Shown here: positions 1 to 59,683 of the stretch, piece after piece | Numbering within the stretch: the stretch's first letter is position 1 | How the letters are laid out: each line of letters begins with the position of its first letter | Source of the DNA: a virus | Taxonomy: Duplodnaviria > Caudoviricetes | Virus record (IMG/VR): IMGVR_UViG_3300030106_002282 | Coordinates: 1-59,683 of that record | Length of the DNA stretch: 59,683 nucleotides | Direction: 5' to 3' (one strand) | Made by a program: the position numbers and the translations under genes | The notes under the pieces: generated by a model | Told to the model about the DNA's origin: nothing | Database searches by the model: none | What the model saw: the letters and a program-made list of their open reading frames with translations, nothing else

Positions 1-52
1 AGGGGTGTTCTTAGTGCGGGGAAACGATAGCTAAAAGGGGGGTCTTTCTAGG
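1..52. repeat. Terminal direct repeat, left copy (assembly circularity signature)
   Basis: 1-52 is identical to 59631-59682. Confidence 0.95.
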
Positions 53-539
53 AATTTGGTTCTTCCTTCTGCAATAGGCTCAATATCTTCTCCTCTATCT
101 CCTCCTGTATATCTTCACTTGGTCTGGTGTCTTTTATCTCTACTGTGTCAGTGAATAGGTTTACTGTTTTACCTAATAGAGACAGTGCCGATATCCTAGC
201 GGAGTCTGAGTCTGCTTCTTGGCTCTCCTTCATAAGTCGTTCTAAGACATAACTCCTTGTTCGCACAGAAGAAGCTACTGTTGAGGTTTCTTTCCTCTCT
301 AATCCCTTCCTAATTGCTAGGGCAACACTAGGGTTGCTTACAAGTCTACTGCAGTCCACGTGAGCGTGTTTCGGGATTGCTCCTGTCTTTGTTCTAGCTA
401 CGTCATAAACTTCCATATAGCAGTCGATATGAGTGTCCAACTTGCCCTTCACTATTTCATTAACAAAGGCTCTTTGTTTGGCGGTTAGATTACGTTCTTT
501 TTTTACGATTTTTAAGTCAGGCGTTTTTGATTGCGTCAT
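48..539 (-). CDS. terS: Terminase small subunit
   Basis: LTAKQRAFVNE N-terminal HTH-like motif and ARISALSLLGK motif typical of TerS; directly upstream of terL across the circular junction. Confidence 0.75.
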   Translation of the reverse strand: MTQSKTPDLKIVKKERNLTAKQRAFVNEIVKGKLDTHIDCYMEVYDVARTKTGAIPKHAHVDCSRLVSNPSVALAIRKGLERKETSTVASSVRTRSYVLERLMKESQEADSDSARISALSLLGKTVNLFTDTVEIKDTRPSEDIQEEIEEKILSLLQKEEPNS

Positions 540-612
540 GCAATATATTATCTGTCACTAGTGAAATAAATACTATGCTCACAAAGTGCTATCAAATAAT
601 ATGTTCTTGATG

Positions 613-642
613 TTGCGTTCTGGTGTGTCTTGTGTTTATAAT
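613..642 (+). promoter_or_regulatory. Sigma70-like early promoter
   Basis: TTGCGT(613-618)-18 nt-TATAAT(637-642) at the head of the + strand operon. Confidence 0.65.
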
Positions 643-645
643 TAC

Positions 646-950
646 TGCATGGACAGACAACAGCGACTTTTGACACTCCCTTCTTTAAGGGTCTTTCGTC
701 ATGCAATATGCGGATTAAAGTGTCATTTGTTGCAGGTCGGCTCACAGCGATTGTCCTAAAACAGTGAGGGTTCTCTAGGTCTGCAACGAGCAGGGTACGA
801 TGAACGATACAGGTCGAGCAAAAGCCATGACACCTGTAATCCCTTTTGCGGTTTAGTAGTGACGTTTGGAATAATTACTGCGATAGGGAGACTCCCTCCA
901 GAGTCCACGAATTAACGTGCCGAAGAGAATCCTAATTATGGGGTTCAAGA
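646..950 (+). ncRNA. Unidentified highly structured RNA / 5' leader with pseudoknot
   Basis: Helices 671-677/719-725, 678-682/687-691, 729-738/778-787, 741-745/764-768, 808-814/832-838 crossed by 818-824/843-849, 890-894/901-905, 906-909/916-919, 927-933/940-946; G-U pairs favour the + strand; no + strand ORF in the track. Confidence 0.55.
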
Positions 951-978
951 AACTCTAACTAATGGAGGTTAGAAAATT

Positions 979-1119
979 ATGACAAAGCAAGAAGTAGAAA
1001 ACTTAATTTCTAAAAAGAAACAAGAACGAAAAGAAATTAATGCGGAACTTATAAGACTGCAGAAAATTAAAAATGACCTTTTTCAAGAAGAATTAATCAA
1101 TTCTTACATGAAATGGTAA
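979..1119 (+). CDS. Small coiled-coil hypothetical protein (46 aa)
   Basis: ATGGAGGT RBS at 962-969; MTKQEVENLISKKKQERKEINAELIRLQKIKNDLFQEELINSYMKW. Confidence 0.7.
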   Translation: MTKQEVENLISKKKQERKEINAELIRLQKIKNDLFQEELINSYMKW

Positions 1120-1121
1120 TA

Positions 1122-1221
1122 GCCTACTGACGTGCTAGTGAAATTCTAGCGAAACGCATTAAATAGATTTAAGTCTAGCCTGTAAAAAGGTTGCTTCTAG
1201 GTGGTTGGCAATAATGCCAAC
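1122..1221 (+). ncRNA. Hammerhead ribozyme, type I, degenerate core (HHR1)
   Basis: Stem I GCCTA/TAGGT; CTGACGT (A9 to U); stem II GCTAG-TGAAATT-CTAGC; GAAA; branched stem III; UUC at 1195-1197; 3' hairpin 1204-1221; same layout as HHR2. Confidence 0.65.
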
Positions 1222-1252
1222 TATTTTAATAACTAACTAATGGAGGTTAGAA

Positions 1253-1666
1253 ATGAAAATAAATTTTATAGAAATAGCAGGATATGAAAGTATTGATGCC
1301 AATATAGATTTCATTAACAATGAAATAACTCCTGTTGATTACGTGAAAAACTTTTCATGTAATGCAGTTCCTGTTGAAGGTGGCGGTCTTTGGTATTCCT
1401 ATACATTTAATAATTTGCTCGTGACTGTTATCTGTCACCCAGGTTCTATTGGTGGTCTTAGCGGTAAATGGGAAATAGGTATCAGAAATAAAGATACAGG
1501 TGAATGGTTAAATGTTCCTAATGGATATATTTCCACAAGTCAGGGAGGTGTCGAGGGTTGGAAATCTTGGAATGAAATCCAGATAATCCTTAAAAAAATT
1601 CTTGCTGACGCTATGGAAGAAATTCGTTTAGAGAGTAAAGAGCCACTTACCTTAGAAGATTTATAA
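1253..1666 (+). CDS. Hypothetical early protein
   Basis: 137-aa ORF with ATGGAGGT RBS at 1240-1247. Confidence 0.8.
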   Translation: MKINFIEIAGYESIDANIDFINNEITPVDYVKNFSCNAVPVEGGGLWYSYTFNNLLVTVICHPGSIGGLSGKWEIGIRNKDTGEWLNVPNGYISTSQGGVEGWKSWNEIQIILKKILADAMEEIRLESKEPLTLEDL

Positions 1667-1766
1667 ATCAACTGACGAGCCTGTGAAATTCAGGCGAAAC
1701 ATTAAACTAGTATCCAGTAATGGACTAACCCTATACGGGTGTCTTGGTGTTAGCAATTTTGCTAAC
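1667..1766 (+). ncRNA. Hammerhead ribozyme, type I (HHR2)
   Basis: ATCAA/TTGGT stem I; CTGACGA 1672-1678; GCCTG-TGAAATT-CAGGC stem II; GAAA 1696-1699; ACA/TGT stem III enclosing two hairpins; GUC triplet 1741-1743; 3' hairpin 1749-1766. Confidence 0.85.
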
Positions 1767-1804
1767 GAATTCTAACTTGGGAAAAAAAAAGATGGAGGTC
1801 TTAT

Positions 1805-2854
1805 ATGAAACCAAGTCAAGCGATACTATCGATGAAATCGATATTAAAGGGTTCTAATACTCCTTACCTTCAAGGTAAGCCAGGTATTGGAAAAAGTGCA
1901 ATTGTTAGGAAACTAGCCGAAGAATTTGCAGAAGATAGAGAGATTGTAAATTCAATTAATCCAACTAAAAAACAGTTTGGGTTTATTGATTTCAGATTGT
2001 CTCTTTATGAGACTGTTGATTTAGGCGGGTTGCCTTACATAGACGAAGATAACCAACAGAAGAGAGCCTTTTTAGGAAATCTTCCTGTAGGTGGCGAGGG
2101 CATATTATTCTTTGATGAATTTGCTCAGGCTCATTCGTCTGTGATGTGTGTCTGCGGACAATTACTCTATGAAAGAAAAATCGGAGAGTATGTTCTGCCT
2201 GAAGGGTGGAAGATTGTCTGTGCGGGAAACAGGGCAACTGACAGAGCAGGAGCAAATAAAATTCCTACTCAAGTTAATGACAGGTGTACGATGTTAAATG
2301 TAGATGAAAACATCAACGACTGGATTGCATGGGCAACTGAGAATGATGTAAGTCCTGACGTATTGGGATTCATTAGTTATGAACCTCAGTACCTTTGCGA
2401 CTTTGACCCAAAAATAACGACTCCACAGCCGAGTCCTCGTTCTTGGGTTCGTCTTTCTGATACATTGAAAACGAATCCGCCAAAAGAAATTTTGCAATTA
2501 GTTTGTGAAGGGGATATTGGCGAGACTGCTTCGATTGAATTTCTTACCTTTTTGTCTTTGAAAAATGACTTGCCGAATGTTCAAGACATTTGCGAAGGCA
2601 AAGACGTAGAAATGATTGACGAGGGCGGTAAATCTTATGCTCTAGTTTGTGCATTAGTTTCGATTCTTAAATCGGAAATAGATAATCCAAACGTAGCTAA
2701 TTATTTTCAAAATAGTCTTAACTATGTTGAGAAATTACCTACTCCAGAATTTGCGATTTTCTATGTTCGTTCTTTGATTGGAGCAATACCAGACTTAGCA
2801 GAAACTTCTACTTATTCTGATTTCAAAATTAGAAATCAAGATTTAGAAGTCTAG
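1805..2854 (+). CDS. MoxR-like AAA+ ATPase
   Basis: Walker A GKPGIGKS, Walker B ILFFDE, AGNR sensor, PSPRSW; followed by a VWA protein. Confidence 0.85.
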   Translation: MKPSQAILSMKSILKGSNTPYLQGKPGIGKSAIVRKLAEEFAEDREIVNSINPTKKQFGFIDFRLSLYETVDLGGLPYIDEDNQQKRAFLGNLPVGGEGILFFDEFAQAHSSVMCVCGQLLYERKIGEYVLPEGWKIVCAGNRATDRAGANKIPTQVNDRCTMLNVDENINDWIAWATENDVSPDVLGFISYEPQYLCDFDPKITTPQPSPRSWVRLSDTLKTNPPKEILQLVCEGDIGETASIEFLTFLSLKNDLPNVQDICEGKDVEMIDEGGKSYALVCALVSILKSEIDNPNVANYFQNSLNYVEKLPTPEFAIFYVRSLIGAIPDLAETSTYSDFKIRNQDLEV

Positions 2855-2868
2855 GTTGAAAAATGAAT

Positions 2869-2923
2869 TGGGCGAGATGTAAAAAAATATTATTCGCTAG
2901 TGAATAAAATTACATCTTGCTCA
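2869..2923 (+). other. Long intergenic hairpin upstream of HHR3
   Basis: TGGGCGAGATGTAA/TTACATCTTGCTCA 14-bp stem with a TCGCTAGTGA motif copy near the apex. Confidence 0.6.
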
Positions 2924-2929
2924 CTTCAA

Positions 2930-2986
2930 TATCTGATATTGGAATGTGTATTCCAACTGACGAGCAGGAAACTGCGAAATCAGATA
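2930..2986 (+). ncRNA. Hammerhead ribozyme, type III (HHR3)
   Basis: TATCTGA/TCAGATA stem III; AUA triplet 2936-2938; TTGGAA-TGTGTA-TTCCAA stem I; CTGACGA 2957-2963; GCAG-GAAA-CTGC stem II; GAAA 2976-2979; complete canonical core. Confidence 0.93.
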
Positions 2987-3016
2987 ACTTTTATCTAACA
3001 GAATGGAGGTTCTAAA

Positions 3017-4003
3017 ATGGATAAAAAATTAACTAATACCTTATCGGAAAACTGTATGTTGGTACGTCTTACTGCAAGACATCCTTCAGGCATTAAGGTC
3101 GATAAGAAGTTAAGAAGCGATTTAGCGGTTGATACGAAAGTATCTGACGATAAATTGTTAGGTGTTTCTAAACATATCTTTGGTCGAAATATCAATAAAG
3201 AGTTTCGCCAAATTTTAGATAAGTTTAGAAATGACTTTTATAAACCTTTAACTTTACCCTGGGACGATTCTTCTTCCCTTGACGAAGAGGGAAAAGTTTT
3301 ATCGGAATGGCGACTTTGCCCTAACACGAATCTTGAGCGACTTCAGTATGAAGTAGACCAAGCGACTCTTGTCTGGGATAAAGAAGTTCAAGGGTTTCTC
3401 AGAACCTATCCTAAACAAATGGAAATGGCGAAGAGAAATTTGGGCGATGCTTTCAGAGAAAGTGATTACATGGATTTTGACAAATTAAGACAAAAGTTTT
3501 TGTTTCAATTTGAAATGACTCCTGTTCCTACTTTCGGAAACGATATCAGACTTAACGTCTCAGAAAAGTTAAGGCAGAGAATAGAAGCGGATGCGATTAA
3601 TCGCCAAAGTAAAAACATCAATAACGTAATGACAATTACTGTTGATGCTTTGCTAGAGCAGGTTAATCACGTTGCAACTAAACTCAAAGAGTATGACCCT
3701 GACAATAAGCAGAAAGGCGGATTCTTTAACAAGTCTAGTTTCGAGAAATTGAGACAAGCGGTTGAAGTGCTACCTTCTATTAATCAGGACGTACTAGGCA
3801 ATAATCAAAATATTGCTGACGCTCATCAAAGTCTTTGTTCTGTTCTTGCAACAATAAATTCTGTTGATTCTCTTAGAGATGAAACAGATTTAGGGAAGCA
3901 AAAACGTGGACAGGTTGCTGAAGGTCTTGAGCGGTCTGTTGATGGACTGAAAGGCAATTTGTTCGACAAAATTTATGGAGGTAAGAAAGATGAAAACTCT
4001 TGA
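3017..4003 (+). CDS. Helical hypothetical protein (DUF3150-like partner of AAA/VWA modules)
   Basis: 328 aa, LTLPW motif, lies between the AAA ATPase and the VWA protein; family assignment from memory. Confidence 0.6.
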   Translation: MDKKLTNTLSENCMLVRLTARHPSGIKVDKKLRSDLAVDTKVSDDKLLGVSKHIFGRNINKEFRQILDKFRNDFYKPLTLPWDDSSSLDEEGKVLSEWRLCPNTNLERLQYEVDQATLVWDKEVQGFLRTYPKQMEMAKRNLGDAFRESDYMDFDKLRQKFLFQFEMTPVPTFGNDIRLNVSEKLRQRIEADAINRQSKNINNVMTITVDALLEQVNHVATKLKEYDPDNKQKGGFFNKSSFEKLRQAVEVLPSINQDVLGNNQNIADAHQSLCSVLATINSVDSLRDETDLGKQKRGQVAEGLERSVDGLKGNLFDKIYGGKKDENS

Positions 4004-5339
4004 TTCCATAATTAAGGCTAGAGCAAAATTGATGAAAGGGCATATTGGCATGGCTAGTATGCTCCTTAATCTTGACTTGGTTGAATGTGAAGAATCAAAG
4101 TGCAATACGATGGCAACAGATGGTAAAAACATTTTTTACTATCCGCCTTTCGTGGATAAATTAACTGAAGCAGAATTGCGAGGTGTACTTGTTCACGAAG
4201 CGTTGCACGTTGTTTATGAGCATCCACTAAGACGTGGTAAACGTCATCCTAAAGTATGGAATATTGCTTGTGATTACGTTATCAATGCTTACTTGTATTG
4301 GGATTTAGGTTTTGAATTGCCTTTTGGCGGTTTACTTGACCATAAATACAAGGGTTGGTCTGCGGAAAAGGTCTATCAACATTTAATTAAAAATGAAAAT
4401 GACCTGCAAGAAGCAATTGAGCAAGTCAAACAGCAGAATCAAGATGCGGACATGGAGGACGATTCGCAAGATTCTGAAATACCAGACACTAGTGAAGAAA
4501 ATATTTCTGAAGAAGCTGACGAAGATAGCGAAGCCGATGGCGGAGAATCTGAGTCAATTGATTTAGATGCTATTCCTTCAACTATTGGCGAGGTATTAGA
4601 TGCAACTGACGATGAAGGAAAGCCTTTGAGTGATGCTGAGATTCAAGAAATTTCAACTGAGATTCAAAGAGCAGTAGCCTTATCTGACAAGTTAGAAATA
4701 GCTGTTGGAAGCGGTACTAATTCATCTTGCGGTGGCAGAATGGAAGAATTGAAAGAAACTTCAATTGACTGGAAAGAGCAATTGAATGACCTCTTACGTT
4801 CTTCTTTTGCTAACGATTATTCGTGGTCGAGACTGAATAAAAGGTTTGCTTGGCAGGGTTTAAATTTGCCGAGTAAAACTAGGTCTCCGCAAGGTGGCGA
4901 ATTAGCGGTTGCAATTGATACTTCAGGTTCTGTATCTCAATACGAATTGAATAAATTTGCTACTGAGATACAAGCTATGGCGGAGGACTGCGGTCTTGAA
5001 AAAATCAGAGTTTGCTACTGTGATACAACTGTTCGTAAAAATGAGCAGGGGGAATGGTGGGATTACTTTGATTTATCTTCTGGCGATGAATTGGAATTAG
5101 CAGTTCGTGGCGGTGGCGGTACAGAGTTTGACCCTGTATTTAATCTGCTGAATGACTACACTGATGATGCCGAAGATATTCAGGCGATGGTCTATTTTAC
5201 AGATGGTTGGGGAGACGTTTCTGAAGACGTTGAACCTGATGTTCCTGTGTTTTGGTGTTGTACTGAAAAAAGCAGTTATTCGGAACGTCTTGCCTTTGGC
5301 GAGGTGGTCTATGTAGATACTGCTAGATTCTACGACTAA
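3990..5339 (+). CDS. DUF2201-like metallopeptidase plus VWA domain protein
   Basis: TMATDG, HEALH zincin motif, WNIACD, acidic linker, MIDAS DTSGS, GGGGT, FTDG; start chosen from ATGGAGGT RBS at 3975-3982. Confidence 0.85.
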   Translation: MKTLDSIIKARAKLMKGHIGMASMLLNLDLVECEESKCNTMATDGKNIFYYPPFVDKLTEAELRGVLVHEALHVVYEHPLRRGKRHPKVWNIACDYVINAYLYWDLGFELPFGGLLDHKYKGWSAEKVYQHLIKNENDLQEAIEQVKQQNQDADMEDDSQDSEIPDTSEENISEEADEDSEADGGESESIDLDAIPSTIGEVLDATDDEGKPLSDAEIQEISTEIQRAVALSDKLEIAVGSGTNSSCGGRMEELKETSIDWKEQLNDLLRSSFANDYSWSRLNKRFAWQGLNLPSKTRSPQGGELAVAIDTSGSVSQYELNKFATEIQAMAEDCGLEKIRVCYCDTTVRKNEQGEWWDYFDLSSGDELELAVRGGGGTEFDPVFNLLNDYTDDAEDIQAMVYFTDGWGDVSEDVEPDVPVFWCCTEKSSYSERLAFGEVVYVDTARFYD

Positions 5340-5350
5340 AAACTTTCTAT

Positions 5351-5391
5351 TAGCGAGTGATATTTGAGGGGTACTCAGATATCACTTGCTA
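5351..5391 (+). other. 18-bp intergenic hairpin upstream of HHR4
   Basis: TAGCGAGTGATATTTGAG-GGGTA-CTCAGATATCACTTGCTA. Confidence 0.65.
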
Positions 5392-5434
5392 TTAGTTTTG
5401 CCCTCTATGAGCCTGTATGGAGGTCTAATTTTAA

Positions 5435-5521
5435 AAACTGATAGCAAAATGTGTGTTTTGCCTGATGAACGCGAAAGCGTACCCTTCTAGGAGGGTGGCT
5501 CAAAAGAGCCGAAATCAGTTT
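5435..5521 (+). ncRNA. Hammerhead ribozyme, type III variant with two inserted hairpins (HHR4)
   Basis: AAACTGA/TCAGTTT stem III; AUA 5441-5443; GCAAAA-TGTGTG-TTTTGC stem I; CTGATGA 5462-5468; extra hairpins 5469-5480 and 5481-5496; GGCTC-AAAA-GAGCC stem II; GAAA 5511-5514. Confidence 0.8.
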
Positions 5522-5548
5522 AACTAACTTTTATAAGATGGAGGTCTT

Positions 5549-5821
5549 ATGAATGATTTAAATATGAAGGTATTCTATAAAAATGTTTATGGTAATGACC
5601 TTTGCTATCCTTTTTGCAACACTGCAAAGAAATTCGCAAAGTTAATTGACCAAAAAACTTTTAATAAATACCACTTGGAAACAATAAAAACTTTGAAATA
5701 TAAAATTGATATTGTTGCTTATAATCCTAAACAAAAAGATGCTTGGGACACTTCTGCTAAATGGATTAAAGAGGATATGAAAGAAAATCCTCAGAGATAC
5801 CAAAACAAGGAGGAGTTATGA
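5549..5821 (+). CDS. Hypothetical protein
   Basis: 90-aa ORF with ATGGAGGTCT RBS; KNVYG..YP motif recurrent in phage proteins. Confidence 0.75.
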   Translation: MNDLNMKVFYKNVYGNDLCYPFCNTAKKFAKLIDQKTFNKYHLETIKTLKYKIDIVAYNPKQKDAWDTSAKWIKEDMKENPQRYQNKEEL

Positions 5822-6018
5822 CTGAGAAAATCATTTTAATTTTAGGTTCTATTTGTATATGTGTTTTCACTACAATTGCTTATTCTCAAGCAGATTATGT
5901 GTTTGAGAATGGTTATCCATCACAAGCAAATTTGCTGATTATTTTTTCGGCAGGTTTGTTCGTGGGTATTTCAATTGCAACTGTTTTTTCCAGATTATTT
6001 TATGGAGATAAAACATGA
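5818..6018 (+). CDS. Small two-TM membrane protein
   Basis: Two hydrophobic segments; ATGA overlap with the upstream gene. Confidence 0.7.
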   Translation: MTEKIILILGSICICVFTTIAYSQADYVFENGYPSQANLLIIFSAGLFVGISIATVFSRLFYGDKT

Positions 6019-6725
6019 ATAGACTGCGAGAAATACAAGAACAACTTGGTAATCTCTTTTCTTTGGAAGGCATGACTAATTTTAACTTCGATAAGAAGGT
6101 TGAATTAAATGCTGACCTGAAAGAGAGAATCGAGGAAGCTTCTTTTGGAAAAATGATTCATCACCCTTTATTGGTTGTTGTGCCTATGACAGATAATCCT
6201 ATATTGATAACTCAATACAACTTGCAATATGAAGCTAAGGTTCTTCAAGTGCAAGAAGCTATTGAACAAAATAATATTCATGGGTTTATCTATTTGCACG
6301 AAAGACCTTACAGGCATGATGCTTTGATAAATGCTTATGCTGAATGGTGGATTCCAGATTCCGATTTAGAATATTGGGACGTTATTGTTTCTGCTTGGAT
6401 AGACTCCGAGAATATATATGCAAATTTATCTTCTTGGAAAAGTTTATTAACAGAACAATATGCAAATCCTCATCTAATGATGGACGAAGAAGAGAAAGCC
6501 TTCTTTGATTCTTTGCCTGACGAGATAACAATATTTCGTGGTGGCATCGATGATAAAGGGTTTTCTTGGACTCTAGATAAGGATAAAGCAAATTGGTTCG
6601 CTAATAGGTTGAATCAAAACGAAGAAGTCTTTGAGAAAACAATCAATAAGAATAATGCTTTGGCATATCTTAATGGTCGTGGAGAATCAGAGATAATTTA
6701 TATTCCAGAAAAGGAGGAAGCATGA
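6015..6725 (+). CDS. Hypothetical protein with C-terminal ADP-ribosyltransferase-like (R-S-E) motifs
   Basis: IFRG ... FSWT ... GESEII motif order. Confidence 0.5.
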   Translation: MNRLREIQEQLGNLFSLEGMTNFNFDKKVELNADLKERIEEASFGKMIHHPLLVVVPMTDNPILITQYNLQYEAKVLQVQEAIEQNNIHGFIYLHERPYRHDALINAYAEWWIPDSDLEYWDVIVSAWIDSENIYANLSSWKSLLTEQYANPHLMMDEEEKAFFDSLPDEITIFRGGIDDKGFSWTLDKDKANWFANRLNQNEEVFEKTINKNNALAYLNGRGESEIIYIPEKEEA

Positions 6726-6853
6726 AACTTACTAAATCACAAAAAGAAATGCTTATATTTGCTTTGAATATTGTGCTAAAAAATTATTGTTCAACACAAC
6801 AAGACGAGCAAAGATACGCAGATTTAATTAAACATATTAAGGAGGAAGCATGA
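6722..6853 (+). CDS. Small hypothetical protein (43 aa)
   Basis: AAGGAGG RBS, ATGA coupling, open frame MKLTKSQKEML...KEEA. Confidence 0.65.
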   Translation: MKLTKSQKEMLIFALNIVLKNYCSTQQDEQRYADLIKHIKEEA

Positions 6854-7008
6854 AACTTGGAGATTATGATTTTTCTTTATCTTTCAGAATAGAAGTTCGC
6901 AATAACGACAAGGAGGAAACTCTTCTTCATGTTGAAGATAGCAGACATTTATCTGATAAAACACTTCTAGCAATTATGGAGGATATTGCAGAAATAAAAA
7001 CAAAATAA
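6850..7008 (+). CDS. Small hypothetical protein (52 aa)
   Basis: AAGGAGG RBS, ATGA coupling, open frame MKLGDYDFSL...EIKTK. Confidence 0.65.
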   Translation: MKLGDYDFSLSFRIEVRNNDKEETLLHVEDSRHLSDKTLLAIMEDIAEIKTK

Positions 7009-7012
7009 AATT

Positions 7013-7055
7013 AAGGCGGTAGCTACTTTAACGAGTAGCTACCGCCTTTTTTTTT
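7013..7055 (+). terminator. Rho-independent terminator ending the early operon
   Basis: AAGGCGGTAGCTACT/AGTAGCTACCGCCTT 15-bp stem running into a T9 tract. Confidence 0.9.
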
Positions 7056-7066
7056 GGTCTGAATAT

Positions 7067-7268
7067 TGTGAATAACTCTTGTATCTTGCTTCCTGGGTTG
7101 CATCCTGGAAAAAAAATATTCACTAGTGATATATATTTACTGCGTTCTAGCGTGGGTGTTTTTTTACAGCTAAAAACACAACAAAATTAATTTTAGTTCC
7201 TGCGTGAATAATATTTTTTTTACCTGTGGATAAACCTGTGGACAAACCTGTGTATAAACTGTTAATAA
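7067..7268. promoter_or_regulatory. DnaA-box cluster (candidate origin or DnaA-binding locus)
   Basis: TGTGAATAA 7067-7075, TGTGGATAA 7225-7233, TGTGGACAA 7237-7245, TGTGTATAA 7249-7257, TGTTAATAA 7260-7268; same orientation, 11-12 bp spacing in the main array. Confidence 0.65.
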
Positions 7269-7271
7269 CTC

Positions 7272-7301
7272 TTGCAATTTGCTATCATTTGGTGATAGAG
7301 T
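7272..7301 (+). promoter_or_regulatory. Sigma70-like promoter reading into non-coding DNA
   Basis: TTGCAA(7272-7277)-18 nt-TAGAGT(7296-7301) with an extended TG. Confidence 0.55.
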
Positions 7302-7306
7302 GGTGA

Positions 7307-7400
7307 ATCTCTTAACAGAGACCTCCATATCTAAAAGTTAGATATTAAGAAGGGATAGTCTTTTAAGTTTCGATTTAGGATTATCCCTTCTACCAAACCC
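7307..7400 (+). ncRNA. Candidate small RNA with exposed anti-Shine-Dalgarno
   Basis: Hairpins 7308-7321, 7327-7345 and 7348-7391 (15 bp); AGACCTCCAT at 7319-7328 is complementary to the early RBSs. Confidence 0.5.
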
Positions 7401-7669
7401 ACTAGTTTTTTCGCCTAAGAATGATAGTCGATTATAGAAATATGATAGTCGATTGTCTGTACCAAAACCTACTGCTGTGTTATTACTCCCGAACACGAAG
7501 CTCCAAACCACCAATTTTTTGTCTAAAAGGCTCTGAAAGGTAATTCTCATCACCAGTGAATAATATTTTACAGATTCCGTTTGGAGCTGTGGAAATCAAC
7601 TAATCTGTGGTGTTGGTTTCACATGAAACATAGCTTTCAATGTGATAGCTTTTTGCTTATAATAATTAG

Positions 7670-7996
7670 ATGTTTGCAGTAGTAAGACACACTTATAAGA
7701 TAGATATCCCTGAACCAAACAATCCCAATTCAACTAAAAGCAAAGCTAATTGGGTACACTTGGTTTGGGTTTTTGAAAATGAAATAGATGCCATAACCTT
7801 TGCTATATCGTTGTTAGACGACCCTCTAATTAAAGCCAATGAATATATGTTGGACTCGGCTATCAATCAACTAGAAAAGGATAGGTATTATCAATTGGGT
7901 AGAGAGTCAGTAGCTATTGCGGAAGTACAGGAATCTCCTGTAATTATATATAAAGATTTAGAAGAGGTAATTGAAGATGAAGAATCTATTCATTAG
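7670..7996 (+). CDS. Hypothetical protein, probably leaderless
   Basis: 108-aa ORF; TATAAT 7658-7663 lies 6 nt before the ATG; no SD. Confidence 0.7.
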   Translation: MFAVVRHTYKIDIPEPNNPNSTKSKANWVHLVWVFENEIDAITFAISLLDDPLIKANEYMLDSAINQLEKDRYYQLGRESVAIAEVQESPVIIYKDLEEVIEDEESIH

Positions 7997-8228
7997 GTGT
8001 TCGCAAGAGACTTATGAACTTGCTCATGCACTTGCAAAGAAAGAAAGTCGTTCCCTAAACAAACAAATAATCCACATGATACACAACGAAGCCGATGTAA
8101 AGGGTGTTGAACTTGAAGAAGATACTGCTGAAGAAGAAGGTAAAATGATTTATTCTGGCAGTTTACCTGAACCTGCTAAAGGTTTGTCAAGGCTTGTTGA
8201 AACAAAGACACAGGACTTTCCTGATTAA
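7977..8228 (+). CDS. Arc/Mnt-like ribbon-helix-helix regulator
   Basis: KNLFIRCSQETYELAHALAKKESRSLNKQIIHMI matches the Arc-family beta-strand plus RSLN pattern. Confidence 0.75.
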   Translation: MKNLFIRCSQETYELAHALAKKESRSLNKQIIHMIHNEADVKGVELEEDTAEEEGKMIYSGSLPEPAKGLSRLVETKTQDFPD

Positions 8229-8715
8229 CATACCAAAAATCTAGCAAAGCGTTAGCACACTCAGAAGTAGTAGCTATCTGGGAAGCGTTTACTCGGTTGG
8301 GGTTATCCGACATGATTCTCCAAAAAACTTTTTCTTTTTCGCCACCGCAGACATCCTTAATCAATCTTTGAACTCCTATCAAGATACAGGCTTTTGGGAC
8401 AGGCTTGGTGTAATTACTTTCACCAGTGAATAATATTTTTTCTAACCCTGGTGCACTCGCAAAACATCCCGATTGGGAAATAATACCTAGATATTTGTTG
8501 CAGACGTTGTGTTGTTTTGCATCCAGATAATCTTCATGGAACATTACGTCTATGATGTGTTGGTCAAGGACAATGGCTCTGCCTAGTTTTGTTTCATCTA
8601 TTGACCGCACACAGACTTTGTGACGTTCATGCAGGTTTGGACTGCCGACATCGTTTAGATGCAGGGTTTCAGTCGAAATCCCAATCGTAGTCGTCTTGGA
8701 CTTCTTCGGCTTCAT
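8176..8715 (-). CDS. Hypothetical protein
   Basis: Long ORF overlapping the primase 3' end; start uncertain. Confidence 0.65.
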   Translation of the reverse strand: MKPKKSKTTTIGISTETLHLNDVGSPNLHERHKVCVRSIDETKLGRAIVLDQHIIDVMFHEDYLDAKQHNVCNKYLGIISQSGCFASAPGLEKILFTGESNYTKPVPKACILIGVQRLIKDVCGGEKEKVFWRIMSDNPNRVNASQIATTSECANALLDFWYVNQESPVSLFQQALTNL

Positions 8716-10429
8716 CGTACCTCCCATTTACAGGGTTGAAAGTAAGGTCTGTCGTACCACATTTAGCACTCCATCCCCACCTAGCTTTCCATACATTAAT
8801 ACTAACATTATCTTTTCCTCTGAAAACTGTCAATCCCATATCTGCTTTACTAAACCAAGCCATAGATTTAGCTATATCAACTCCTGTCACTAGCTGTTTT
8901 TTGCCTCTGTCCGCAGGTTTTGTTGGGTGTGAAACAAAGAAGCAACATACGTCATGTTGTTTGCAAAATAATTGTACTTTCGTGAGCATATCGCTAACCA
9001 TATCCGTTTCTAAACCTTTGTAGTCGGTCTGAATAAAGTTAAAAGGGTCTATGACTAGTATTCTTATGCCATATCTCATTACTGCACTTGCTCCCTTCTC
9101 TAATATGCTTTCAATCGTTGGCAATCCTCCATCTTGATAATCTTGAAATAGTATATGTTCAGTAATCCAATTTTCCGCAAAGTCTTTTTCCTCTTGAGTC
9201 ATGCGTTGATTCTGTCCTTCAAAGAAAGGTTTACCCACCAGACATTGTGCTATTTGCACACTATGAAGCGTTGGCGGTTTTTCAAACGAACAGAAACAAG
9301 TTTTCCATCCGTGAGTTTTGGCTACGTTTACTACTATTTGGTCTATAAATGCTGACTTTCCATCTCCTGGATAGCCTGTGACTACGTTTAAATAGCCTGT
9401 CTGTAAGGTAAATAATTCATCAACTGAAGCAATTCCTGTGCTAACTCCTCTAGGTTTACCCTGCTCATAAAGGTTTTGAAATTCATCTGAGTAATGGTCA
9501 ATACTATTTAGACCATGTAAAGGTACAGGTTCAGCGTTCAATACTTGTTCTCTGACTGTTTTTGCATCTGTTTCAGTCAATAATTCATTAGCATCTTTAC
9601 AACCTTTGTAATCTACTAAATAACATCTAGCTTTGTTGAGCCTACGAGACAACTCATCTGCTAGTATCTGCCCGTTTTCATCTGAATCTGTTGCTAAAAT
9701 TATCCTTTCTACGTCTCTAAATTTGTCTCTCTCTTCCCATACATACTTGAATCTGCCATCTTCACTAGGGTCTATCTTACTATCAGTAATTTTATTAGGT
9801 GCTCCATTAGGAACTGAGTAAACATCTATATTGGAATGTTCACGAAAAGCTTCTTTGATACTTAATTGGTCTATCTCGCCTTCAGTTATCACTATAGTTT
9901 TCTCTATTGTCGGCAAATTATCGTTGTGTATCTGCCTTCCCCACAGCTTAGTAGCGTTATTGTCCCACCAGAAATCCTTTTTCCCATTTGCGGTTCGCCA
10001 TTTGACTGCAATCGTGTTTCCAGAGTCCTGAAACGAAAAACCTATCACTGGTGAATTATTTTTTTCAGTCAATATACAACCGCAATTCTCTGCCGTTTCG
10101 ATACTAATTCCTCTGTTTTTTAACCATTCTGCTGATTTGCCGTCTGTATTATTTTTGGGTGTGGTAATAGTTTTGGGTTCTGGTTTTTTTACTACTGACA
10201 TTTGGACTCCTGTTGTTCTTGGTATTGCTCCGTTAATACCACAATGATGACAATGATATACGATAGTCTCAGCGTTTATATTTACTGATAATGGAGTATC
10301 GGTTCGGTGTTTTTTGCGGTCTTTTTGACATGATGGACAAGTTATTTTGTACTGACCATGCCCTAAATTATTTGTTTTTGGATTGATGCTGATGTGATTT
10401 TTTATTTCACTCTGCTCTTGACTTTGCAT
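8669..10429 (-). CDS. T7 gp4/Twinkle-like DNA primase-helicase
   Basis: Zn finger CPSC..CHHC, TOPRIM ITEGEID and DSDENG, Walker A GYPGDGKS, VIDPFN, HPTK. Confidence 0.92.
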   Translation of the reverse strand: MQSQEQSEIKNHISINPKTNNLGHGQYKITCPSCQKDRKKHRTDTPLSVNINAETIVYHCHHCGINGAIPRTTGVQMSVVKKPEPKTITTPKNNTDGKSAEWLKNRGISIETAENCGCILTEKNNSPVIGFSFQDSGNTIAVKWRTANGKKDFWWDNNATKLWGRQIHNDNLPTIEKTIVITEGEIDQLSIKEAFREHSNIDVYSVPNGAPNKITDSKIDPSEDGRFKYVWEERDKFRDVERIILATDSDENGQILADELSRRLNKARCYLVDYKGCKDANELLTETDAKTVREQVLNAEPVPLHGLNSIDHYSDEFQNLYEQGKPRGVSTGIASVDELFTLQTGYLNVVTGYPGDGKSAFIDQIVVNVAKTHGWKTCFCSFEKPPTLHSVQIAQCLVGKPFFEGQNQRMTQEEKDFAENWITEHILFQDYQDGGLPTIESILEKGASAVMRYGIRILVIDPFNFIQTDYKGLETDMVSDMLTKVQLFCKQHDVCCFFVSHPTKPADRGKKQLVTGVDIAKSMAWFSKADMGLTVFRGKDNVSINVWKARWGWSAKCGTTDLTFNPVNGRYDEAEEVQDDYDWDFD

Positions 10430-10448
10430 AAGACCTCCGTTTATGCTG

Positions 10449-10500
10449 TATATACTTACTACTTAGTAGATACTTATTATTAAAACTTAGTAAGTATATA
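10449..10500. repeat. 13-bp perfect inverted repeat in a TACT/AGTA-rich tract
   Basis: TATATACTTACTA 10449-10461 / TAGTAAGTATATA 10488-10500, just upstream of the primase-helicase. Confidence 0.7.
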
Positions 10501-10506
10501 TACCTA

Positions 10507-10770
10507 CTAAGCACTCTCTTTAATTAAACTTTTATCAATAATATTAGCAATTTGATTTACTAATTTTTTTCTTGATAGTAAAGGATAATCTAATAATTCT
10601 TTTATACTTTTTTTTAACTCTTTTGTGTTAAGATTGTTTCTGGCACAAAGGTTTTTAAAATCTTTAGAATTAAAGTAGGAAATAGCTTTATCACAAATAG
10701 TTTTTTCTTTACTTGCGATATCTCTTATTGCTTGTTTAAGAATTGCGTAATCTAACTCTTGACTCTCCAT
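10507..10770 (-). CDS. Hypothetical protein, probably leaderless
   Basis: AILKQAIRD motif; ATG at 10770 lies 6 nt past the minus-strand -10. Confidence 0.65.
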   Translation of the reverse strand: MESQELDYAILKQAIRDIASKEKTICDKAISYFNSKDFKNLCARNNLNTKELKKSIKELLDYPLLSRKKLVNQIANIIDKSLIKESA

Positions 10771-10776
10771 TCCTAA

Positions 10777-10820
10777 ATAGTAAATCATTACTTGCACATT
10801 TGCAAGACATCAAGTAAACT
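10777..10820. promoter_or_regulatory. Overlapping divergent sigma70 promoters
   Basis: + strand TTGCAC(10792-10797)-17-TAAACT(10815-10820); - strand TTGCAA(10805-10800)-17-TACTAT(10782-10777). Confidence 0.65.
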
Positions 10821-10885
10821 CATTATCAACATCATAAAAGTTGGAGCTTATATGTTTAATTTAAATTTAATAATGGAGAATAAAA

Positions 10886-11341
10886 ATGCCTAATTGGTGT
10901 ATGAATAGAGTTGTAATATCTGGCTCAGAAGAAGATATAAAAAAACTAAAAGAGCAAGTTTCCTCAGAAGATTCTGCTTTAGATTTTAACAAGATAGTAC
11001 CTAGTCCTGATTGGAAGAATATTCCTAATGAAAAAGGACAATTACCCAAACCTGAAGAGTTAAAAAATGGAAATGGAGAAGTAATAGCTATTACTCATAA
11101 CTTTCCTGATGGCACTAATGATACTCGTTCGTACGATTGGCAAATTAAAAATTGGGGTACTAAATGGAATGTTAGTAATGTGGATGTAGTAGCAGAAGAT
11201 TCAGACTCTATAGAGTTTGAGTTTGATACTGCATGGTCTCCACCTGAACCAATTATTTTAAAACTAAGAGAACTTTATCCTGATGTATCTATATCAGCTT
11301 TCTTTGATGAACCTGGTATGCAAATAGGAGGATATTACTAA
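10886..11341 (+). CDS. DUF1281/YubB ferredoxin-like domain protein
   Basis: MPNWC-N, NWGTKW, FDTAWSPP, DEPG motifs. Confidence 0.75.
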   Translation: MPNWCMNRVVISGSEEDIKKLKEQVSSEDSALDFNKIVPSPDWKNIPNEKGQLPKPEELKNGNGEVIAITHNFPDGTNDTRSYDWQIKNWGTKWNVSNVDVVAEDSDSIEFEFDTAWSPPEPIILKLRELYPDVSISAFFDEPGMQIGGYY

Positions 11342-11450
11342 TACAATTATAAAGTCCTACGCTGTTATAAGCACCTGCAGGACGCTGGTTGATGCGATAT
11401 GATGCTAAACAACACCTCAGCGTAGGCATATAATTAAAAAAGGAGCATAA

Positions 11451-11693
11451 ATGAAATTTGAAATTAAAGAAGGTGTACCTCTACCAATCGGTAGGGGAAA
11501 GCCTAGAAAATATGACATACCTTTAGAGACTATGAAAGTTGGCGACCATATCTTAATTGAAATGGCAAAAACAAAAATACCTCAAGAGGTAAAAATAATT
11601 AGGAACTTTGTTTTGAGATATAGGCACAAGAACCCTAATACTAAATTCACAGTAAGACAATTAGAAGAAGGAGTTGGAATATGGAGAATGTAA
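11451..11693 (+). CDS. Small putative DNA-binding protein
   Basis: GRGKPRKY..MKVGD ... GVGIWR pattern; AAGGAG RBS. Confidence 0.65.
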   Translation: MKFEIKEGVPLPIGRGKPRKYDIPLETMKVGDHILIEMAKTKIPQEVKIIRNFVLRYRHKNPNTKFTVRQLEEGVGIWRM

Positions 11694-11845
11694 AAAAAGA
11701 AAGAATATCAATACCGCCAAACAATGAGAAGCTTTGGAGATATCTAACAGAAGGATTATCAGGTAGAGCAAAAGCAAATACTTTGCCTTCTTATCCTAAA
11801 AGTGAAAGTGAAAGAAAAAAAATTCAGGAGGGGAAAGATGTTTAA
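11681..11845 (+). CDS. Small hypothetical protein (54 aa)
   Basis: AAGGAG RBS; open frame fills the gap between neighbours. Confidence 0.5.
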   Translation: MENVKKERISIPPNNEKLWRYLTEGLSGRAKANTLPSYPKSESERKKIQEGKDV

Positions 11846-12122
11846 ATATCTAATTATAGACACAGACGGAGAGGAAACTCACGTTGAGTCAAAAGAAAAA
11901 CCTGACCTCAAAGAAATGCAAGAGATGGTAGGAGGCTATATAGAGATTGTTAAGTGTAAATACAATGATGAATGGAAAACGATGATTCTTAACGAAGAAG
12001 GCAAGTTAAGAAATTTAGACTTAAACACGAAGGCTACCGAAATGTACTCTAATAATGGTATCGGAATACCTGATGTTATTGTTGGCACAGCAATTTTATT
12101 CAAGAACTTTGACTTAGATTAA
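11838..12122 (+). CDS. DUF3846-like protein
   Basis: LKEMQEMVGGYIE, NEEGK, N.KAT, IVG motifs. Confidence 0.75.
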   Translation: MFKYLIIDTDGEETHVESKEKPDLKEMQEMVGGYIEIVKCKYNDEWKTMILNEEGKLRNLDLNTKATEMYSNNGIGIPDVIVGTAILFKNFDLD

Positions 12123-13019
12123 GTGAAATATACCAACGTCAATAACATACCTAAAGAAGTTGTAAGAGCCTTGCATAATGATAGCTATACCAAAGGCGAA
12201 TCTACTATTTCTGTGACAGGTTTGTTGCAACCACCACAAATAAGAATACTTAGAGAGGAGCATGACGAGAACCTAGTTTTAGACGTTTCTGACGAGATTT
12301 GGAAGTTATTAGGGCAAAGTGTTCATTCCATACTAGAACGAGCCAATATGGACTCTACAGACACTATTACAGAGGAACGTATGTATGCCACAGTAAACGG
12401 ATGGACAGTTAGTGGACAGACCGATTCTATTGCTATCGATGAAAAGATTTTAAAAGACTACAAAGTGACTAGTAGTTGGACAGTTGTAAACGCTATGACC
12501 GAAGGCAAGAAAGAATGGGAACAACAGTTGAATTGTTATGATTGGTTATACCGCCAGAACTATCCAGAAAATACTATTCACCAGTTAAATATTATTACAA
12601 TCAACAGAGACTGGAGCAAAAATCAATATCAACGTAGTGGCGGGAACTATCCGTCTGCTCCTGTATCTGTAATCCAAATTCCTAAATGGAGTGATAAACA
12701 GCAAGAAAGGTTTATCCAAGAAAGAGTTTCAATCCACCAAAACGCTGAAGCTGATTATCTAGTCAGCAAGGAATTACCACCTTGTACTGAAGTGGAACAA
12801 TGGAGAAGAAAAGATACTTATCGAGTTATGAAAAAAGGTCGGAAGTCTGCCCTGCGTGTATTGGAGACACAGGAATTAGCCGATGAGTATATAGATGGAC
12901 ACGATGATAAGAATTTAACTATCGAGTTTCTGCAAGGAGAAGCGATACGTTGTAAGGATTATTGTGATGTGTCTGAATTTTGTAATCAATATCAACAGGA
13001 GAAACTTGATGTCAGATGA
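12123..13019 (+). CDS. PD-(D/E)XK (Cas4-like) exonuclease
   Basis: G..VH, EER, SGQTD, DYKVT, QLNCY, C-terminal C...RC..YC...C. Confidence 0.8.
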   Translation: MKYTNVNNIPKEVVRALHNDSYTKGESTISVTGLLQPPQIRILREEHDENLVLDVSDEIWKLLGQSVHSILERANMDSTDTITEERMYATVNGWTVSGQTDSIAIDEKILKDYKVTSSWTVVNAMTEGKKEWEQQLNCYDWLYRQNYPENTIHQLNIITINRDWSKNQYQRSGGNYPSAPVSVIQIPKWSDKQQERFIQERVSIHQNAEADYLVSKELPPCTEVEQWRRKDTYRVMKKGRKSALRVLETQELADEYIDGHDDKNLTIEFLQGEAIRCKDYCDVSEFCNQYQQEKLDVR

Positions 13020-13716
13020 ACTAACTTATGGGGAGGTTTGGGATAACCTTTCTAAAATGGATGTGTCAGAGTACACAGAAGAGAAGATGAAGCTTACTTA
13101 CTTATCTTGGAGCAGAATGTGGATGCTTTTAATGAGCCAATATCCACAAGCACAATATGAATTTGTAGAGTTTGACGGAGTACCTTTTAAGACCCTACCA
13201 GATGGTAGTACGGAAGTTGCTACCAAAATTACTATTGATAACCTAGTCAGAGAAATGCGGTTGCCTGTAATGGATTATAAGAATAATCCTGTAGTCAATC
13301 CTCACGCTAGACAGGTATCAGATAATGCGATGCGATGTTTGGTTAAAAACGTAGCTATGTTTGGTTTAGGCATTTCTGTTTTTGCAGGTATGTCGGATGA
13401 TACTTTGCCTGATGCCGAAAAAGACAAGCAACCAAAGGGCAAAAAAGAAGCAAAACCTAAAGCCGAGTTAGAGCCAGAAACTGTCATTGACAGAGCCACA
13501 GAACAAGACAAAGACGAAGCATGGGCGAAGGTCTTTGTTGAAGGCACAACAAAAGTGATACAAGCTTTCAAAACTAGAGAAGATGTAGTTGATATGTATA
13601 AAGCTAATAGCGAATCTATTGGCATACTCAAAGACAAGTTTCCAGACTACAAAAATTTACTAGATGCGAACATACAAAACCACGTTAATAAACTACCACC
13701 AAAGGAGGATGAATAA
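13009..13716 (+). CDS. DUF1071/Sak3-like single-strand annealing protein
   Basis: LTYLSW, LPVMDYKN, MRCLVK..AMFGLG motifs; adjacent to the exonuclease. Confidence 0.8.
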   Translation: MSDELTYGEVWDNLSKMDVSEYTEEKMKLTYLSWSRMWMLLMSQYPQAQYEFVEFDGVPFKTLPDGSTEVATKITIDNLVREMRLPVMDYKNNPVVNPHARQVSDNAMRCLVKNVAMFGLGISVFAGMSDDTLPDAEKDKQPKGKKEAKPKAELEPETVIDRATEQDKDEAWAKVFVEGTTKVIQAFKTREDVVDMYKANSESIGILKDKFPDYKNLLDANIQNHVNKLPPKEDE

Positions 13717-14018
13717 TGGAAGAACGTATGCAAAGTGATGGAGCAATCTACACTAATAACTATAAACAAAACGACAAACAACCTGATTGGACAGGTAAAG
13801 TTGCTTTGGACAAGGAACTACTAAAAGCTTTAGTAGAGAAGGTAAAGAATGGCGAAGAAGCAGAAATGCGAGTAGCTTTATGGGACAGAAGAAGTAAAAA
13901 TGGCAACGATTATAAGTATGCTCGTTTGGATATCCCACAACCACAAAAGAAAGTAGAACCTACTCAACCTGTAGTTGAAACTAAACCTGAAATTTCTGAT
14001 GATGATATCCCCTTTTAA
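13716..14018 (+). CDS. Single-stranded DNA-binding protein
   Basis: QPDWTGKV OB-like strand, ALW, acidic DDDIPF tail. Confidence 0.75.
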   Translation: MEERMQSDGAIYTNNYKQNDKQPDWTGKVALDKELLKALVEKVKNGEEAEMRVALWDRRSKNGNDYKYARLDIPQPQKKVEPTQPVVETKPEISDDDIPF

Positions 14019-14214
14019 AGACAAAAATCAAAAGTCGGACACTACTAAGTGTCCGCAAAGGGAGGGTTTAGAAAAAATACACAATCATATAGAGCATTGT
14101 ATAACTCACTTTGAGTCAGCAAATGACAACAATCAGGAGATACCTATACACAGTTATAAGATGGTGTTGTATGAACTCAGCGAAATGACAAAAAAACTAT
14201 TAGCTAGTGAATAA
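13975..14214 (+). CDS. Hypothetical protein
   Basis: ORF in operon context; start uncertain. Confidence 0.45.
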   Translation: MKLNLKFLMMISPFKDKNQKSDTTKCPQREGLEKIHNHIEHCITHFESANDNNQEIPIHSYKMVLYELSEMTKKLLASE

Positions 14215-14219
14215 TATTT

Positions 14220-14459
14220 TTGGAGGCACAGATGCAGTTTGAATTTGACGAAAATCAGTCATACGAAACTAATTTTAATAAATGGTTTTCTATGAATACT
14301 GAAGAAAAACTAGGACACAACGAAGAACCATACTCAACAAACATGGCTAAACAAGTGTTTAACGAAATGTACGGCAGTAAAAAGGTAAAATCTACTGAAC
14401 ATGATTTAGTTGAGAGATTAAAGAATGTGAAGCATGACATAAAGAAGGAAAAAACATAA
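14220..14459 (+). CDS. Hypothetical protein
   Basis: ORF in operon; likely start ATG ~14232 after GGAGG. Confidence 0.65.
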   Translation: MEAQMQFEFDENQSYETNFNKWFSMNTEEKLGHNEEPYSTNMAKQVFNEMYGSKKVKSTEHDLVERLKNVKHDIKKEKT

Positions 14460-14662
14460 TGGAAATACCTAAAATAAACCAAGAACTAAGCAATACTCTT
14501 TACCAATATATGAAGAAGGAACACTTAGACACGCACAATAAAATAACCGATGATGAATGGGAAGATTTTATTGATGAATATCAAGATTGTTTTGCCGAAC
14601 AATGTGGCGAACTTGCTCGTGTATTATTTACAGAGTTTTTAATTGATAAGGAGAAAGCATGA
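14459..14662 (+). CDS. Hypothetical acidic protein
   Basis: Translationally coupled ORF. Confidence 0.65.
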   Translation: MEIPKINQELSNTLYQYMKKEHLDTHNKITDDEWEDFIDEYQDCFAEQCGELARVLFTEFLIDKEKA

Positions 14663-14889
14663 CCATAACAGAAAAAGAATCAATCATTTGGGCTAGTGGA
14701 CATTACTTAACGGAACATTTACCAGAAGAATATGATGAATGGACAGATAAAGAACTTGACAGTCATTTATTAGAACTTGTTTGGCAACCTTTTGAATATC
14801 ATTCAGCAGAGCAAATTTGGGAATATATAGAAAATTTAGCTTATGATTTTAAAGAAACCATAAAACATAAATTAGAGGAGGAAGCATGA
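14659..14889 (+). CDS. Hypothetical acidic protein
   Basis: AAGGAG RBS, ATGA coupling. Confidence 0.7.
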   Translation: MTITEKESIIWASGHYLTEHLPEEYDEWTDKELDSHLLELVWQPFEYHSAEQIWEYIENLAYDFKETIKHKLEEEA

Positions 14890-15221
14890 TTGAAGTAGAA
14901 AACTGGATGCAAAAGATTAGGGAACTTGCAGTTTTGATAGAAAAGACTGAATACAATGCTCTCAAATCCGAAGCTGAAGTAAAGAAACTACAAGCCATAC
15001 TAAAAGTAAAAGCATTAGGCGAAGGCATTAAAACTTCATCTGCACAAGACACTTATGCTGAGTCTAAAGAAGAACTGTTTGAAGCTAGACTAAAGATAGC
15101 ACGTTTTAAAAGTGGTCTAAGTGCCTTAAAGGTGCAATTGAAGGCTTTAGAAGTTGGCTTTGAACAATGGCGAACAGAACAAGTATCAGCAAGGAAAGAA
15201 CAAGCTAGATATGGAGCATGA
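14886..15221 (+). CDS. Coiled-coil hypothetical protein
   Basis: GGAGG RBS; helical; WRT..S motif near the C-terminus. Confidence 0.7.
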   Translation: MIEVENWMQKIRELAVLIEKTEYNALKSEAEVKKLQAILKVKALGEGIKTSSAQDTYAESKEELFEARLKIARFKSGLSALKVQLKALEVGFEQWRTEQVSARKEQARYGA

Positions 15222-15520
15222 AAGGTAGAACTCCTACCAAGAAAGAACTTGCTCACATGAACAAGGTTAGAGAGTTGGGATGTATTGTCTGTCGTAATAA
15301 TGGCTATCTCTTCTCTCCTGCCGAAATACACCACATCGAAGGTAAAACCAAAGAAGAAGCACACTTCAAAGTGCTACCGCTTTGCTTTGCCCATCATCGC
15401 AGAGGGGGTAAAGAACAACCAATCAGCAGACATCCGTATAAAAAAAGGTTTGAAAAGGCTTATGGCACGGAAGCAGAGTTGTTAAAACAAGTAGAAGATT
15501 TATTACAGAGATTTATTTAG
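15218..15520 (+). CDS. Ref/DUF968-like HNH nuclease
   Basis: GCIVC, AEIHH, VLPLC..HH motifs. Confidence 0.75.
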   Translation: MKGRTPTKKELAHMNKVRELGCIVCRNNGYLFSPAEIHHIEGKTKEEAHFKVLPLCFAHHRRGGKEQPISRHPYKKRFEKAYGTEAELLKQVEDLLQRFI

Positions 15521-15526
15521 TAAACG

Positions 15527-16084
15527 ATGATTGCTTTTCCAAATAAGAAATACAATATTATTTATGCAGACCCGCCCTGGAAATATAAAGAAAGTTGGGG
15601 TAATGGTAGTAATGAACATACTTATCCCACAATGACTAACGATGATATAAAAAATATGCCTGTAAAAGACATCGCAGAAGATAAAGCACATCTATATTTA
15701 TGGGTGACTAATCCATTTATAAAAGAAGGTTTAGAAGCGTGTGAGTCATGGGGATTTGAATATAAAACTTTATTGACATGGATAAAGACCTATAAAGATG
15801 GAACACCTGAAATGGGTATGGGTTATTACTTTAGAGGTTGCACTGAACATATCATTTTTGGTGTGAAAGGCAAAATGAAATGTATCAACAAAACTACTAA
15901 AAATATGTTTATGGAAGTCAATCCTAGATTGCATAGCCAAAAACCAAGTAGCACTAGAGATTTAATAGTTAGTTCAAGTGGCGATTTACCTCGAATAGAA
16001 TTGTTTGCTAGACCTAATTATGATTTGTTAAGTGAACAAGAATTTGATGGTTGGGATGTTTGGGGGAATGAGGTCAATAATTAA
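15527..16084 (+). CDS. MT-A70 family adenine methyltransferase
   Basis: IYADPPW, LYLWVT, WGFEY, HSQKP, RIELFAR, WGNE. Confidence 0.9.
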   Translation: MIAFPNKKYNIIYADPPWKYKESWGNGSNEHTYPTMTNDDIKNMPVKDIAEDKAHLYLWVTNPFIKEGLEACESWGFEYKTLLTWIKTYKDGTPEMGMGYYFRGCTEHIIFGVKGKMKCINKTTKNMFMEVNPRLHSQKPSSTRDLIVSSSGDLPRIELFARPNYDLLSEQEFDGWDVWGNEVNN

Positions 16085-16394
16085 TTTATAAAAAAGGAGA
16101 AGAAGATGAAAACTAAAATTAAATATGCAGGAAAACTTACTGCCAAAACTTTAAAAGATTTAAATAGAAACCTAAACAGGAGAAAAAAATGAAAGATTAT
16201 AAGAATTACATAATTATTGGTTTGCTGTTATTTATTATAGTTTGCTTTTGTTATGTGGCATATAGTGTCGAAATTGTTTTAATATGATTTACCATTTTGA
16301 CCTACTGCTGTATTTTACTAACCTCTGGTTTTTGCCAGGCTGCGAAATAATATTCACCAGTGACTGTAAAATCAATCTATCAGAGCCATGAAAA

Positions 16395-17240
16395 ATGAAG
16401 TTGATTAAAATTTTGCAAGGTAATTGTTTAGATAAGTTAAAAGAATTACCAGACCAATCAATCAATACTTGTATCACAAGTCCGCCTTATTGGGGTTTAA
16501 GAGATTATGGCGAGGGCGAACAGTTAGGTTTAGAAGATACACCAGAAGAATTTGTTAATAACTTGGTAGAAGTATTCAGAGAAGTTAAACGAGTGTTGCG
16601 AGACGATGGTACTGTTTGGCTTAATTTAGGTGATAGTTATTCAAGTGGTGGCAGAACGACAACGACCAATCAATCTTTACGAGGAGATAAAGATTATGGA
16701 GTGACAAGACCAAAACCAAGTAAAGGCATAAAGCCAAAGGATTTAATCGGTATTCCCTGGCGAGTAGCGTTTGCTTTACAACAAGATGGTTGGTATTTGC
16801 GACAAGATATTATCTGGCACAAGCCAAATCCTATGCCAGAGAGCGTAAGAGATAGATGTACAAAAGCACATGAGTACATATTTTTATTGAGTAAGAGTCC
16901 TAAGTATTATTTTGATAACGAAGCAATCAAAGAACCAACGAAATCCCACGATAAGAGAAACAAACGCTCAGTCTGGACTGTGACTACCAAGCCTTTTAAG
17001 GGGGGGTCACACTTCGCAACATTTCCAATGGATTTAATCGAGCCATGTGTCTTAGCTGGTTGTCCTGAAAATGGCACAGTTTTAGACCCTTTCGGTGGTA
17101 GTGGTACGACAGGTATTGTTGCTAATAGTCATAATCGTAAGGCAGTTTTAATCGAATTGAATACAGAATATATTGAAATAGCAAGAAAAAGGATAGAAGA
17201 ACAAGGCGGATTATTTGCTAATTTGGAGATAATAAAATAG
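16395..17240 (+). CDS. DNA methyltransferase, N4-C/N6-A family (beta class)
   Basis: TSPPY, IIWHK, HFATFP, DPFGGSGTT. Confidence 0.92.
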   Translation: MKLIKILQGNCLDKLKELPDQSINTCITSPPYWGLRDYGEGEQLGLEDTPEEFVNNLVEVFREVKRVLRDDGTVWLNLGDSYSSGGRTTTTNQSLRGDKDYGVTRPKPSKGIKPKDLIGIPWRVAFALQQDGWYLRQDIIWHKPNPMPESVRDRCTKAHEYIFLLSKSPKYYFDNEAIKEPTKSHDKRNKRSVWTVTTKPFKGGSHFATFPMDLIEPCVLAGCPENGTVLDPFGGSGTTGIVANSHNRKAVLIELNTEYIEIARKRIEEQGGLFANLEIIK

Positions 17241-17253
17241 TAGAAGATAAAGT

Positions 17254-17826
17254 ATGATTGACATAAGAATTGCAGAAAAAGACGAAGATAAAAATATTGC
17301 AAACAAAATTGTTGTAGATTTTCATTCTTATGTTAATACACCAAAAGTTGTAGGAAGATGTATAAAATATGTTATCTCATATGATAATAAAGATATTGCA
17401 ACTTTTTGGTTAGGAAGTGGATTTAAACCAACACCCAAAGCAATATTAAATTATTTTAAAGTTTCACAAAAAGAATATGATAAAATTTTTAACGAAGTTG
17501 CAGACAACAAAAGATTTTGTATTAAAGAAAATCCTATATCTAATTTAGGTAGTCAAATATTATCTCGTATTCGTAAAAGAGCAAAAGCAGATTGGTTTAA
17601 TAAATATGGAAATAATTTAAAAGCTATTCTTACTACAGTTGGTAATGATAAAAATGGTTCTGTTTATCTTGCCGATAATTGGAAGGTAATTGGAGAAACA
17701 GCAGGACTACCTAAACGAAATAAAAGCGTTTCTATGAAATGGAATAATAAAGATGAAATTACAGAAAGATATGTTAAACCCACAGGCGAAAATAAAAAAT
17801 TAATATTAATAACCAATATAAAATAG
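17254..17826 (+). CDS. DUF4338 (DruA)/Mom-like GNAT-fold protein
   Basis: FHSYV..GR, NKRFCI, NLGSQILS, DW..YG, GSVYLADNW..IGETAG. Confidence 0.6.
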   Translation: MIDIRIAEKDEDKNIANKIVVDFHSYVNTPKVVGRCIKYVISYDNKDIATFWLGSGFKPTPKAILNYFKVSQKEYDKIFNEVADNKRFCIKENPISNLGSQILSRIRKRAKADWFNKYGNNLKAILTTVGNDKNGSVYLADNWKVIGETAGLPKRNKSVSMKWNNKDEITERYVKPTGENKKLILITNIK

Positions 17827-17827
17827 A

Positions 17828-18262
17828 ATGATGCAGATTAAATTACCGCTAGAAGTTTATTATTCAAAGAATAAAAAGTTTATCTTGAACTTGAATAACT
17901 ATCGCAACGCACACTACAGGGTGTTAGCCAATGCCAAAAAGTTATACTCCGAGAACCTACAAGCTAGTTTTAAAGACTTAGAGCCTTTTACTGAGCCTGT
18001 TGTCTTGGAATACACTTACTATGCAAGGAGCAAAAGACGTATAGATGTGAGCAATCCTTGTTCTATTATTGATAAGTTTACCTGTGATGCTTTGGTAAAA
18101 GCAGGTGTGTTAGCAGATGATAGCTATGACGAGATAGATAAAGTTGTCTATAAATTTGGGGGTGTGGATAAAGCTGACGCTAGATGTGAGCTAGTTATTA
18201 CGCCAAAAAAATATTATTCACTGGTGACAGGAAATGACGCAATAGGAGATGCTGATTTATGA
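17828..18262 (+). CDS. RusA-like Holliday junction resolvase
   Basis: LNNYRN, RRIDVSN..K..CDAL..GVLADD. Confidence 0.8.
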   Translation: MMQIKLPLEVYYSKNKKFILNLNNYRNAHYRVLANAKKLYSENLQASFKDLEPFTEPVVLEYTYYARSKRRIDVSNPCSIIDKFTCDALVKAGVLADDSYDEIDKVVYKFGGVDKADARCELVITPKKYYSLVTGNDAIGDADL

Positions 18263-18630
18263 GTATGTTAGTTGAACAGTTGCAAGAGGATTTGCAAGAA
18301 AGGAAGGCGGATTGGTGGAAATGGCACAAAGCCAATCCTAAAGTTTGGGATAAGTTTGAGGAGTACACCTTAGAAGCTATTGCTTCTGGTCGAAAACACT
18401 ATTCACAATGGGCGATTATCAACAGAATACGTTGGCATAGTGAGATAGAAACTAAAAGTGGCGAGTTTAAAATCAGTAATAACTACATTAGCTTTTATGC
18501 TAGGTTGTTTCATGCCCGTTATCCCGAACACTCTGATTTCTTTAGATTAAAACCATTTAAGGAAGAAAAGATGATAGCTGACTTAGAAAGGGTTGATATT
18601 AATAACAGGGAGTTCGGCTCTTTTTCTTAA
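18259..18630 (+). CDS. Conserved phage hypothetical protein
   Basis: H..NP.V..F, IINRIRW, FKISNNY..YARLF pattern. Confidence 0.7.
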   Translation: MSMLVEQLQEDLQERKADWWKWHKANPKVWDKFEEYTLEAIASGRKHYSQWAIINRIRWHSEIETKSGEFKISNNYISFYARLFHARYPEHSDFFRLKPFKEEKMIADLERVDINNREFGSFS

Positions 18631-21600
18631 CTCTGGTACGAAAGCTAGTCGTTTATCACGTTCTATTTCCATCTGTCTTAGTCGTTCTGATTTTTCTGCA
18701 ACGGATATATTCTCGTTTCTTAATAAACTATTACGTCTTTCTCTGAAGTTAGCTAAATATCTTTCTAAGGCTCTAACTTGACCTTTGATATCTAACACAC
18801 CTTTTCTATTACTTCTATAAGCTGATAGTTCATCAAATCTTTTTTCTTTTTTTAATGAGTTGATAGTTGCTACTGCTCTATCTACTTCGCCTCGTAATTC
18901 ATAAAATTGTTGTTGCAAACCACCTGATTTATCGTAATCTAAAAACAATCTTCTAAATGGAGTATTCTGTAAAAAACTAGCATTTTTAGGCATTAAAGGT
19001 TCGCCTGTGACTAATCTAGTAATAGTGTCAGATAAAGCTACTGCATAGCCTCCTAAAGTGCCTGTGTACCCTCTAAAAATGTGTTCTATTTTAGCAGGAG
19101 AAATATTTAGTTGTTTTCCTATTTCTTTTGATAGTTGGCTAGTGCCTTCTCTATATTGCAACGCAGGTTCTTTTTGTAGTTGATAGTAAGGTACGATGTC
19201 TTGTTTGGTAAATGAATTTTTATTTATTAATGCTTCTACTATTGGTTTTAATACTTGAACACCACCTGCATCAAAAAAAGGTATTGCAAGAGAAGTACCT
19301 AAACCTCTAGATATAGAAGTTCCTGCTTCTTTAACTGAGCTTCTACTAAAAGCTTCATCTCCTAAAGTCATATCAAATAATCTTTCTGGTATTACTTTAA
19401 ATAAAAATCCAACCTCAAAAGGTATGGGTATTTTTAAAGCATAATTAAAAGCCAATGGTACTATCCAATTATCATCTCTTACTTCTCGTTTAAGGTTTTT
19501 ATATTCATCGCTATCATGTACTAATAAATAATATGCAAGAGTTAGACCTCCTAAAATACTAGCCTTTAAAAGCACATTTTTAAGAATACGACCTTGCATA
19601 TCTTTTAAGTTTTCGCCTTGTTGCAGTTTTTCTGTAGCAGAATATGTTCTTGCAATACCAGAACGATAAAGAATATCTAGACCTTGTATTCTGGCATTAA
19701 AAAAAGGTATTGCAGCAGTAATTATTTTAAATATTGGACTTAATCCTCTACGACCAAAGTTAATTATTTCTAGTGCTTGATAAGCTGCTTCTGATTGTGC
19801 CTGTGCTTCGTTATAACCTTCTTTAATTAATTTTTTATAAACTCCATCATAAACTGCTTGTCTTGTTGCACCATCTGACCTTGTAGTTAGTTCGCCTAAA
19901 CCATCCCAAAGTTTAAAAAATAATTTTTGTGCTGACATTGCGTTATCTGGTGTTAGTCCTTCTCTACGCATAGTTCGAGTAATATATTGTTTAACACTAC
20001 CTTCATCGTTAGAAAAGTCATAGCCACCTAACACACCAAACTTTTTAAGGTTTTCCATATCGCCTATCATATTTTTAAATGAATCTATAACAGGTATAAA
20101 GTCTGCACCTGAAGTAACCATAGTAGAAAAAGTATCTCTTAAAATGTTTACCACAATAAAACCTGGGTCTCTAGTAACAGTTTCTCTTAAAAATCCTGCA
20201 GGCATAGCTAATACTTTTTCTATCATGCCTCTTTGTGTACCACCTACAGCTTGCAAAGCATTTACTAACTCTACATCTACTTCGTAGTGTCTTTTAATGC
20301 CTTCATCAAAAACAAATATAGTATTTAACTTAGCAGATTCTTTTGGTGTTACTTCTCTAGCTTCTCCCATAAGTTCTAAGTCTCTTATAAGTTTTGCTAA
20401 TCCATCATTTTTTAATGATGCAGTAAGTATCGATAAAGAGTTTCTAGATATAGCTTCTAAAGGATTTATATCTAAAGGTTTTTCAGAACCTTCTAAAGAA
20501 ATACTTAATGGATTATTGGGCAAAGAACCACCAGCCACAGTAGGAGCAGTAATATTTGTATCATCTATCATGTCTCGATAAAAAGGATAATAACTAGAAT
20601 GTGCTCGCCAAAGGTCTGCTTGTCCTCTGATATCTATATTATTTTGTACAGCAAACTCTCTAATTTCTTCAACACTTCTGCCACCATTTGCTTTTGATAG
20701 TTGAGTAAATCTTTCTATAGTACCTTCATCTATACCTTTTTCTTTTAATTCTTCTATTATTTTATTGTTAGATTTATATTTGCTTATTAATCCTTTATTT
20801 TCTGCAAAGGTAATTAAAGTATTATTCCAACGCTGATAAGCTTCAAAAACATTTTTTACATCAGGATATTGAACTTCTATTTTTTGTATTAAAGCTAAAT
20901 CTTCTTCTTTAATAGGAGATTTGACTACACGACCATCTTCTAAAAATTGTTCAGTACGTTTTAAACTAGCATAAAATTTAAATATAGCTTCTTGGTCTAC
21001 TTCTGGTCTGCTATAAAGTGGTGCTAATATTTGTATTAATCCACCATCTTCACTTTTAATTACATTTGCTAAAGCAGCTACACCATCTATTTTGTCTGAA
21101 ATAGTGCCAGTTGTAAGTAAACCTTGAAATAAACCTCTAGCTCTATCAGCCAAACGTAAAGCTGCCATTGTAGCTGTATCTGCAGTATTGTTAAAAGCTC
21201 TTACTTGTTCATTTGTTTGCTGACCTTTTAAAATTTTCTTATCTGTTTTATCTAGCTTATCAACGTAATTTTCACGAAAGTTTCTAAAATAAAAACCAAT
21301 ATTAGTCACAGGGTTTTTAAATGTTTCTATTAATCTAGCACCAAAAGATTTTTCTGGAGCTTTTTGTCCACCTGTACGATTAATTCCTGCACGAATATCA
21401 TTATCAACACCATCTAAAGTAGGTTTAGACCAATTAGGTATGTCATCAGGTACAGACATATTAGGGTCGTTTTCAAAGTCTATAGCTACTTTTAAAGCTA
21501 TATCAGAGGCATTTGTATTGTATCTAGGTATACCCCCTCTAGGTTGTGATTTCGCCTGTTCTTCAGCCTTTGTGACAGCTTCTCGTAGCTGTATGCTTTC

Positions 21601-24600
21601 TGATGAATTATTATTTTTGTTATATCTAGTGCCTTTAGAAAACAAAGGTATGTTTCCAGAAGGTGCAAGTGTGTCTGGTCGAGTAGCAACCTCTACTGCA
21701 TAATCTAATTTTTCTTCAGTTTGACCACTATCTCTATGTAAAGGTGCTATTGGTCCTAATTTATTTATAGGAAGAATAAAATTATTAAACTCATTTTCTA
21801 CTAATCCTTGATATTGATTTTTTAAAGAAGTAATACCTTGTTCTTGTAAAGTTTGACCATTAGGATTAGGTATACCTTGTTCCATTCTGCCTTGAGGAAA
21901 ATGTATAAATACAGGAATAGTTCTACCACCTCCTTGTCCTATTAATGCAGCTCTATGCCTACCTTCATGTGCAATTACTTGACCATCTCCTTCAATCAAT
22001 AAATTTGGCAATGAAGAAGTTGAAGCAGTATTTATAGAATCTGCTATTTCTGGGTCAAATACAGCACCTCCTAAAAAATCTCTAAAATTTCTTTCAGAGT
22101 CTGCGGGTGCTGTTGGACCTTTTTCTACAATTTCATCAATTTGATTTTTGCCAGTTGTTGTAAGTTTTAAAAAATCATCAACTTGCATTCTTGCAACATG
22201 AGTTAAAGGTATTTCTACTCCATTTTTAAAACCCACCTTAAAACTACTAAATCTTCTTATCTGTCTACGATTAAAGTCCATATATGGAGGTTGTGTTTCT
22301 GTAGCTGCTCTACTAAATAAAGGTATATCTTGAGATACTTGTGGCAGTCTATACATAGTATCTCTATAAGAAAAATCTTTATTTCTACCTTTATTTTCTA
22401 CAAAACCAAATCTTTTATAAAAAGTTTTTAATCTATTTACAGAAGTTGCACCAAAACCTTTGCTAGGAGTTAAGGTAATAATTTTATTATTAACATCTGC
22501 ATAGTTTGTTAAGTCATTCATTACAGAAGTTCCTACTCCAATATTTTTTTCAGGGACTATTATTTTAGATAATGTAATATCATTTTCTGTTTCAGATATA
22601 TCAAGTTCAATATTTTCATTTATATATTTATTTTTTATATCAGAAACTCTACTAAATAAAGGCACATCATCAGGTGGTGCTCTTAATTTTTCTTGCGTTA
22701 CTTCAGGGTTATAAAATATATCTGCTGCATTATTTAAAAAAGCTGCAAACTCTGTATCTAATCTAGCTGGTAAATTTAAAATATCTCTAATGGCTTCAAC
22801 AAATTTATTCCAAACAGTTTTTTTACCTTTATCATCATATGGTATGTTTTCTAAAAAGTTTTGAAATGGTCTATGTGTTAAACCAAATGTAATAAATTCA
22901 GAAGAATCATCAGATTTATCTTTTGCTGATTGTTTGCCCTTAAGAAAATAATTTATAATTGACCCATTCCATTTTTTTAGGTCATCATCTTTCCCAGTAA
23001 TTTCTTTATTAGCAATAGCCATTGCTAGTGACCGCAAAATAACATTATTATCTAAATCTTCACGATTATATTTGTCGCCTGGTTTTCTGGTTTTCTTATA
23101 ATTTTTGTAATCTTGAAGAAGAACAACTTTTTGATTTTCAATATAATTTAAAACTCTTTGTCTTTGTTCATCTAAATTTTCAAATGCTTTGATAGTTTTA
23201 GCAGAAAGTATTTTTTTTGGAACTTTAGAATTTTGTTTTTTTTGTGCTTCAAATAATTTTAATTGTAAAAGACTGGAAGAATGTAAAGTTTCATGCAAAA
23301 TAGTTTCAAAATCCAAACCAGTTTTTGAATTAATAACCATTTTCATAATTTTAGGTGAATCTTCAAAAAAAAGAAAATTGTCTGTTATACGATGACTAAA
23401 TCGAAACTCAACTCGACCCGCAGCTTTAACTGAAGATATAGTAAAAGGTAGTTCAACTCCATATTTTTTTAACTTATTTAATGTTTCTAAAGACTTAGTA
23501 GCTAAAATTCTATAATCTTCACTAGGAGAATTTTTAATAAACCATTTTAGCATTTCTATAGTATCACCACTAGTTCTTACATCTTTACCTTCGCCTATTC
23601 TGTCAGCTTGGTTTACAGTAATTACTCCTGCAGCAGCTAATCCATATGCAATATGAGCCTCTTCCATAATTTTTTCTTCTTGCGTTCTTTTTGTAGAATC
23701 ATAAATAGTATTAGGAATAGATGTAGTTTCTATAGCTGGCTCTTCAGGTTTTACAGGAGGTCTAGCATCTGGAACTTCAGGTTTTACTTCTGGCTCAATA
23801 GTCGGTTCGTCAACTACAGGTGGAGGTGGTGGAGGCGGAGGTGGAGGTGTTGGTCTTATAGGTGCTAAAGGTTCTAATCTGCTAAGTTCTTTTGGTGTTA
23901 ATACAGTATCTATTAAAGCACCTTGTTCTGTTTCTTCAACAGGTTGTTCTGCTTGTGCAGCAGCTCTTGCAGCATCTCTATCTCTTCGGTCTTTTTCTGC
24001 TTGTAAGTCAGCAGGTAACTGACTTATAGCTGCTCCTCTATCTAGCTCTCTAGTAGTTCTTAATTCACCTCTAGCTCTACGACCAACACGACCTTGTTCT
24101 ATTTCAGCAAATACATTGGCTACATCTTTGTAACCAGATAGACGCATGGCTTGTCCTATGCCTTTAAAAAATTCTATAAATTTGTTAAAGATGCCATTAA
24201 CTTTGTTTGGCATGGTTGGACCAATATCTTTAGCACGATACATTTCTGCTATAGCTTCTTCAATGTATAGTTCTTCTGCTCTTTCATCGCTTATACTTAA
24301 ACCTGCTTGTCTACGAGCCTCTATTGTTTCTCTATTTATATCAACTGCTCGGTCATAAAAAGTTTGATTAGCAAATCTTTCATCAAAATCTTTAGGAACT
24401 TTTCTTTTTTTAACTAATCTTCGTAAATAGTTATATTCAGGTTCTGTTAATAAATCTTTAGCTCTTAGTGCATGAATAATTTCGTGGTTAACTACACTCC
24501 TTAAATTTTGTTCTATTTCTGCATCAGTTGCATTGCCATCAGGATTAACAGCATTTAAAGATAAAAAGATGATGTCAGTGTTTCTATCATATTCTCCTTC

Positions 24601-26877
24601 CACAGCTGCTTCTCTGACTTCTCTAGGGTCAAAAGCTACACCTTCTGTTGTTTGTCTGAGAGTTGTAGTTGATAAAATATCATCACTAACTACTACTCCT
24701 GTGTCTGATAAACCAAACTTATCTAATTGTTTTCTTACTTCTTTAGCAAATTTGTTAGTTCTGCCTTCTTCAACAGCTTCAGCAAAGTTAATTAACTTTG
24801 GTTCTATTTCTGCTGGCGGTAAAACTTTTTCTTGTCTTACAGTTTCTTCTTCTATTAATTTAGCTATAACATCCTCAGATAAAGTGCCTTGTTCTCTAAG
24901 ACTTGCACCAAACTCTTCTGGTGTTTGGTCAAAAGCTTCTGCTCGTCTAGCTATTTCAAACTCAAAATTATCTTTTATTTGATAAGCACCTTTATCTTTT
25001 AAGTATTCTGCTCGACCACTAGTTTTTAAATCATTAATAAATCTAGCAGCTTTTTGTTTGTCACCATCAAAAAAAGTTTCTGTATCATTTAAAGTAAATG
25101 GAGTTTTTTCTATTCTAGAAACAAAGTCTGCCATATCTTTTGCAGAATATTCTCTAGGTCTAAAATCAGGAAAATCTTGTTTTTGATTAAATTTAGGAAG
25201 GGCGTGTAATCTAGAAACTAATAATTCTTTTTGACCTTTACTCATACTTTTTAGGTCATTAGAACCTGTATAAATTTTAAGGGCATGAGCTACAGCTGGT
25301 GTATTAAAACTAAAGTTATCTATATTTTTAGATGCAGCTAATTCTTTAATATATTTAGGAGTGGTATTAACGCTATCTTTACCTGCAGTTACTGATGGTT
25401 GTCCATTCTTTTCATTAACAACAAATTGTGCTCTAGCTAAAGCACTAGTTAAATCATTAAATTCTTTTTTAGTTAAATTATTTTTAGCTTCTTCTAAAGA
25501 TAAAGGCTTGGGATTATTATCTAAAAACTTTTGTTTAGCTTTATCAGATATTTTAGTTTTAAAAGCAATAATATTATTAGGCGTAACAGTAGTGGCAATA
25601 GGGTCTAGTAACGATTGCCCTATTTCAAAAGCAGTACCGCTATTTATATTGCCTTGTAAATATAATTGTTTGTTTAGTTCTTGGGTAAGTTGTTGATTGC
25701 TGTAGTCTGTAAATAACTCTTCTTTTTTAGTCAAAGCATCAGCTTCGCTAGTAAAAGTTTCAACTATTGGTTGTGTCGTATTGTTGTTATCAACAATAGA
25801 AAAGGTGTTGTTAGGCAAACTAACAACTTGTAAATCAGGTTCTGGTAAGGTTGCTTCAGGTATTACAAGTTCTGGTTTAACAACTTGTGGTATATCTTGT
25901 ACTTCTGCAAGTGTTCCTTGTTCCTGTGCTTGTTGGAATTTTTTTGCTCGTAATAATTGTGCTTTATTTTCTTGTTCACGTTTTATTTTTTCTTCTGCAT
26001 ATTCATTTTTAATGCCTTGCCTTTTTCGACCAAGACTATTTATTACAGCTTTAGCAGTACCACCAACAATACCTCCTATAGTTAGTTCGTCAAAAAAACT
26101 TTCTCCTATAGGCAAGGTATCACTATATAAACCTCTAGCAGTTAAGTCTTGAGCAAGACTTGCTAAAGATTCTTGTGCTCCCTCTGCAGCAAAACCTGTT
26201 GTAAAGTCTTTAGCTATTTGAGTTATACGAGCATTTATTTCAGGATTACGAGCAGCAGACTTAGGCACTTTTTTAAGAAAAGAAGCTATTGGTACAATTT
26301 CAGATAAACCAATAGCACCACCAATAAGCTCAGATAATATTTCTTGACCAGCATTGGCTTCTTCACCCATGTTTCTAGCTATTTCTAATCGGTCTACTTG
26401 TTCCGAAATACCTGTTGGAACAGCTAATGCAGCTGGTAGTCCAAATGTACCTACACTTGGACTTACTACACCTTTCCTAGCTAAAGCACGACCTGCTAAA
26501 CCTGCACCCAAAAATGGTCCAAATGAACCAAAACCTTCAGCTAATTTAGTAGTATATTTATTTCTTATTGATGGGTCAGAAGCAAATATAGAATCTTCTC
26601 TTATATAATCTCTTGCACCTTGTAAACCTTTTACTAAACTACTGTCATTGCCAATATCAAATAGAGCTGCTAAACCCAATGGTGCACCAACAAGTGTAGA
26701 TAAACCACCTCTTACTATTGATTTAGGTGAATCTGCAACTCTATCTAATATAGATACTTTATCTATATCTAAATCATATTGTCTTTTTATTGCACTAGCT
26801 AGCTCAGACCTTTTTACTGGGTCTATATTATCTGGTATATTTACTACCTTTCCATCAGGTAGATTTATTTTTTGCAT
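18583..26877 (-). CDS. Giant polyvalent virion/ejection protein (metallopeptidase, GNAT, ParB-like, LPD38-like)
   Basis: 2764 aa; HEIIH and HETLH motifs, GVGT..FYKRFGF, HEGRHR, C-terminal INFGRRG..PFFNARIQG..IPIPFEVG. Confidence 0.75.
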   Translation of the reverse strand: MQKINLPDGKVVNIPDNIDPVKRSELASAIKRQYDLDIDKVSILDRVADSPKSIVRGGLSTLVGAPLGLAALFDIGNDSSLVKGLQGARDYIREDSIFASDPSIRNKYTTKLAEGFGSFGPFLGAGLAGRALARKGVVSPSVGTFGLPAALAVPTGISEQVDRLEIARNMGEEANAGQEILSELIGGAIGLSEIVPIASFLKKVPKSAARNPEINARITQIAKDFTTGFAAEGAQESLASLAQDLTARGLYSDTLPIGESFFDELTIGGIVGGTAKAVINSLGRKRQGIKNEYAEEKIKREQENKAQLLRAKKFQQAQEQGTLAEVQDIPQVVKPELVIPEATLPEPDLQVVSLPNNTFSIVDNNNTTQPIVETFTSEADALTKKEELFTDYSNQQLTQELNKQLYLQGNINSGTAFEIGQSLLDPIATTVTPNNIIAFKTKISDKAKQKFLDNNPKPLSLEEAKNNLTKKEFNDLTSALARAQFVVNEKNGQPSVTAGKDSVNTTPKYIKELAASKNIDNFSFNTPAVAHALKIYTGSNDLKSMSKGQKELLVSRLHALPKFNQKQDFPDFRPREYSAKDMADFVSRIEKTPFTLNDTETFFDGDKQKAARFINDLKTSGRAEYLKDKGAYQIKDNFEFEIARRAEAFDQTPEEFGASLREQGTLSEDVIAKLIEEETVRQEKVLPPAEIEPKLINFAEAVEEGRTNKFAKEVRKQLDKFGLSDTGVVVSDDILSTTTLRQTTEGVAFDPREVREAAVEGEYDRNTDIIFLSLNAVNPDGNATDAEIEQNLRSVVNHEIIHALRAKDLLTEPEYNYLRRLVKKRKVPKDFDERFANQTFYDRAVDINRETIEARRQAGLSISDERAEELYIEEAIAEMYRAKDIGPTMPNKVNGIFNKFIEFFKGIGQAMRLSGYKDVANVFAEIEQGRVGRRARGELRTTRELDRGAAISQLPADLQAEKDRRDRDAARAAAQAEQPVEETEQGALIDTVLTPKELSRLEPLAPIRPTPPPPPPPPPPVVDEPTIEPEVKPEVPDARPPVKPEEPAIETTSIPNTIYDSTKRTQEEKIMEEAHIAYGLAAAGVITVNQADRIGEGKDVRTSGDTIEMLKWFIKNSPSEDYRILATKSLETLNKLKKYGVELPFTISSVKAAGRVEFRFSHRITDNFLFFEDSPKIMKMVINSKTGLDFETILHETLHSSSLLQLKLFEAQKKQNSKVPKKILSAKTIKAFENLDEQRQRVLNYIENQKVVLLQDYKNYKKTRKPGDKYNREDLDNNVILRSLAMAIANKEITGKDDDLKKWNGSIINYFLKGKQSAKDKSDDSSEFITFGLTHRPFQNFLENIPYDDKGKKTVWNKFVEAIRDILNLPARLDTEFAAFLNNAADIFYNPEVTQEKLRAPPDDVPLFSRVSDIKNKYINENIELDISETENDITLSKIIVPEKNIGVGTSVMNDLTNYADVNNKIITLTPSKGFGATSVNRLKTFYKRFGFVENKGRNKDFSYRDTMYRLPQVSQDIPLFSRAATETQPPYMDFNRRQIRRFSSFKVGFKNGVEIPLTHVARMQVDDFLKLTTTGKNQIDEIVEKGPTAPADSERNFRDFLGGAVFDPEIADSINTASTSSLPNLLIEGDGQVIAHEGRHRAALIGQGGGRTIPVFIHFPQGRMEQGIPNPNGQTLQEQGITSLKNQYQGLVENEFNNFILPINKLGPIAPLHRDSGQTEEKLDYAVEVATRPDTLAPSGNIPLFSKGTRYNKNNNSSESIQLREAVTKAEEQAKSQPRGGIPRYNTNASDIALKVAIDFENDPNMSVPDDIPNWSKPTLDGVDNDIRAGINRTGGQKAPEKSFGARLIETFKNPVTNIGFYFRNFRENYVDKLDKTDKKILKGQQTNEQVRAFNNTADTATMAALRLADRARGLFQGLLTTGTISDKIDGVAALANVIKSEDGGLIQILAPLYSRPEVDQEAIFKFYASLKRTEQFLEDGRVVKSPIKEEDLALIQKIEVQYPDVKNVFEAYQRWNNTLITFAENKGLISKYKSNNKIIEELKEKGIDEGTIERFTQLSKANGGRSVEEIREFAVQNNIDIRGQADLWRAHSSYYPFYRDMIDDTNITAPTVAGGSLPNNPLSISLEGSEKPLDINPLEAISRNSLSILTASLKNDGLAKLIRDLELMGEAREVTPKESAKLNTIFVFDEGIKRHYEVDVELVNALQAVGGTQRGMIEKVLAMPAGFLRETVTRDPGFIVVNILRDTFSTMVTSGADFIPVIDSFKNMIGDMENLKKFGVLGGYDFSNDEGSVKQYITRTMRREGLTPDNAMSAQKLFFKLWDGLGELTTRSDGATRQAVYDGVYKKLIKEGYNEAQAQSEAAYQALEIINFGRRGLSPIFKIITAAIPFFNARIQGLDILYRSGIARTYSATEKLQQGENLKDMQGRILKNVLLKASILGGLTLAYYLLVHDSDEYKNLKREVRDDNWIVPLAFNYALKIPIPFEVGFLFKVIPERLFDMTLGDEAFSRSSVKEAGTSISRGLGTSLAIPFFDAGGVQVLKPIVEALINKNSFTKQDIVPYYQLQKEPALQYREGTSQLSKEIGKQLNISPAKIEHIFRGYTGTLGGYAVALSDTITRLVTGEPLMPKNASFLQNTPFRRLFLDYDKSGGLQQQFYELRGEVDRAVATINSLKKEKRFDELSAYRSNRKGVLDIKGQVRALERYLANFRERRNSLLRNENISVAEKSERLRQMEIERDKRLAFVPELRKRAELPVININPF

Positions 26878-26880
26878 AAA

Positions 26881-28875
26881 TTACCCAAAAGATTCAATTA
26901 AATTTTTATCATAGCTAGCTTGTGTTTGCACATCTATGCCTTGTAATTCTAAAGCTCTTTGATTAAGAATTTGTAGTTGCAATCCAAGTGATGTTGCTGT
27001 TTCTATATCATTATTTTCTAAAGCTGCTTCTTGTTGTTTAGTTATAGCTTCAATACTAGTAATAACTCTATCAAGTGGCATATTTTCAATTTCTGCCTGA
27101 GCTTTAGCTGCACTAGCTGCATAATAAGATTGTTGTGCTTCATCAGCTTTAGCTGCTTGTTTAGCAGTTACAAAACCAGATAAACCTTGACCTAATTCAG
27201 ATATATTACGAGACCCCATAATTGTGCCACCTAAATTTATTAAATCTAAAGCTTGGTCATCTAAACCTTTACGTTTTGTTTTTGTTTCTGCCATAGCTGC
27301 ATCGTATTGTAGACGTAAAAGTTCTTTTTCTTCTGGGGTAAGCTCTCTTTCTTGAGGTAAAGTTTCAGTAGTAGCACTATTTTCTCCAGAAGCTCCACCT
27401 ATCATTGCTAATGGCACACCTGACAAAGCTGCAGTACCTAAAACTCTGTTGTAATTAAGTTTTCTACCAGCATCTAAACCTTTAGATAAAGCTTCACCAG
27501 TTAATCTACCTTTTGCATCAACTAAACCTAACTGTTGAGCAGCTGAACCTTGAGTATTTCTTGGGTCTAATATTCTAGGTCCTCCCTCTGTTCTAGAACG
27601 TACTCTAGGTGCATAAAAATCTTTTATTTTTTTACCGCTTTTAGATAATAAACCTTGTTTTTGTAATGCTTTTCTTTCAGCAAGTTTTCTTAAACCAGCT
27701 CTACCTAAAACAAATGCTCCTCTACCTAAACCTCCAAGTATACCTGCACCTGGTATAAGCAATGAAGCATCAAGTAAAGCTGTGCCAACATTAAATCTAC
27801 CATCATCTCCATAGTATCTATCCTGTACAAAACCTGTTAAACCACCTTTTTGTTTTCCTTGTATTAATGAAAGCATTTCAGAAGGTTTTCTTTTTTCTCC
27901 ATAAAACTGTGATGTATTTATTATGTTTTCGCCTTCTTTTACTTGGAATGGAGCCAACATATCGTATTTTCTATATAAACTACTTATTTGTAAATCTACA
28001 TATTCTGGAGGTAAATTTTTATCTACAGCATTTTTTCTTATGTTAGCAAGTTCTTGTTTGAATTTTTCTGACTTTAACCTTCTATTTGCAAAAGCTTCAT
28101 CTCTTTCATCAAAAAAGTATTTCCTCTTTCTTTGTCTATCCTCTCTAATCTCATCAAACATATCTTGTCTTTCTTTTATTTTTTGAGTTCGCCTTGCATC
28201 TAATTTTTCAAATTGGTCTGTATCAGTAATATTTGCTTTAGCTTCATTTGCAAAAGGATTAAACATAATATTTCCTGCGTCAACCAATCCTTCTAACATA
28301 ACTTCGGGTAAAGTGCCTGTTTGTTTTTTACCTTTTCTTATTACTCCTTCTGGCTCACCCTTAACATTCATTAGATATTCATAAGCTGTGCCTCCTGCAA
28401 ATTCAGGCTTCTTGTATTTGTATTCATTTGGACTTATAAAAAGTTCACCTTTTTCCATAGCTTCAATGTAGGCTGGATTAGCATAATACCCACCAGGTAC
28501 TACATAAGTAGGAGTAAATTTAGTTTTATTTCCTTCAGCATAACCTGTTAAACCACCACTAGCTGCTGTCTGCATTAATACTGGAGCAGGCATATCTTTT
28601 GACTCTTGGGAGAATCTATCAGTTGGAGCTGATACTGTCATAGATGATATACCTGCATTGGGATTTGTCATAGTAAATTCATTTACCACTTCTTCTGCCA
28701 CTGTAGTTTTGGGTCTTGGTTGTGCTGCTGCATACATTTTTTCCATCTGTGTACGTCTTTGTATTTCAGCTAATACTAAATAAGGAGGATACATAGAATT
28801 AGGGTCCTGTGCCATTTGAGCTAATTTGTCTTTTGGCAAATATTCTAATTCATTTGATAATTGTACTAGATTCAT
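26881..28875 (-). CDS. Internal virion/ejection protein
   Basis: 664 aa, Gly/Ala-rich hydrophobic segments, position among ejection genes. Confidence 0.6.
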   Translation of the reverse strand: MNLVQLSNELEYLPKDKLAQMAQDPNSMYPPYLVLAEIQRRTQMEKMYAAAQPRPKTTVAEEVVNEFTMTNPNAGISSMTVSAPTDRFSQESKDMPAPVLMQTAASGGLTGYAEGNKTKFTPTYVVPGGYYANPAYIEAMEKGELFISPNEYKYKKPEFAGGTAYEYLMNVKGEPEGVIRKGKKQTGTLPEVMLEGLVDAGNIMFNPFANEAKANITDTDQFEKLDARRTQKIKERQDMFDEIREDRQRKRKYFFDERDEAFANRRLKSEKFKQELANIRKNAVDKNLPPEYVDLQISSLYRKYDMLAPFQVKEGENIINTSQFYGEKRKPSEMLSLIQGKQKGGLTGFVQDRYYGDDGRFNVGTALLDASLLIPGAGILGGLGRGAFVLGRAGLRKLAERKALQKQGLLSKSGKKIKDFYAPRVRSRTEGGPRILDPRNTQGSAAQQLGLVDAKGRLTGEALSKGLDAGRKLNYNRVLGTAALSGVPLAMIGGASGENSATTETLPQERELTPEEKELLRLQYDAAMAETKTKRKGLDDQALDLINLGGTIMGSRNISELGQGLSGFVTAKQAAKADEAQQSYYAASAAKAQAEIENMPLDRVITSIEAITKQQEAALENNDIETATSLGLQLQILNQRALELQGIDVQTQASYDKNLIESFG

Positions 28876-28877
28876 AA

Positions 28878-29984
28878 TTATCCTCCATAACCTCTATATA
28901 AACCTAAGCCTGTTAGACCTGCACCTATTGCAGTTTGAAACAAACCTGGTTGCTGTTGAAAAGTGCTTACAGTTTGTTCTGGTCGAACTGGGACACCTCT
29001 TAATAAACCACTTAAATCTCCTAACTGGCTTGTTGCATAATTTTGTTGTCTTAAAAAATCTTGATAACCCATATCTAAACCAGCTTGTTGTAATGCTCTT
29101 TGTTGCGAGCCTATGCCTTGTAAAGCATTTATTCTAGCTAAAGCATCTTCTTGTGTAGCTTGACCTATATCTTGTAAACCTTGAGCTGCTTGCAGATTAT
29201 AACGACTAGACAAATCATAAGCAGATTGACCAAACTTTTCTTGTTGTTGACGAGCTGCTTCATTCTGTCTTGCAGCAGTTAAACCTAATTGAGCTTCTCT
29301 TTGTCTTGCTAATTCTTGTTGTTGAAATCTTTTTAAATCTAATTGTGAAGCACCAAGACCTGCAGCTCTTTCTCTAGCAAGTTGTTGTTGTGCTGACTCA
29401 AAAGCTCTTTGTGACCCTAAAGCTTGTATATCGCCTAACTGTTGCCCTAAATTACGTTGACGTTCTGCTTGTAAAATTGCTTCTCGATAACCACCTAAAC
29501 TACCAGCAGATGTGGCTTGGTCTTGTATACCTTTGCCCATAATGTCAGAGGCTCTAGTAGCTTCTCTTTTTTGAATATCAATTACATTTTGTTGATAAGG
29601 AGACATGAATCTACTTATATTTTGTTCATAATCAATAGGCATATATGATGGACTAGCCATACCTGCTTGATAATTAGGTTGTGTAGTTTCTGCTGTATAA
29701 CCAGAACCTATTGTGCCTTGCATACCATATCTATCAGCAGCATCAGTAAACTGTTGCGGTGTACCTGATTGAGCAAAGCCTCTAGTCATAGCCTGTGAAG
29801 TCAATTCATCAGGAGAAAAATAAGCTAGCCTTTGACCGCCATAAGGGTCATAGCCTTGTAAACTTTCTGCTTCACCTCTTTGTAAAAGTCTTTTAAAATA
29901 AGGTTCTACATATTCTGGTAAATCAGTTTGCGTAACTGTAGTTTCTGTAGGTGCTGAACTACCTCCGCCTTTATATCTTCTCAT
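28878..29984 (-). CDS. Internal virion/DNA transfer protein
   Basis: KGGGSS..TT N-terminus, Gln/Ala-rich helices, C-terminal GAGLTGLG. Confidence 0.65.
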   Translation of the reverse strand: MRRYKGGGSSAPTETTVTQTDLPEYVEPYFKRLLQRGEAESLQGYDPYGGQRLAYFSPDELTSQAMTRGFAQSGTPQQFTDAADRYGMQGTIGSGYTAETTQPNYQAGMASPSYMPIDYEQNISRFMSPYQQNVIDIQKREATRASDIMGKGIQDQATSAGSLGGYREAILQAERQRNLGQQLGDIQALGSQRAFESAQQQLARERAAGLGASQLDLKRFQQQELARQREAQLGLTAARQNEAARQQQEKFGQSAYDLSSRYNLQAAQGLQDIGQATQEDALARINALQGIGSQQRALQQAGLDMGYQDFLRQQNYATSQLGDLSGLLRGVPVRPEQTVSTFQQQPGLFQTAIGAGLTGLGLYRGYGG

Positions 29985-30454
29985 ACGTCATCCTCAAAAT
30001 TATATTCATAAAATGTAGCTGGTTTTTTCCAACCTTTTTTATTTTTGACCCAATTCCATTGTCCATGTCTGCCCATACCCTCCAAACCATCGCAACCAGT
30101 TTCTTTGGCATATTTTGTAATTACATCTAAACCTTTTTCTATCCAATCTTGCATTTTTTTTCCTGATGTATGTTCTAGATTTAACATTTTTTTACCAGTT
30201 GGATAAAAGTTAAATATTGTTATTTGTATACCAATAATTTCAAAACTACCTGTATCAAAGATTATCCAAAGTTGTGAATCGTTATTTAATAAATCATTTA
30301 AAACATCTTGCGGTCTAGTTCTGCCACCAGAACGATTAGCTGATTTTTGTATTAACTTTTCAACACCATCCCAAATTAAAATTACTTGATTTTGCGGAAC
30401 AAGAGAAATTTCATATTCTTCAGTTGCTTCTTCTTTTAATAATGATTGATTCAT
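29981..30454 (-). CDS. GNAT-like morphogenesis-cluster protein
   Basis: YAKETGCDGLEGMGR..W pattern; typical position before ejection genes. Confidence 0.55.
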   Translation of the reverse strand: MNQSLLKEEATEEYEISLVPQNQVILIWDGVEKLIQKSANRSGGRTRPQDVLNDLLNNDSQLWIIFDTGSFEIIGIQITIFNFYPTGKKMLNLEHTSGKKMQDWIEKGLDVITKYAKETGCDGLEGMGRHGQWNWVKNKKGWKKPATFYEYNFEDDV

Positions 30455-33400
30455 GCAGGTAATACTTTTTGTGTGTTTATCATAGGTGCTTGTTTTGTTT
30501 TACCTGTTTTTTCATTTCTAACTCTATCCATCATTTCGTATAATTTTTTTGAACCAGCATCAGAACTGCCATCACCCAACATAGATACTACATCTGCAGG
30601 TACAATAAATTCATCTTGTGATACAGCTATTTTTTCTTTATTACCAATCATGCCTCTAAGGTCATCATCCATACCGCCATTACCCATGCCTTCTATAAGA
30701 CCTTCCGTTTGTGCACCTGGCACAATACTTTCTAAAATTTGTTGTCTTAGTTTCATAAATTCTTCATTGCCATATTTAGCTATATAGGCATTTAAAGCTT
30801 CATTGTTATCAGACTCGCCTAATATAAATTTAGTAACTTCAGTAATTAATGGGTCTATTCCTGTATCTCCACCTTCTTGCATATAACCCATTTCATTTCT
30901 GACACTTTCAGGTAATTTAGGCAGACCTTTATTATCAGCTGGTACAGGTTTCAAATCACCTCCACTAGAATAACTTTCTGGTGCAAAACCATCTAGAGGA
31001 ATAGTACCTAGCATATTAGAATATTGTATAGGTGCTGATTCAAAAATTTGTGGAATAGCTGTTGTTGTATCTCTATAGTCATCATAAGCTTCATTAAAAT
31101 CTGATTCATATTCTGTTCTTAATCTTGCTCCTACAGCTTTACCACCTCTAGGTGGTTCAGGATTATCTTTCACATATTGTGCTCTAAAATCATCTTTACT
31201 TAAAAATTCTGTAGGCGTAGGACTAGTAGGAAGATTATTTGTATTAGACATTATAGATGGCTGAGGTTGATTCATAGCCATTGGTATAGGTGCTTCATTA
31301 AACTGTAAACCTTCAGGAGCTGTGCCTGTATAAGCTTGAAAAGGGTCGATAACAGTTTGTGGTGCTATAGAAGCTTGTCTCCCGCCAAAACCACCTTTAG
31401 AACCTGTATAAGTATCTGTAATCATGGGGGGAACTAAACCTGCTTGCGATAAACTAGATGCTGGTGCACTTATAGTTGATGGATTGAAATACATTGTTTC
31501 TGGCGAAAATCCTGGCATAAAATTAGGATTAACTTGATAAGGTGTTCTATCAGGTGCAAAAATTTGTGGTAGTTCAGTATAATCACCTTCTTCTGGATAA
31601 CTAATATTACCGCCTTCTTGAAACTGTGTTAACCCACCAGCTGCACTATAAAGAATTGGCTCAGGAGTATTTCTAAACATTTCTGCTCTACCTTCTCGTC
31701 TAGCTCTTTCTGCATCTGCTAATTGTTCTTCAAACAATTCTTGTGAATCCATTATAGATGTACTACCCATACCTATACCTGCAGGTATGTATGCTCCTGG
31801 CTTCATTAATCCTGATGCAAGGTTGCCTACACCTTCTTTAAATCCTCCTGAAAAAGCATCTTTACCAGATTGTAATATACTGTCAGGAGGGTTAGCTAAA
31901 TAATCTGCTGAACCAATAACATCTTGAAAACCTGAAGTTCCTGCTTGATTTATAGCAGGTTGTAAAGCATTTGCTGTTTGACTAGACTGTAAAGCAACTT
32001 GGTCTACACCAGCTGGATTTAATAAATTTGTTGGGTCACCTGGATAAGCACCAGTAGCTAAACCTTCAGGTAATGCAACTCCTGCTTTAGTTAAACTTGG
32101 GTCAGCTAATGCTGTTGTTAAAGCATCAGTATTAGCAAGATTTGTAGCAGCATCTGTAGCTGCTTGTGTTGCTTGTGTTGCTTGTGCTGCAGCTCCTGCA
32201 CCTTGTAGTGCTGTTCCTATGCCATATCCTGTTAAACCAGCTAATAAACCTTTTTTTAAATCGCCTGTTACAGCGTATTGTGCTAAACCTGAACCCAAAG
32301 CAGAGGCTCCTAATGCTCCTAAAGCTGTACCACCTAATAGACTACCACCTATTAATGAACCTGCTATAGGTGCTAAAGCTAAAGGTAAAAAAGCTTCTGG
32401 CTGTCCTGTTTCTGGATTTATTGTCAAAGGCACTTGTTGTGCCATGGCATTTACTTCTATAGGATTAACGTGCATCAACATAGAATCGCCATAACGACCT
32501 TTTGAGGCTATATTTTTTACTTGTTTTTGTACTTCATTCATACTTCCACCTTGATTAAAATTGTGTATCTGACCACCACTTGCTAAAGCAATGTTGAATT
32601 TACCACCTTCCCCTGTGCCTTCTTGAGGTCCGTAATAACCCATATAATTTCTTAATTGACTGTAAGGATTCAATCCATAACTTGGGATGCTACTATAATA
32701 ATCAACTAATTTTCCTAAACCTGTTGCTTGTGTTTTAGATGGAAAATCAAAAACATCTCTTACAACATACCCACCATCATCTTGAGGAATTACTGTAGCT
32801 TGTCCTAAAACTGTTTTTAAATTATATCTTGGGTCTTGTATTTTTTTAGCCAAACCAAAAAGACTCATAGGACCACCTACATCAGCATATTGTGCTCCTT
32901 GTGCAGTAGTTTCATAATCTTTATATTCTATGACATTAGGATTTATACCTGTTGCAATTTTTTCAGCTATTCTTTCAGGACTTTGACTATAAGCAATTAC
33001 TTCTTTTAAGGCAGTTTTTTCTGCTGTTGATAAATCTGCTTCGGTTCTATCTTGTTCAGGATTAAAAAATTGTCTTACATTTATAGGTAATAAACTTTCA
33101 GAGTCTTTAGACTTTCTGCTTGTTGACCTATCTTTAGCAGGTGCTATTGTTCCTGTGTCTATAGTAGTTGAGTCATCAATTACTCTGCTATCTTTAGTTC
33201 TAGGCTTACCTTTTTTTACAATATTTTTTCTTTTAAAATAATCTAATATTTTTGGGTGTAATTTATAAGGGTCATTAGGGTCAGACAAAGCTGCTAATCC
33301 AATACCAAAACCAGGCTCTGCATCTATTGTTGCTCTAGGTGATTTTACATCTTTATTAACTTGTTCTTTATTTGGAGTTATATCAAAAGTTGTTTTAGTC

Positions 33401-33555
33401 TTAGGAAGTTTTAAAGTATCTCCTGCTTTAATAAAATCTACATCTTTAATATTATTTAATTTGGCTAATTCTGAAACAGAAGTATCAAACATTTGAGCTA
33501 TTTCGCTCAAAGTATCTCCTTTTCTAATTTTTATTTCTGTAGGCATAAATGGCAT
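30451..33555 (-). CDS. LysM-domain internal virion protein with xxxGG repeats
   Basis: N-terminal IRKGDTLSEIA..ELAKLNNI..IKAGDTLKLP LysM; GRYGDSMLMHV..INPETGQPEAF; C-terminal EFIVPADVVS.LGDGSS. Confidence 0.75.
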   Translation of the reverse strand: MPFMPTEIKIRKGDTLSEIAQMFDTSVSELAKLNNIKDVDFIKAGDTLKLPKTKTTFDITPNKEQVNKDVKSPRATIDAEPGFGIGLAALSDPNDPYKLHPKILDYFKRKNIVKKGKPRTKDSRVIDDSTTIDTGTIAPAKDRSTSRKSKDSESLLPINVRQFFNPEQDRTEADLSTAEKTALKEVIAYSQSPERIAEKIATGINPNVIEYKDYETTAQGAQYADVGGPMSLFGLAKKIQDPRYNLKTVLGQATVIPQDDGGYVVRDVFDFPSKTQATGLGKLVDYYSSIPSYGLNPYSQLRNYMGYYGPQEGTGEGGKFNIALASGGQIHNFNQGGSMNEVQKQVKNIASKGRYGDSMLMHVNPIEVNAMAQQVPLTINPETGQPEAFLPLALAPIAGSLIGGSLLGGTALGALGASALGSGLAQYAVTGDLKKGLLAGLTGYGIGTALQGAGAAAQATQATQAATDAATNLANTDALTTALADPSLTKAGVALPEGLATGAYPGDPTNLLNPAGVDQVALQSSQTANALQPAINQAGTSGFQDVIGSADYLANPPDSILQSGKDAFSGGFKEGVGNLASGLMKPGAYIPAGIGMGSTSIMDSQELFEEQLADAERARREGRAEMFRNTPEPILYSAAGGLTQFQEGGNISYPEEGDYTELPQIFAPDRTPYQVNPNFMPGFSPETMYFNPSTISAPASSLSQAGLVPPMITDTYTGSKGGFGGRQASIAPQTVIDPFQAYTGTAPEGLQFNEAPIPMAMNQPQPSIMSNTNNLPTSPTPTEFLSKDDFRAQYVKDNPEPPRGGKAVGARLRTEYESDFNEAYDDYRDTTTAIPQIFESAPIQYSNMLGTIPLDGFAPESYSSGGDLKPVPADNKGLPKLPESVRNEMGYMQEGGDTGIDPLITEVTKFILGESDNNEALNAYIAKYGNEEFMKLRQQILESIVPGAQTEGLIEGMGNGGMDDDLRGMIGNKEKIAVSQDEFIVPADVVSMLGDGSSDAGSKKLYEMMDRVRNEKTGKTKQAPMINTQKVLPA

Positions 33556-33893
33556 TATCTTTCCTCTTTAGTTTCGCAGCCAAATACATTAAAACTCATA
33601 TCAACTGCACTGGTATAAACTTTTAATACATCTGTTTGATTTAATGTAATCCCTAACACTATGGCAAATGAATCGTTAGCTGCTACTGATTTGTCATAAA
33701 AAATAAATTGTTTATCATCTGCACCTGCACCACCTACATGAACACTTAGTCTAAATGTTATTGCAGAACCTGTTCTATTGGCTGCAACTATTGAACTGAC
33801 TGTAGTTTGAGTCATATCTGGCACAGTATATAAAACTGTTGTGGTAGTAGCTGCTGGGTCTAATTGACCTAATACTTTTAAATCATCAGCCAT
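33555..33893 (-). CDS. Small structural protein
   Basis: Beta-rich LYTVP..N motif; tail cluster. Confidence 0.65.
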   Translation of the reverse strand: MADDLKVLGQLDPAATTTTVLYTVPDMTQTTVSSIVAANRTGSAITFRLSVHVGGAGADDKQFIFYDKSVAANDSFAIVLGITLNQTDVLKVYTSAVDMSFNVFGCETKEER

Positions 33894-34089
33894 GTTTCAT
33901 ACCCATTAATAAAAACTGGTGTTTTTTAGATGCTTTACTAGTCACTGGTGACTGCATTTTTTGTACAGTTATTATTTTATTATTTAAATCAGCAATTGCC
34001 TGTTCTAAAACTCTTCTAGTAATTGCCTCATTATCTGTGTCGTATTCTCTAGTTGGTAAAGGTAGAGCTATAGTTTTTATATCAGCCAT
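33886..34089 (-). CDS. Small structural protein
   Basis: LPLP..EY motif following the tail nozzle gene. Confidence 0.6.
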   Translation of the reverse strand: MADIKTIALPLPTREYDTDNEAITRRVLEQAIADLNNKIITVQKMQSPVTSKASKKHQFLLMGMKHG

Positions 34090-35954
34090 TAGCGTTTTCC
34101 ATCAGGTCTTATTTCTAATCTTAAATCTCCAAGTCGCCAACCAAAGTCGTTTGAACTATTTGATATTCTCAATGCTGCTTGCCTACTTCTAGTTCTTGTA
34201 TTTGCAAAAGTAGAACTTGGAGTTACATCAACAGTTTGTAAAGTTCCTAAACTTTCTAAAGGATAGTTTCTGCCTTTTATTGTAAAAGTAACTGTATCCG
34301 CAGTTGATTGTTGGTCTCTAAATTCTATATCTGGTATTAATTTTGAAATAAAAGTAAATTTTTCGCCATCTGGTGTAAGGTCAAAATCACTAGATTCTAT
34401 GAAAGCAGAAAAATTATTACCATCATTACCATGTCCACTTTCGTGATTATATAAATAATTTAAATTAGTAGTATCATTTTTACTAGCTGCTAAAGGTAAA
34501 TTTAATGTTGGTGCATCATGCCAAGCAGTTCTAACAAAATCATCTGCAGTTGTACCTATAGACCAAACACCTTCTAAATAGTTATATAAAACATATCGGT
34601 CTATTTCTGTACTAGAACTAGAAGGATAAAACCATATAATTTCATTTACATTTTCATTTGAACCTGCAAAAATTTTATACGCTTGGGTTAAGTTTATATC
34701 CGATAAAACATAATCTAACACTGTACAAGGCAATCTTTCTGCAGTTCCAGAGTAAACATAAAAACCATTTCGGTCCATAAAAAATACTCTGTTGTTGGCA
34801 TTAACCATAGCATTAGGTGATATTATAGATGGACCTGTTGCAACTTCAGTGAAAGAAAAAACAAAAGGTTCACCAACAAAACGCATTGAAACAATACCTG
34901 CATCTGTCCAAATAATTATTTCTTGTCTTGTTCTGAGAGCACCAATAATTGTTGAGCCTAAAGATAATTGAACTCCACCCGCTTGATTTGTTGCTGTAGG
35001 TGTCCAGTCAGCTGCGTTTTCAGTATCAGAAAATCTTACTAATAAGGGGTCAATTGTGCTTGAACCTATTGGGTTACAACCAAAAGCTATAACGTGCTTA
35101 TCTATATCTGACATCATTATTTGTAATACAGCTGTTGGCACATTACTAGCACCACTCAAACTTGTTACATTAACTGCTCTATTACTTGTACCAGAAGATT
35201 CATCCCAATAGTAAACTCCACCAGCTCTTACTGCAGCTATTGTGTCATCACCAAAATTATCTATTGACCACAAACGCAATTGATTTATAGATGATAAATC
35301 AGATGATGAGCCAAAAGTACCAGCACCCCAAGTATCTATACCCCAACCTGTGCTAGGCACATATACATCTAAACCTGTATTAATTTGATAAGACCCATCT
35401 ACTCCAGAACCACCATTACCACTATCACTAGAATTAGCTGTAACTTCGCTACCTGAAGTATCTTTAGCTGTAAAAGTATAGGTATTTGTACCTGTTACAG
35501 TATCTATTTGATATTCTTGATTTAAAACAGCTGCAGTTATAAGTCCACCTAAAGAAACTGCACCAGATAAAGTTACAAAGTCTCCATTGACTGCACCATG
35601 ATTTGAGTCAGTTGCTGTTATTGTGCTTGAGCCATTAGTTGCAGCAAAAGTTATACTATTCGTACTAGTTTTTCTTATAGGGGTAACATCATGCATAACA
35701 TTACCTTCTTTAACATAAAGTTTTTGATGTGTGCCTAAAATTGTGTAATTAGAACCACTTGATGCTTTATAATTGTATAGCTTTCTACAAGTGCCTATAA
35801 AACTATTTATTGTATTTTTAACCCAACCGCCTATACGTTCAGGTCTGCCTTTTCTAAATCTAACTTTATCAGCATCAAACCAGCCACCTTCATTACTATA
35901 ATTAGTACCTTCTTTATTTATACCTGGTTTGAAAACATATTTAGCTAATGGCAT
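34089..35954 (-). CDS. Podovirus tail nozzle/stabilization protein (P22 gp10-like)
   Basis: 621 aa, beta-propeller-like; FKPGI, VRF..GRPERIGGW, VRFSD.E..W.P..TNQAG, WFYP. Confidence 0.7.
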   Translation of the reverse strand: MPLAKYVFKPGINKEGTNYSNEGGWFDADKVRFRKGRPERIGGWVKNTINSFIGTCRKLYNYKASSGSNYTILGTHQKLYVKEGNVMHDVTPIRKTSTNSITFAATNGSSTITATDSNHGAVNGDFVTLSGAVSLGGLITAAVLNQEYQIDTVTGTNTYTFTAKDTSGSEVTANSSDSGNGGSGVDGSYQINTGLDVYVPSTGWGIDTWGAGTFGSSSDLSSINQLRLWSIDNFGDDTIAAVRAGGVYYWDESSGTSNRAVNVTSLSGASNVPTAVLQIMMSDIDKHVIAFGCNPIGSSTIDPLLVRFSDTENAADWTPTATNQAGGVQLSLGSTIIGALRTRQEIIIWTDAGIVSMRFVGEPFVFSFTEVATGPSIISPNAMVNANNRVFFMDRNGFYVYSGTAERLPCTVLDYVLSDINLTQAYKIFAGSNENVNEIIWFYPSSSSTEIDRYVLYNYLEGVWSIGTTADDFVRTAWHDAPTLNLPLAASKNDTTNLNYLYNHESGHGNDGNNFSAFIESSDFDLTPDGEKFTFISKLIPDIEFRDQQSTADTVTFTIKGRNYPLESLGTLQTVDVTPSSTFANTRTRSRQAALRISNSSNDFGWRLGDLRLEIRPDGKR

Positions 35955-35957
35955 AGA

Positions 35958-36401
35958 CTAAACCTCATGCCAATCTTGACCTTGAAATAACATAGCTTCT
36001 GCTTCTCTTCTTCTAATAAGACCATCTAAAACTTCACCGCCTGCTTTGTTCCATCTTTTTATTTCAAAAGGTACTTTTTCAAATTCTGCTTTATTCAAAC
36101 ATTTCAACATAGTAGATGAAGATAAATTAGAAGGACCTAAGTTATAAGTCCAAGCTACTAAAGCATCAAACTGACATTGAGATAAAGGCACTTCTACTAG
36201 TTTTTCTACATACTCTTCATATTCTACTAACTCTTCATTAAGCCATTCTTCAGCTTGTTCTTGTGTGCAAGTATCACCTTCTTTTACATTTTTAATTTTG
36301 CCGTAAGCTATTGTCCACCTTTCTGCAGGACATAAGTATGCTTCTAATTTACAACCTTCAAATTTTTTTATAAGAGATTTGCCTTCTTCAGATATTTTCA
36401 T
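35958..36401 (-). CDS. Endolysin, GH24 lysozyme
   Basis: IKKFEGC.L.AY.C..WTI.YG, QFDALV..YNLG, GLIRRR.AE; ATG after GGGGAG. Confidence 0.9.
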   Translation of the reverse strand: MKISEEGKSLIKKFEGCKLEAYLCPAERWTIAYGKIKNVKEGDTCTQEQAEEWLNEELVEYEEYVEKLVEVPLSQCQFDALVAWTYNLGPSNLSSSTMLKCLNKAEFEKVPFEIKRWNKAGGEVLDGLIRRREAEAMLFQGQDWHEV

Positions 36402-36402
36402 A

Positions 36403-36774
36403 TTACTCCCCTTTATTACTTGTAGTAACTTTTCTATAGTAGACCACAACTTCTTTAAGTTCATTTATATACCTCTTTAACTCTTGTGTATTGTAAGCCA
36501 TTAACTCATAGTCAGGTACAGACATAGCTAAAAACACTACTTTGCCTTGCTCTTTTTCTATAGTAGCTAAAAACTCTTCAAGGTTTTTAGTTGAAACTAC
36601 ATACCAATAAGGTTCTTTTAAATCTATTTCTCTAGGTAATATTGGTTGAACAATAGTTCTTTCTAATGGCTTGCTTATAACTTCTACTTGTTTAGTCGGT
36701 ATTAGACTGCAACTGTAGACCATCATCAAGCAAGTCAATATTACGACTGATTTCTTCAATGTTCTCAAATACAT
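36403..36774 (-). CDS. o-spanin-like lipoprotein
   Basis: Signal ending VYSC lipobox; overlaps the i-spanin end; start uncertain. Confidence 0.65.
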   Translation of the reverse strand: MYLRTLKKSVVILTCLMMVYSCSLIPTKQVEVISKPLERTIVQPILPREIDLKEPYWYVVSTKNLEEFLATIEKEQGKVVFLAMSVPDYELMAYNTQELKRYINELKEVVVYYRKVTTSNKGE

Positions 36775-37087
36775 TTTTAGTTCCTTTATTTACTCTAGGT
36801 TCAATTAAACCTGGTTTAGCAAAAGCAAGTTTGCTTAAATCATGCCTTTTAAATACGTCTAAATAGCGTTGCATTTCTGCTTCATACTGTTGAGTTTTAG
36901 ATTGTAATTCTAATAACCCTTCAGTTTGCAATTTAAAATCATTTTGCAAGCTTTCTATAGCTGCTTTTTGTTCTTTATCTCGCAGTTCAAAAGCTTGATT
37001 TATTTCAGCTAATCTAGAATTTTGCCAATACAAAAAACTACAAGCTAGTAACAATATCCCAACTACGCCTAATAATATTTTACTCAT
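36692..37087 (-). CDS. i-spanin-like protein
   Basis: N-terminal TM then coiled coil; adjacent to the lipoprotein and endolysin. Confidence 0.65.
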   Translation of the reverse strand: MSKILLGVVGILLLACSFLYWQNSRLAEINQAFELRDKEQKAAIESLQNDFKLQTEGLLELQSKTQQYEAEMQRYLDVFKRHDLSKLAFAKPGLIEPRVNKGTKNVFENIEEISRNIDLLDDGLQLQSNTD

Positions 37088-38846
37088 ATGTATAAATTTT
37101 TAATGGACTAATTTTACCTTTGACTAGTATAGGCTCTAAAGATTTTAAATGATAACCACATAAACTTTCTGTTGATTCACTAATTAGTAAATCTACTTTT
37201 CTTTCTTTAGTAGCACTTTCTAATCGTGCTGCAACATTTACTGCATCTCCTATAGCTGTGTAATCAAATCTAGTAGCAGAACCCATATTTCCTATTGCTG
37301 CAGGACCAGTATTGATTCCTATACCTATAGCTATTTCTGGTAATCTTTCTTCTTGTAATTCAACAGCTAAATCATTTATATTTTTAATTATTTCTAAAGC
37401 ACAATCTACTGCTGCTTTTGCGTGGTCTTGCAAATCTAAAGGTGCATTAAATATTGCCATCATTGCATCGCCTATATATTTATCTACCATACCGCCATAA
37501 TTTTGTACTGCTATTTGTTGAGCAGTAAGAACTTTATTCATAATATAAGTAACATCTTCAGGTTTTAATTTTTCTGACATAGCAGTAAAACCTCTAACAT
37601 CAGTAAATAAAAAAGTAGCTGTTTTAGTTTCGCCACCTAATTTTAATAACTCAGGATTGTCTTGTAAGCGTTTTACCTGTTTAGGGTCTAAATAATGTTC
37701 AAATTGTTTTTTTATCTGTAAACGTAATTTAAATTGTTCTCTAAATCTTAAATAAAATGCAATAGTTGCTACTACAAACTGTGATATTAAAGTCCATGTG
37801 ACATCAAGTAATATACCTTTTTGTATTAAATAATATCCAATACCTGCTGTTAGAAAAAATAATACACTAGTGAATAATATTCCAGCAGTTATTCCAAAAT
37901 AAAATAAAGCAAACCAAATAGCAGTTATTGATGTTATTAATATTAATATTTCTGCAATCCAACTCCAATCAGGTATATAAGGACTGTCTTGTATTAACAA
38001 AGATTCTGATAACGCTGCTTGTATTTTATGTGGTTCTAATAAACCTATTGGAGTAGCTACTTGTGGCATTACACCATTTGCCGTAACTCCAACAAAAACA
38101 AATTTACCAAATACTTCCATATTGTCTAAATCTGTTTCTGGAGTATTTACCCAACTAATCCATTTTCTACCTAACGTATCTGTTTTTACTGGCGGTATAC
38201 CTTGTACTGTTATTTCTTCTATACCTGCTGTAGATGTTTTTATTATGTAAGTTTTACTATTAGTTAAAGTTTTTAAAACTTCTGTGCCAAAAGCACTTAC
38301 AAAACCATCAGGTGTTTCTAACAATAAAGGTATTCTTCTAACTAGATTATCTATGTCTACAGGTGCTGTTGCTATGCCTTGTGTTGCAGATTTTTTTAAG
38401 ACTTCAATATTTTCTACAACACCTTGAGTTTTTATTCCATTAGGTTTGCCTTCTCCTAAATAAACTGTACCTGAAGTTTTTGGATAATTACCACTAACAT
38501 TTTCAAACATAGCTAAAATAGAGGGAGACAAAGCTAAAGCTGATGCAAATGTTTCATCACCTTTAAATCTGTCTTTTTCACTAAATGCAATAACCCAACC
38601 AACACCTAATGCACCTTTATTTAATAACTCAACATGAATATCTGCATAATCTTGTCGGGGAAAAGGAAAACCGCCTCTATCAGTAACATTTTTTTCGGTA
38701 ATATTTAAAATAACAAAATTACCTGAAGGTTCTTGTTTTTTTATTAAAGCATCAAAAGTTTTTAATTTTAGAATTTCTATAAAACTAACATTAAAAACAA
38801 ATGGCAAAAGTAAAATTAATATTAATGGTAAAATTATTTTTTTCAT
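37080..38846 (-). CDS. CHASE2-domain class III adenylate cyclase
   Basis: CHASE2 (FPFPR, DIDNLVRRIPL), three TM helices, FTDVRGFT, DKYIGDA, GIGINTG, YTAIGDAVNVAARLES. Confidence 0.9.
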   Translation of the reverse strand: MKKIILPLILILLLPFVFNVSFIEILKLKTFDALIKKQEPSGNFVILNITEKNVTDRGGFPFPRQDYADIHVELLNKGALGVGWVIAFSEKDRFKGDETFASALALSPSILAMFENVSGNYPKTSGTVYLGEGKPNGIKTQGVVENIEVLKKSATQGIATAPVDIDNLVRRIPLLLETPDGFVSAFGTEVLKTLTNSKTYIIKTSTAGIEEITVQGIPPVKTDTLGRKWISWVNTPETDLDNMEVFGKFVFVGVTANGVMPQVATPIGLLEPHKIQAALSESLLIQDSPYIPDWSWIAEILILITSITAIWFALFYFGITAGILFTSVLFFLTAGIGYYLIQKGILLDVTWTLISQFVVATIAFYLRFREQFKLRLQIKKQFEHYLDPKQVKRLQDNPELLKLGGETKTATFLFTDVRGFTAMSEKLKPEDVTYIMNKVLTAQQIAVQNYGGMVDKYIGDAMMAIFNAPLDLQDHAKAAVDCALEIIKNINDLAVELQEERLPEIAIGIGINTGPAAIGNMGSATRFDYTAIGDAVNVAARLESATKERKVDLLISESTESLCGYHLKSLEPILVKGKISPLKIYTYE

Positions 38847-38848
38847 TT

Positions 38849-39961
38849 TTATTGCTGACTCAATGTGATAGTAGAGTCACCACCTCCATTAACTTTAATT
38901 ACTTTACTTACTCCATCTTGTACTAAAATAATTGTATAAGCATTGCTACCATCCACATCTAGTCTTACATTTTGGTTTACATTTCTTCTAAAACTAATAA
39001 TTTGACCTGTAACTAAAGTTGTAATTTGTGTGTCTTTATCTTGTCCTAAGTCTGTACCAACTATATTTATACCTGTAGCTTGGCTGAGTTTATCTTCTTC
39101 TTCTTCTATTGCTAGTGCATCTACAATATCTAACAAATCTTCAAGGAAATTAACATCCAAAAAATTTATATCTAATTCAGTAAACTCTAATTCTTCTTTA
39201 CTATCTAAAAAATCTTCATCTAAATAATCAATATCAAGGTCATTAAAATCTAAGACTGTATCTTTTTTTGTTTGTACTTCTTCAACAAGTTGTTTGTTTT
39301 GTTTAGGAGGAGAAACAATCAACATATTATCAATTGTGTCTAATGTTAAATCTAAAGTTATTGGTTTTGTTGGTGCAGATTCAAATACAGACACAGTAGT
39401 AGCTTGAAAAGGTTTATTTAATAAAACGCTGCCTGTAGCTGTAACTACCTCTATTTCGCCACTAGATAAACCTAATCTATCAGGCAATAATATTATTAAA
39501 CTTCTACCTAATTCATCAACTGTTGCAGTAAAGTCAGTACCCCTTATTGCTATATTAGCTGTTGGTGTCGATAACTTAATATTTTTTTTATCTATTTTGT
39601 TAAAGCCACCTGTAATAAATCTAGCTGTGCCCAAAGTAAATTTAAGAGCCATTTTTGATTTACTTGGGTCAGAATCAAATACATATTCATTTATAACTAA
39701 TTCTGAATATTCTGTAAGTTTAACCTGCGAATCGTCTAAAAACTTTATGGCTAACCTGCCATTTTTAGTTATAGCTTCATCGTTTTGTTGTATAGCAAAC
39801 TTTAGTTGAGCATCGTAAGACTTATCTCTAACTATTTGTGCATTGCCATTTAATTCTGATATATCGCCTATACTACTGACATCCAGTGGCTGTGCCTTGG
39901 TCGTTTTGATTGATACAGAAAGTACCATTAGAACCAGCAGAAGTGATTTTAAGCCAATCAT
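38849..39961 (-). CDS. FecR-domain periplasmic protein
   Basis: Signal peptide; IKFLDDS.V.L, GTARF.TG, TPTANIAIRGTDF. Confidence 0.8.
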   Translation of the reverse strand: MIGLKSLLLVLMVLSVSIKTTKAQPLDVSSIGDISELNGNAQIVRDKSYDAQLKFAIQQNDEAITKNGRLAIKFLDDSQVKLTEYSELVINEYVFDSDPSKSKMALKFTLGTARFITGGFNKIDKKNIKLSTPTANIAIRGTDFTATVDELGRSLIILLPDRLGLSSGEIEVVTATGSVLLNKPFQATTVSVFESAPTKPITLDLTLDTIDNMLIVSPPKQNKQLVEEVQTKKDTVLDFNDLDIDYLDEDFLDSKEELEFTELDINFLDVNFLEDLLDIVDALAIEEEEDKLSQATGINIVGTDLGQDKDTQITTLVTGQIISFRRNVNQNVRLDVDGSNAYTIILVQDGVSKVIKVNGGGDSTITLSQQ

Positions 39962-40595
39962 TATTTAATGTGCTTTGTTGCGTTATATTAAAAGTTCTTT
40001 GATTTCCGCCACTATGCGTTAAATGAAAATATCCATTAGAACTAGCATTTGTGCCATCGCCATCATAAGTAATCGTATTGTCACTACCATCTATGTTCAT
40101 GTAGTTGATAGCACCATCAATATCTATTGCTGCAGTTATATTATTACCACCGCCTTGAATAATCCAATCCAAATCAAGTCCTGAAGCCAATGCTGTAGTA
40201 GCTTGGTTGAGTGTCAAGTTGTTGGTATTACCAGTAACCTGTACATTCACGTTGGAATTGTCTGCTCCAAAAGTATTGGATGGGTCGGTTTGCATATTAA
40301 AAACATTACTGTCTCCTGCAAAATTAAAAAATCCCGTATAACTATCTGACCAAATGTCTCCTAAAAATTTATTAGAAGAACCAATTTGATTTATGTCTAG
40401 CGTCATAGATGCACCATCTAAATCAAGTGCTGTCATAGACCCAGCTTGTGCACTTGCACCACCTACAATATTAGAACCTCCTTGTTGTTCTATATCTAGG
40501 TTTGCAGTAGCACCTGACTGGTCTATATATATTTCATTATCTGCAAAGATTGTTATTGCAAATAATAAAAAAAATATTTTGTAAAAGTTATTCAT
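39873..40595 (-). CDS. Secreted curlin-like beta-solenoid repeat protein
   Basis: Signal peptide; repeats IDQSG..N, IEQQG.SN, INQIG.SN, IIQGGGNN; Asn/Gly/Gln-rich; downstream of csgG. Confidence 0.65.
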   Translation of the reverse strand: MNNFYKIFFLLFAITIFADNEIYIDQSGATANLDIEQQGGSNIVGGASAQAGSMTALDLDGASMTLDINQIGSSNKFLGDIWSDSYTGFFNFAGDSNVFNMQTDPSNTFGADNSNVNVQVTGNTNNLTLNQATTALASGLDLDWIIQGGGNNITAAIDIDGAINYMNIDGSDNTITYDGDGTNASSNGYFHLTHSGGNQRTFNITQQSTLNNDWLKITSAGSNGTFCINQNDQGTATGCQ

Positions 40596-41388
40596 AAGTC
40601 CAAAACCTCCTTTCATATCCTATGTTAACTATTTCTAAAATAGCACCTTCTATTGCTTTTTGTAGTGCTATTGTAGGACTTTCATTAGCAGCATTACCAA
40701 ATTCTAATTCAAGTAATTCCGTGTTTAATTCGTAAAATTTAAATACATCTTGCGTTTGACCATAACTATATATAGTTTTTTCTGATAAAACTTCTACTAA
40801 TATTTCGCCTGTCAAAACTGAAACTAATCTCAAACTTACAGTTACTGCATCTTGTCGGTATTCTATGCTAGAGCCTATACCTAAATATCTAGCACCAATA
40901 CCACCTGTTTTTAAATTACTATCATAAGCTAAAACTGCACCTTCTATGATAATTCCTGCAAACAATAAAGGTTTTAATTTTTTTTCGTTTTCGATTTCTC
41001 TGGTTGACCTAATTAATTGTCTTTCTTTAGTAAGATTATCTAAACCAACTCTTTCTACAACAATAAAAAAATTACCTTTTGCAGTATGTTTCAAAGCTCT
41101 TATTAGTAAAGATTGTGGAGCTTGTGTTAAAGCTGTAGAAAATAAAGCAAATTCACTATTACTTTTTCTTTGACCAGTCTGGTCTGTAAAACTATTTGGA
41201 TAAACAGCTATAACAGGTTTGTTTTTTGGAGCTTTAACATTTAATAACTCTTCAGAAAATAACCCTAAAATACTGGCATCTTCTTTTGCTTTTAACCTTT
41301 GATTTTCAGTATCTTCGATTACTTTAAATATACTACAACTAGAAAGTAAAAGAGCCGACAGGAATAGTAATAGTTGTCGTAGTTCCAT
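40588..41388 (-). CDS. csgG: Curli secretion channel CsgG
   Basis: LSSC lipobox; AVY..F.DQTGQRK, FSTALTQ, VVERVGLDNLTKERQLIRSTR, GGIGARYLGIG, YRQD.VTVSLRLVSV.TGE. Confidence 0.9.
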   Translation of the reverse strand: MELRQLLLFLSALLLSSCSIFKVIEDTENQRLKAKEDASILGLFSEELLNVKAPKNKPVIAVYPNSFTDQTGQRKSNSEFALFSTALTQAPQSLLIRALKHTAKGNFFIVVERVGLDNLTKERQLIRSTREIENEKKLKPLLFAGIIIEGAVLAYDSNLKTGGIGARYLGIGSSIEYRQDAVTVSLRLVSVLTGEILVEVLSEKTIYSYGQTQDVFKFYELNTELLELEFGNAANESPTIALQKAIEGAILEIVNIGYERRFWTYE

Positions 41389-41839
41389 CTTGGTCTAATA
41401 CAGTTAAAGTTATAGTTGTGCCATCACTTACATAAGAAATAGTGCTTCCTTCTAATGCAAATGTACCTTCTGTCATTGGGGTTTCGCCAAACAAATTATC
41501 AACAAGTTGTCTTGATAATTGTGCATATATTCTAGATTCTAAATTTCTTACGAATCTAGCTAAAGTTGTATTCTCTGCATCTCTTTCAATTTCATCTTGC
41601 AAAGCTTGCAACTCTTCTTTAATAGTCATTTTTCTACTAAATTCTTGATTTTCTATAGTTAGATAATGACTAGAAGTACCATTACCACTAAAACTAGGAG
41701 ATTTAAATTTATGAGTAATTTGGTCTGCAAAAATATTATCTGCAAAAACAAAAATACAAGTTATTAAAAATCCATAAATCATAACTTTACCTAAAATATC
41801 TTTAGTCTTTTCTCTGGTCATCTCTTTCTGCTTTTGCAA
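41339..41839 (-). CDS. csgF: Curli assembly component CsgF
   Basis: Signal peptide then HKFKSPSFSGNG, NLESRIYAQLSRQL..LFG, C-terminal TTITIP; upstream of csgG. Confidence 0.75.
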   Translation of the reverse strand: MQKQKEMTREKTKDILGKVMIYGFLITCIFVFADNIFADQITHKFKSPSFSGNGTSSHYLTIENQEFSRKMTIKEELQALQDEIERDAENTTLARFVRNLESRIYAQLSRQLVDNLFGETPMTEGTFALEGSTISYVSDGTTITLTVLDQDGTTTTITIPVGSFTF

Positions 41840-42167
41840 TTTTATCGTTTTGAACTAGTTGTGGCACACCTAACATTGTTTTTAACAATGTATCTTGCCT
41901 AATTATTTCATTATCTACACTTCTAACTCTATCTATCAAAGCAACTAAAATGCCTTGTTGTGCATCTAATTTAGTTTGTAATCTATTTTCCATAGCTTTT
42001 AGCTGTTCGTTTACCTTATCATCAACTACATCTATTTTAGATTCCATGCCATCTATAATTCTATTTATTAACTTCCAAACAAATATACCGAGACCTAAAG
42101 CTGCAGCTATTGGAAATCCCAGTTCTGTTATTAATTGTACTGCCTCACTCATTTGTCGTAGGAACAA
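41802..42167 (-). CDS. Holin-like membrane protein
   Basis: ELGFPIAAALGLGIFVW single TM plus coiled coil; start probably at MSEAVQ. Confidence 0.5.
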   Translation of the reverse strand: MFLRQMSEAVQLITELGFPIAAALGLGIFVWKLINRIIDGMESKIDVVDDKVNEQLKAMENRLQTKLDAQQGILVALIDRVRSVDNEIIRQDTLLKTMLGVPQLVQNDKIAKAERDDQRKD

Positions 42168-42573
42168 ACATTCCTAATTCTATTAATTTTGTTCTATTAG
42201 CCATATGTACTGCTTCTATAGCTGATTTGCTTTGTCCAAAGTATTTTGCTGCCATAAAATTTTCTATCATAGCTTCATTAATATCTTTGCCATCACACAC
42301 TACAATTCCAAGTACACGACCAAATTTACCTCTTGAATCTTTGAGTTTTGTTCTTATTACAACTTGTTCTGCTGTATTAATTGCATCTTGTAAAAACTTA
42401 GCAGATAACTTTCCTCTAGCTTTTTCATCTTTGTTTCTAGTTCTAGATTCAGGAGTATCTATGCCATAAAGACGAACTCTAGTTTTAAATAAGATATCAA
42501 AACCTAAATCTAAAATTACATCAATAGTATCACCATCAACTACTCTATCTACTTCGCAACTATATTCATACAT
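42145..42573 (-). CDS. Thermonuclease (SNase-like)
   Basis: RVVDGDTID, RVRLYGIDTPE, GKFGRVLG. Confidence 0.85.
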   Translation of the reverse strand: MYEYSCEVDRVVDGDTIDVILDLGFDILFKTRVRLYGIDTPESRTRNKDEKARGKLSAKFLQDAINTAEQVVIRTKLKDSRGKFGRVLGIVVCDGKDINEAMIENFMAAKYFGQSKSAIEAVHMANRTKLIELGMFVPTTNE

Positions 42574-42815
42574 TATCTGCTCTTACCTTTATGCAAGCCG
42601 TGTCTTGCGTGTTGTTTACCTTTTCTTGTAGCTTCTCTTTTCTTTTTATTAGCTGCTGCAAGTTTTCTTCTACCTTTAGGGGTAGACTTTAATCTATTAA
42701 TTTGTGCTTTAGGTGCATATACCTCACCAGTTTCTGAGGATTTTTTACCACTTGCTGTTGTCCATTTTTGTCCAGTCCACTTTTTTAAGCTTCTTTGGGA
42801 TTTTTTTAGTGGCAT
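42573..42815 (-). CDS. Small basic protein
   Basis: SQRSLKKWT.QKW.T.SGK, K/R-rich. Confidence 0.7.
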   Translation of the reverse strand: MPLKKSQRSLKKWTGQKWTTASGKKSSETGEVYAPKAQINRLKSTPKGRRKLAAANKKKREATRKGKQHARHGLHKGKSR

Positions 42816-43513
42816 TAATCTTCTCCTTTATCTTCTGTGAAACCCTCACTATATAGATTATTAAAAGTTATTAGTGGGTCAAGGTAGCTTTCGTGTCCTT
42901 CAGCAGAATGTAAATGTTGAGAGGGCATAAAGTCTGGAGCACCTTCACCAGTACGCCATAAAGCAGGACTAGTTGCTCTAACTCTATTATTAGGCAGAGC
43001 CACTATATTTCCTTTCCACTCACAATCTTCTGTTATATACATAACATGAGATTGTTTATGTTGAGCAGGGTCATCAGCTATAGAATGGTCAGTGTAATCA
43101 ACTGTAAATAAATATTTAGCTTGATAAAACTGATTATTTATTTTTGCTATCCAAGGACTAGAACTTACTCGGTCCATAGTAATTACAGAATGATGTCTTG
43201 ACTCACAATCCCAAGGTTGAGCTAAATGGTCCTCCATCGGTAGTGCCCATTCTTCTACAGGTATGTCAGCAACTAATGCTTGAATAGGCATCCTTGCCCA
43301 CATCGCACCACCATGAACATTTGGCATATCTTCGTGGTTATCTATCTCACAACCTGTAAAGACTACTTGAAAACTTAATGACCTATCAGGGATTGTATTT
43401 ACTGCTATAGCAATAGCATGAATAAATTCACCATGATATTTTTGATGATTAGCTGTAAATTCTTTTCTTACCCAACATTTAAATTGAGGTATGTTGCTTA
43501 TTAAATAAGGCAT
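42815..43513 (-). CDS. Conserved phage hypothetical protein
   Basis: 232 aa; GGAMWARMPI, QPWDC, YLFTVD, QHKQSH, ALPNNRVR. Confidence 0.75.
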   Translation of the reverse strand: MPYLISNIPQFKCWVRKEFTANHQKYHGEFIHAIAIAVNTIPDRSLSFQVVFTGCEIDNHEDMPNVHGGAMWARMPIQALVADIPVEEWALPMEDHLAQPWDCESRHHSVITMDRVSSSPWIAKINNQFYQAKYLFTVDYTDHSIADDPAQHKQSHVMYITEDCEWKGNIVALPNNRVRATSPALWRTGEGAPDFMPSQHLHSAEGHESYLDPLITFNNLYSEGFTEDKGED

Positions 43514-43698
43514 TAACTCTTATAGCCACCGCCTTTTGCTTTATATTGTTTAGCTAACATCTGTGCTTTTCTTGCAGACCATTGACCTGGCTTTCCGCCT
43601 TTGCCTCCTGCTTTTATTCTATTGAATAAATTTTTACGCATAGTAGGTTTAGTATAATTCCCTGCTTTATTAACTGTAGATTTTTTTGCTCGACTCAT
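43513..43698 (-). CDS. Small basic protein (DUF5872-like)
   Basis: GGKPGQWSARKAQMLAKQYKAKGGGY. Confidence 0.7.
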   Translation of the reverse strand: MSRAKKSTVNKAGNYTKPTMRKNLFNRIKAGGKGGKPGQWSARKAQMLAKQYKAKGGGYKS

Positions 43699-43880
43699 CC
43701 TATAAATTTTGATGTTATGACTGTAGCTAGTATAAACGGATATACTGCCCATATCATTGTTTCTATTTTATCAAATCTTTTAGAACCTGACTCCAATCTT
43801 GTATCAATACTTTTATATAGTGCTTTGCACTCTTTTTCATGTGACTCAATTGCATTTAAAGCATCTTTAATAGTAGCCAT
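43695..43880 (-). CDS. Small membrane protein
   Basis: HEKEC..Y coiled coil followed by a C-terminal TM. Confidence 0.65.
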   Translation of the reverse strand: MATIKDALNAIESHEKECKALYKSIDTRLESGSKRFDKIETMIWAVYPFILATVITSKFIG

Positions 43881-44065
43881 TATTTACTCCTAGAATGTTT
43901 TCTGTTTCCTTTATTATTTCCTGAATCGTATTGCCTTAATTCTTTGTAATAGTTTTTTGTTATAACATTAACTTTATACCAAAAAATGTTCATACCTCTG
44001 GGATTAGAAAGTTCTCCTATCATAATCACTATACAAGCTATCAAAGGTATAAATATAAGTTCCAT
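43880..44065 (-). CDS. Small hypothetical protein
   Basis: Coupled ORF with a hydrophobic N-terminus. Confidence 0.45.
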   Translation of the reverse strand: MELIFIPLIACIVIMIGELSNPRGMNIFWYKVNVITKNYYKELRQYDSGNNKGNRKHSRSK

Positions 44066-44082
44066 TTTATTCTTCTATTGGT

Positions 44083-46170
44083 TTAACCTTTTTCTAATTC
44101 TTCTACTTTTGCAGATAATTCTTTAATACTATTTATTAGTATTGGAATGATGTTTGTGTAATTTATACCATACCTAGTTTCATCTTCAGTTAAATTGACC
44201 AAAAGACTATTATCATTATTAGCACCATAACCATTATCTTTTTCTATATCTAAAACATCTTGTGCTATAAGTCCTATTTCAATTTTAGAAGATTTTTTAG
44301 AACCATCTGGAGTTGCTGCTAATATATCTTTTGGTTCAGGTTTATCACCTGCATACCAAGACCTTCTATCCCATTGATAAGTGACAGGATTCATTTTATT
44401 AATCCAAGCTAAACCACCTGTAAAATTAGTAACATCAGCTTTATCTCTTGAATCTGAAGTGTTTATGCTACTTTGTGCACAAAACAAAGTTTGCATATTA
44501 TCATCACCTAAACACATAATATTGCTTGAAGTTGTTATTGCACCAGAAGGACTTCCTGCAATACCAGAACCTTCTCCAAGACAAGTGTTTCTGCCGCCTG
44601 TTGTAATCCCACTACCTGCAAGATAACCAACACCTACATTATTAGTTGAATCTGTGACAGCTTGTAAAGCATCAACTCCTATTGCTGTGTTATTACTACC
44701 TGAAGTGCAACTGTCTAAAGTATCATTTCCTATAGCAGTATTATTTGCACCTGTTTCATTAACTGATAAAGAATAAGTACCAACCGCTGTGTTGTTAGAA
44801 GCTGTGGTGTTAGCATCTAAAGCAAAATCACCTATAGCAACATTATTATTACCTGTGGTTATAGCTGCACCTGCATCATTTCCAACAGCTACATTATTAC
44901 TTGCTGTTGTGACAGCAGTTAATGCTTTATGTCCAACACCTGTATTATTTCCGCCTGTTGTGACAGCATCACCTGCTCGTTCTCCGACAAAAACATTTTC
45001 TGAACCTGTGGTTATAGCTGCACCTGCAGATTTACCAATAAGTGTATTACTATGTCCTGATGTTATTTTTGTTCCTGCTTGATAACCAACAGCAGTATTA
45101 TCATCACCACTCGTTAGGTCATCAAAAACTTCGTAACCGAAACCTGTATTGTTTGAAGCAGCATCTAATGTACCTGTTCCTGCATCATTACTAATTAGTA
45201 TGCTGTTTGCAAAGTTTGTTATATTAGATGATATACCTACGCCATTGATTGTGCTTGAACCTGTAATAGCTCCATCTACTTGTAGTGTAGAAGCCATATC
45301 AACAGCTCCGTCTATATCTACTACGTCTAGGTTAGTAGTGCCGTCTACATCTATATCGCCTGAGATGTCAAGACTAGCAAAAACAGAAGTTCCAGTAGCG
45401 GTAACTGTTCCCGATACATCTGCATTACCATTTATATCAATAGTAGTAGCATTAATTTCTATTTCAGTATCGGAAACTAGGTCTAGTACTCCATCTGCTG
45501 ATTGGTGTATATATGTGCCAGAATCACCAAACTGTAATTGTCTAGTGCTGTTAAGTAATATACCTGTATCTGCAACGTGCGTAAGGGTAGTATCTTGGTC
45601 ATCACCTAAATTAATAACGGCTGCATCTGCTAAAAATAAATCAGACCATTCTAAAGAAGCAGAGCCTAACGCTGCTCCATCAGAAGCACTTGGAACTATT
45701 GCACCACTACTAGATATACCTGCTACTGTTGTAGTTCCTGCTAGGTTTAAATCAGTAAATGCATCTACCATAGCTGCACCTGAGCCAGCACCATCTGAAT
45801 AAATAGCTTTTACATGACCATTAGGTATTGTGATACTTGCACCACTACCTTGAGAAATAATTATATTTTGTGAGCCTGAAGTAGCATTTTCTATAAACCA
45901 AAGTTTAGAAATAGTATTAGGACCAATAGTAATTGTACAAGCAGAATCTAACGTACCTGTGTATTTAAGAAACATTGACCTGCCTGGGTCAGTAGACCCA
46001 TCAGCTATAGTTGTAGTATGAGTGTCTGCATTAGTAGTAATAGCTTCTGTGCCAAAACTAAATGCTTCGGCAATTAATTCAAGATTAGTGTTGGTAGACG
46101 TTCCCCAAGTACCCGACTCATCTCCAGTCGCTATTTCTTTAAGTCTTAAATCATTTACATATGTTGCCAT
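44083..46170 (-). CDS. Tail fibre/spike with C-terminal intramolecular chaperone (peptidase S74)
   Basis: GTWG..TNTN anchor, 14-residue NTAVG beta-roll repeats, TSDSRDK autocleavage motif, GLIAQDV, terminal coiled coil. Confidence 0.85.
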   Translation of the reverse strand: MATYVNDLRLKEIATGDESGTWGTSTNTNLELIAEAFSFGTEAITTNADTHTTTIADGSTDPGRSMFLKYTGTLDSACTITIGPNTISKLWFIENATSGSQNIIISQGSGASITIPNGHVKAIYSDGAGSGAAMVDAFTDLNLAGTTTVAGISSSGAIVPSASDGAALGSASLEWSDLFLADAAVINLGDDQDTTLTHVADTGILLNSTRQLQFGDSGTYIHQSADGVLDLVSDTEIEINATTIDINGNADVSGTVTATGTSVFASLDISGDIDVDGTTNLDVVDIDGAVDMASTLQVDGAITGSSTINGVGISSNITNFANSILISNDAGTGTLDAASNNTGFGYEVFDDLTSGDDNTAVGYQAGTKITSGHSNTLIGKSAGAAITTGSENVFVGERAGDAVTTGGNNTGVGHKALTAVTTASNNVAVGNDAGAAITTGNNNVAIGDFALDANTTASNNTAVGTYSLSVNETGANNTAIGNDTLDSCTSGSNNTAIGVDALQAVTDSTNNVGVGYLAGSGITTGGRNTCLGEGSGIAGSPSGAITTSSNIMCLGDDNMQTLFCAQSSINTSDSRDKADVTNFTGGLAWINKMNPVTYQWDRRSWYAGDKPEPKDILAATPDGSKKSSKIEIGLIAQDVLDIEKDNGYGANNDNSLLVNLTEDETRYGINYTNIIPILINSIKELSAKVEELEKG

Positions 46171-46193
46171 ATCTTTTCCTCATTAAATTTTAA

Positions 46194-46889
46194 TTAAGCT
46201 ACTTCTTTCCAATTAGGAGTTTGTGAAGTAGAAACTTCTGAATAATTTGCATTTTGCGTAGTAGATACTTCGTTATAGTTTGGTGTTTGACTTGTATCTA
46301 CCAATCCCCAAACATTAACAGAAGGTTCACCAAATGTTCCTACATTACCTGTGGGTAAAATAATAGATTTAGCTATAACAGTTTCATCGCCTAAACTAGT
46401 TGTGCCAACTAATCCTGTTATGGATAAATTATTTACAGTGGTTAAACTTATAGTTCCTAAAGCAGAAGTTGCACTTGTTCCTGTTGCAACTATTACCGCA
46501 CCAGCTGTTACTGTTTCATCTCCTAAAGAAGAAGTAGAAGCAACTGCAGATACACCCGTGACTGCTGCTCCAGCAGTTATAGCGTTACCTAATGCAGTAG
46601 TTCCCGCTACTCCTGTTTCAGCAATTAATGCTGCTGCAGTAATTGTTTCATCACCTAAAGCAGAAGTTCCTAAGTTTCCTGTAACTGTTTGTACAGCTTC
46701 AGCAACTACAGTTTCACTACCTAAAGCAGAAGTTCCTGCTAAACCAGTAACTGCAACAGTGTTTGAAGTTCTTTGTACTACTGTGCCTACAGCAGAAGTA
46801 GCACTGACTCCTGTAACTACAACTGGTGCTTCTTCACTCCAAGCACCTTCACCCCAAGTGCCTCTACCCCAGCCAGTTACATTAGCCAT
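46194..46889 (-). CDS. Structural protein with T/A/G-rich repeats
   Basis: GWGRGTWGEGAW start, repeated TG..GTSALG. Confidence 0.65.
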   Translation of the reverse strand: MANVTGWGRGTWGEGAWSEEAPVVVTGVSATSAVGTVVQRTSNTVAVTGLAGTSALGSETVVAEAVQTVTGNLGTSALGDETITAAALIAETGVAGTTALGNAITAGAAVTGVSAVASTSSLGDETVTAGAVIVATGTSATSALGTISLTTVNNLSITGLVGTTSLGDETVIAKSIILPTGNVGTFGEPSVNVWGLVDTSQTPNYNEVSTTQNANYSEVSTSQTPNWKEVA

Positions 46890-46894
46890 TTAAA

Positions 46895-47326
46895 TTAAGC
46901 TATTCTTATAATTGCATTACTTGCATCAGCAGTTGGAAACTGTATTGTAAAATCTCCGTTTGTAGAAGTTTTATCACCACCAAAAGCTAGTACACATACT
47001 GCTGGGTCGCCTGAAGCTGTGTCGTTAAAAATTAATGCACCATTAGCAGTAACTGTGGCACTACTAAAAGTTAAATCAGCAAAATCAGTAAATGCTGTTG
47101 TGCTAGATGTCGTTGGGTCAACTCTAGTTAAACTTGCACCTTTAGCGGAATAATTTGTGCCACTAGCTTCGTTAGAAGTAGTATACGCTGTTGTGCCTGC
47201 ACCTAAAGAGGCAGAACTGGTATATAACGCTAATTTGAAATCATTACCGCCTGAGTTTTTAAAATTATGCACACCTTCCAAAATTTCTTGTTTGAAAGAA
47301 GTGCACATTGCTTGAGATATAGCCAT
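46895..47326 (-). CDS. Structural (tail-associated) protein
   Basis: MAISQAMCTSFK, FKLALYTS, FGGDKTS..FTIQFP. Confidence 0.7.
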   Translation of the reverse strand: MAISQAMCTSFKQEILEGVHNFKNSGGNDFKLALYTSSASLGAGTTAYTTSNEASGTNYSAKGASLTRVDPTTSSTTAFTDFADLTFSSATVTANGALIFNDTASGDPAVCVLAFGGDKTSTNGDFTIQFPTADASNAIIRIA

Positions 47327-47616
47327 TACAGCCTCCTTATAATTTCAGCCATTTTACAATGACCTTGTTTTTCTAAAAGACCTGCTACTGTACTTCTATC
47401 ACTAGCTATAGCTTGTCTCATATATAATAAAATAACTTTTTCTATATTGTCTTTAAATGCTCTTGCTTGAGCTTGTACTAAAGGGTCAGCATTGTCGCTA
47501 ACTTGCACTAATCTTTCCATAATGCGTTCTGTCCAATACTCAGGAGTTAAACCTGTATTTTGTGTTGTTTTAACACCAACTTGTCCTATTGTACTTTTTA
47601 TATCGATATTAAGCAT
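47326..47616 (-). CDS. Hypothetical protein
   Basis: Coupled ORF in the late operon. Confidence 0.65.
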   Translation of the reverse strand: MLNIDIKSTIGQVGVKTTQNTGLTPEYWTERIMERLVQVSDNADPLVQAQARAFKDNIEKVILLYMRQAIASDRSTVAGLLEKQGHCKMAEIIRRL

Positions 47617-48253
47617 CTACTTTTCTTTGTCCATCTCTAAAAGCATCTTTGCGATTATATCCATCAGATTCTAATGTTAACTTGCCTAAAGCTTCTTTAA
47701 ATCTATTTTCATAACCAGCTAAAATATCTGGTTCACCTTTCATAAAAGTATAGGCTTCAACTAATGACCCGTATAACAAAGCTTCTGTTGCGTTTGTACC
47801 TAGCCAAGTTGTGCCATCTGTTGATTCAGTTATTGAAGTAGGTTTGTAAAAATAATGCAACTCAACTGTTAAGGCTGAACTTGGTGAAGGAGCTACAATA
47901 AAAGTATCATCATCAAATTGGGCATAAAATTTTGGTGTACCTGTTGTACTTGCAGAGGGATACGCTTCTCTTATAAAACTTACGTCTTTGTTTAATAAAT
48001 AACTGTAATTACTATCGCTATCTAGCACAGCTAAAGAAAATGGATACAAATAATCTGTAGGTGCTGATAAATAAGGATTAGTTGAAGTTAAAGTACCTGT
48101 TACATTTTTTCTAAAGTTTGGTAGCTCTACAGATTTAACTATTCTATTTTCAGCTTGTACTATTAAAGTTGGTAAATTAGAAACAAAAGTAGACTCAGTG
48201 TTTTGAGTATAATCTTGTATTGCTGATTTTAATGTTGTAAAAGTCCAACTCAT
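47609..48253 (-). CDS. Head-tail adaptor / tail tubular protein
   Basis: LKSAIQDY, AENRI, GTPKFYA, TWLG....LLYGSLVEAY. Confidence 0.65.
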   Translation of the reverse strand: MSWTFTTLKSAIQDYTQNTESTFVSNLPTLIVQAENRIVKSVELPNFRKNVTGTLTSTNPYLSAPTDYLYPFSLAVLDSDSNYSYLLNKDVSFIREAYPSASTTGTPKFYAQFDDDTFIVAPSPSSALTVELHYFYKPTSITESTDGTTWLGTNATEALLYGSLVEAYTFMKGEPDILAGYENRFKEALGKLTLESDGYNRKDAFRDGQRKVDA

Positions 48254-48591
48254 GTTATTACTACCTTAACTTTTCCTAACTCTGCTGTAATGTCTAGACC
48301 CATTGTACTAGAACCAAATTCTGTTACACCACCCCCTACAGGATTAAATGCTACATAAGTAGTGGATTCTTTTTCACCTGTATCTACTCTAGGATTATAT
48401 AAGTTTTGTGGGTCAACTATATTAAGTTCTCCTAATTTTAATTGTGGATTATCTTCATCTAAACAATCGTAGCAAACTCTCAAGCCATTTCTTTTGCTAT
48501 CAAATATTTCATATTTAAGTTCGGCAAGTTTATAAGTAAAACCACATCTATCACATTGACCTAGTGCTTTTTTGCCTCTTGCGTATGCCAT
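48250..48591 (-). CDS. Zn-finger hypothetical protein
   Basis: CDRCG ... VCYDC.D..PQL. Confidence 0.7.
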   Translation of the reverse strand: MAYARGKKALGQCDRCGFTYKLAELKYEIFDSKRNGLRVCYDCLDEDNPQLKLGELNIVDPQNLYNPRVDTGEKESTTYVAFNPVGGGVTEFGSSTMGLDITAELGKVKVVIT

Positions 48592-49286
48592 TATCTATAA
48601 GTTGCTATATCTGGCACAAATCTTACTGATGCTCTTTCTCTATCAGCATCACTTACTTCATTCCATAGTTCATCGTATCTTTGTTTAATCATTGGTACTC
48701 TTTGTTGAGTTTCAGGATATTTACAAGCTAAATTATATGCTAGAGCATAAGTCAAACAAGGTAAATATCTAGCAGGTACATCTGCATTATTACTGGCTAC
48801 AGTGCCAGCATCTTCAATTTTTTGAATGTAATCATAAATCAAAGTATAAGTATCAGCGTCATCTGGAGTAGACCACAAAGTTATTTGTATTGTGCCTGTG
48901 TTTTTATCTATAAAAAATTGGGTAGGTTTGGCTTGATTTAATTTATTAGCTTGATGATTATACTCAGTTCTAGATATTCTATTTAATCTTTGGTCAAACT
49001 GCTTATCAACGTCACTGGCATTAGTTCTTATGAAAGCATCTACAACTTCTATAGCAGAGCTATCTAAACTATATGTATTTGTACCTGCTGTTAAACTAAC
49101 TGTGCCTTGTTCTATAGTCCAAAGATTTAAACCTTTATTTTGCCATTCTAAAAAAATTAAATTTAAAGCACGTTTAGCACCCATATAACTATAACCTGAA
49201 CGTAACTCAACGCCAGCTAAGTCATAAGCTTCTTCCATAATATCGCTTAAATCTAAATTAAATGTATGCGTACCGCTTGTTGCCAT
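48591..49286 (-). CDS. Head completion/adaptor protein
   Basis: MATSGT..F, EEAY, LNL...EW.NKGLNLW, P.RYLPCL..LAY. Confidence 0.65.
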   Translation of the reverse strand: MATSGTHTFNLDLSDIMEEAYDLAGVELRSGYSYMGAKRALNLIFLEWQNKGLNLWTIEQGTVSLTAGTNTYSLDSSAIEVVDAFIRTNASDVDKQFDQRLNRISRTEYNHQANKLNQAKPTQFFIDKNTGTIQITLWSTPDDADTYTLIYDYIQKIEDAGTVASNNADVPARYLPCLTYALAYNLACKYPETQQRVPMIKQRYDELWNEVSDADRERASVRFVPDIATYR

Positions 49287-49289
49287 AAA

Positions 49290-49406
49290 TTATATTTTTT
49301 TTATTCTTGTTATTTTAATACCTGAAGGGGTTGTTTTAATATTTTTCTTTTTTGATGCAGGAGCTTTTGTAATTTGATTTTGCATCGTTGCTCTAGACAT
49401 TACCAT
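49290..49406 (-). CDS. Small basic peptide (38 aa)
   Basis: Open frame MVMSRATMQNQITKAPASKKK... fills the gap between late genes. Confidence 0.45.
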   Translation of the reverse strand: MVMSRATMQNQITKAPASKKKNIKTTPSGIKITRIKKI

Positions 49407-49709
49407 TTAACACTTCCATCTTCTGCGAGCTTGTCTAATTCTAGAATTTGGGTCATTTCTAGTTTTAGCCGAACTCTTTTTTAATTGACCCAAGGAACGA
49501 GCACAGAAAGACTTTCTGCGTTTTGCAGCTTTACTGCCTTTTTTTACTTTACCTGTAACTGCTGTTTGTAATTTAGACCCAGGATTTGCTTTTCGATATG
49601 CAGCAACTCCTTTTTTGGTCATTCCAGCACCAGATTTAGTAGGTCTGTAGTTTGCACTTTTACCTTTAGTAGTTCTAGGTATCGGTGTTTCTCGTTTCCT
49701 TTTGGTCAC
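49407..49709 (-). CDS. Small very basic protein
   Basis: GMTKKGVAAYRKANPGSKL, RRKSFCARS, RRRWKC. Confidence 0.75.
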   Translation of the reverse strand: MTKRKRETPIPRTTKGKSANYRPTKSGAGMTKKGVAAYRKANPGSKLQTAVTGKVKKGSKAAKRRKSFCARSLGQLKKSSAKTRNDPNSRIRQARRRWKC

Positions 49710-49739
49710 AAAAAATATTTAGCAAATACTATTCACTAG

Positions 49740-49958
49740 TTATTTATTTTTTTTCATAGCTGGACCACCGCCCATAGACTTGCCTTTGGTCATTCCACCA
49801 CCAAACATCTTTTGAACGTAGTCTTTGTACATTTCTACTTTAGGAGTTTTTCCTCCACCAGCCATATATTTAGTAGACTTGCCGCCACCTGCCATATACT
49901 TAGTAGATTTACCACCACCTGCCATGTATTTAGTTTTTTTTCCTGCCATTTTATTCAC
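49740..49958 (-). CDS. Small basic protein with TKYMAGGGK tandem repeats
   Basis: Three 30-bp tandem repeats at ~49850-49935. Confidence 0.7.
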   Translation of the reverse strand: MNKMAGKKTKYMAGGGKSTKYMAGGGKSTKYMAGGGKTPKVEMYKDYVQKMFGGGMTKGKSMGGGPAMKKNK

Positions 49959-49960
49959 CT

Positions 49961-50275
49961 TTATTTAGATGCAACTTTTTTAGGTTTAGCCTTTTTTTTA
50001 GCTGCTGGTTTTTTTGTTTTTTTCTTTGTCGGTTTTTTACCACCAACATAAGCTTCATTTATATCTGGAGTCGAAGGGTCGTCAGCTACAAGTTGTCCTT
50101 TAGCATTTCTTGCTCTTTCTCCGTTCATTTCTCCACACTTACGTTCAGCATCTTGTAGGTCAGGGTCTGGACCAAAAACTGGTCTCCAAATACCATCTTC
50201 TTCACGATGTAATACTTTATATTGTGGCGGAAATTCACCTGTTTCAGATATTATGTAATCTTTTATTTTTGCCAT
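49961..50275 (-). CDS. Hypothetical protein with Lys-rich tail
   Basis: RARNAKGQLVADDPSTPDINEAY motif; KKPAAKKK tail. Confidence 0.7.
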   Translation of the reverse strand: MAKIKDYIISETGEFPPQYKVLHREEDGIWRPVFGPDPDLQDAERKCGEMNGERARNAKGQLVADDPSTPDINEAYVGGKKPTKKKTKKPAAKKKAKPKKVASK

Positions 50276-50289
50276 AATTTTTCTCGTTA

Positions 50290-50697
50290 TTAGTCAGAGT
50301 AGACTTTTACCATCTCTAAAACAATAGAGTAGGTGTCACCTGAACTGTGTCCTTTTGTAGTAAAAAGGATATCACCATTTTTACCACTCCCTGCGTTATT
50401 TGGCATACCGCCAAAAGATTTAAAATCCATATGTCCGTTACTACTTTCTGCTAACTCCATTGCTATAACATTAGTTGTAGCATTGAAAAATATTTGCACA
50501 GACATACCAACAATAGCATGACTAACTCGCATTATTCTAACTTCTGAACAAGCTGTGCCTGCAGAATTAGAAGCCAAGGCAGATACATCTACCTTAGCTA
50601 CTGCGGATTCGCCAGTACCATCACTGACATTTGTAAATTTCATAACGCAATTTCTCTCACCATCTATGATGGTTTGTGAAGTTACTGCATCAGCCAT
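50290..50697 (-). CDS. Virion structural protein
   Basis: MADAVTSQTI.DG, GESAV.KVDVSAL, GDILFTT. Confidence 0.7.
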   Translation of the reverse strand: MADAVTSQTIIDGERNCVMKFTNVSDGTGESAVAKVDVSALASNSAGTACSEVRIMRVSHAIVGMSVQIFFNATTNVIAMELAESSNGHMDFKSFGGMPNNAGSGKNGDILFTTKGHSSGDTYSIVLEMVKVYSD

Positions 50698-50707
50698 AGT
50701 TTACTCC

Positions 50708-51256
50708 TTACGCTATTTGAACGTATTCAATAATGAACGTAAATGACCCTGCTGTTGTAGCATCTACTGTATTAGTAATGTTGCAGTAAATAGTTCTTGC
50801 AGTATCTGTATATTGAACAGAAGCTGGAGCTGTTGTTCCATCTTGAGTTTGTAAAACTAAACTAGTCACAGTTACATTATGAGCAACAACAGTAGTACCA
50901 CCATCTAGTATTTCATCAGTTTGAGCTGCAACAATTTGTGCACCTGAACTGCTTGTGCCTACTTCATAACCTATATCACCTGTTCCAATAACTGGAGAAG
51001 TATCACAAAATATTTTTATATCAGTAATAATTGTATTAGCAGGTTGAGTAAATTCACCTATAGAAGGAGAATCTCCTGCTGTAGTGTTTACTGTTACGCC
51101 TGTGGCAAAGCCAACGTGCTTTTGGTATTTGTTAGTAACGATTCCAGTTGAAGCTATAGTAGCTACATCTGAAACTGCTCCTGTAGTTGAATTTTTTGAA
51201 ATGACCTTAAAACCACCTTCGGCTCTAACTGGTCCATTAAAAGTTGTGTTAGCCAT
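50708..51256 (-). CDS. Capsid decoration/fibre-like protein
   Basis: MANTTFNGPVR start; beta-rich; directly after the capsid gene; AAGGAGG RBS. Confidence 0.65.
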   Translation of the reverse strand: MANTTFNGPVRAEGGFKVISKNSTTGAVSDVATIASTGIVTNKYQKHVGFATGVTVNTTAGDSPSIGEFTQPANTIITDIKIFCDTSPVIGTGDIGYEVGTSSSGAQIVAAQTDEILDGGTTVVAHNVTVTSLVLQTQDGTTAPASVQYTDTARTIYCNITNTVDATTAGSFTFIIEYVQIA

Positions 51257-51343
51257 AATTTCCTCCTTTAGGAAAAAAATCTATCATCTTGGCAATTGTC
51301 TGCTAGGGCAGTTGATAGACAAGTATAAGAATCCCTAGATGTT

Positions 51344-51373
51344 AAAAAAGGAGACTCCCGAAGGAGTCTCCTT
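51344..51373 (-). terminator. Rho-independent terminator after the major capsid gene
   Basis: Minus strand AAGGAGACTCC-TTCG-GGAGTCTCCTT followed by a T-tract. Confidence 0.9.
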
Positions 51374-51381
51374 AATTAAAT

Positions 51382-52296
51382 TTACGAGCTACCTGGTGAA
51401 CCAAATATTCCTAGAGGGTCAGAAACTCCAAATGAGTATCTTTCTCTAGCTTTATATCTGACATTACCAGTGTCAAAGTCTCCATCCATAGATGTAGTCA
51501 TAGGACTTCTGACAAAATGTTTCATACCATCAGGAACATCTGTAGTGATAAAGAAGGCATTAGTATCAGTTAAATAATGATTAACTGTGTATCCTTCAGG
51601 AATCACACCATTTGTTTTGATAGCATTAACATCGTTATCAGCAGTTCCAACTCTGTAGTCGCTTTGTAAAAGTCTAGTAGCAACAAACTGTAAATCAGAA
51701 GGTACTATTAGTTTTACAGGTCTAGCAGCAATTTTAAGACCTCTTTCATCAGTGTATTTACCGATTTGAATAATTGCATCTTCTAAAGATGTTTCATTCA
51801 AGTCAGCACCTGAAGAAGGTCTGTTACTGTTAGTGCCTCCGTTTACTAACGGGTGAGCTGTACTGAATAAAGCTACGCCATCACCACTTGAAAAAGTAGT
51901 GCTGAATCCATTGTTTAATGGATAAGCAGCTTTGACTTGCTTTGTGTAAGACATAGCACGAGCCAATGCTTTAGTATATCTACCTGATAAAGATACATAG
52001 AGGTTATCCTCCATAGCTTCTTCAGTTATAGAATATCCCATCGCAATAGTTTCGTGAGTATAACGTGCTACAAAAGATTCTTGAGCAGTATCATAACTGA
52101 TAGCTGACCCTTCATCTTTGACTGGAGCAGCTCCGAAACCAGATAACTTTAACTCTTCCTCGAAACTTCTTTCAGAGTTTTCAGTTACATAAATTTCTTC
52201 ATGCTCATTTTCGTATGTAGCGTATTCTTCGCCAAACAACGCATTTAATCCTGGAAGGAGCTGTTTAAGCTCTTGTGCTCTTGATATAGCAGCCAT
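51382..52296 (-). CDS. Major capsid protein
   Basis: ISRAQ.LK.LLPGLNALFG.EY, GDGVALFS.AHP, YKARERYSFG.SDP; strong terminator downstream. Confidence 0.88.
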   Translation of the reverse strand: MAAISRAQELKQLLPGLNALFGEEYATYENEHEEIYVTENSERSFEEELKLSGFGAAPVKDEGSAISYDTAQESFVARYTHETIAMGYSITEEAMEDNLYVSLSGRYTKALARAMSYTKQVKAAYPLNNGFSTTFSSGDGVALFSTAHPLVNGGTNSNRPSSGADLNETSLEDAIIQIGKYTDERGLKIAARPVKLIVPSDLQFVATRLLQSDYRVGTADNDVNAIKTNGVIPEGYTVNHYLTDTNAFFITTDVPDGMKHFVRSPMTTSMDGDFDTGNVRYKARERYSFGVSDPLGIFGSPGSS

Positions 52297-52307
52297 AATT
52301 AGTCTCC

Positions 52308-52895
52308 TTAACCTATACCAGTTGTGTTTAGCAACTGATGTCCAACATTAAACATAACTAGCACGTCTGTATAACTATCACCTACAGCACTATCTGGTCC
52401 GTCAACAAAGTCAACGAGTTTTAAAGGTAGTGTGTTTGTGGTAGCAGCCGTGCTCCCATCGACAGCATTTTTGCTGGTTCCTATTGTTGTACTTCCTGCA
52501 GTTTGAACCACCGCAAAATTCTTACCAAGGTCGTCTTGAGTAAGAGCTTCGTCTGATTGCATTTGCATTAGTATGAAAGGGTCGCTAGCAACATATGCGA
52601 CAATATCATCTGCAGCTGTAGAAGCTGGAAAATATTGATTTGTAGTGAATTGACCTGTAGTAGGGTCGGTGTAAGCACAACCAAGAAAAACACCAATAGG
52701 TGTACAAGCTGTAGTACCAGTATCCTTTTGGATAGTAGTATTAGGGTTGTCGTCACCCCATTTTACAAAATCACCAAAAAATATGGATGTACCATAAGCA
52801 TTTTTAATTTTGTAATGAGTAACTTTTCCTTGATAAGGACTTCCAACAATCGTACCAGTGGGTCTTGCTCCGTGAGGAGTAGCACTTGATGACAT
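52308..52895 (-). CDS. Capsid cement/decoration protein
   Basis: P.G.RP, IFFGD.V, GVFLGC.YTDP; immediately upstream of the capsid gene. Confidence 0.65.
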   Translation of the reverse strand: MSSSATPHGARPTGTIVGSPYQGKVTHYKIKNAYGTSIFFGDFVKWGDDNPNTTIQKDTGTTACTPIGVFLGCAYTDPTTGQFTTNQYFPASTAADDIVAYVASDPFILMQMQSDEALTQDDLGKNFAVVQTAGSTTIGTSKNAVDGSTAATTNTLPLKLVDFVDGPDSAVGDSYTDVLVMFNVGHQLLNTTGIG

Positions 52896-52954
52896 AATTG
52901 TCTCCTTTTATACGTTGAGAATTAACTCAACATCAATTAATTTAAAAAAGATTC

Positions 52955-53476
52955 CTAAGAATCTTTACCAAAAGTAGTTTTCGATTTGCGTTCAAACACT
53001 TGTTTGGTCGCCATTCGACTATCTTGTTCTTTGAAATACACATTGTCTACAGATTCCATTTGAGACTGAGCTAGTTCAGCAAAGTGTTCGTCTCTTGCTT
53101 TCGCTTTTTCTGCAGGCATTTTGCATAACAATTGTCCGCCAATTTCTATGTTTCCTTTAGCTGCCCATTCAGAGGCATGGTCCATCATATGTATTTGTAA
53201 TTCTGGATGGTCCTCTAATCGACAAGGTTGCCACCCTTCCCTAAAACGTCTTGAGACATTTGGATTATCAGTTTGCCCTAATAAAGCAGTTCTAATATAT
53301 CTAAATACCCAGCCGTCTTGCGGATTAGGTGTTGGTAAATTAGCAGAATTTTCCCAGCTTTCTGTGTGCTGAGTAGTCTCTCGACTATCGTTCTCTCTAG
53401 GAGTACGCTCTTGGTTTTCAGGAGAAGAATCAGCAGAAACTTCCTCCACGTTTGTAGTGTTATTTTCTTCTGACAT
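52955..53476 (-). CDS. Conserved head-module protein
   Basis: LP.P...GWVFRYIR, REGW.P, IGGQLLCKMP. Confidence 0.7.
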   Translation of the reverse strand: MSEENNTTNVEEVSADSSPENQERTPRENDSRETTQHTESWENSANLPTPNPQDGWVFRYIRTALLGQTDNPNVSRRFREGWQPCRLEDHPELQIHMMDHASEWAAKGNIEIGGQLLCKMPAEKAKARDEHFAELAQSQMESVDNVYFKEQDSRMATKQVFERKSKTTFGKDS

Positions 53477-54502
53477 TTAAGTCTCCTTTAATAATTGATT
53501 TGCATACTGCTCAGGACTAATACCAAGTTGTCGAGCTACCTTAACTTGAGTCTGAGTCAGACGTATTTGCGTGGGTTTTTTGTTTCCGCTATCCCTCGTT
53601 GCGGATGCAACAACTGTTGATGGTTGTCGTTTCGTTGTTTCAACTTCTGCAACAATTTCTTGTTGAGAAGATGGCACACCAAAAAAAGATGGGAAGCGTT
53701 GACGCATTTCTTTGTCTACTTCCGAATAATATTCTTCTGATTTAGCTGTAGGGTCTATACCTCTTGCTTGTAAAGATTGGTCTACATACATAGCATATGA
53801 AGTCATTTCTTTGTGCACAGGTTCTGTACCCATAAACCAAGGGTTTTTCTGTGCCCAAGCTTGCACATCAGGGTCAATTTGAAGTTGTGGTTCATTTTGC
53901 TCTGGTGCAGGCATCTGTTTGACAATTTCTTGTTGTACAGATTCAGCAACTTGCGATGACTGTTGTTCTGCAAGAGTAGCTTTTGCAAGCATCTCTTGTG
54001 CTTTTGTCATTTCGTCAGCATTGCCTTCTTCATAGGCTCTTTTAAATGCTGCTTGAGCGTTCTGTTTTGCCCATAAAGCATTATTGTATGCTTGTTTATT
54101 AAGGACTTCACCGCCTTGGTCAATCATGGCTTGTAGCCTTTGATTTTCAGACATTAAAGATTGTAATCTTTTTACAGCTTCTTGAGATTCTCTCGTAGCA
54201 GCTTCTTTTGCTCTACGTTCCTCATGATATTCGTATTTAATTTTTGCAATTCTATCGCCAGCTCTTTTACTGTAATCAGCTATTTCCTTATCTAATGTTT
54301 CATCATCAACATCAGGTGTAGTATCTTCAGCTTTTTTTGGTCTGCGGTCTCCTTCTGGAGTATCGTCAACTACCTCTACTTCTAAGTTTTCTGGTATTTC
54401 ATTACTGATTTCAGTAGTTTGTCCAAAAAACTTATCTTCTTGAGACTGAGGTTGAGTCTCAGGAATGTTTGGTTCTTCATTAATAATTTGCGTTTCACTC
54501 AT
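53477..54502 (-). CDS. Capsid scaffolding protein
   Basis: Acidic N-terminus, coiled coil, WAQKNPWF, C-terminal LTQTQV..ARQLGI..EQYA. Confidence 0.75.
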   Translation of the reverse strand: MSETQIINEEPNIPETQPQSQEDKFFGQTTEISNEIPENLEVEVVDDTPEGDRRPKKAEDTTPDVDDETLDKEIADYSKRAGDRIAKIKYEYHEERRAKEAATRESQEAVKRLQSLMSENQRLQAMIDQGGEVLNKQAYNNALWAKQNAQAAFKRAYEEGNADEMTKAQEMLAKATLAEQQSSQVAESVQQEIVKQMPAPEQNEPQLQIDPDVQAWAQKNPWFMGTEPVHKEMTSYAMYVDQSLQARGIDPTAKSEEYYSEVDKEMRQRFPSFFGVPSSQQEIVAEVETTKRQPSTVVASATRDSGNKKPTQIRLTQTQVKVARQLGISPEQYANQLLKET

Positions 54503-54900
54503 GCTCTAACAACTCCTGTTGGGTCATCAACTACTGCTTCCACAGTATCGTCATTAATTAAACGAAACTCTTGTCCATACATTTTCATGCGAGTGCCAGA
54601 ATAAGCTCTGAACACAACCCAATCGCCTTCATTACACCAAGCTCCGTTAGGAAATCTTTTTGTATCGTTATAGCACTCAGGTCCTAGTTTTAAAACATAA
54701 CCACAGATATTACTTATTTCTTCATCTTGTACTGTCGATGTAGCTTTAATAATACCACCTTCAGTTTTTTCTTCTGCTTTTGGCATAGCTATTAAAATCT
54801 TCCAACCAGTCGGTGCTGGTAGCTGACTTTTAACTTCTTTGTCAATTTGAGGAGTTTTTACACTTTCAGGTTCTGGTATTTTTTTTGCTTCTTCACTCAT
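54499..54900 (-). CDS. groES: Co-chaperonin GroES-like
   Basis: PTGWKILI, KTEGGII, VLKLGP..Y, GDWV.F..YSG, FRLINDD.V.AVV. Confidence 0.85.
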   Translation of the reverse strand: MSEEAKKIPEPESVKTPQIDKEVKSQLPAPTGWKILIAMPKAEEKTEGGIIKATSTVQDEEISNICGYVLKLGPECYNDTKRFPNGAWCNEGDWVVFRAYSGTRMKMYGQEFRLINDDTVEAVVDDPTGVVRA

Positions 54901-54928
54901 ATTTTGCACGACTTTAGGAGTCGAGTTC

Positions 54929-55132
54929 CTATGTCTCCAAGAACCTTTGCATATAATCTAAAAGTTCTCGTTCTGCGAGGTTTATACCCTCGATAATACC
55001 AACCATTTTTTGATATTCAGAAAAATCTCTACAACCTCCTGAACCTAAATGATTGTTATAATCTTTCTTGATTTCACTAAATTTAACTTTCAAATGTTCT
55101 GAAAGTGATAGCTCAGTGATTTCATTACTCAT
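54929..55132 (-). CDS. Hypothetical protein
   Basis: G..DFSEYQKMVG.IEG motif, between portal and GroES. Confidence 0.7.
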   Translation of the reverse strand: MSNEITELSLSEHLKVKFSEIKKDYNNHLGSGGCRDFSEYQKMVGIIEGINLAERELLDYMQRFLET

Positions 55133-57605
55133 CTATGGTGCTATCTTTGACTATATCTTTAGCTATGTCAACACCTTTTATAAAATCTTCTACAGCTTTT
55201 TTGTCTTTTAGCTGTTCATTTTCTAGCAAATCGCTAGCAATTTGCTGTCCTATTTTAGCTCCTGCTATTTCTGTTTGAGTAGATATTCTTTCTTTTTCAA
55301 TAGCATCTCGATTAGCAGCTTTAGCTGAATCCAACTGTAATCTAGCTTCATCTTCTCTAGCTTTGCGTTGAACCTCGGCTTCTTTGACAGCAATTTCTCT
55401 TTCTTTAATTTGTATCAATGGGTCTTGTTGTTGAGCTTGTATTCTCTCTTGTTCTGCTCTTTGTTGTGATGTTCCTAAGACTCGTTTGGCTGCTTCAGCC
55501 ACTAGACTAGAAATACGTTTTTCAACATCTGCAGGTAGCGGTTCACCTTCTGGCGGTAACTCAACACCCATTTCAGTTTCGATTTCTTTTCTATACTTCA
55601 TAGTTAAATGCTCATTAACATAAGCTGAAGCTGCAGCTAGTATGCTTGGAGCATTTGGACTTTGTTGTAATGTAGCTGCAATTTCTGGATTTTCTTGAGC
55701 TGCTGCTATAGTTTCTATATGTGCTTCGTGGTCTTGTTGTATAAATGCTTTAACAGGAGTGCCATTGATTAAGTTTTGAACTGCAGTCACTGGGTCAACT
55801 GGTTTGATATCTTCATTATCTGGAATAATTTCATCAACATTATCAATACCTAAGACTTCTAGCATTTGTCTGTGTAATTCAGGCAAGTTATACATATCAG
55901 GTGATGCTTGTGCTAATTGCATAGCAGCTTGATACTGCATAATTCTTTGTGCCATTGTTGCAGCATTAGGGTCAGAAACAGGTATAACATCTACTCTTTC
56001 ATCAAAGTCATCCTTTTTAATAAATTCTTCTTCGTCTGTTTCATAAGGATAACTTGGGTCAGTAAAGTCTTTAACTATGCCAACCAATATATTTAATTCT
56101 TTTTTCATGGCTGCATGAAGCCTTGCTTGTACTGCAGACATTACTTTTTGATTTCTTTCTAACAAAGCTAAAGTAGTGCCTACTGGAGCTTGATTATTCA
56201 TATCAGATATCTTCATATCTGAAATACTAGCGAAACGTCTGCCTTCTTCTACTATGTTTTGTAATAGTTGATACAGGGTTCCTGACGGCTCTTTATAAGG
56301 TAAGAAAGTTATGTTGTCTCTTATAGCACCACCAGGTACATCAACATCTCGAAACTCACCAGGCATGATGGGGGTATCATCGCCTTTGATGCGTAAACCT
56401 CTTGCCTTCAAGCCGCCAGGAAGATTAGAAAGAGTTCCTGAATCAACTAATTGTCTAAGAATGGAAGTGGCAGATTTAGCTAAACCACCGACCATATGTA
56501 TTAAACCAAAACCATAAAAACCTAAACCAGGTAAATATTGGTAATGCACAAAATGCATACGTCTAATTTTTTTAGGGTCATCTTCGTAATAGTTTCTACG
56601 AATACTCAAAATATTACCGCTAGGATGGTCGATTGTGACCACATAAGGAATAGCAATACCTGTTTTTTGTCCTTTCGCATCAGTATCTTCAAAACCTTCT
56701 AGGTCTAAATCTACTTGCATTTCTAAAATTGTATGACTGCTATCGTAGTTGTAAGTGTCCTGTTCGCCTGTAATATCGTTGTATTTCTTCGTAATGTCAG
56801 AAATATTTTGTGCAGGCTCAGGTAATTCTATGTCTTTAAAAAAGCCATTTACTTGCATTTTTCTGACTTCATTAGATGATTTACGCATAACATGAGTGGC
56901 TCTTTGGCAAGTCTCTAAGTCACTAGCACCATAATTAACTACAACATCTTCAGCTGGTACAAAGATAGAACTAGGTCTATCTAAGCTTGGGTCAAAATAA
57001 ACTTTACGAAAAGCAGAACCTGCCAAAGGTAAAGAAAACAACATCTTTTCTGTCTCAGTGCGATACTCAGACATTTCATGTGTTAATAAATAATTTAAAT
57101 AATCTTGTACTCGCTGTGATTGTTTTTCTTTATCACTGGTCATTTTGCCAACTATTTTTGTTTTAACTGGACCTTGAGCAGGAAATATTTCAGTTATAGC
57201 CTGTGATTGAAATCGTATTACGGCTTCACTAAGCATGGGATGAAAAACACCACACGCTCCCGACCAAGGAGTTGTACGTTCTTCAATTTTTAATCCTAAT
57301 TGGTCTAAGCCTTTCGTATAGGTTTCTTCCCACTCTGAACGAGATTCTTTATCGCCATTGAATGAACTAATCAAGTCATTACCTAACTCTCTCAGTTTAT
57401 CCTCATCCATAAAGTCAGCTAGATTAGAATTAAAACCTTCATCGCCCATTGGCATAGCATCAGGGTCAAAATCTATAATCATACCTCCGTCATCGGTAGC
57501 AATAGCTACCGACTCAGGATTTTCAATGGAGATTGATAATTCTTCTTCAGTGTCTTGTTCTATAAGTCCGTCTACTGGGGTAGCTGGTCTGCGTTCTATT
57601 GCCAT
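55125..57605 (-). CDS. Portal protein
   Basis: 826 aa after terL; SR.EWE..Y, HP.L.EA..FQ, PGLGFYGFGL.H, APVGTTLALLE, C-terminal coiled coil. Confidence 0.88.
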   Translation of the reverse strand: MAIERRPATPVDGLIEQDTEEELSISIENPESVAIATDDGGMIIDFDPDAMPMGDEGFNSNLADFMDEDKLRELGNDLISSFNGDKESRSEWEETYTKGLDQLGLKIEERTTPWSGACGVFHPMLSEAVIRFQSQAITEIFPAQGPVKTKIVGKMTSDKEKQSQRVQDYLNYLLTHEMSEYRTETEKMLFSLPLAGSAFRKVYFDPSLDRPSSIFVPAEDVVVNYGASDLETCQRATHVMRKSSNEVRKMQVNGFFKDIELPEPAQNISDITKKYNDITGEQDTYNYDSSHTILEMQVDLDLEGFEDTDAKGQKTGIAIPYVVTIDHPSGNILSIRRNYYEDDPKKIRRMHFVHYQYLPGLGFYGFGLIHMVGGLAKSATSILRQLVDSGTLSNLPGGLKARGLRIKGDDTPIMPGEFRDVDVPGGAIRDNITFLPYKEPSGTLYQLLQNIVEEGRRFASISDMKISDMNNQAPVGTTLALLERNQKVMSAVQARLHAAMKKELNILVGIVKDFTDPSYPYETDEEEFIKKDDFDERVDVIPVSDPNAATMAQRIMQYQAAMQLAQASPDMYNLPELHRQMLEVLGIDNVDEIIPDNEDIKPVDPVTAVQNLINGTPVKAFIQQDHEAHIETIAAAQENPEIAATLQQSPNAPSILAAASAYVNEHLTMKYRKEIETEMGVELPPEGEPLPADVEKRISSLVAEAAKRVLGTSQQRAEQERIQAQQQDPLIQIKEREIAVKEAEVQRKAREDEARLQLDSAKAANRDAIEKERISTQTEIAGAKIGQQIASDLLENEQLKDKKAVEDFIKGVDIAKDIVKDSTIDE

Positions 57606-57611
57606 AATATA

Positions 57612-59108
57612 TTAGTAATAATTTGCGGTTCGGTTATGTTCCAAAGGCTCATCTTCTTCATCTGAGTGCAAAGGAATAAAACCTCCTTGTCTAAATCTTA
57701 ACAGAGCTTGCGTAGTGCTATCAACTAAATCGTCATGTTCCATATTAGGAAATCCCGCAAACTGTTCTATAACTTCTTCTGCCCAGCGAGTTTCAGGAGC
57801 ATGAACGATACCAGATGCAAATAAGTCGGATACTGCATTTACTCTAGATATCTTATCGTTGCCTCGACTGGGCGTATACTCTTGTACAGGAATACCCATA
57901 GCTCTCAATTCAAAGATTAAGGGCATACCTGCAGCTTTTGCTTCAACGATAAAAGCATCAGGAGAATAAGCTTTGTATTTTTCCATCGCCATTTTTTTTA
58001 AATCTGGAAACTCTAGACGTTCTTGATAGGCATCTAGCAGCATTACGTTGGGTACGACCATACCCTCATCATCTTCTTTGTAAAATACTCCCCAAGTGGT
58101 ACAAGCAGAGAAGTCAGCTCTTTGATTCTTCATAAAGGCTGTATCCCAAGATTGGATAACAAACTCGCATTGTGGGGGTTCTTTACCTTCCCAGACCTGC
58201 CACCAGTCTCGTTTAACCAATGCTCCTTCTTCAGAAGTAGGGTCTTGCTGGTATTGAGCCATCCATTTGCTGTTGGGTAATTCAGCTCGTAAAGCTTCGA
58301 GTTCATCCATTTTCCAGAACTCACCCCACAAAGGCTTACCCGAAGGCATTATTGCAGGTAGTTCTATGACTTCCCATTGGTCTGCACCACCACGTTTAAT
58401 GCTAGCATCAACCACTTGTCCTGTTAAATCTTTATTGTGCCATCTTGTCATCACGACTACGATTGCACCATTAGGCTGTAAACGCTGTCTAGGACCAGAG
58501 GTATACCACTCATAAGTCTTGTTAAAGACATTAATGTCGGCACTTGCACCTTCTTGTTCTGAATGGGGGTCATCGATTATCAATAAATCCGCACCTTTAC
58601 CAGTTACCGCACCACCAACACCTATCGCAAAGTAATCGCCACCTTGATTCGTATTCCAACGACCTGCTGCTTTGCTATCAGATTGCAAGCTAACATCTGG
58701 GAAAACTTGCTTAAAATCATTACTGTTTACTAGGTTTCTAACCTTTCGACCAAAACCGACAGCTAATTCTGCAGTATGAGCAGTCTGAATAATCTTCTTA
58801 TCTGGATATTTACCTAAGAACCACGCAGGGAGCAAATAAGAGGCGAACTCACTCTTGGTATGTCTAGGAGGCATATTAATAATTAAACGCTTTAAATCGC
58901 CTCTAGCGACCCTCTCGAAAGCCTCAGCCATTATTTCGTGATGATGACCATGAATAAAAGCGGACCACATCTCGCCAACAAAGTTTAAAAATTTTTTTTG
59001 GCAACTTTCTCTGGCTTTGGCTTGCTCTAATTCTTCTAACAAAGCTAATAATTCTTGTTGTTGGTCGCCAGATAAGTTCTTTACTTGGCTTAAAATAGAT
59101 TTATCCAT
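57612..59108 (-). CDS. terL: Terminase large subunit
   Basis: INMPPRHTKS, LLIIDDPH, MTRWH, YQQDP, SWDTA, HDDLVDS. Confidence 0.93.
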   Translation of the reverse strand: MDKSILSQVKNLSGDQQQELLALLEELEQAKARESCQKKFLNFVGEMWSAFIHGHHHEIMAEAFERVARGDLKRLIINMPPRHTKSEFASYLLPAWFLGKYPDKKIIQTAHTAELAVGFGRKVRNLVNSNDFKQVFPDVSLQSDSKAAGRWNTNQGGDYFAIGVGGAVTGKGADLLIIDDPHSEQEGASADINVFNKTYEWYTSGPRQRLQPNGAIVVVMTRWHNKDLTGQVVDASIKRGGADQWEVIELPAIMPSGKPLWGEFWKMDELEALRAELPNSKWMAQYQQDPTSEEGALVKRDWWQVWEGKEPPQCEFVIQSWDTAFMKNQRADFSACTTWGVFYKEDDEGMVVPNVMLLDAYQERLEFPDLKKMAMEKYKAYSPDAFIVEAKAAGMPLIFELRAMGIPVQEYTPSRGNDKISRVNAVSDLFASGIVHAPETRWAEEVIEQFAGFPNMEHDDLVDSTTQALLRFRQGGFIPLHSDEEDEPLEHNRTANYY

Positions 59109-59630
59109 GTTTTTTTAAGGCTTTTCGCCATAAAACGAAAAAAAGCAAGATTAAAGTAGGCTGAATAACCACAAATATCACTAAATTCGCTAAGTTATAA
59201 CCCATACCTGTGAAATTCCCAATAACTTGTAAAATATAGACACAGATATTAAAAGTTAAATCAATAAATTCTTGCATAAACTTAATATATACCTAATAAG
59301 TAGAAACCATATAAATTTAAAAACTTACTCAGTACCTAATGGTAGGCACTCACTAAGTATTTACTGGGTATTTGGTAGATACTAGGTATATATATCTACA
59401 GACTTTAACATAATGCACCCTCTTCACAAAAAAAGCAACAAAAAAATTGAAATATTATGGGGGGTACTAGGATTCCTACCCCTTTTCCTACAAAAAAACC
59501 TAAATAAAACCCTAAAATGCTAGCAAAATGCTATAAAAAAGGGGGGGTATTGAAAAAATAGGGGTTATAGTGAGCAAATCACTATGTATATATAGATAGT
59601 TAGGTAGTCGTACACATATAAGGGGGGTAC

Positions 59631-59682
59631 AGGGGTGTTCTTAGTGCGGGGAAACGATAGCTAAAAGGGGGGTCTTTCTAGG
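59631..59682. repeat. Terminal direct repeat, right copy
   Basis: Identical to 1-52. Confidence 0.95.
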
Positions 59683-59683
59683 G

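Follow-up and report, generated by a model that had tools for sequence, protein, structure and literature searches.

Positions 7272–7411 of a complete phage genome (59,683 bp, 35% G+C; the window, i.e. the whole stretch of DNA analysed here) are supported as a small RNA gene by their architecture, the invariance of a core sequence, a distinct class of early ribosome-binding sites and the co-variation of core and sites, all of which are features read from sequence. We consider it rather likely that the product is a trans-acting anti-Shine-Dalgarno (SD) RNA that occludes the ribosome-binding sites of the early genes.

The first-pass annotation had described a uniform ribosome-binding motif in front of the first six early genes, together with an orphan copy at 5417, and this description was confirmed. 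The motif, ATGGAGGT, was found 10 times in the window compared with 1.09 expected occurrences (0 of 100 shuffled sequences reached 10), namely, at 962, 1240, 1792, 3003, 3975, 5417, 5538 and 22284 on the + strand, and at 7321–7328 and 38882 on the − strand. The longer form ATGGAGGTCT occurs four times (0.06 expected), at 1792, 5417 and 5538 on the + strand and at 7319–7328 on the − strand. Each of the first six early ATG codons (979, 1253, 1805, 3017, 3990 and 5549) has a copy of ATGGAGGT 5–9 nt upstream. The features of the early operon are as follows:

962..969, + strand: early ribosome-binding site ATGGAGGT, gene 979–1119
1240..1247, + strand: early ribosome-binding site, gene 1253–1666
1792..1801, + strand: early ribosome-binding site ATGGAGGTCT, MoxR-like ATPase gene 1805–2854
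2931..2985, + strand: type III hammerhead-like ribozyme between early genes (30.7 bits, E = 2.2e-5)
3003..3010, + strand: early ribosome-binding site, gene 3017–4003
3975..3982, + strand: early ribosome-binding site, gene 3990–5339, a relative of phrog_1314
5417..5426, + strand: orphan ATGGAGGTCT, start codon absent nearby
5538..5547, + strand: early ribosome-binding site ATGGAGGTCT, gene 5549–5821
7013..7048, + strand: strong intrinsic terminator of the early operon, 16 pairs followed by a T-run

When sites were compared by the base preceding GGAG, T was found in 6 of 7 cases in the early operon of the window, and A in 16 of the 21 other genes (T in 3), in agreement with the earlier statement that AGGAG-type sites prevail elsewhere. 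In downstream and late genes, the SD sequence takes the extended form AAGGAG(G), which indirectly suggests an ordinary host anti-SD rather than the alternative, also raised earlier, of a host 16S rRNA ending in ACCUCCA. Short hairpins are predicted around the early UGGAGG sites, which usually occupy the loop. As for the proposed ribozyme processing of the early mRNAs, the match at 2931–2985 covers the full type III hammerhead model (aligned in a 101-nt search) with a score below the Rfam gathering score of 48.5, and a second match, at 1652–1705, is weaker (20.3 bits). Tandem hammerheads flanking single genes in phages and prophages have been described, with the suggestion that they process transcripts into single-gene mRNAs (Perreault et al. 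2011, PMC3088659), and, as far as the accessible part of that article goes, the hammerhead-like elements between early genes have the same arrangement here; the same part mentions neither a partner small RNA nor a special ribosome site.

About 260 nt downstream of the early-operon terminator lies the putative start of the small RNA, in a region with the following features:

7222..7259, − strand: three DnaA-box-like repeats, forming an array of 12-nt period that directly precedes the small RNA promoter
7272..7301, + strand: sigma-70-like promoter, read directly, with TTGCAA at 7272–7277, an 18-nt spacer, and TGaTAGAGT at 7293–7301 (TG-n-TAGAGT)
7307..7411, + strand: candidate small RNA, its start placed by inference about 7 nt past the −10 box
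7308..7321, + strand: hairpin 1, 5-bp stem and 4-nt loop, invariant in 4 aligned sequences (3 distinct)
7319..7328, + strand: seed AGACCTCCAT, the exact complement of ATGGAGGTCT
7327..7345, + strand: hairpin 2, 8-bp stem
7348..7391, + strand: hairpin 3, located where relatives have their terminator hairpin
7421..7454, no strand: two exact 13-nt direct repeats ATGATAGTCGATT

The claim of an exact 10-nt complement of ATGGAGGTCT, downstream of a promoter and between two predicted hairpins, was thus borne out. The promoter matches the consensus at 8 of 12 positions, too few for the scan threshold, and is therefore absent from the promoter scan listing. The predicted fold of 7308–7411 is more stable than expected (z = −4.3), and within it the seed core CCUCC (7322–7326) is predicted to be unpaired between hairpins 1 and 2. 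The further proposal of a trans-acting small RNA stands in so far as the gene is conserved and its core is complementary to the early motif; the copy in the window lacks a canonical terminator. No + strand terminator was found at hairpin 3 in the terminator scan of the window, the T-run beginning 15 nt after this hairpin, which is a trait of the clade to which the window belongs; the 3′ end of the candidate is accordingly uncertain, given that hairpin 3 ends at 7391 and the T-run occupies 7406–7411. Rfam 15, including the phage antisense RNAs, gave no match at gathering score across the entire window, and its models gave only chance-level matches to 7260–7420.

Relatives of the locus were found via the neighbouring primase/helicase, and the family proved common in IMG/VR, with one protein query yielding 66 loci (58–97% amino acid identity), 56 of which had enough flanking sequence (≥1,900 nt) for a check of the layout. 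In 51 of these 56, a script detected a sigma-70-like promoter, CCTCCA and stable hairpins, on the opposite strand to the primase and 1.1–2.0 kb from its stop codon; the remaining 5 are variant copies recognised by eye. The shared layout begins with a repeat array and the promoter; variable hairpins at the 5′ end come next, and then CCUCC(A), for the most part unpaired, a short hairpin and an intrinsic terminator. Among close relatives (83–94% nucleotide identity), the promoter and positions 7308–7346 are invariant, and the flanks diverge, with insertions. In 28 sequences, the promoter consists of TTGCAA, TTGCAT or TTGCTT, a 16–18 nt spacer and TATATT or TATAGT; in the 27 sequences besides that of the window, it is conserved with a better −10 box. 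The predicted RNAs are 83–194 nt long, and most end in a G+C-rich hairpin with a run of 8–10 T, the terminator stem showing compensatory changes in 8 of its 10 pairs.

Conservation of the seed, one of the checks proposed at the outset, was evident: ACCTCCA is the sole invariant block in alignment A2 (23 distinct sequences, 48% mean column identity). In 14 predicted folds of homologues (z = −3.5 to −6.6), the whole of CCUCC is unpaired in 9 and part of it is paired in 5, and a counterpart of hairpin 2 is predicted in 11, being absent in L045, L047 and L062. All 51 script-called loci have A as the base after CCUCC, and two of the five variant loci, read by eye, have G at this position; the CCUCCG cores are of two types, which a quick primase tree places in separate clades. 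A covariance model trained on the relatives, R1, matches 7302–7410 (44.5 bits, E = 4.7e-5, with the window in the training set). This model is dominated by the terminator, such that it also matches the early-operon terminator at 6981–7054 (E = 0.022) and misses divergent copies; the small RNA loci were therefore taken from the scripted and by-eye calls. An exact 17-mer scan of IMG/VR returned only close relatives and one chance match in a coding region (L006), and among the matches listed for a degenerate promoter pattern, the RNA was present in 7 of 116 stretches, the phage types apparently having been sampled already. BLAST of 6900–8000 and 1–20000 against named phages gave no match, only distant proteins being shared with them (TerL, 54–57%; primase, 32%). 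The primase query found no relative in 185,579 prokaryote genomes, and no integrase or prophage relatives were seen.

In a set of 22 representative phages, the base in front of GGAG is T at 66 of the 87 sites in early operons vs. 45 of the 157 sites elsewhere (p ~1e-12, odds ratio 7.8, from crude gene calls made with a simple caller and with kinship ignored; gene starts in the relatives come from this purpose-made caller). Seed flanks and early sites vary together: CCUCCAU accompanies AUGGAGG, CCUCCAAG accompanies CUUGGAGG, CCUCCAAAA accompanies UUUGGAGG, AUCCUCCAAU accompanies AUUGGAGGAU (12 nt in L026), and CCUCCGAGU accompanies ACUCGGAGG (two genes in L069), the ACUCGGAGG sites going with a CCUCCG core. 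The best-3 contiguous match averages 8.0 nt with a phage's own RNA vs. 7.05 nt with the RNAs of other phages, a value that none of 50,000 permutations of the labels reached (22 seed types in 38 phages; kinship ignored). Predicted duplex energies likewise favour own pairs over cross pairs (−14.6 vs. −13.5 kcal/mol; permutation p = 0.001, kinship ignored). Of 11 pairs scored with a reciprocal own-versus-sister index, 10 gave a positive value (three of these sampling a single split), and only 7 were favourable in the energy version of the index. The anticipated co-variation of ribosome-binding site and seed is, then, present but partial: several clades have mixed sites (e.g. AAUGGAGG beside a CCUCCAAG seed), the CGGAGG site is also present in some CCUCCA phages, and the sister pair L054/L065 runs contrary to the trend. 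This joint evolution of seed core and early sites makes it probable that the RNA governs the synthesis of early proteins.

Under the mechanism that we propose, the small RNA would be transcribed from its own host-type promoter, adjoining the DnaA-box array and the probable origin repeats, and would expose a single-stranded core, (A)CCUCC(A), resembling the ribosomal anti-SD save for the base after CCUCC. The private UGGAGG sites would pair better with it (8–10 bp in the window) than ordinary sites do. By binding the early sites, the RNA would compete with the 30S subunit, and its accumulation would lower the synthesis of early proteins, repression being the presumed direction of the effect. 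We only infer the timing of the effect and any control of the small RNA by DnaA.

The surroundings of the gene bear on the possibility that the chief role of the transcript is in replication, as the activator or primer of an origin, with CCUCC conserved for an unrelated reason. The array upstream of the promoter comprises TTATCCACA (7225–7233), which we take to be the DnaA-box consensus and which is thus perfect, and TTGTCCACA (7237–7245) and TTATACACA (7249–7257), each one base off; genome-wide, the loose DnaA-box pattern is not enriched (92 found vs. 93 expected). Downstream of the RNA, in relatives (by eye) as well as in the window, GATAGTC-type repeats are found, and so may mark an origin of replication. 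The position between the array and the direct repeats recurs in relatives, GGGATAGTC is frequent in the terminator stem of their RNAs, and a primase/helicase gene is close by. However, a replication function leaves unexplained both the separate UGGAGG class of early sites and the tracking of each phage's early sites by the flanks of the core; moreover, although the DnaA-box array is kept in most relatives, one clade has another palindromic repeat in its place and retains the RNA. We therefore regard replication as an unlikely chief role, although replicative and regulatory functions could coexist.

The anti-SD character of the core also raises the question of whether the RNA is a general sponge for any strong GGAGG site, e.g. 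on host mRNAs in the course of shut-off, with the early sites not being specific targets. Every strong site is complementary to CCUCC, and in a co-folding model that charges for hairpin opening, the six early leaders rank 4, 6, 10, 11, 17 and 22 of 37, and three ordinary sites (14232, 11838 and 14886) are predicted to bind at least as well, outranking the early leaders. Thus, as modelled, thermodynamics alone predicts no specificity. Nevertheless, the SD sequences of late genes imply a U after CCUCC in the host anti-SD, whereas the small RNA has an A there, which matches the U of the early class and not the A of ordinary sites, and a general sponge would hardly account for the clade-specific matches of 9–12 nt between flanks and phage sites. 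An unspecific sponge is, accordingly, quite improbable in our estimation.

A cis-acting leader of the + strand genes at 7670–8228, with no separate RNA, would be consistent with the window copy, where no T-run directly follows hairpin 3 and transcription may read through. We rate this reading as very improbable: in most relatives, a strong terminator with 8–10 U stands directly after the element, a separate promoter-like TATAAT box precedes 7670 (by eye), and no GGAGG partner was seen downstream. That the − strand copy of the motif is an ordinary ribosome-binding site, coding sequence or a chance match can practically be discounted, for although a 52-aa − strand ORF begins at an ATG within the motif, the 10-mer is expected only 0.06 times per genome and the architecture of the relatives is oriented on the + strand. 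This ORF is not conserved, the lengths being 52 aa in the window and 35, 51, 11, 4, 10, 15, 17 and 8 aa in the eight relatives checked (L005, L010, L017, L018, L011, L014, L072 and L066), and in the CCUCCAA clades, there is no ATG at all.

Returning to the trans-acting anti-SD RNA, a tentative extension, which we regard as possible but doubtful, is that it constitutes a private SD/anti-SD code, under which early mRNAs are self-silenced, late and host translation is spared, and superinfection immunity follows seed type. The small RNA would copy the ribosomal anti-SD except at the flanks, and the early genes would carry the matching variant; the early mRNAs, possibly long-lived once cleaved by the ribozymes, would be switched off by this code. 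Because seed flanks and sites drift together within each clade, a superinfecting phage would have its early genes silenced if it belonged to the same type, but not if it belonged to another. If so, apparently lytic phages would form immunity groups defined by an RNA.

Small RNAs that block ribosome-binding sites are already well known. C-rich host sRNAs, such as RNAIII and the Rsa RNAs of Staphylococcus (with UCCC) and RoxS of Bacillus, target G-rich ribosome-binding sites; these RNAs are host-encoded, and their seeds usually lie in hairpin loops. The candidate resembles them in being trans-acting and in pairing a short C-rich seed with the SD region of several mRNAs, but is phage-encoded, carries its seed in a linker, and has targets with a dedicated site variant. 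The c4 antisense RNA of temperate phages and its single target come from one transcript, out of which c4 is excised. In P1 and P7 (immI), according to the accessible part of PMC12197685, this phage-encoded RNA blocks translation by pairing around the ribosome-binding site, and the complementary sequences differ among related phages and set specificity. Such phage-specific pairing at a ribosome-binding site is also what we propose here, but the present RNA has a promoter of its own and, in most relatives, a terminator; the anti-SD itself forms its core, at least six matching sites lie within a single operon, and no Rfam family, c4 included, matches the RNA. In full-text literature of limited coverage and the accessible part of PMC12197685, we found no phage RNA that imitates the anti-SD and has a dedicated class of early sites. 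If confirmed, the RNA would be an RNA-only counterpart of the T4 RegB endoribonuclease, a protein nuclease, with pairing to the site as the mode of action. It would also account for early sites that are uniform within one genome yet different between related genomes, and would supply natural seed/site pairs with which to test how a handful of flanking bases tips the balance between the ribosome and the regulator.

Within the early operon, the 311-nt leader (650–960) is only weakly more stable than shuffled sequences (z = −2.0). The orphan copy at 5417 is predicted to pair in cis with a CCUCUAU stretch upstream of it, and a hammerhead-like element lies downstream; this copy is present in 4 of the 5 close relatives searched, two with TCA instead of TCT.

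The phage genome is complete (59,683 bp, G+C 35%), with no tRNA genes in its 59,683 bp and no integrase among the proteins scanned. Its plus-strand early block, several proteins of which are without any family match, spans from about 650 to the terminator at 7013-7048 and is followed by about 620 nt of non-coding DNA, two small plus-strand ORFs and the primase/helicase gene:

1805-2854, plus strand, MoxR-like ATPase gene of the early block (family match)
3990-5339, plus strand, phrog_1314 relative in the early block (family match)
7013-7048, plus strand, strong intrinsic terminator closing the early block (terminator scan)
just upstream of the small RNA promoter, three DnaA-box-like repeats
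7272-7301, plus strand, candidate small RNA promoter, TTGCAA / 18 nt / TG-n-TAGAGT, upstream of 7319-7328
downstream of the small RNA, two exact 13-nt repeats
8669-10429, minus strand, primase/helicase gene (ORF call and family match)

The closest named phages share distant proteins only; TerL identity is 54-57% with Pelagibacter phage HTVC027P and two uncultured phages and 49% with some cyanophages, and a protein query found no primase relatives in 185,579 prokaryote genomes. A 311-nt untranslated leader (650-960) precedes the first early ORF, is kept at about 91% in close relatives and is predicted to fold only slightly more stably than shuffles (z = −2.0). On the minus strand, 18583-26877 is taken up by one ORF of 2,764 aa.

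The motif ATGGAGGT occurs 10 times in the window (1.09 expected) and ATGGAGGTCT four times (0.06 expected). Each of the first six early genes has a plus-strand motif copy 5-9 nt 5′ of its ATG, confirming the first-pass annotation, which had these genes share one ribosome-binding motif; at the sites of the window's other genes, the base 5′ of GGAG is A in 16 of 21. The copy at 5417 is an orphan with no gene attached. In the prediction, this orphan ATGGAGGTCT, also present in four close relatives, base-pairs in cis with a CCUCUAU lying a few nucleotides upstream; the resulting hairpin (5404-5426) would resemble an SD/anti-SD pair and would sit at the mRNA 3′ end of the preceding gene.

Across 22 representative phages, T precedes GGAG at 66 of 87 early-operon sites versus 45 of 157 others, in a count based on crude gene calls with phylogeny ignored. 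Most often the early core is UGGAGG, which is complementary to the CCUCCA of the small RNA. Sites of downstream and late genes extend as AAGGAG(G), in keeping with an ordinary host anti-SD, which ends in CCUCCUU; this is indirect evidence against a host 16S rRNA reading CCUCCA. Early sites tend to occupy the loops of short hairpins, with GGAG or UGGAGG in the loop and a stem peculiar to each gene; 67 of 103 early sites had stems of at least 5 bp, compared with 24% of flank shuffles. The hairpin-presented sites of the window are 962-969, 1240-1247, 1792-1801, 3003-3010, 3975-3982 and 5538-5547, with homologues in relatives (IMG/VR loci L011-L072). Their stems vary yet keep pairing (AAGA/UCUU, AGAA/UUCU, CUAA/UUAG), and those of relatives include AAUUC/GAAUU and GUCC/GGAC.

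On the minus strand, the 10-mer has its sole copy at 7319-7328. RNA from 7308 has three predicted hairpins (z = −4.3), and the exact 10-nt complement was found between hairpins as first described, with CCUCC (7322-7326) predicted to be unpaired between hairpins 1 and 2. The T-run adjoining hairpin 3 has been lost in the window's clade. The consensus scan of the window listed neither the small RNA promoter (8/12 consensus matches) nor a terminator for the small RNA, and no Rfam family matches the candidate. The −35 region overlaps a near-palindrome, TTGCA-N3-TGCAA (7272-7287; perfect in several relatives), which may be an operator. A second copy of the promoter's upstream half (7260-7283), 83% identical, sits just past the early-operon terminator at 7067-7090 and is missing from close relatives. 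Many relatives carry GATAGTC-type repeats within the terminator stem, plus one or two after it (window positions 7352-7358 and 7421-7454); in the window's clade, an ACCAA motif follows the hairpins instead. The GATAGTC-type repeats may be origin iterons.

The ATPase query retrieved five IMG/VR loci with 83-94% nucleotide identity, three of which reach the small RNA region (two distinct sequences). In the resulting alignment (four rows including the window, three distinct), no position varies in the promoter or in 7308-7346; the transcription-start flank and everything past 7347 have diverged, and there are insertions (about 50 and 27 nt). The primase/helicase query yielded 66 loci (58-97% amino acid identity), among which 27 distinct sequences share one element order: a repeat array, a promoter (TTGCAA/TTGCAT/TTGCTT, 16-18 nt, TATATT/TATAGT), a variable 5′ stretch (14-132 nt), CCTCCA, a short hairpin in most cases and, finally, a G+C-rich hairpin followed by 8-10 T. 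Among the 56 loci with 1,900 nt of flank or more, a script detected this layout in 51, in every case 1.1-2.0 kb from the primase stop and on the other strand from the primase gene; the remaining five (L037, L043, L066, L069 and L070) carry variant copies, seen by eye. The seed is conserved, ACCTCCA being the sole block that stays invariant when 23 sequences are aligned (mean column identity, 48%), and in the terminator stem 8 of 10 pairs show compensatory changes. Fourteen folded homologues gave z-scores from −3.5 to −6.6, with CCUCC predicted fully unpaired in nine and partly paired in five. A minus-strand ORF starting in the motif was rejected because it is not conserved. In one clade (L021, L022, L026, L033-L035, L040, L041 and L043), palindromic CCACAACATCTTGTGG-type repeats replace the DnaA boxes, and the small RNA and its core are retained.

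In the window's clade, the RNA reads CCUCCAU and every early site AUGGAGG; in one large clade, CCUCCAAG is paired with CUUGGAGG throughout, and in its sister, CCUCCAAAA with UUUGGAGG. The clade with a seed beginning AUCCUCCAAU has sites AUUGGAGGAU, with 12 matching bases in L026, 11 in L018 and 10 in L054. Two phages, placed in separate clades by a quick primase tree, have a CCUCCG core: in L069, both early-class sites are ACUCGGAGG (a 9-nt match), and L037 has one CGGAGG site and two more at which the opposite flank, together with a G-U pair, brings the pairing to 10 bp. For 38 phages with 22 seed types, the three longest contiguous matches averaged 8.0 nt when a phage was compared with its own RNA and 7.05 nt when compared with those of others (as high in 0 of 50,000 label permutations), and duplex energies were −14.6 versus −13.5 kcal/mol (p = 0.001); phylogeny was ignored in both tests, so that an inherited chance match is counted several times. 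Of 11 pairs scored by a reciprocal own-versus-sister index, 10 were above 0 (three of these sample one split) and one was negative; the energy version of the index was favourable in 7 of 11. Flanks track their own RNA, but co-variation of seed and site is partial, with one contrary pair and mixed sites: several clades pair a AAUGGAGG site with the CCUCCAAG seed, and CGGAGG also occurs in some CCUCCA phages.

By simple duplex energy, the leaders of the genes at 1805 and 5549 rank top in the window (−19.3 kcal/mol each), and the other four early genes rank fifth to tenth of 75. Once the cost of opening hairpins is counted, three ordinary sites come out above the six early leaders, which rank 4, 6, 10, 11, 17 and 22 of 37, so that thermodynamics alone predicts no specificity. 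The primase/helicase site (10433-10441, minus strand, start 10429) reads CGGAGGTCTT, has the 3′ flank common to early sites and, by simple duplex energy with the small RNA, takes fourth place. In the leader of the middle-region gene at 15218, TAGATATGGAG (15203-15213) matches the seed and the beginning of hairpin 2 over 11 nt; it may be a further target or chance.

The observation is confirmed, and its interpretation as shut-off by a small RNA is partly supported. We lean towards a reading in which the RNA acts in trans, base-pairing with early UGGAGG sites and so excluding 30S subunits from them. Pairing of the ribosome would cover GGAGG(U) alone, and the small RNA would gain flanking bases too; at ordinary AAGGAGG sites, the preference would be reversed. 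The small RNA may be controlled by DnaA or through a protein that binds TTGCA-N3-TGCAA over the −35 box. The first-pass annotation took the early mRNAs to be ribozyme-processed; hammerhead-like elements do lie between early genes:

2931-2985, type III hammerhead-like, full-length match, 30.7 bits (below threshold)
1652-1705, hammerhead-like, 20.3 bits
about 1128-1165 and about 5437-5515, hammerhead-like, both recognised by eye; one has an altered core (CUGACGU), the other extra hairpins in place of stem II

Tandem hammerhead arrangements occur in phages, according to an excerpt of PMC3088659. Hammerhead cleavage would leave 5′-OH mRNA ends, and RNase E and RNase G prefer a 5′-monophosphate (PMC3014915, in part), so that processed early mRNAs may be long-lived and need a dedicated shut-off.

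Bacterial C-rich sRNAs follow a similar seed logic. Going by portions of the sources, the c4 RNA of P1 and P7 is closest by mechanism (PMC12197685) and T4 RegB by purpose (PMC3014915). Neither these two nor the C-rich sRNAs unite an anti-SD-like seed with an independent phage gene and a matched class of sites across an early block, and full-text searches of a limited collection gave no description of an anti-SD-like phage RNA with a matched early-site class.

A further motif, C(T/C)AGTGAATAATATTT, occurs 18 times in the window with up to three mismatches (2.6 expected), at 2885-2912, 7111-7138, 7553-7568, 8423-8438, 14204-14219, 18209-18224, 37855-37882, 49724-49739 and elsewhere. Some copies are paired head-to-head around CTAG, and a similar ACTGGTAAATAATATTT recurs in relatives; the motif may be a phage-specific promoter or operator.

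Follow-up and report, generated by a model that had tools for sequence, protein, structure and literature searches.

A 4.6-kb segment of a marine phage genome carries five hammerhead elements, all on the coding (+) strand and flanking genes, and we consider it rather probable that this array cuts one polycistronic phage mRNA into insulated, structure-capped RNAs of one or two genes each. The 59.7-kb genome (the window analysed here, a stretch of 59,683 nt) encodes terminase, primase-helicase and tail genes. A first-pass annotation of this DNA had claimed four hammerheads on the + strand, at 1122-1202, 1667-1748, 2930-2986 and 5435-5521. Sequence reading and folding confirmed all four, and the proposed cuts after 1197, 1743, 2938 and 5443 agree, as predictions, with standard hammerhead numbering, but the count was incomplete: a fifth copy at 900-956 had been overlooked. 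The elements, the genes between them and the adjoining structures are as follows.

900-956, + strand: HHR0, hammerhead-like element of type III, from the MFE fold and alignment to relatives
979-1119, + strand: g0, ORF of 46 aa, the unit between HHR0 and HHR1
1122-1202, + strand: HHR1, type I with branched stem III, predicted cut after C1197
1203-1222, + strand: predicted hairpin adjoining stem I of HHR1 on its 3' side, from folding
1253-1666, + strand: g1, ORF of 137 aa, the unit between HHR1 and HHR2
1667-1748, + strand: HHR2, canonical type I with branched stem III, predicted cut after C1743
1749-1766, + strand: predicted hairpin adjoining stem I of HHR2 on its 3' side, from folding
1805-2854, + strand: AAA-type ATPase (phrog_1297), single-gene unit from HHR2 to HHR3
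2870-2922, + strand: long hairpin shortly 5' of HHR3; outer stem of 11 bp, AT-rich palindrome within
2930-2986, + strand: HHR3, canonical perfect minimal type III, predicted cut after A2938
3017-4003, + strand: g3, no family, first gene of the two-gene unit from HHR3 to HHR4 (3017-5339)
3975-5339, + strand: DUF2201 metallopeptidase/VWA-like protein, second gene of the same unit
5351-5423, + strand: two hairpins 5' of HHR4 (5351-5391 and 5402-5423), conserved in relatives
5435-5521, + strand: HHR4, type III with a canonical CUGAUGA...GAAA core, predicted cut after A5443
5469-5496, + strand: 28-nt insertion between A9 (5468) and G10.1 (5497) of HHR4, from folding

Three of the five elements (HHR2, HHR3 and HHR4) have canonical cores with an exact CUGANGA and two (HHR0 and HHR1) are core variants; all five share GAAA 3' of stem II, the A15.1-U16.1 pair and a nucleotide 17 other than G, and in HHR1, HHR2 and HHR3 stem II directly adjoins A9 and G12. 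The unconstrained MFE structure of HHR3 is the hammerhead fold (z -3.47), and this element scores 66.1 bits against a model trained on a set that includes HHR3 itself. HHR2 begins immediately after a stop codon, as had been noted before (g1 stop, 1664-1666), and HHR1 to HHR4 each lie 27-56 nt 5' of the following start codon. A strict descriptor matched the window twice on the + strand and not at all on the - strand, compared with a mean of 0.04 matches in 200 dinucleotide shuffles, none of which reached at least two, and a chance origin of the window motifs is excluded. When a relaxed descriptor was applied to the window and 62 related IMG/VR loci, it gave 225 matches on the + strand, none on the - strand and four in the reversed control. 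The Rfam hammerhead models at the gathering score gave no match in the window and none in 14 of the 62 loci, the sole trace being the HHR2 core region (Hammerhead_3, 20.3 bits versus 48.5 needed). This silence is a limit of the models and not a structural failure, and as the whole set is missed at the gathering score, annotations probably undercount such phage hammerheads.

HHR0 departs from CUGANGA with its core CCGAAGA (U4C, with C at 921); its stem I loop is AAUUAA, its predicted cut follows C905, and extra A residues (947-948) separate stem II from G12. Within the HHR0 class CUGA is found in 18 of 19 unique sequences, and CCGA in the window only. HHR1 departs from it with the core CUGACGU (A9U, with U at 1133). 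It consists of stem I GCCUA/UAGGU, stem II GCUAG/CUAGC followed by GAAA, and a stem III with a C1155/U1195 mismatch at 15.2/16.2, whereas stem III is paired throughout in five related loci (L001-L005) that share the A9U core. Allowing one core and one stem III mismatch recovered HHR1 at 1122-1202; because this relaxed one-mismatch rule also matches once in the reversed window, the HHR1 call rests on homology to intact copies and not on the motif alone. Natural A9U hammerheads are described as cleaving in a passage of PMC10085705. HHR1 combines two deviations, A9U and the 15.2/16.2 mismatch, and the 137-aa unit may therefore be poorly released at its 5' end; both HHR0 and HHR1 may be slow or dead, leaving the g0 and g1 units perhaps unreleased.

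The conservation of the hammerhead array across the phage lineage is a new point. Gaps were defined solely by their flanking proteins, and the VWA protein of the relatives is 47-95% identical. The first-pass annotation had set, beforehand, the test of whether the cores are conserved wherever the flanking genes are, and hammerheads were indeed kept at the syntenic gaps: in 57/58 sequences for gap B (after the ATPase), in 52/52 for gap C (after the VWA gene) and, by strict count, in 40/56 for gap A. The 16 gap-A misses comprise 11 core or stem variants (A9U in L001-L005, U4C in L033-L035, imperfect stem II in L017, L018 and L040) and five sequences without a hammerhead. Up to eight elements occur in one locus across the lineage. 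A promoter-like element replaces the ribozyme in five loci.

RNAalifold predicts all three stems unaided, with compensatory change in 13 of 14 pairs. In the alignment of type III relatives (A4), 91.3% of cells are paired, a percentage partly built in by the pairing-requiring descriptor with which the sequences were picked, versus 61% in shuffled and 40-46% in slid controls; the covariation score of 0.871, against 0.275, was reached by none of 500 shuffles. The A15.1-U16.1 pair is invariant in all 55 aligned type III relatives, as is the catalytic core in A4, which the descriptor used for picking demands, and UGU in loop I and A in loop II vary little or not at all, as loop-loop tertiary contact predicts. 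Type I helices were seen, without formal scoring. Variation is recurrent: one extra U follows A9 in 46 of the 225 relaxed-descriptor matches, U10.1/U11.1 occurs among relatives, the core variant CUGAAUGA is present at two different sites, and U4C occurs twice independently. It is hardly credible, and already disfavoured, that the motifs now lack a function, being either relics in decay or matches by chance. Such a view could draw on the core changes in two of the five window copies, on the silence of Rfam at the gathering score and on the one match of the one-mismatch descriptor in the reversed window, but it is opposed by the occupancy of 52/52 and 57/58 across relatives with a VWA protein as little as 47% and at most 95% identical, by the zero matches on the opposite strand and by the compensatory changes in 13/14 pairs.

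The comparison with relatives also bears on a main selected role at the DNA level: related phages would exchange single-gene cassettes at conserved blocks of hammerhead plus leader, which would act as homology linkers, with RNA cleavage of secondary importance. Homology to the close relatives L001-L005 does break off at hammerhead boundaries, which is a further new point (homologous blocks at 500-955/977, 1123-1221 and 1196-1260, with downstream homology restarting at about 1660, or 1742 in L002 and L003, and running to at least 5551), g0 and g1 occur in the window only, and the A9U and canonical type I copies follow one another in a different order in the window and in L002; the genes flanked by prophage hammerheads are likewise not constant in the passages of Perreault et al. 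2011 (PMC3088659). A DNA homology block, however, needs no invariant core, compensatory stems or one-strand bias. The core is invariant in A4 (where the descriptor demands it) and only 11 of 56 gap-A copies deviate in core or stem II, stem substitutions are compensatory, with G-U pairs in addition that are possible on the + strand only, and every match lies on one strand, all of which counts against linkers and makes this explanation improbable.

If the array instead processes mRNA, as we prefer, the hammerheads would be transcribed within the message and cut through the usual internal transesterification, which would yield separate RNAs for g0, for g1, for the ATPase and for g3 plus VWA, bearing 5'-OH and 2',3'-cyclic-phosphate ends, with structure capping each new end. 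The likely benefit would be that neighbouring cassettes do not affect one another's stability and translation. Units of one or two genes each had been proposed before, and this part of the proposal stands; the inter-element intervals contain one ORF in 93 of 188 cases and two ORFs in 74 of 188. The accompanying description of g3 as DUF3150-like is not supported, as a Pfam search up to E 10 gave no such match. For g1 there was no Pfam or PHROG match, and neither g0 nor g1 has a homologue among the 62 related loci. We found no sigma-70-like site in the gaps, a consensus that may not be the host's promoter type; this supports one transcript spanning all gaps, which we infer, with separate transcripts being possible. 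The one listed RNA run contains only short contigs, about 90% identical.

The hairpins flanking the cuts occupy the side without the ribozyme body, which is a new point. At a type I element the body would stay on the upstream fragment and a hairpin would follow the cut, the HHR1-adjacent hairpin at 1203-1222 thus lying 5'-terminally on the downstream product; at a type III element the body would stay on the downstream fragment and a long hairpin would precede the cut, the hairpin at 2870-2922 closing the ATPase fragment at its 3' end. The 45 nt downstream of type I elements have a median MFE of -10.8 (background -5.7), and the sequences upstream of type III elements one of -8.2; upstream versus downstream of type III gave p = 0.087 in a Mann-Whitney test, which, like all our flank tests of this kind, treats the loci as unrelated and ignores their kinship. 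Gap-B sequences show a hairpin at the HHR3-upstream position (read by eye, uncounted), and the hairpin at 5351-5391 is terminator-like. The inner palindrome of the 2870-2922 hairpin is a genome-wide repeat.

The first-pass annotation had further suggested that doubly cut units could be circularised, which found no support. RtcB joins 5'-OH and 2',3'-cyclic-phosphate ends, and cleavage would leave just these substrates. Because each unit is bounded by two hammerheads unlike in type (type I versus type III) and sequence, however, the unit ends cannot rebuild one hammerhead for self-ligation, and Perreault et al. 2011 (PMC3088659), who considered that circular or spliced products might arise, sought them and, in the passages concerned, report none. 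Joining of the units into circular RNAs, by the ribozymes or by an RtcB-type ligase, is thus very unlikely.

Ribozyme cutting of polycistronic phage mRNA is not a new idea: passages of Perreault et al. 2011 (PMC3088659) describe clustered prophage hammerheads flanking genes, propose ribozyme processing of phage mRNA and report that three tandem phage arrangements cleave in vitro. As in that study, there are several type I and type III hammerheads on the coding strand around single genes or short blocks of varying identity, the proposed role is the conversion of long phage transcripts into gene-length mRNAs, and core variants are found together with U10.1/U11.1, which hammerheads are said there to tolerate. 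Unlike in the arrangements described in those passages, the array is fixed here at syntenic gaps around the ATPase and g3-VWA in the whole marine lineage, with up to eight elements per locus and flanking hairpins that depend on ribozyme type, and the two-hairpin insertion described below does not appear in main-text passages of PMC3088659. The sequences studied here may already be among the metagenome matches of Perreault et al. According to a passage of a 2019 review (PMC6765202), it is still unknown what biological role hammerheads encoded in bacterial and phage genomes play. The present lineage is an unusually clean test bed, with the same two gene modules ribozyme-bracketed in every relative examined. 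RNase III processes the early mRNA of phage T7, and RiboJ is an engineered synthetic ribozyme insulator. As with both, polycistronic or variable 5' context would be removed and structured cistron ends defined; unlike T7 processing, this would require no host nuclease and leave 5'-OH and cyclic-phosphate ends, and unlike RiboJ the elements are natural, neither RiboJ nor the T7 RNase III sites being a family for them.

HHR4 is a variant of the hammerhead family and not a standard member. Its MFE structure is the hammerhead fold with two extra hairpins (z -4.65), and a local R1 match reached 35.2 bits (E 3.3e-7). The ancestral stem II (5497-5510, GGCUC AAAA GAGCC) is preceded by hairpin a (5469-5480, GAAA loop) and hairpin b (5481-5496), and as there are no linker nucleotides, in the predicted fold the two hairpins meet stem II and the core in a perfect four-way junction. 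The two-hairpin insertion is present in 15 unique sequences (HHR4 and 14 others) with a length of 22-40 nt, and hairpin a has 3-4 bp and a GNRA loop in all of them; L005 has a single U at the HHR4 insertion site. With its 28 nt HHR4 lacks stem II adjacency, where published alignments show one or two extra nucleotides at most according to a passage of Eckert et al. 2023 (PMC10085705), and the recurrent insertion contradicts that statement on known alignments. As the insertion sits at just this place, the activity of HHR4 is not assured, and we see the chances as evenly balanced that HHR4 and the 14 other unique sequences represent a new and active hammerhead architecture, a linkerless four-way junction atop the catalytic three-way junction. 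Hairpin a may then dock on stem I or III, or the junction may be a factor-controlled stacking switch. Perfect four-way junctions can take two stacking forms.

The hammerheads might alternatively be down-regulators or conditional switches instead of neutral processing sites. Cleavage would then leave fragments open to decay, so that expression levels become unequal, and the variants (U4C, A9U, extra N7 nucleotide, four-way junction) would be tuned versions, slow or factor-dependent. A perfect four-way junction, as predicted for HHR4, could adopt two stacking forms, core variants persist in several genomes (A9U in the window and L001-L005; CUGAAUGA; U4C), and a possible response of slower phage variants to conditions or signals is suggested in a passage of Perreault et al. 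2011 (PMC3088659). We nevertheless regard this role as unlikely, for the structured flanks of both products point to stabilised ends more than to decay, neither a ligand nor a protein site was identified, and plain and inserted forms share one site in near-identical genomes (L014/L020; L005/window).

Some viroid hammerheads have one extra nucleotide after A9. As in natural stem II-proximal variants (viroid +1 nt, U10.1/U11.1, A9U), change at this site is tolerated in many of the relatives studied here, but the insertion of the HHR4-type elements is of 22-40 nt and folds into two hairpins. Permuted hammerheads (type-SGC and related; passages of Eckert et al. 2023, PMC10085705) likewise combine an odd topology with the same catalytic core; those rearrange strand order, whereas HHR4 has the type III order plus two helices at the core/stem II junction. 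The insertion variant also tests the assumed rule that nothing lies between core and stem II, an adjacency that underlies present search strategies for permuted hammerheads. If active, the HHR4 type would be without precedent among natural hammerheads in bearing a large insertion within the CUGANGA/stem II block, and it might also be naturally allosteric. One site offers natural plain, +1-nt, core-variant and two-hairpin-insertion versions.

The hammerhead elements HHR0 to HHR4 and the + strand gene block, which starts at about 979, are arranged as follows.

900-956, + strand, HHR0, type III hammerhead element upstream of g0
979-1119, + strand, g0, ORF of 46 aa
1122-1202, + strand, HHR1, hammerhead element
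1253-1666, + strand, g1, ORF of 137 aa
1667-1748, + strand, HHR2, type I hammerhead element
1805-2854, + strand, AAA-type ATPase (phrog_1297)
2930-2986, + strand, HHR3, type III hammerhead element
3017-4003, + strand, g3, ORF of 328 aa, family-less even at E up to 10
3975-5339, + strand, DUF2201 metallopeptidase/VWA-like protein (VWA protein), overlapping g3, followed by small ORFs on the + strand
5435-5521, + strand, HHR4, hammerhead element with a two-hairpin insertion

Sequence reading and folding bore out the four elements of the first-pass annotation (HHR1 to HHR4) as they had been described, and HHR0 is a fifth; with HHR0 counted, a hammerhead-like element flanks both sides of every gene from 979 to 5339. 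The label 'DUF3150-like' for g3 is not supported, as no family match was obtained even at that permissive E value. HHR3 is a textbook minimal type III hammerhead with a stem III of 8 bp, a stem I of 7 bp with the loop GUGU, the core CUGACGA and the stem II GCAG-GAAA-CUGC followed by GAAA, and its cut is predicted after A2938. HHR2 is a canonical type I element with a branched stem III and a predicted cut after C1743; it starts directly after a stop codon, as had been noted, its first base being the next base past the stop of g1. HHR1 is built like HHR2, except for the core CUGACGU (A9U) and a C/U mismatch at 15.2/16.2. In HHR4, stems I and III and the core are perfect, and two further hairpins, 28 nt in total, are located between A9 and the G10.1-C11.1 hairpin. 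HHR0 has the stem III AGAGU/ACUCU, a predicted cut after C905, the stem I hairpin CACG-AAUUAA-CGUG, and a stem II of 8 bp in the fold, followed by AA before GAAA. Its core is CCGAAGA; CUGA is found in 18 of the 19 unique sequences of its class (window and related loci) and CCGA in the window only. At the HHR0 position the closest relatives (the IMG/VR loci L001, L002, L004 and L005) carry CUGAAUGA, with one nucleotide too many around N7, and the copy at this position is thus deviant throughout the sublineage. Taken as hammerheads, HHR2 and HHR3 possess the core, GAAA, the cleavage site and covarying helices, HHR1 and HHR0 possess them with one or two deviations, and HHR4 lacks the adjacency of stem II.

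A strict descriptor (exact core, stem II closed on A9 and G12, GAAA, U16.1, H17 not G, stems of at least 4, 3 and 4 pairs) detected HHR2 and HHR3 on the + strand of the window and nothing on the - strand; in 200 dinucleotide shuffles the mean was 0.04 matches, and two matches occurred in none. HHR4 was also recovered when an insertion was allowed after A9. With one core and one stem mismatch allowed, HHR1 appeared at exactly the coordinates originally assigned to it, with nothing else in 60 kb, and this looser rule gave one match in the reversed window, too. A covariance model made from type III relatives revealed no further convincing copy in the window. A type III model match at 3839-3888 (+ strand, 19 bits, E 0.013), inside g3, was rejected as probably due to chance, as it shows CUGUUGA and lacks a stem I hairpin. 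At the Rfam gathering score there were no matches in the window and no hammerheads in the 14 of 62 loci searched; an Rfam search of 600-6000 by E value yielded a weak match to HHR2 only.

A search of IMG/VR with the VWA protein retrieved 62 loci, 61 of them at 47-95% identity over the whole match and one distant at 25%, across which the ATPase, g3 and the VWA protein are collinear. In these loci and the window, a relaxed descriptor found 225 matches, all on the coding strand and none on the opposite strand, and 4 in the reversed sequences; a few matches with large 'insertions' within genes are probably false. Synteny across related phages had been proposed as a check of the elements, and counting only gaps delimited by the flanking proteins, hammerheads are indeed present at syntenic gaps: a type III hammerhead lies between the ATPase and g3 (gap B) in 57 of 58 sequences, the sole exception being L004 with CUGAAUGA, and a hammerhead follows the VWA protein (gap C) in 52 of 52. 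Within the 160 nt upstream of the ATPase (gap A) a hammerhead was found in 40 of 56 sequences. The 16 misses comprise five loci (L001-L005) with the A9U core of HHR1 and a fully paired stem III, three (L033-35) with a type I copy carrying U4C, three (L017, L018, L040) with a canonical core and an imperfect stem II, and five (L046-49, L059) without hammerhead. When variant classes were added by pattern, 252 elements were counted in 62 of 63 sequences, with up to 8 per locus, and of the 188 inter-element intervals 93 contain one ORF, 74 two, 17 none and 4 more, these totals being slightly low because one pattern missed HHR1 and its A9U relatives. No close cultured relative of the window phage was found, and a nucleotide search of cultured phages gave no match. 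In the two records examined out of 537 from cultured phages, Acinetobacter phage At2 and Vibrio phage D505, the gene gaps of the ATPase-VWA pair are about 20 nt or less, so the hammerhead association is not general to this gene pair.

The type III elements show extensive covariation. From 55 unique sequences RNAalifold predicted the three stems unaided, with 13 of 14 pairs changing on both sides. In a 15-pair structure, 91.3% of cells were paired, compared to 61.0% in column shuffles and 40-46% when the partner was slid by 1-3 columns, a percentage that is partly built in because the sequences were chosen by a descriptor demanding pairing. The covariation score was 0.871, compared to 0.275 in column shuffles (0 of 500 reached the observed value) and 0.07-0.20 with the partner slid by 1-3 columns. 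Neither the range of pair types nor the near-complete gap occupancy is a product of this choice. G-U pairs, which count as pairs on the + strand only, are present in the stems, and positions in loop I (UGU) and loop II (A) vary little or not at all, as expected if the two loops touch.

The unusual build of HHR4 is common to 15 unique sequences, found at 11 sites in gap B and 13 in gap C. CUGANGA is followed by hairpin a, hairpin b and a third hairpin, and then directly by GAAA, with no unpaired nucleotides between the helices; three seeming exceptions were parse artefacts caused by a second GAAA. Hairpin a has 3-4 bp and a GNRA loop in 15 of 15, hairpin b is variable (5-11 bp), and the first pair of the third hairpin is G-C in all 15. 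These variants were analyzed by per-sequence folds, as a MAFFT alignment of the 15 placed hairpin b wrongly, and the unconstrained minimum free energy structure was the two-hairpin-insertion fold for all full sequences. Both added hairpins covary (ACGC/GCGU, ACGU/ACGU and CCAC/GUGG; CAC.../...GUG and UAC.../...GUA). Of the three hairpins, the third represents the ancestral stem II. At the HHR4 site L005, with about 90% identity to the window, reads CUGAUGA-U-GGCUC AAAA GAGCC-GAAA, and 28 nt of the window stand where L005 has a single U; L014 and L020 form a similar pair of plain and inserted copies in gap B. The commonest insertion form, CCAC-GNRA-GUGG, was found in 12 IMG/VR contigs, 11 of them within the set of this phage family. 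A single extra nucleotide at the post-A9 site, which occurs in 46 of the 225 relaxed-descriptor matches, is known from viroid hammerheads. Eckert et al. (2023, PMC10085705) describe at most one or two extra nucleotides between stem II and A9/G12, and in our literature search, which covered mainly openly accessible main texts, no larger A9/G10.1 insertion came up. On structural grounds, a perfect four-way junction could leave stem II stacked under the A9/G12 pair with the A9 strand crossing into hairpin a, and would not necessarily cost the metal site at A9/G10.1.

A search of sequencing runs for the window listed no RNA run. The one run listed (X1), of presumed kind and with a word share of 0.07, yielded 8 short contigs from a relative with about 90% identity, which gave no information on RNA ends or strand. 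One of these contigs joins 5404 to 5496 of the window, thereby omitting 91 nt, among them the insertion and the 5' half of HHR4; this contig may stem from a relative with a different hammerhead at the HHR4 site.

Core variants recur within otherwise intact hammerheads. Changes of U4 are strongly deleterious, and U4C has two independent origins, in HHR0 of the window and in the type I copy in gap A of L033-35. CUGAAUGA occurs at two sites, in gap B of L004 and at the HHR0 position of the four loci closest to the window. A9U is kept in six genomes (the window and L001-L005), and in HHR1 of the window the 15.2/16.2 pair is lost as well. According to PMC10085705, an artificial hammerhead with A9U was at least 20-fold less active, yet some natural ribozymes with this change do cleave; Perreault et al. 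(2011, PMC3088659) found that an insertion after A6 left little activity. Given these changes, good cleavage is expected of HHR2 and HHR3 and probably of HHR4, slow cleavage of HHR1, and slow or no cleavage of HHR0.

The surroundings of the elements differ by type. Type I copies begin at or a few bases from the upstream stop codon and are immediately followed by a hairpin on their 3' side, and type III copies have a long hairpin ahead of them and a Shine-Dalgarno site about 20-30 nt behind.

Median minimum free energy of folded 45-nt flanks (p values against background; kinship of loci disregarded)
Downstream of type I: -10.8 kcal/mol, p = 3e-6
Upstream of type I: -5.5 kcal/mol, same as background, p = 0.7
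Upstream of type III: -8.2 kcal/mol, p = 2e-4
Downstream of type III: -6.7 kcal/mol, p = 0.023
Background flank: -5.7 kcal/mol

For type III, the comparison of upstream with downstream flanks gave only p = 0.087. Carried within the operon transcript, a type I element would upon cleavage leave the ribozyme body on the upstream product, and a type III element would leave it on the downstream product. Since the side of the body is set by the type, the extra hairpin would always be on the product whose end is otherwise bare. This pattern fits the release of gene-length mRNAs with structured, protected ends, an idea put forward by Perreault et al. (2011, PMC3088659), who also demonstrated cleavage of three tandem arrangements in vitro and of one in vivo. 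A possible kissing interaction of loop II in type I copies with the hairpin loop downstream was examined by eye and discarded, as some copies (HHR2, L006, L009) would allow it and others (L001, L025, L026) would not.

The five loci without a gap-A hammerhead contain there a conserved stretch of about 110 nt, whose end is formed by a long hairpin and a GGG-AAUUAA-CCC hairpin (located at about 3700-3850 in L046 and 1850-1990 in L047, and also in L049 and L059). A new ribozyme was considered and rejected, as there were no Rfam ribozyme matches and the 3' part of the element stands after a terminator-like hairpin in L076, L078 and L082. The replacement is probably a promoter with a 5' hairpin behind it, and its taking the place of the hammerhead in five loci suggests that a defined, hairpin-capped 5' end may be what counts at gap A.

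Compared with L001-L005, aligned blocks of the window end at hammerheads (500-955/977, 1123-1221, 1196-1260), and the last one, which starts near 1660 (at 1742 in L002 and L003), reaches at least 5551. None of the 62 loci has a homologue of g0 or g1, and the A9U and canonical type I copies stand in opposite order in the window and in L002. The borders of the cassettes thus fall at hammerhead-plus-leader blocks; these blocks may promote exchange or simply be carried along with each cassette. The hammerhead arrangement and its proposed role are already published, and these sequences may already be inside published alignments; new are an array that is fixed across the lineage, end hairpins whose side depends on ribozyme type, the coincidence with cassette borders and the variant with a four-way junction.

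A promoter scan listed no sigma-70-like site in the operon gaps, which mildly favours a single long transcript across them. By eye, TTGCGT, an 18-nt spacer and TATAAT, unlisted by the scan, were seen at 613-642, where the small terminase gene (- strand) and the operon diverge; if this is a promoter, a leader of about 250 nt would precede HHR0. A promoter of a single-subunit RNA polymerase upstream of HHR0 was rejected, as the 17-mer at 876-892 is single-copy in the genome; an RNA polymerase domain was absent among the 9 large ORFs scanned. An identical 21-nt leader is present at 955-975 and 1233-1253 and can be folded with the Shine-Dalgarno GGAG in a hairpin loop and its last Gs in the stem; relatives, read by eye, have other stems at this position, and the leader resembles a covarying hairpin that encloses the ribosome-binding site.

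The window has 8 copies of an AT-rich palindrome with CACTAGTG at its centre, compared to 0.93 expected.

2891-2906, palindrome copy
7117-7132, palindrome copy
7547-7562, palindrome copy
8417-8432, palindrome copy
14198-14213, palindrome copy
16351-16366, palindrome copy
37861-37876, palindrome copy
49730-49745, palindrome copy
541-567, further site listed with the palindrome

The hairpin upstream of HHR3 has one copy as its core. Similar palindromes are found upstream of gap-B hammerheads in the window and, by eye, in relatives, and inside stem III of the type I copy of L001 (8028-8127), and they resemble hairpin b of some insertion variants; the palindrome may serve as an operator or a weak terminator, or form an RNA hairpin that binds protein. 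The phage itself, whose entire assembly is the single 59,683-bp contig of the window, is tailed and encodes large and small terminase subunits, a primase-helicase, a tail-fibre chaperone domain and a polyvalent protein of 2,764 aa (18583-26877, - strand), whose sole Pfam match is LPD38, a large polyvalent protein domain. A 588-aa protein at 37080-38846 (- strand), amid - strand genes, combines a CHASE2 sensor domain with an adenylate/guanylate cyclase domain.

Follow-up and report, generated by a model that had tools for sequence, protein, structure and literature searches.

The element located at positions 5435-5521 (plus strand) of the window, which designates here the whole 59,683-nt stretch of DNA analyzed, is, as judged from its sequence, a genuine type III hammerhead in which a two-hairpin domain has been inserted after A9. 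It lies in the leader of a small ORF, within a block of genes sharing one strand; the phage is marine and uncultured, and its viral record is complete (59,683 bp). Such a two-hairpin insertion after A9 of a hammerhead appears to be previously undescribed. It is likely that the element functions as an active type III hammerhead processing the mRNA of a phage operon, the insert being a dispensable peripheral domain organized as a four-way junction.

Anatomy and genomic setting of the element

From 5' to 3' on the plus strand, the element opens with the first strand of stem III (5435-5442, AAACUGAU), which pairs in the minimum free energy (MFE) fold with the second strand (5514-5521, AUCAGUUU) over 8 bp that covary across relatives, U5442 (position 16.1) pairing with A5514 (position 15.1). 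A17 (5443), placed within an AUA triplet by the core layout, precedes the predicted cleavage site (5443/5444) and is followed by the stem I hairpin (5444-5461), composed of 7 bp and a GUGU loop which belongs to a UGUGUG motif common to canonical relatives. The core nucleotides C3 to A9 (5462-5468, CUGAUGA) abut stem I. Three hairpins ensue: hairpin A (5469-5480, ACGC-GAAA-GCGU), with 4 bp and a GNRA loop; hairpin B (5481-5496, ACCCUU-CUAG-GAGGGU), with 6 bp including a U.G pair and a CUAG loop; and hairpin C (5497-5510, GGCUC-AAAA-GAGCC), assigned to stem II, whose closing pair G5497-C5510 corresponds to G10.1-C11.1. The core is completed by G12, A13 and A14 (5511-5513, GAA).

The MFE and centroid folds of 5430-5526 both coincide exactly with this structure (-34.1 kcal/mol), shuffled sequences reaching on average -18.5 +/- 3.0 kcal/mol (z -5.21) and none out of 200 folding as well. 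The same fold persists in the full intergenic region 5340-5565 (z -6.44). The three abutting hairpins, which an earlier sequence-only reading had placed between CUGAUGA and the final GAAA, were borne out to the base by the read-out and the fold, and the five-helix junction that it had deduced was recovered both in the fold and by comparison with an insert-less sibling. The element possesses CUGANGA 3' of stem I, GAA, the A15.1-U16.1 pair and a non-G residue at position 17, while its loop-capped stems I and II, its open stem III and the G10.1-C11.1 closure of stem II correspond to the layout of type III hammerheads. The feature which departs from this layout is the contiguity of the so-called Block C, that is, at most 1-2 nt between CUGANGA and stem II, as 28 nt (5469-5496) are found at this place. 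The size of 28 nt proposed from the sequence for the insertion after A9 is thus that of 5469-5496, the indel relative to the nearest insert-less relative being 27 nt with one U shared; in the spacer alignment, the last U of hairpin B is the counterpart of a bulged U present in insert-less relatives.

The ribozyme sits in a 209-nt spacer between a DUF2201-type gene and a 90-aa ORF, both on the plus strand. The upstream gene (3975-5339) encodes a 454-aa protein with DUF2201_N and DUF2201 domains, metallopeptidase-like and VWA-like (PF13203, 3.2e-39; PF09967, 8.4e-17; phrog_1314). Among phage GenBank records, its only relatives share at most 31% identity, and neither Megablast of 3900-7100 nor blastn of 5340-5548 gave a match against these records. 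Among sequencing runs, no RNA run containing the sequence was listed, and one possible run had a word share of 0.06. Directly after the upstream stop codon lies an 18-bp hairpin (5351-5391, plus strand), terminator-like with a weak U tail, and a GGAGG-like version of the ribosome-binding motif is hidden in another hairpin (5402-5423, plus strand). The ribosome-binding site and start codon of the downstream ORF (5549-5821) span 5540-5551, with GGAGG at 5540-5544, 19 nt past the ribozyme, and ATG at 5549; in the MFE fold, GGAGG is located in the loop of a hairpin (about 5530-5553) and ATG in its stem. Several hammerheads of the window are likewise flanked by genes on one strand, and each closely precedes a GGAGG site. 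The plus-strand gene block which holds all the hammerheads of the window ends with a hairpin (7013-7048) that is strong and terminator-like in both directions, with 16 bp and U tracts on both strands.

One of these hammerheads (2930-2986, plus strand) is a textbook-like type III ribozyme with GCAG-GAAA-CUGC as stem II. It shares with the element the CUGAU/AUCAG core of stem III and, with its UGUGUA sequence, the type of loop I, in agreement with the resemblance of stems I and III and of the UGUGUR loop I to HHR3, the copy at 2930-2986, noted in the sequence-only reading. The type III hammerhead at 900-956 (plus strand) has an AAUUAA loop I complementary to UAAUU of its stem II loop and is, from this complementarity, probably of the pseudoknot type. 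Its core reads CCGAAGA, versus CUGAUGA in the related L007:1220-1274, and two extra A residues separate stem II from GAA. Two paralogous hammerhead-like cores (1126-1155 and 1671-1700, plus strand) are 83% identical over 30 nt: the first reads CUGACGU, with U in place of A9, and the second CUGACGA, followed by GCCUG-UGAAAUU-CAGGC and GAAAC. When the region 1667-1748 (plus strand) is folded, the 1671 copy resembles a type I hammerhead, GUC at 1741-1743 being the cleavage triplet; a stem III of only about 2 bp closes a branched loop containing the hairpins UCCA-GUAA-UGGA and ACCC-UAUAC-GGGU, again a short GNRA-capped hairpin followed by a second hairpin.

Identity of stem II and recurrence of the insert

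The third hairpin had been proposed to be the true stem II, and comparison with relatives upholds this assignment. In the locus L006, whose neighboring gene encodes a protein with 92% identity, stems I and III are those of the window element, GGCUC-AAAA-GAGCC forms the sole stem II, and the ribozyme reads CUGAUGA-U-stem II-GAAA. Alignment of the L006 and window spacers revealed a clean 27-nt indel as the only difference between the two ribozymes, both upstream hairpins being absent from L006. The loci L002-L005 (95% protein identity) exhibit the three-hairpin form with a hairpin A changed in a compensatory manner, from ACGC/GCGU to ACGU/ACGU, and L215 carries flank substitutions as in L006, yet the insert is present. 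The same long and short relation is found in other lineages, for example with L041 and L039 (short) versus L020 (long) at this site. In addition, the third hairpin starts with G and ends with C in 38/38 unique insert-bearing variants, the C being imposed by the search pattern for some loci. Since L006 keeps hairpin C and this G-C closure holds in 38/38 variants, hairpin C is assigned to stem II and the insert is positioned after A9.

Alternatively, stem II could correspond to hairpin A, as a homolog of the 4-bp stem with a GAAA cap in the hammerhead at 2930, and hairpins B and C would be inserted between 11.1 and G12. Indeed, a stem II of 4 bp capped by GAAA occurs in many canonical relatives, and the covariance model placed such stems in the columns of hairpin A. 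However, the L006 sibling retains the third hairpin and not the first, as do L041 and L039 when compared with L020. Moreover, while the third hairpin is invariably G-C closed and its AAAA loop is common to canonical siblings, the closing pair of hairpin A is A-U, C-G or U-A among the 38 unique variants. This reading is disfavored by the sequence comparisons and appears very improbable.

The distribution of the insert was investigated in 62 related viral loci, fetched via the DUF2201 protein and then searched with a hammerhead descriptor, and by pattern scans of viral contigs, metagenome contigs and prokaryote genomes. According to the descriptor, the ribozyme occupies the same place in most of the 62 DUF2201-linked loci. 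A pattern leaving the insert unspecified (loop I motif, CUGAYGA, 22-52 nt, stem II with an AAAA loop, GAAA) retrieved 34 stretches from viral contigs, all of them hammerheads with an insert, and 60 stretches from metagenome contigs, representing 29 distinct inserts of which 23 belong to hammerheads and 6 look like chance. The pattern scan of 185,579 prokaryote species genomes returned 4 stretches, none folded as a hammerhead. When a 4-bp GAAA hairpin was specified after CUGAUGA, 81 viral stretches were obtained, mostly canonical hammerheads with a chance GAAA, together with one new insert form; a CCAC-GARA-GUGG hairpin pattern gave 12 stretches, nearly all on contigs already in the collection.

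The resulting census comprises 297 context-deduplicated descriptor hits from 227 sources, with 228 canonical hammerheads and 7 other forms. The search allowing inserts between positions 9 and 10.1, suggested in the sequence-only reading, thereby uncovered two-hairpin inserts in 61 of the 297 contexts, viral or metagenomic, corresponding to 38 unique sequences and 29 unique inserts. A large part of the census loci was found by patterns or a descriptor demanding CUGAYGA, GAA and perfect stems I and III, so that the core and pairing statistics are partly built in. A single-hairpin insert was encountered in one hit (L204:3182-3257, minus strand), a four-helix form with one 7-bp hairpin and an AA linker after A9. 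Three hammerheads with an AAUUAA loop (L053:18-99, L144:3108-3189 and L162:3949-4034) have a stem II of about 43 nt with an internal extension, versus about 21 nt in relatives; the stem II side is thus enlarged in another manner in these copies.

The inserts, 27-41 nt in length, fall into about ten sequence classes. Hairpin A is for instance ACGN-GNRA, CCAC-GARA, CCUA-GCAA, CCC-GAAA, CUC-AAUAU, AGCUC-GCAA or UGUUGU-AUAU, while hairpin B ranges from 5 to 11 bp, with sequences unrelated between classes. A GNRA loop caps hairpin A in 28 of the 38 unique variants and hairpin B in 6 more. Across classes, the insert has neither conserved unpaired nucleotides nor a conserved loop sequence. In 38/38 unique variants, no linker nucleotide intervenes between A9 and hairpin A, between hairpins A and B, or between hairpin B and stem II. 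A loop I of the UGUGU type and an AAAA loop II, between which a tertiary contact would form, recur in insert-bearing and insert-less forms alike. The phages carry inserts in two distinct intergenic regions, the hairpins of one being unrelated in sequence to those of the other, and within one genome the insert can be present at either site or at both. As for canonical relatives, a single additional nucleotide follows A9 ahead of G10.1 in 46 out of 228 (43 U, 3 A).

Covariation supports all the helices. RNAalifold, applied to 24 insert sequences, predicted stems I, A, B and II unaided, with compensatory changes in 17 of 20 pairs. In helix tables built from the junction outward, compensatory positions amount to 5/6 for hairpin A, 9/11 for hairpin B, 3/5 for stem II, 7/8 for stem I and 6/8 for stem III; hairpin A alternates between ACGU/ACGU, ACGA/UCGU, CCAC/GUGG, CCUA/UAGG, CCC/GGG and others. 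These tables and a covariance-model alignment were used because MAFFT alone misaligned stem III and hairpin B. In the covariance-model alignment, 97.7% of the cells are standard pairs versus 65.6% after shuffling, and the covariation score is 0.637 versus 0.195, with 0/500 shuffles as high and scores of at most 0.093 when partners were slid by 1-3 columns. All five helices have pairs changed on both sides, including all 6 modeled pairs of hairpin B; the counts for hairpin A are inflated, as this alignment includes canonical hammerheads whose stem II sits in the hairpin A columns.

Detection by current models and published precedents

With Rfam 15, no hammerhead match was obtained on the element, whether the whole window was searched at the gathering threshold and at E<=10 or the 116-nt region 5420-5535 alone, likewise at E<=10. 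The insert-less sibling (L006:4970-5060) gave no hammerhead match either, and no Rfam hammerhead model matched the canonical copy at 2930-2986 at E<=10 in a 5.6-kb search (1500-7100). The sole Rfam hammerhead match was a weak one, Hammerhead_3 at 1652-1705 (20.3 bits, E 1.1). Hence, the suggestion that standard descriptors would miss the element stands as far as Rfam 15 is concerned, but the insert is not the sole cause: since insert-less copies fail too, the miss reflects model coverage of this phage class and not the insert. Rfam coverage of the marine-phage hammerhead class appears poor.

According to Eckert, Friedrich, Weinberg and Weinberg, CUGAnGA is separated from its stems by at most 1-2 nt in all hammerhead alignments known, and their block model is based on this contiguity of Block C (Eckert et al., 2023; PMC10085705). 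The insert class contradicts this generalization while keeping every other defining feature of hammerheads. The non-circularly permuted SGC and CSG hammerheads are likewise natural departures from the classic connectivity found in environmental sequences; these types rearrange intact blocks, whereas the window variant keeps the classic order and interrupts Block C (PMC10085705). A divergent cluster of three-stem hammerheads falling below Rfam thresholds, which may overlap the insert class, has also been described in a 2026 preprint (10.64898/2026.10.21.760802). Full-text searches of the literature yielded no account of a hammerhead in which hairpins follow A9 ahead of stem II; examples might be contained in the supplementary alignments of Perreault 2011 and Eckert 2023.

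Among the closest systems are the canonical type III hammerheads located between phage or prophage genes, many of which flank genes in prophages (Perreault et al., 2011; PMC3088659). They share with the window elements the same core, stem order and open stem III, and several flank single genes or short blocks on one strand, a habit also seen here (PMC3088659). The copies at 2930-2986 and in L006 are of this canonical kind, while the window element differs by 28 nt and by a five- instead of a three-helix junction.

In the discontinuous Clec2 hammerhead, the insertion is said to be of several hundred nucleotides and to occupy a peripheral loop between strands, and not the joint between a core nucleotide and stem II. 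This ribozyme is likewise a natural hammerhead whose structure is separated by a large insertion (PMC6765202). At the A9/G10.1 step itself, CChMVd(+) has an extra A, the mutation of which to U raises activity 3-4 fold (De la Pena and Flores, 2001, as cited in PMC3705267, for this extra nucleotide, A10), and the hammerheads of Penelope-like elements (PLE) conserve a nucleotide between 9 and 10.1 (PMC4209133). The insertion point of CChMVd(+) and PLE hammerheads is therefore the same as that of the window element, but it accommodates one bulged base there and a 27-41 nt two-hairpin module here. Extra junction helices that are dispensable or promote folding are known in the three- and four-way forms of twister-sister (PMC5660989) and in the four-way junction of the hairpin ribozyme (PMC3672286). 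These belong to other catalytic classes, and the likeness concerns the role proposed for the insert. In the literature on hammerheads, no description of an optional junction of this kind was found.

Function and evolution of the insert

The proposed mechanism is as follows. The nascent operon RNA would fold hairpin by hairpin and self-cleave between A5443 and G5444, leaving the mRNA of the upstream DUF2201 gene with a 2',3'-cyclic phosphate and the downstream mRNA with a 5'-OH and the 78-nt structured body of the ribozyme retained ahead of the ribosome-binding site. The insert may derive from the bulged U between A9 and G10.1, at which the backbone would exit the helix, by expansion into the 28-nt two-hairpin module. 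From the absence of linkers, a perfect four-way junction is expected between the core extension (A9.G12/G8.A13), hairpin A, hairpin B and stem II, so that the three-way core of the hammerhead would be augmented by a four-way junction, with a total of five helices. Stacking of stem II on the core extension and of hairpin A on hairpin B would be the arrangement preserving the hammerhead geometry, and is the most likely one, the stack of hairpins A and B running alongside the stem II/III axis; the short hairpin A would then lie next to the core, toward stem III, and hairpin B next to stem II. The insert could brace or tune the fold or stabilize the 5' end, or be nearly neutral, and would take no part in the chemistry.

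The A9/G10.1 step is a metal-binding site in crystal structures. A 28-nt insertion next to it could lower the rate of cleavage. It is also conceivable, although unlikely, that the insert silences the ribozyme, these hammerhead-derived leaders being kept for another purpose, for example as a 5' stabilizer, as a signal for transcription pausing or termination, or as a group of hairpins controlling translation. Besides its position inside the catalytic core, adjoining A9/G10.1, this idea finds some support in other natural insertions in the core: single-nucleotide insertions at A6a and U13a mostly lowered activity (Perreault et al., 2011; PMC3088659). In addition, one insert variant (L177:4869-4950, plus strand), detected only by the covariance model, has the non-consensus core CCGAUGA in place of CUGAUGA, and the CCGAAGA and CUGACGU cores of hammerhead-like copies in the window indicate that core drift occurs in this phage. 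L177 also contains a second insert variant (1723-1806) with a normal core.

The retention of the core argues against such silencing. It was assessed in a gene-anchored sample of 63 sources (the 62 loci and the window), found via the neighboring protein and not via the RNA, in which a covariance-model search, although the model still rewards the core, identified 115 hammerheads in 59/63 sources, including 23 with an insert. All 23 insert-bearing copies keep CUGAYGA (CUGAUGA in 22 and CUGACGA in 1), whereas the unpaired core should be the first to go in a decaying relic. Across the roughly ten insert classes, these cores are accompanied by GAA, A15.1-U16.1 and a non-G residue at 17 despite wholly diverged helices. 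Such a constant unpaired core amid diverged helices is, on comparative grounds, the signature of a working ribozyme and not of a relic. Furthermore, by analogy with the CChMVd(+) and PLE ribozymes (PMC3705267; PMC4209133), the insert is located at the one core position documented to tolerate extra nucleotides. Cleavage by the insert-bearing form is therefore considered probable.

Beyond an active ribozyme with a peripheral domain, the sequence-only reading had raised the possibility of a regulatory or protein-binding module. A phage or host protein, or a change in ions or temperature, would bind or re-stack the junction, switch cleavage and hence time the processing of the operon RNA. The linker-free perfect junction of all 38 unique variants is compatible with this scenario, as two stacking arrangements are in principle open to a junction of this type, only one of which would keep A9.G12 on G10.1-C11.1, and so are the GNRA loops borne by hairpin A or hairpin B in most variants. 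A more specific version, in which the conformer of a two-way-stacking junction would be set by a phage or host factor, Mg2+ or temperature, making the element a natural allosteric hammerhead timing operon RNA processing, is judged improbable, and the regulatory module in general is rather unlikely. Indeed, the lack of conserved unpaired nucleotides argues against a small-molecule pocket, no loop sequence is shared between insert classes, and no candidate binding protein co-varying with the insert was found in the data examined.

The phylogenetic distribution of the insert likewise weighs against a regulatory role. In a quick tree built by maximum likelihood from 56 rows of the DUF2201 protein and rooted at the midpoint, the downstream site carries the insert in 13 cases and a canonical hammerhead in 38, 5 being cut by the contig end. 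The insert status changes 5 times on this tree, at least 4 changes being forced by well-supported branches, and some of these flips fall between almost identical proteins. As its status flips between near-identical phages, the insert is dispensable and has been repeatedly gained, lost or exchanged. Weakly selected inserts would account for this pattern no less well than functionally useful ones.

Three other roles were considered and rejected: tRNA-like mimicry, as no T-loop-like feature is present; a further hammerhead nested in the element, for which the GAAA loop of hairpin A would serve, as CUGAUGA and this GAAA have no hairpin between them; and an anti-Shine-Dalgarno function of hairpin B, the sequence of which is not conserved across classes.

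Returning to the favored reading, that of an active hammerhead with a dispensable junction domain, the window form and the 27-nt-shorter L006 form constitute a natural pair for measuring the effect of a four-way junction on folding and rate, and engineered sensor domains might be grafted at A9/G10.1. Should the insert-bearing form prove inactive, the insert would be a curiosity of phage leader evolution; should the allosteric reading hold, whole domains could be accommodated by an opening of the hammerhead core at A9/G10.1. No small ribozyme has been studied more than the hammerhead, whose CUGANGA and stem II are handled by search descriptors as a single uninterrupted block. The existence of a conserved, covarying domain of 27-41 nt at A9/G10.1 shows that this core tolerates a whole structured insertion and, as a consequence, that existing descriptors and covariance models under-count natural hammerheads.
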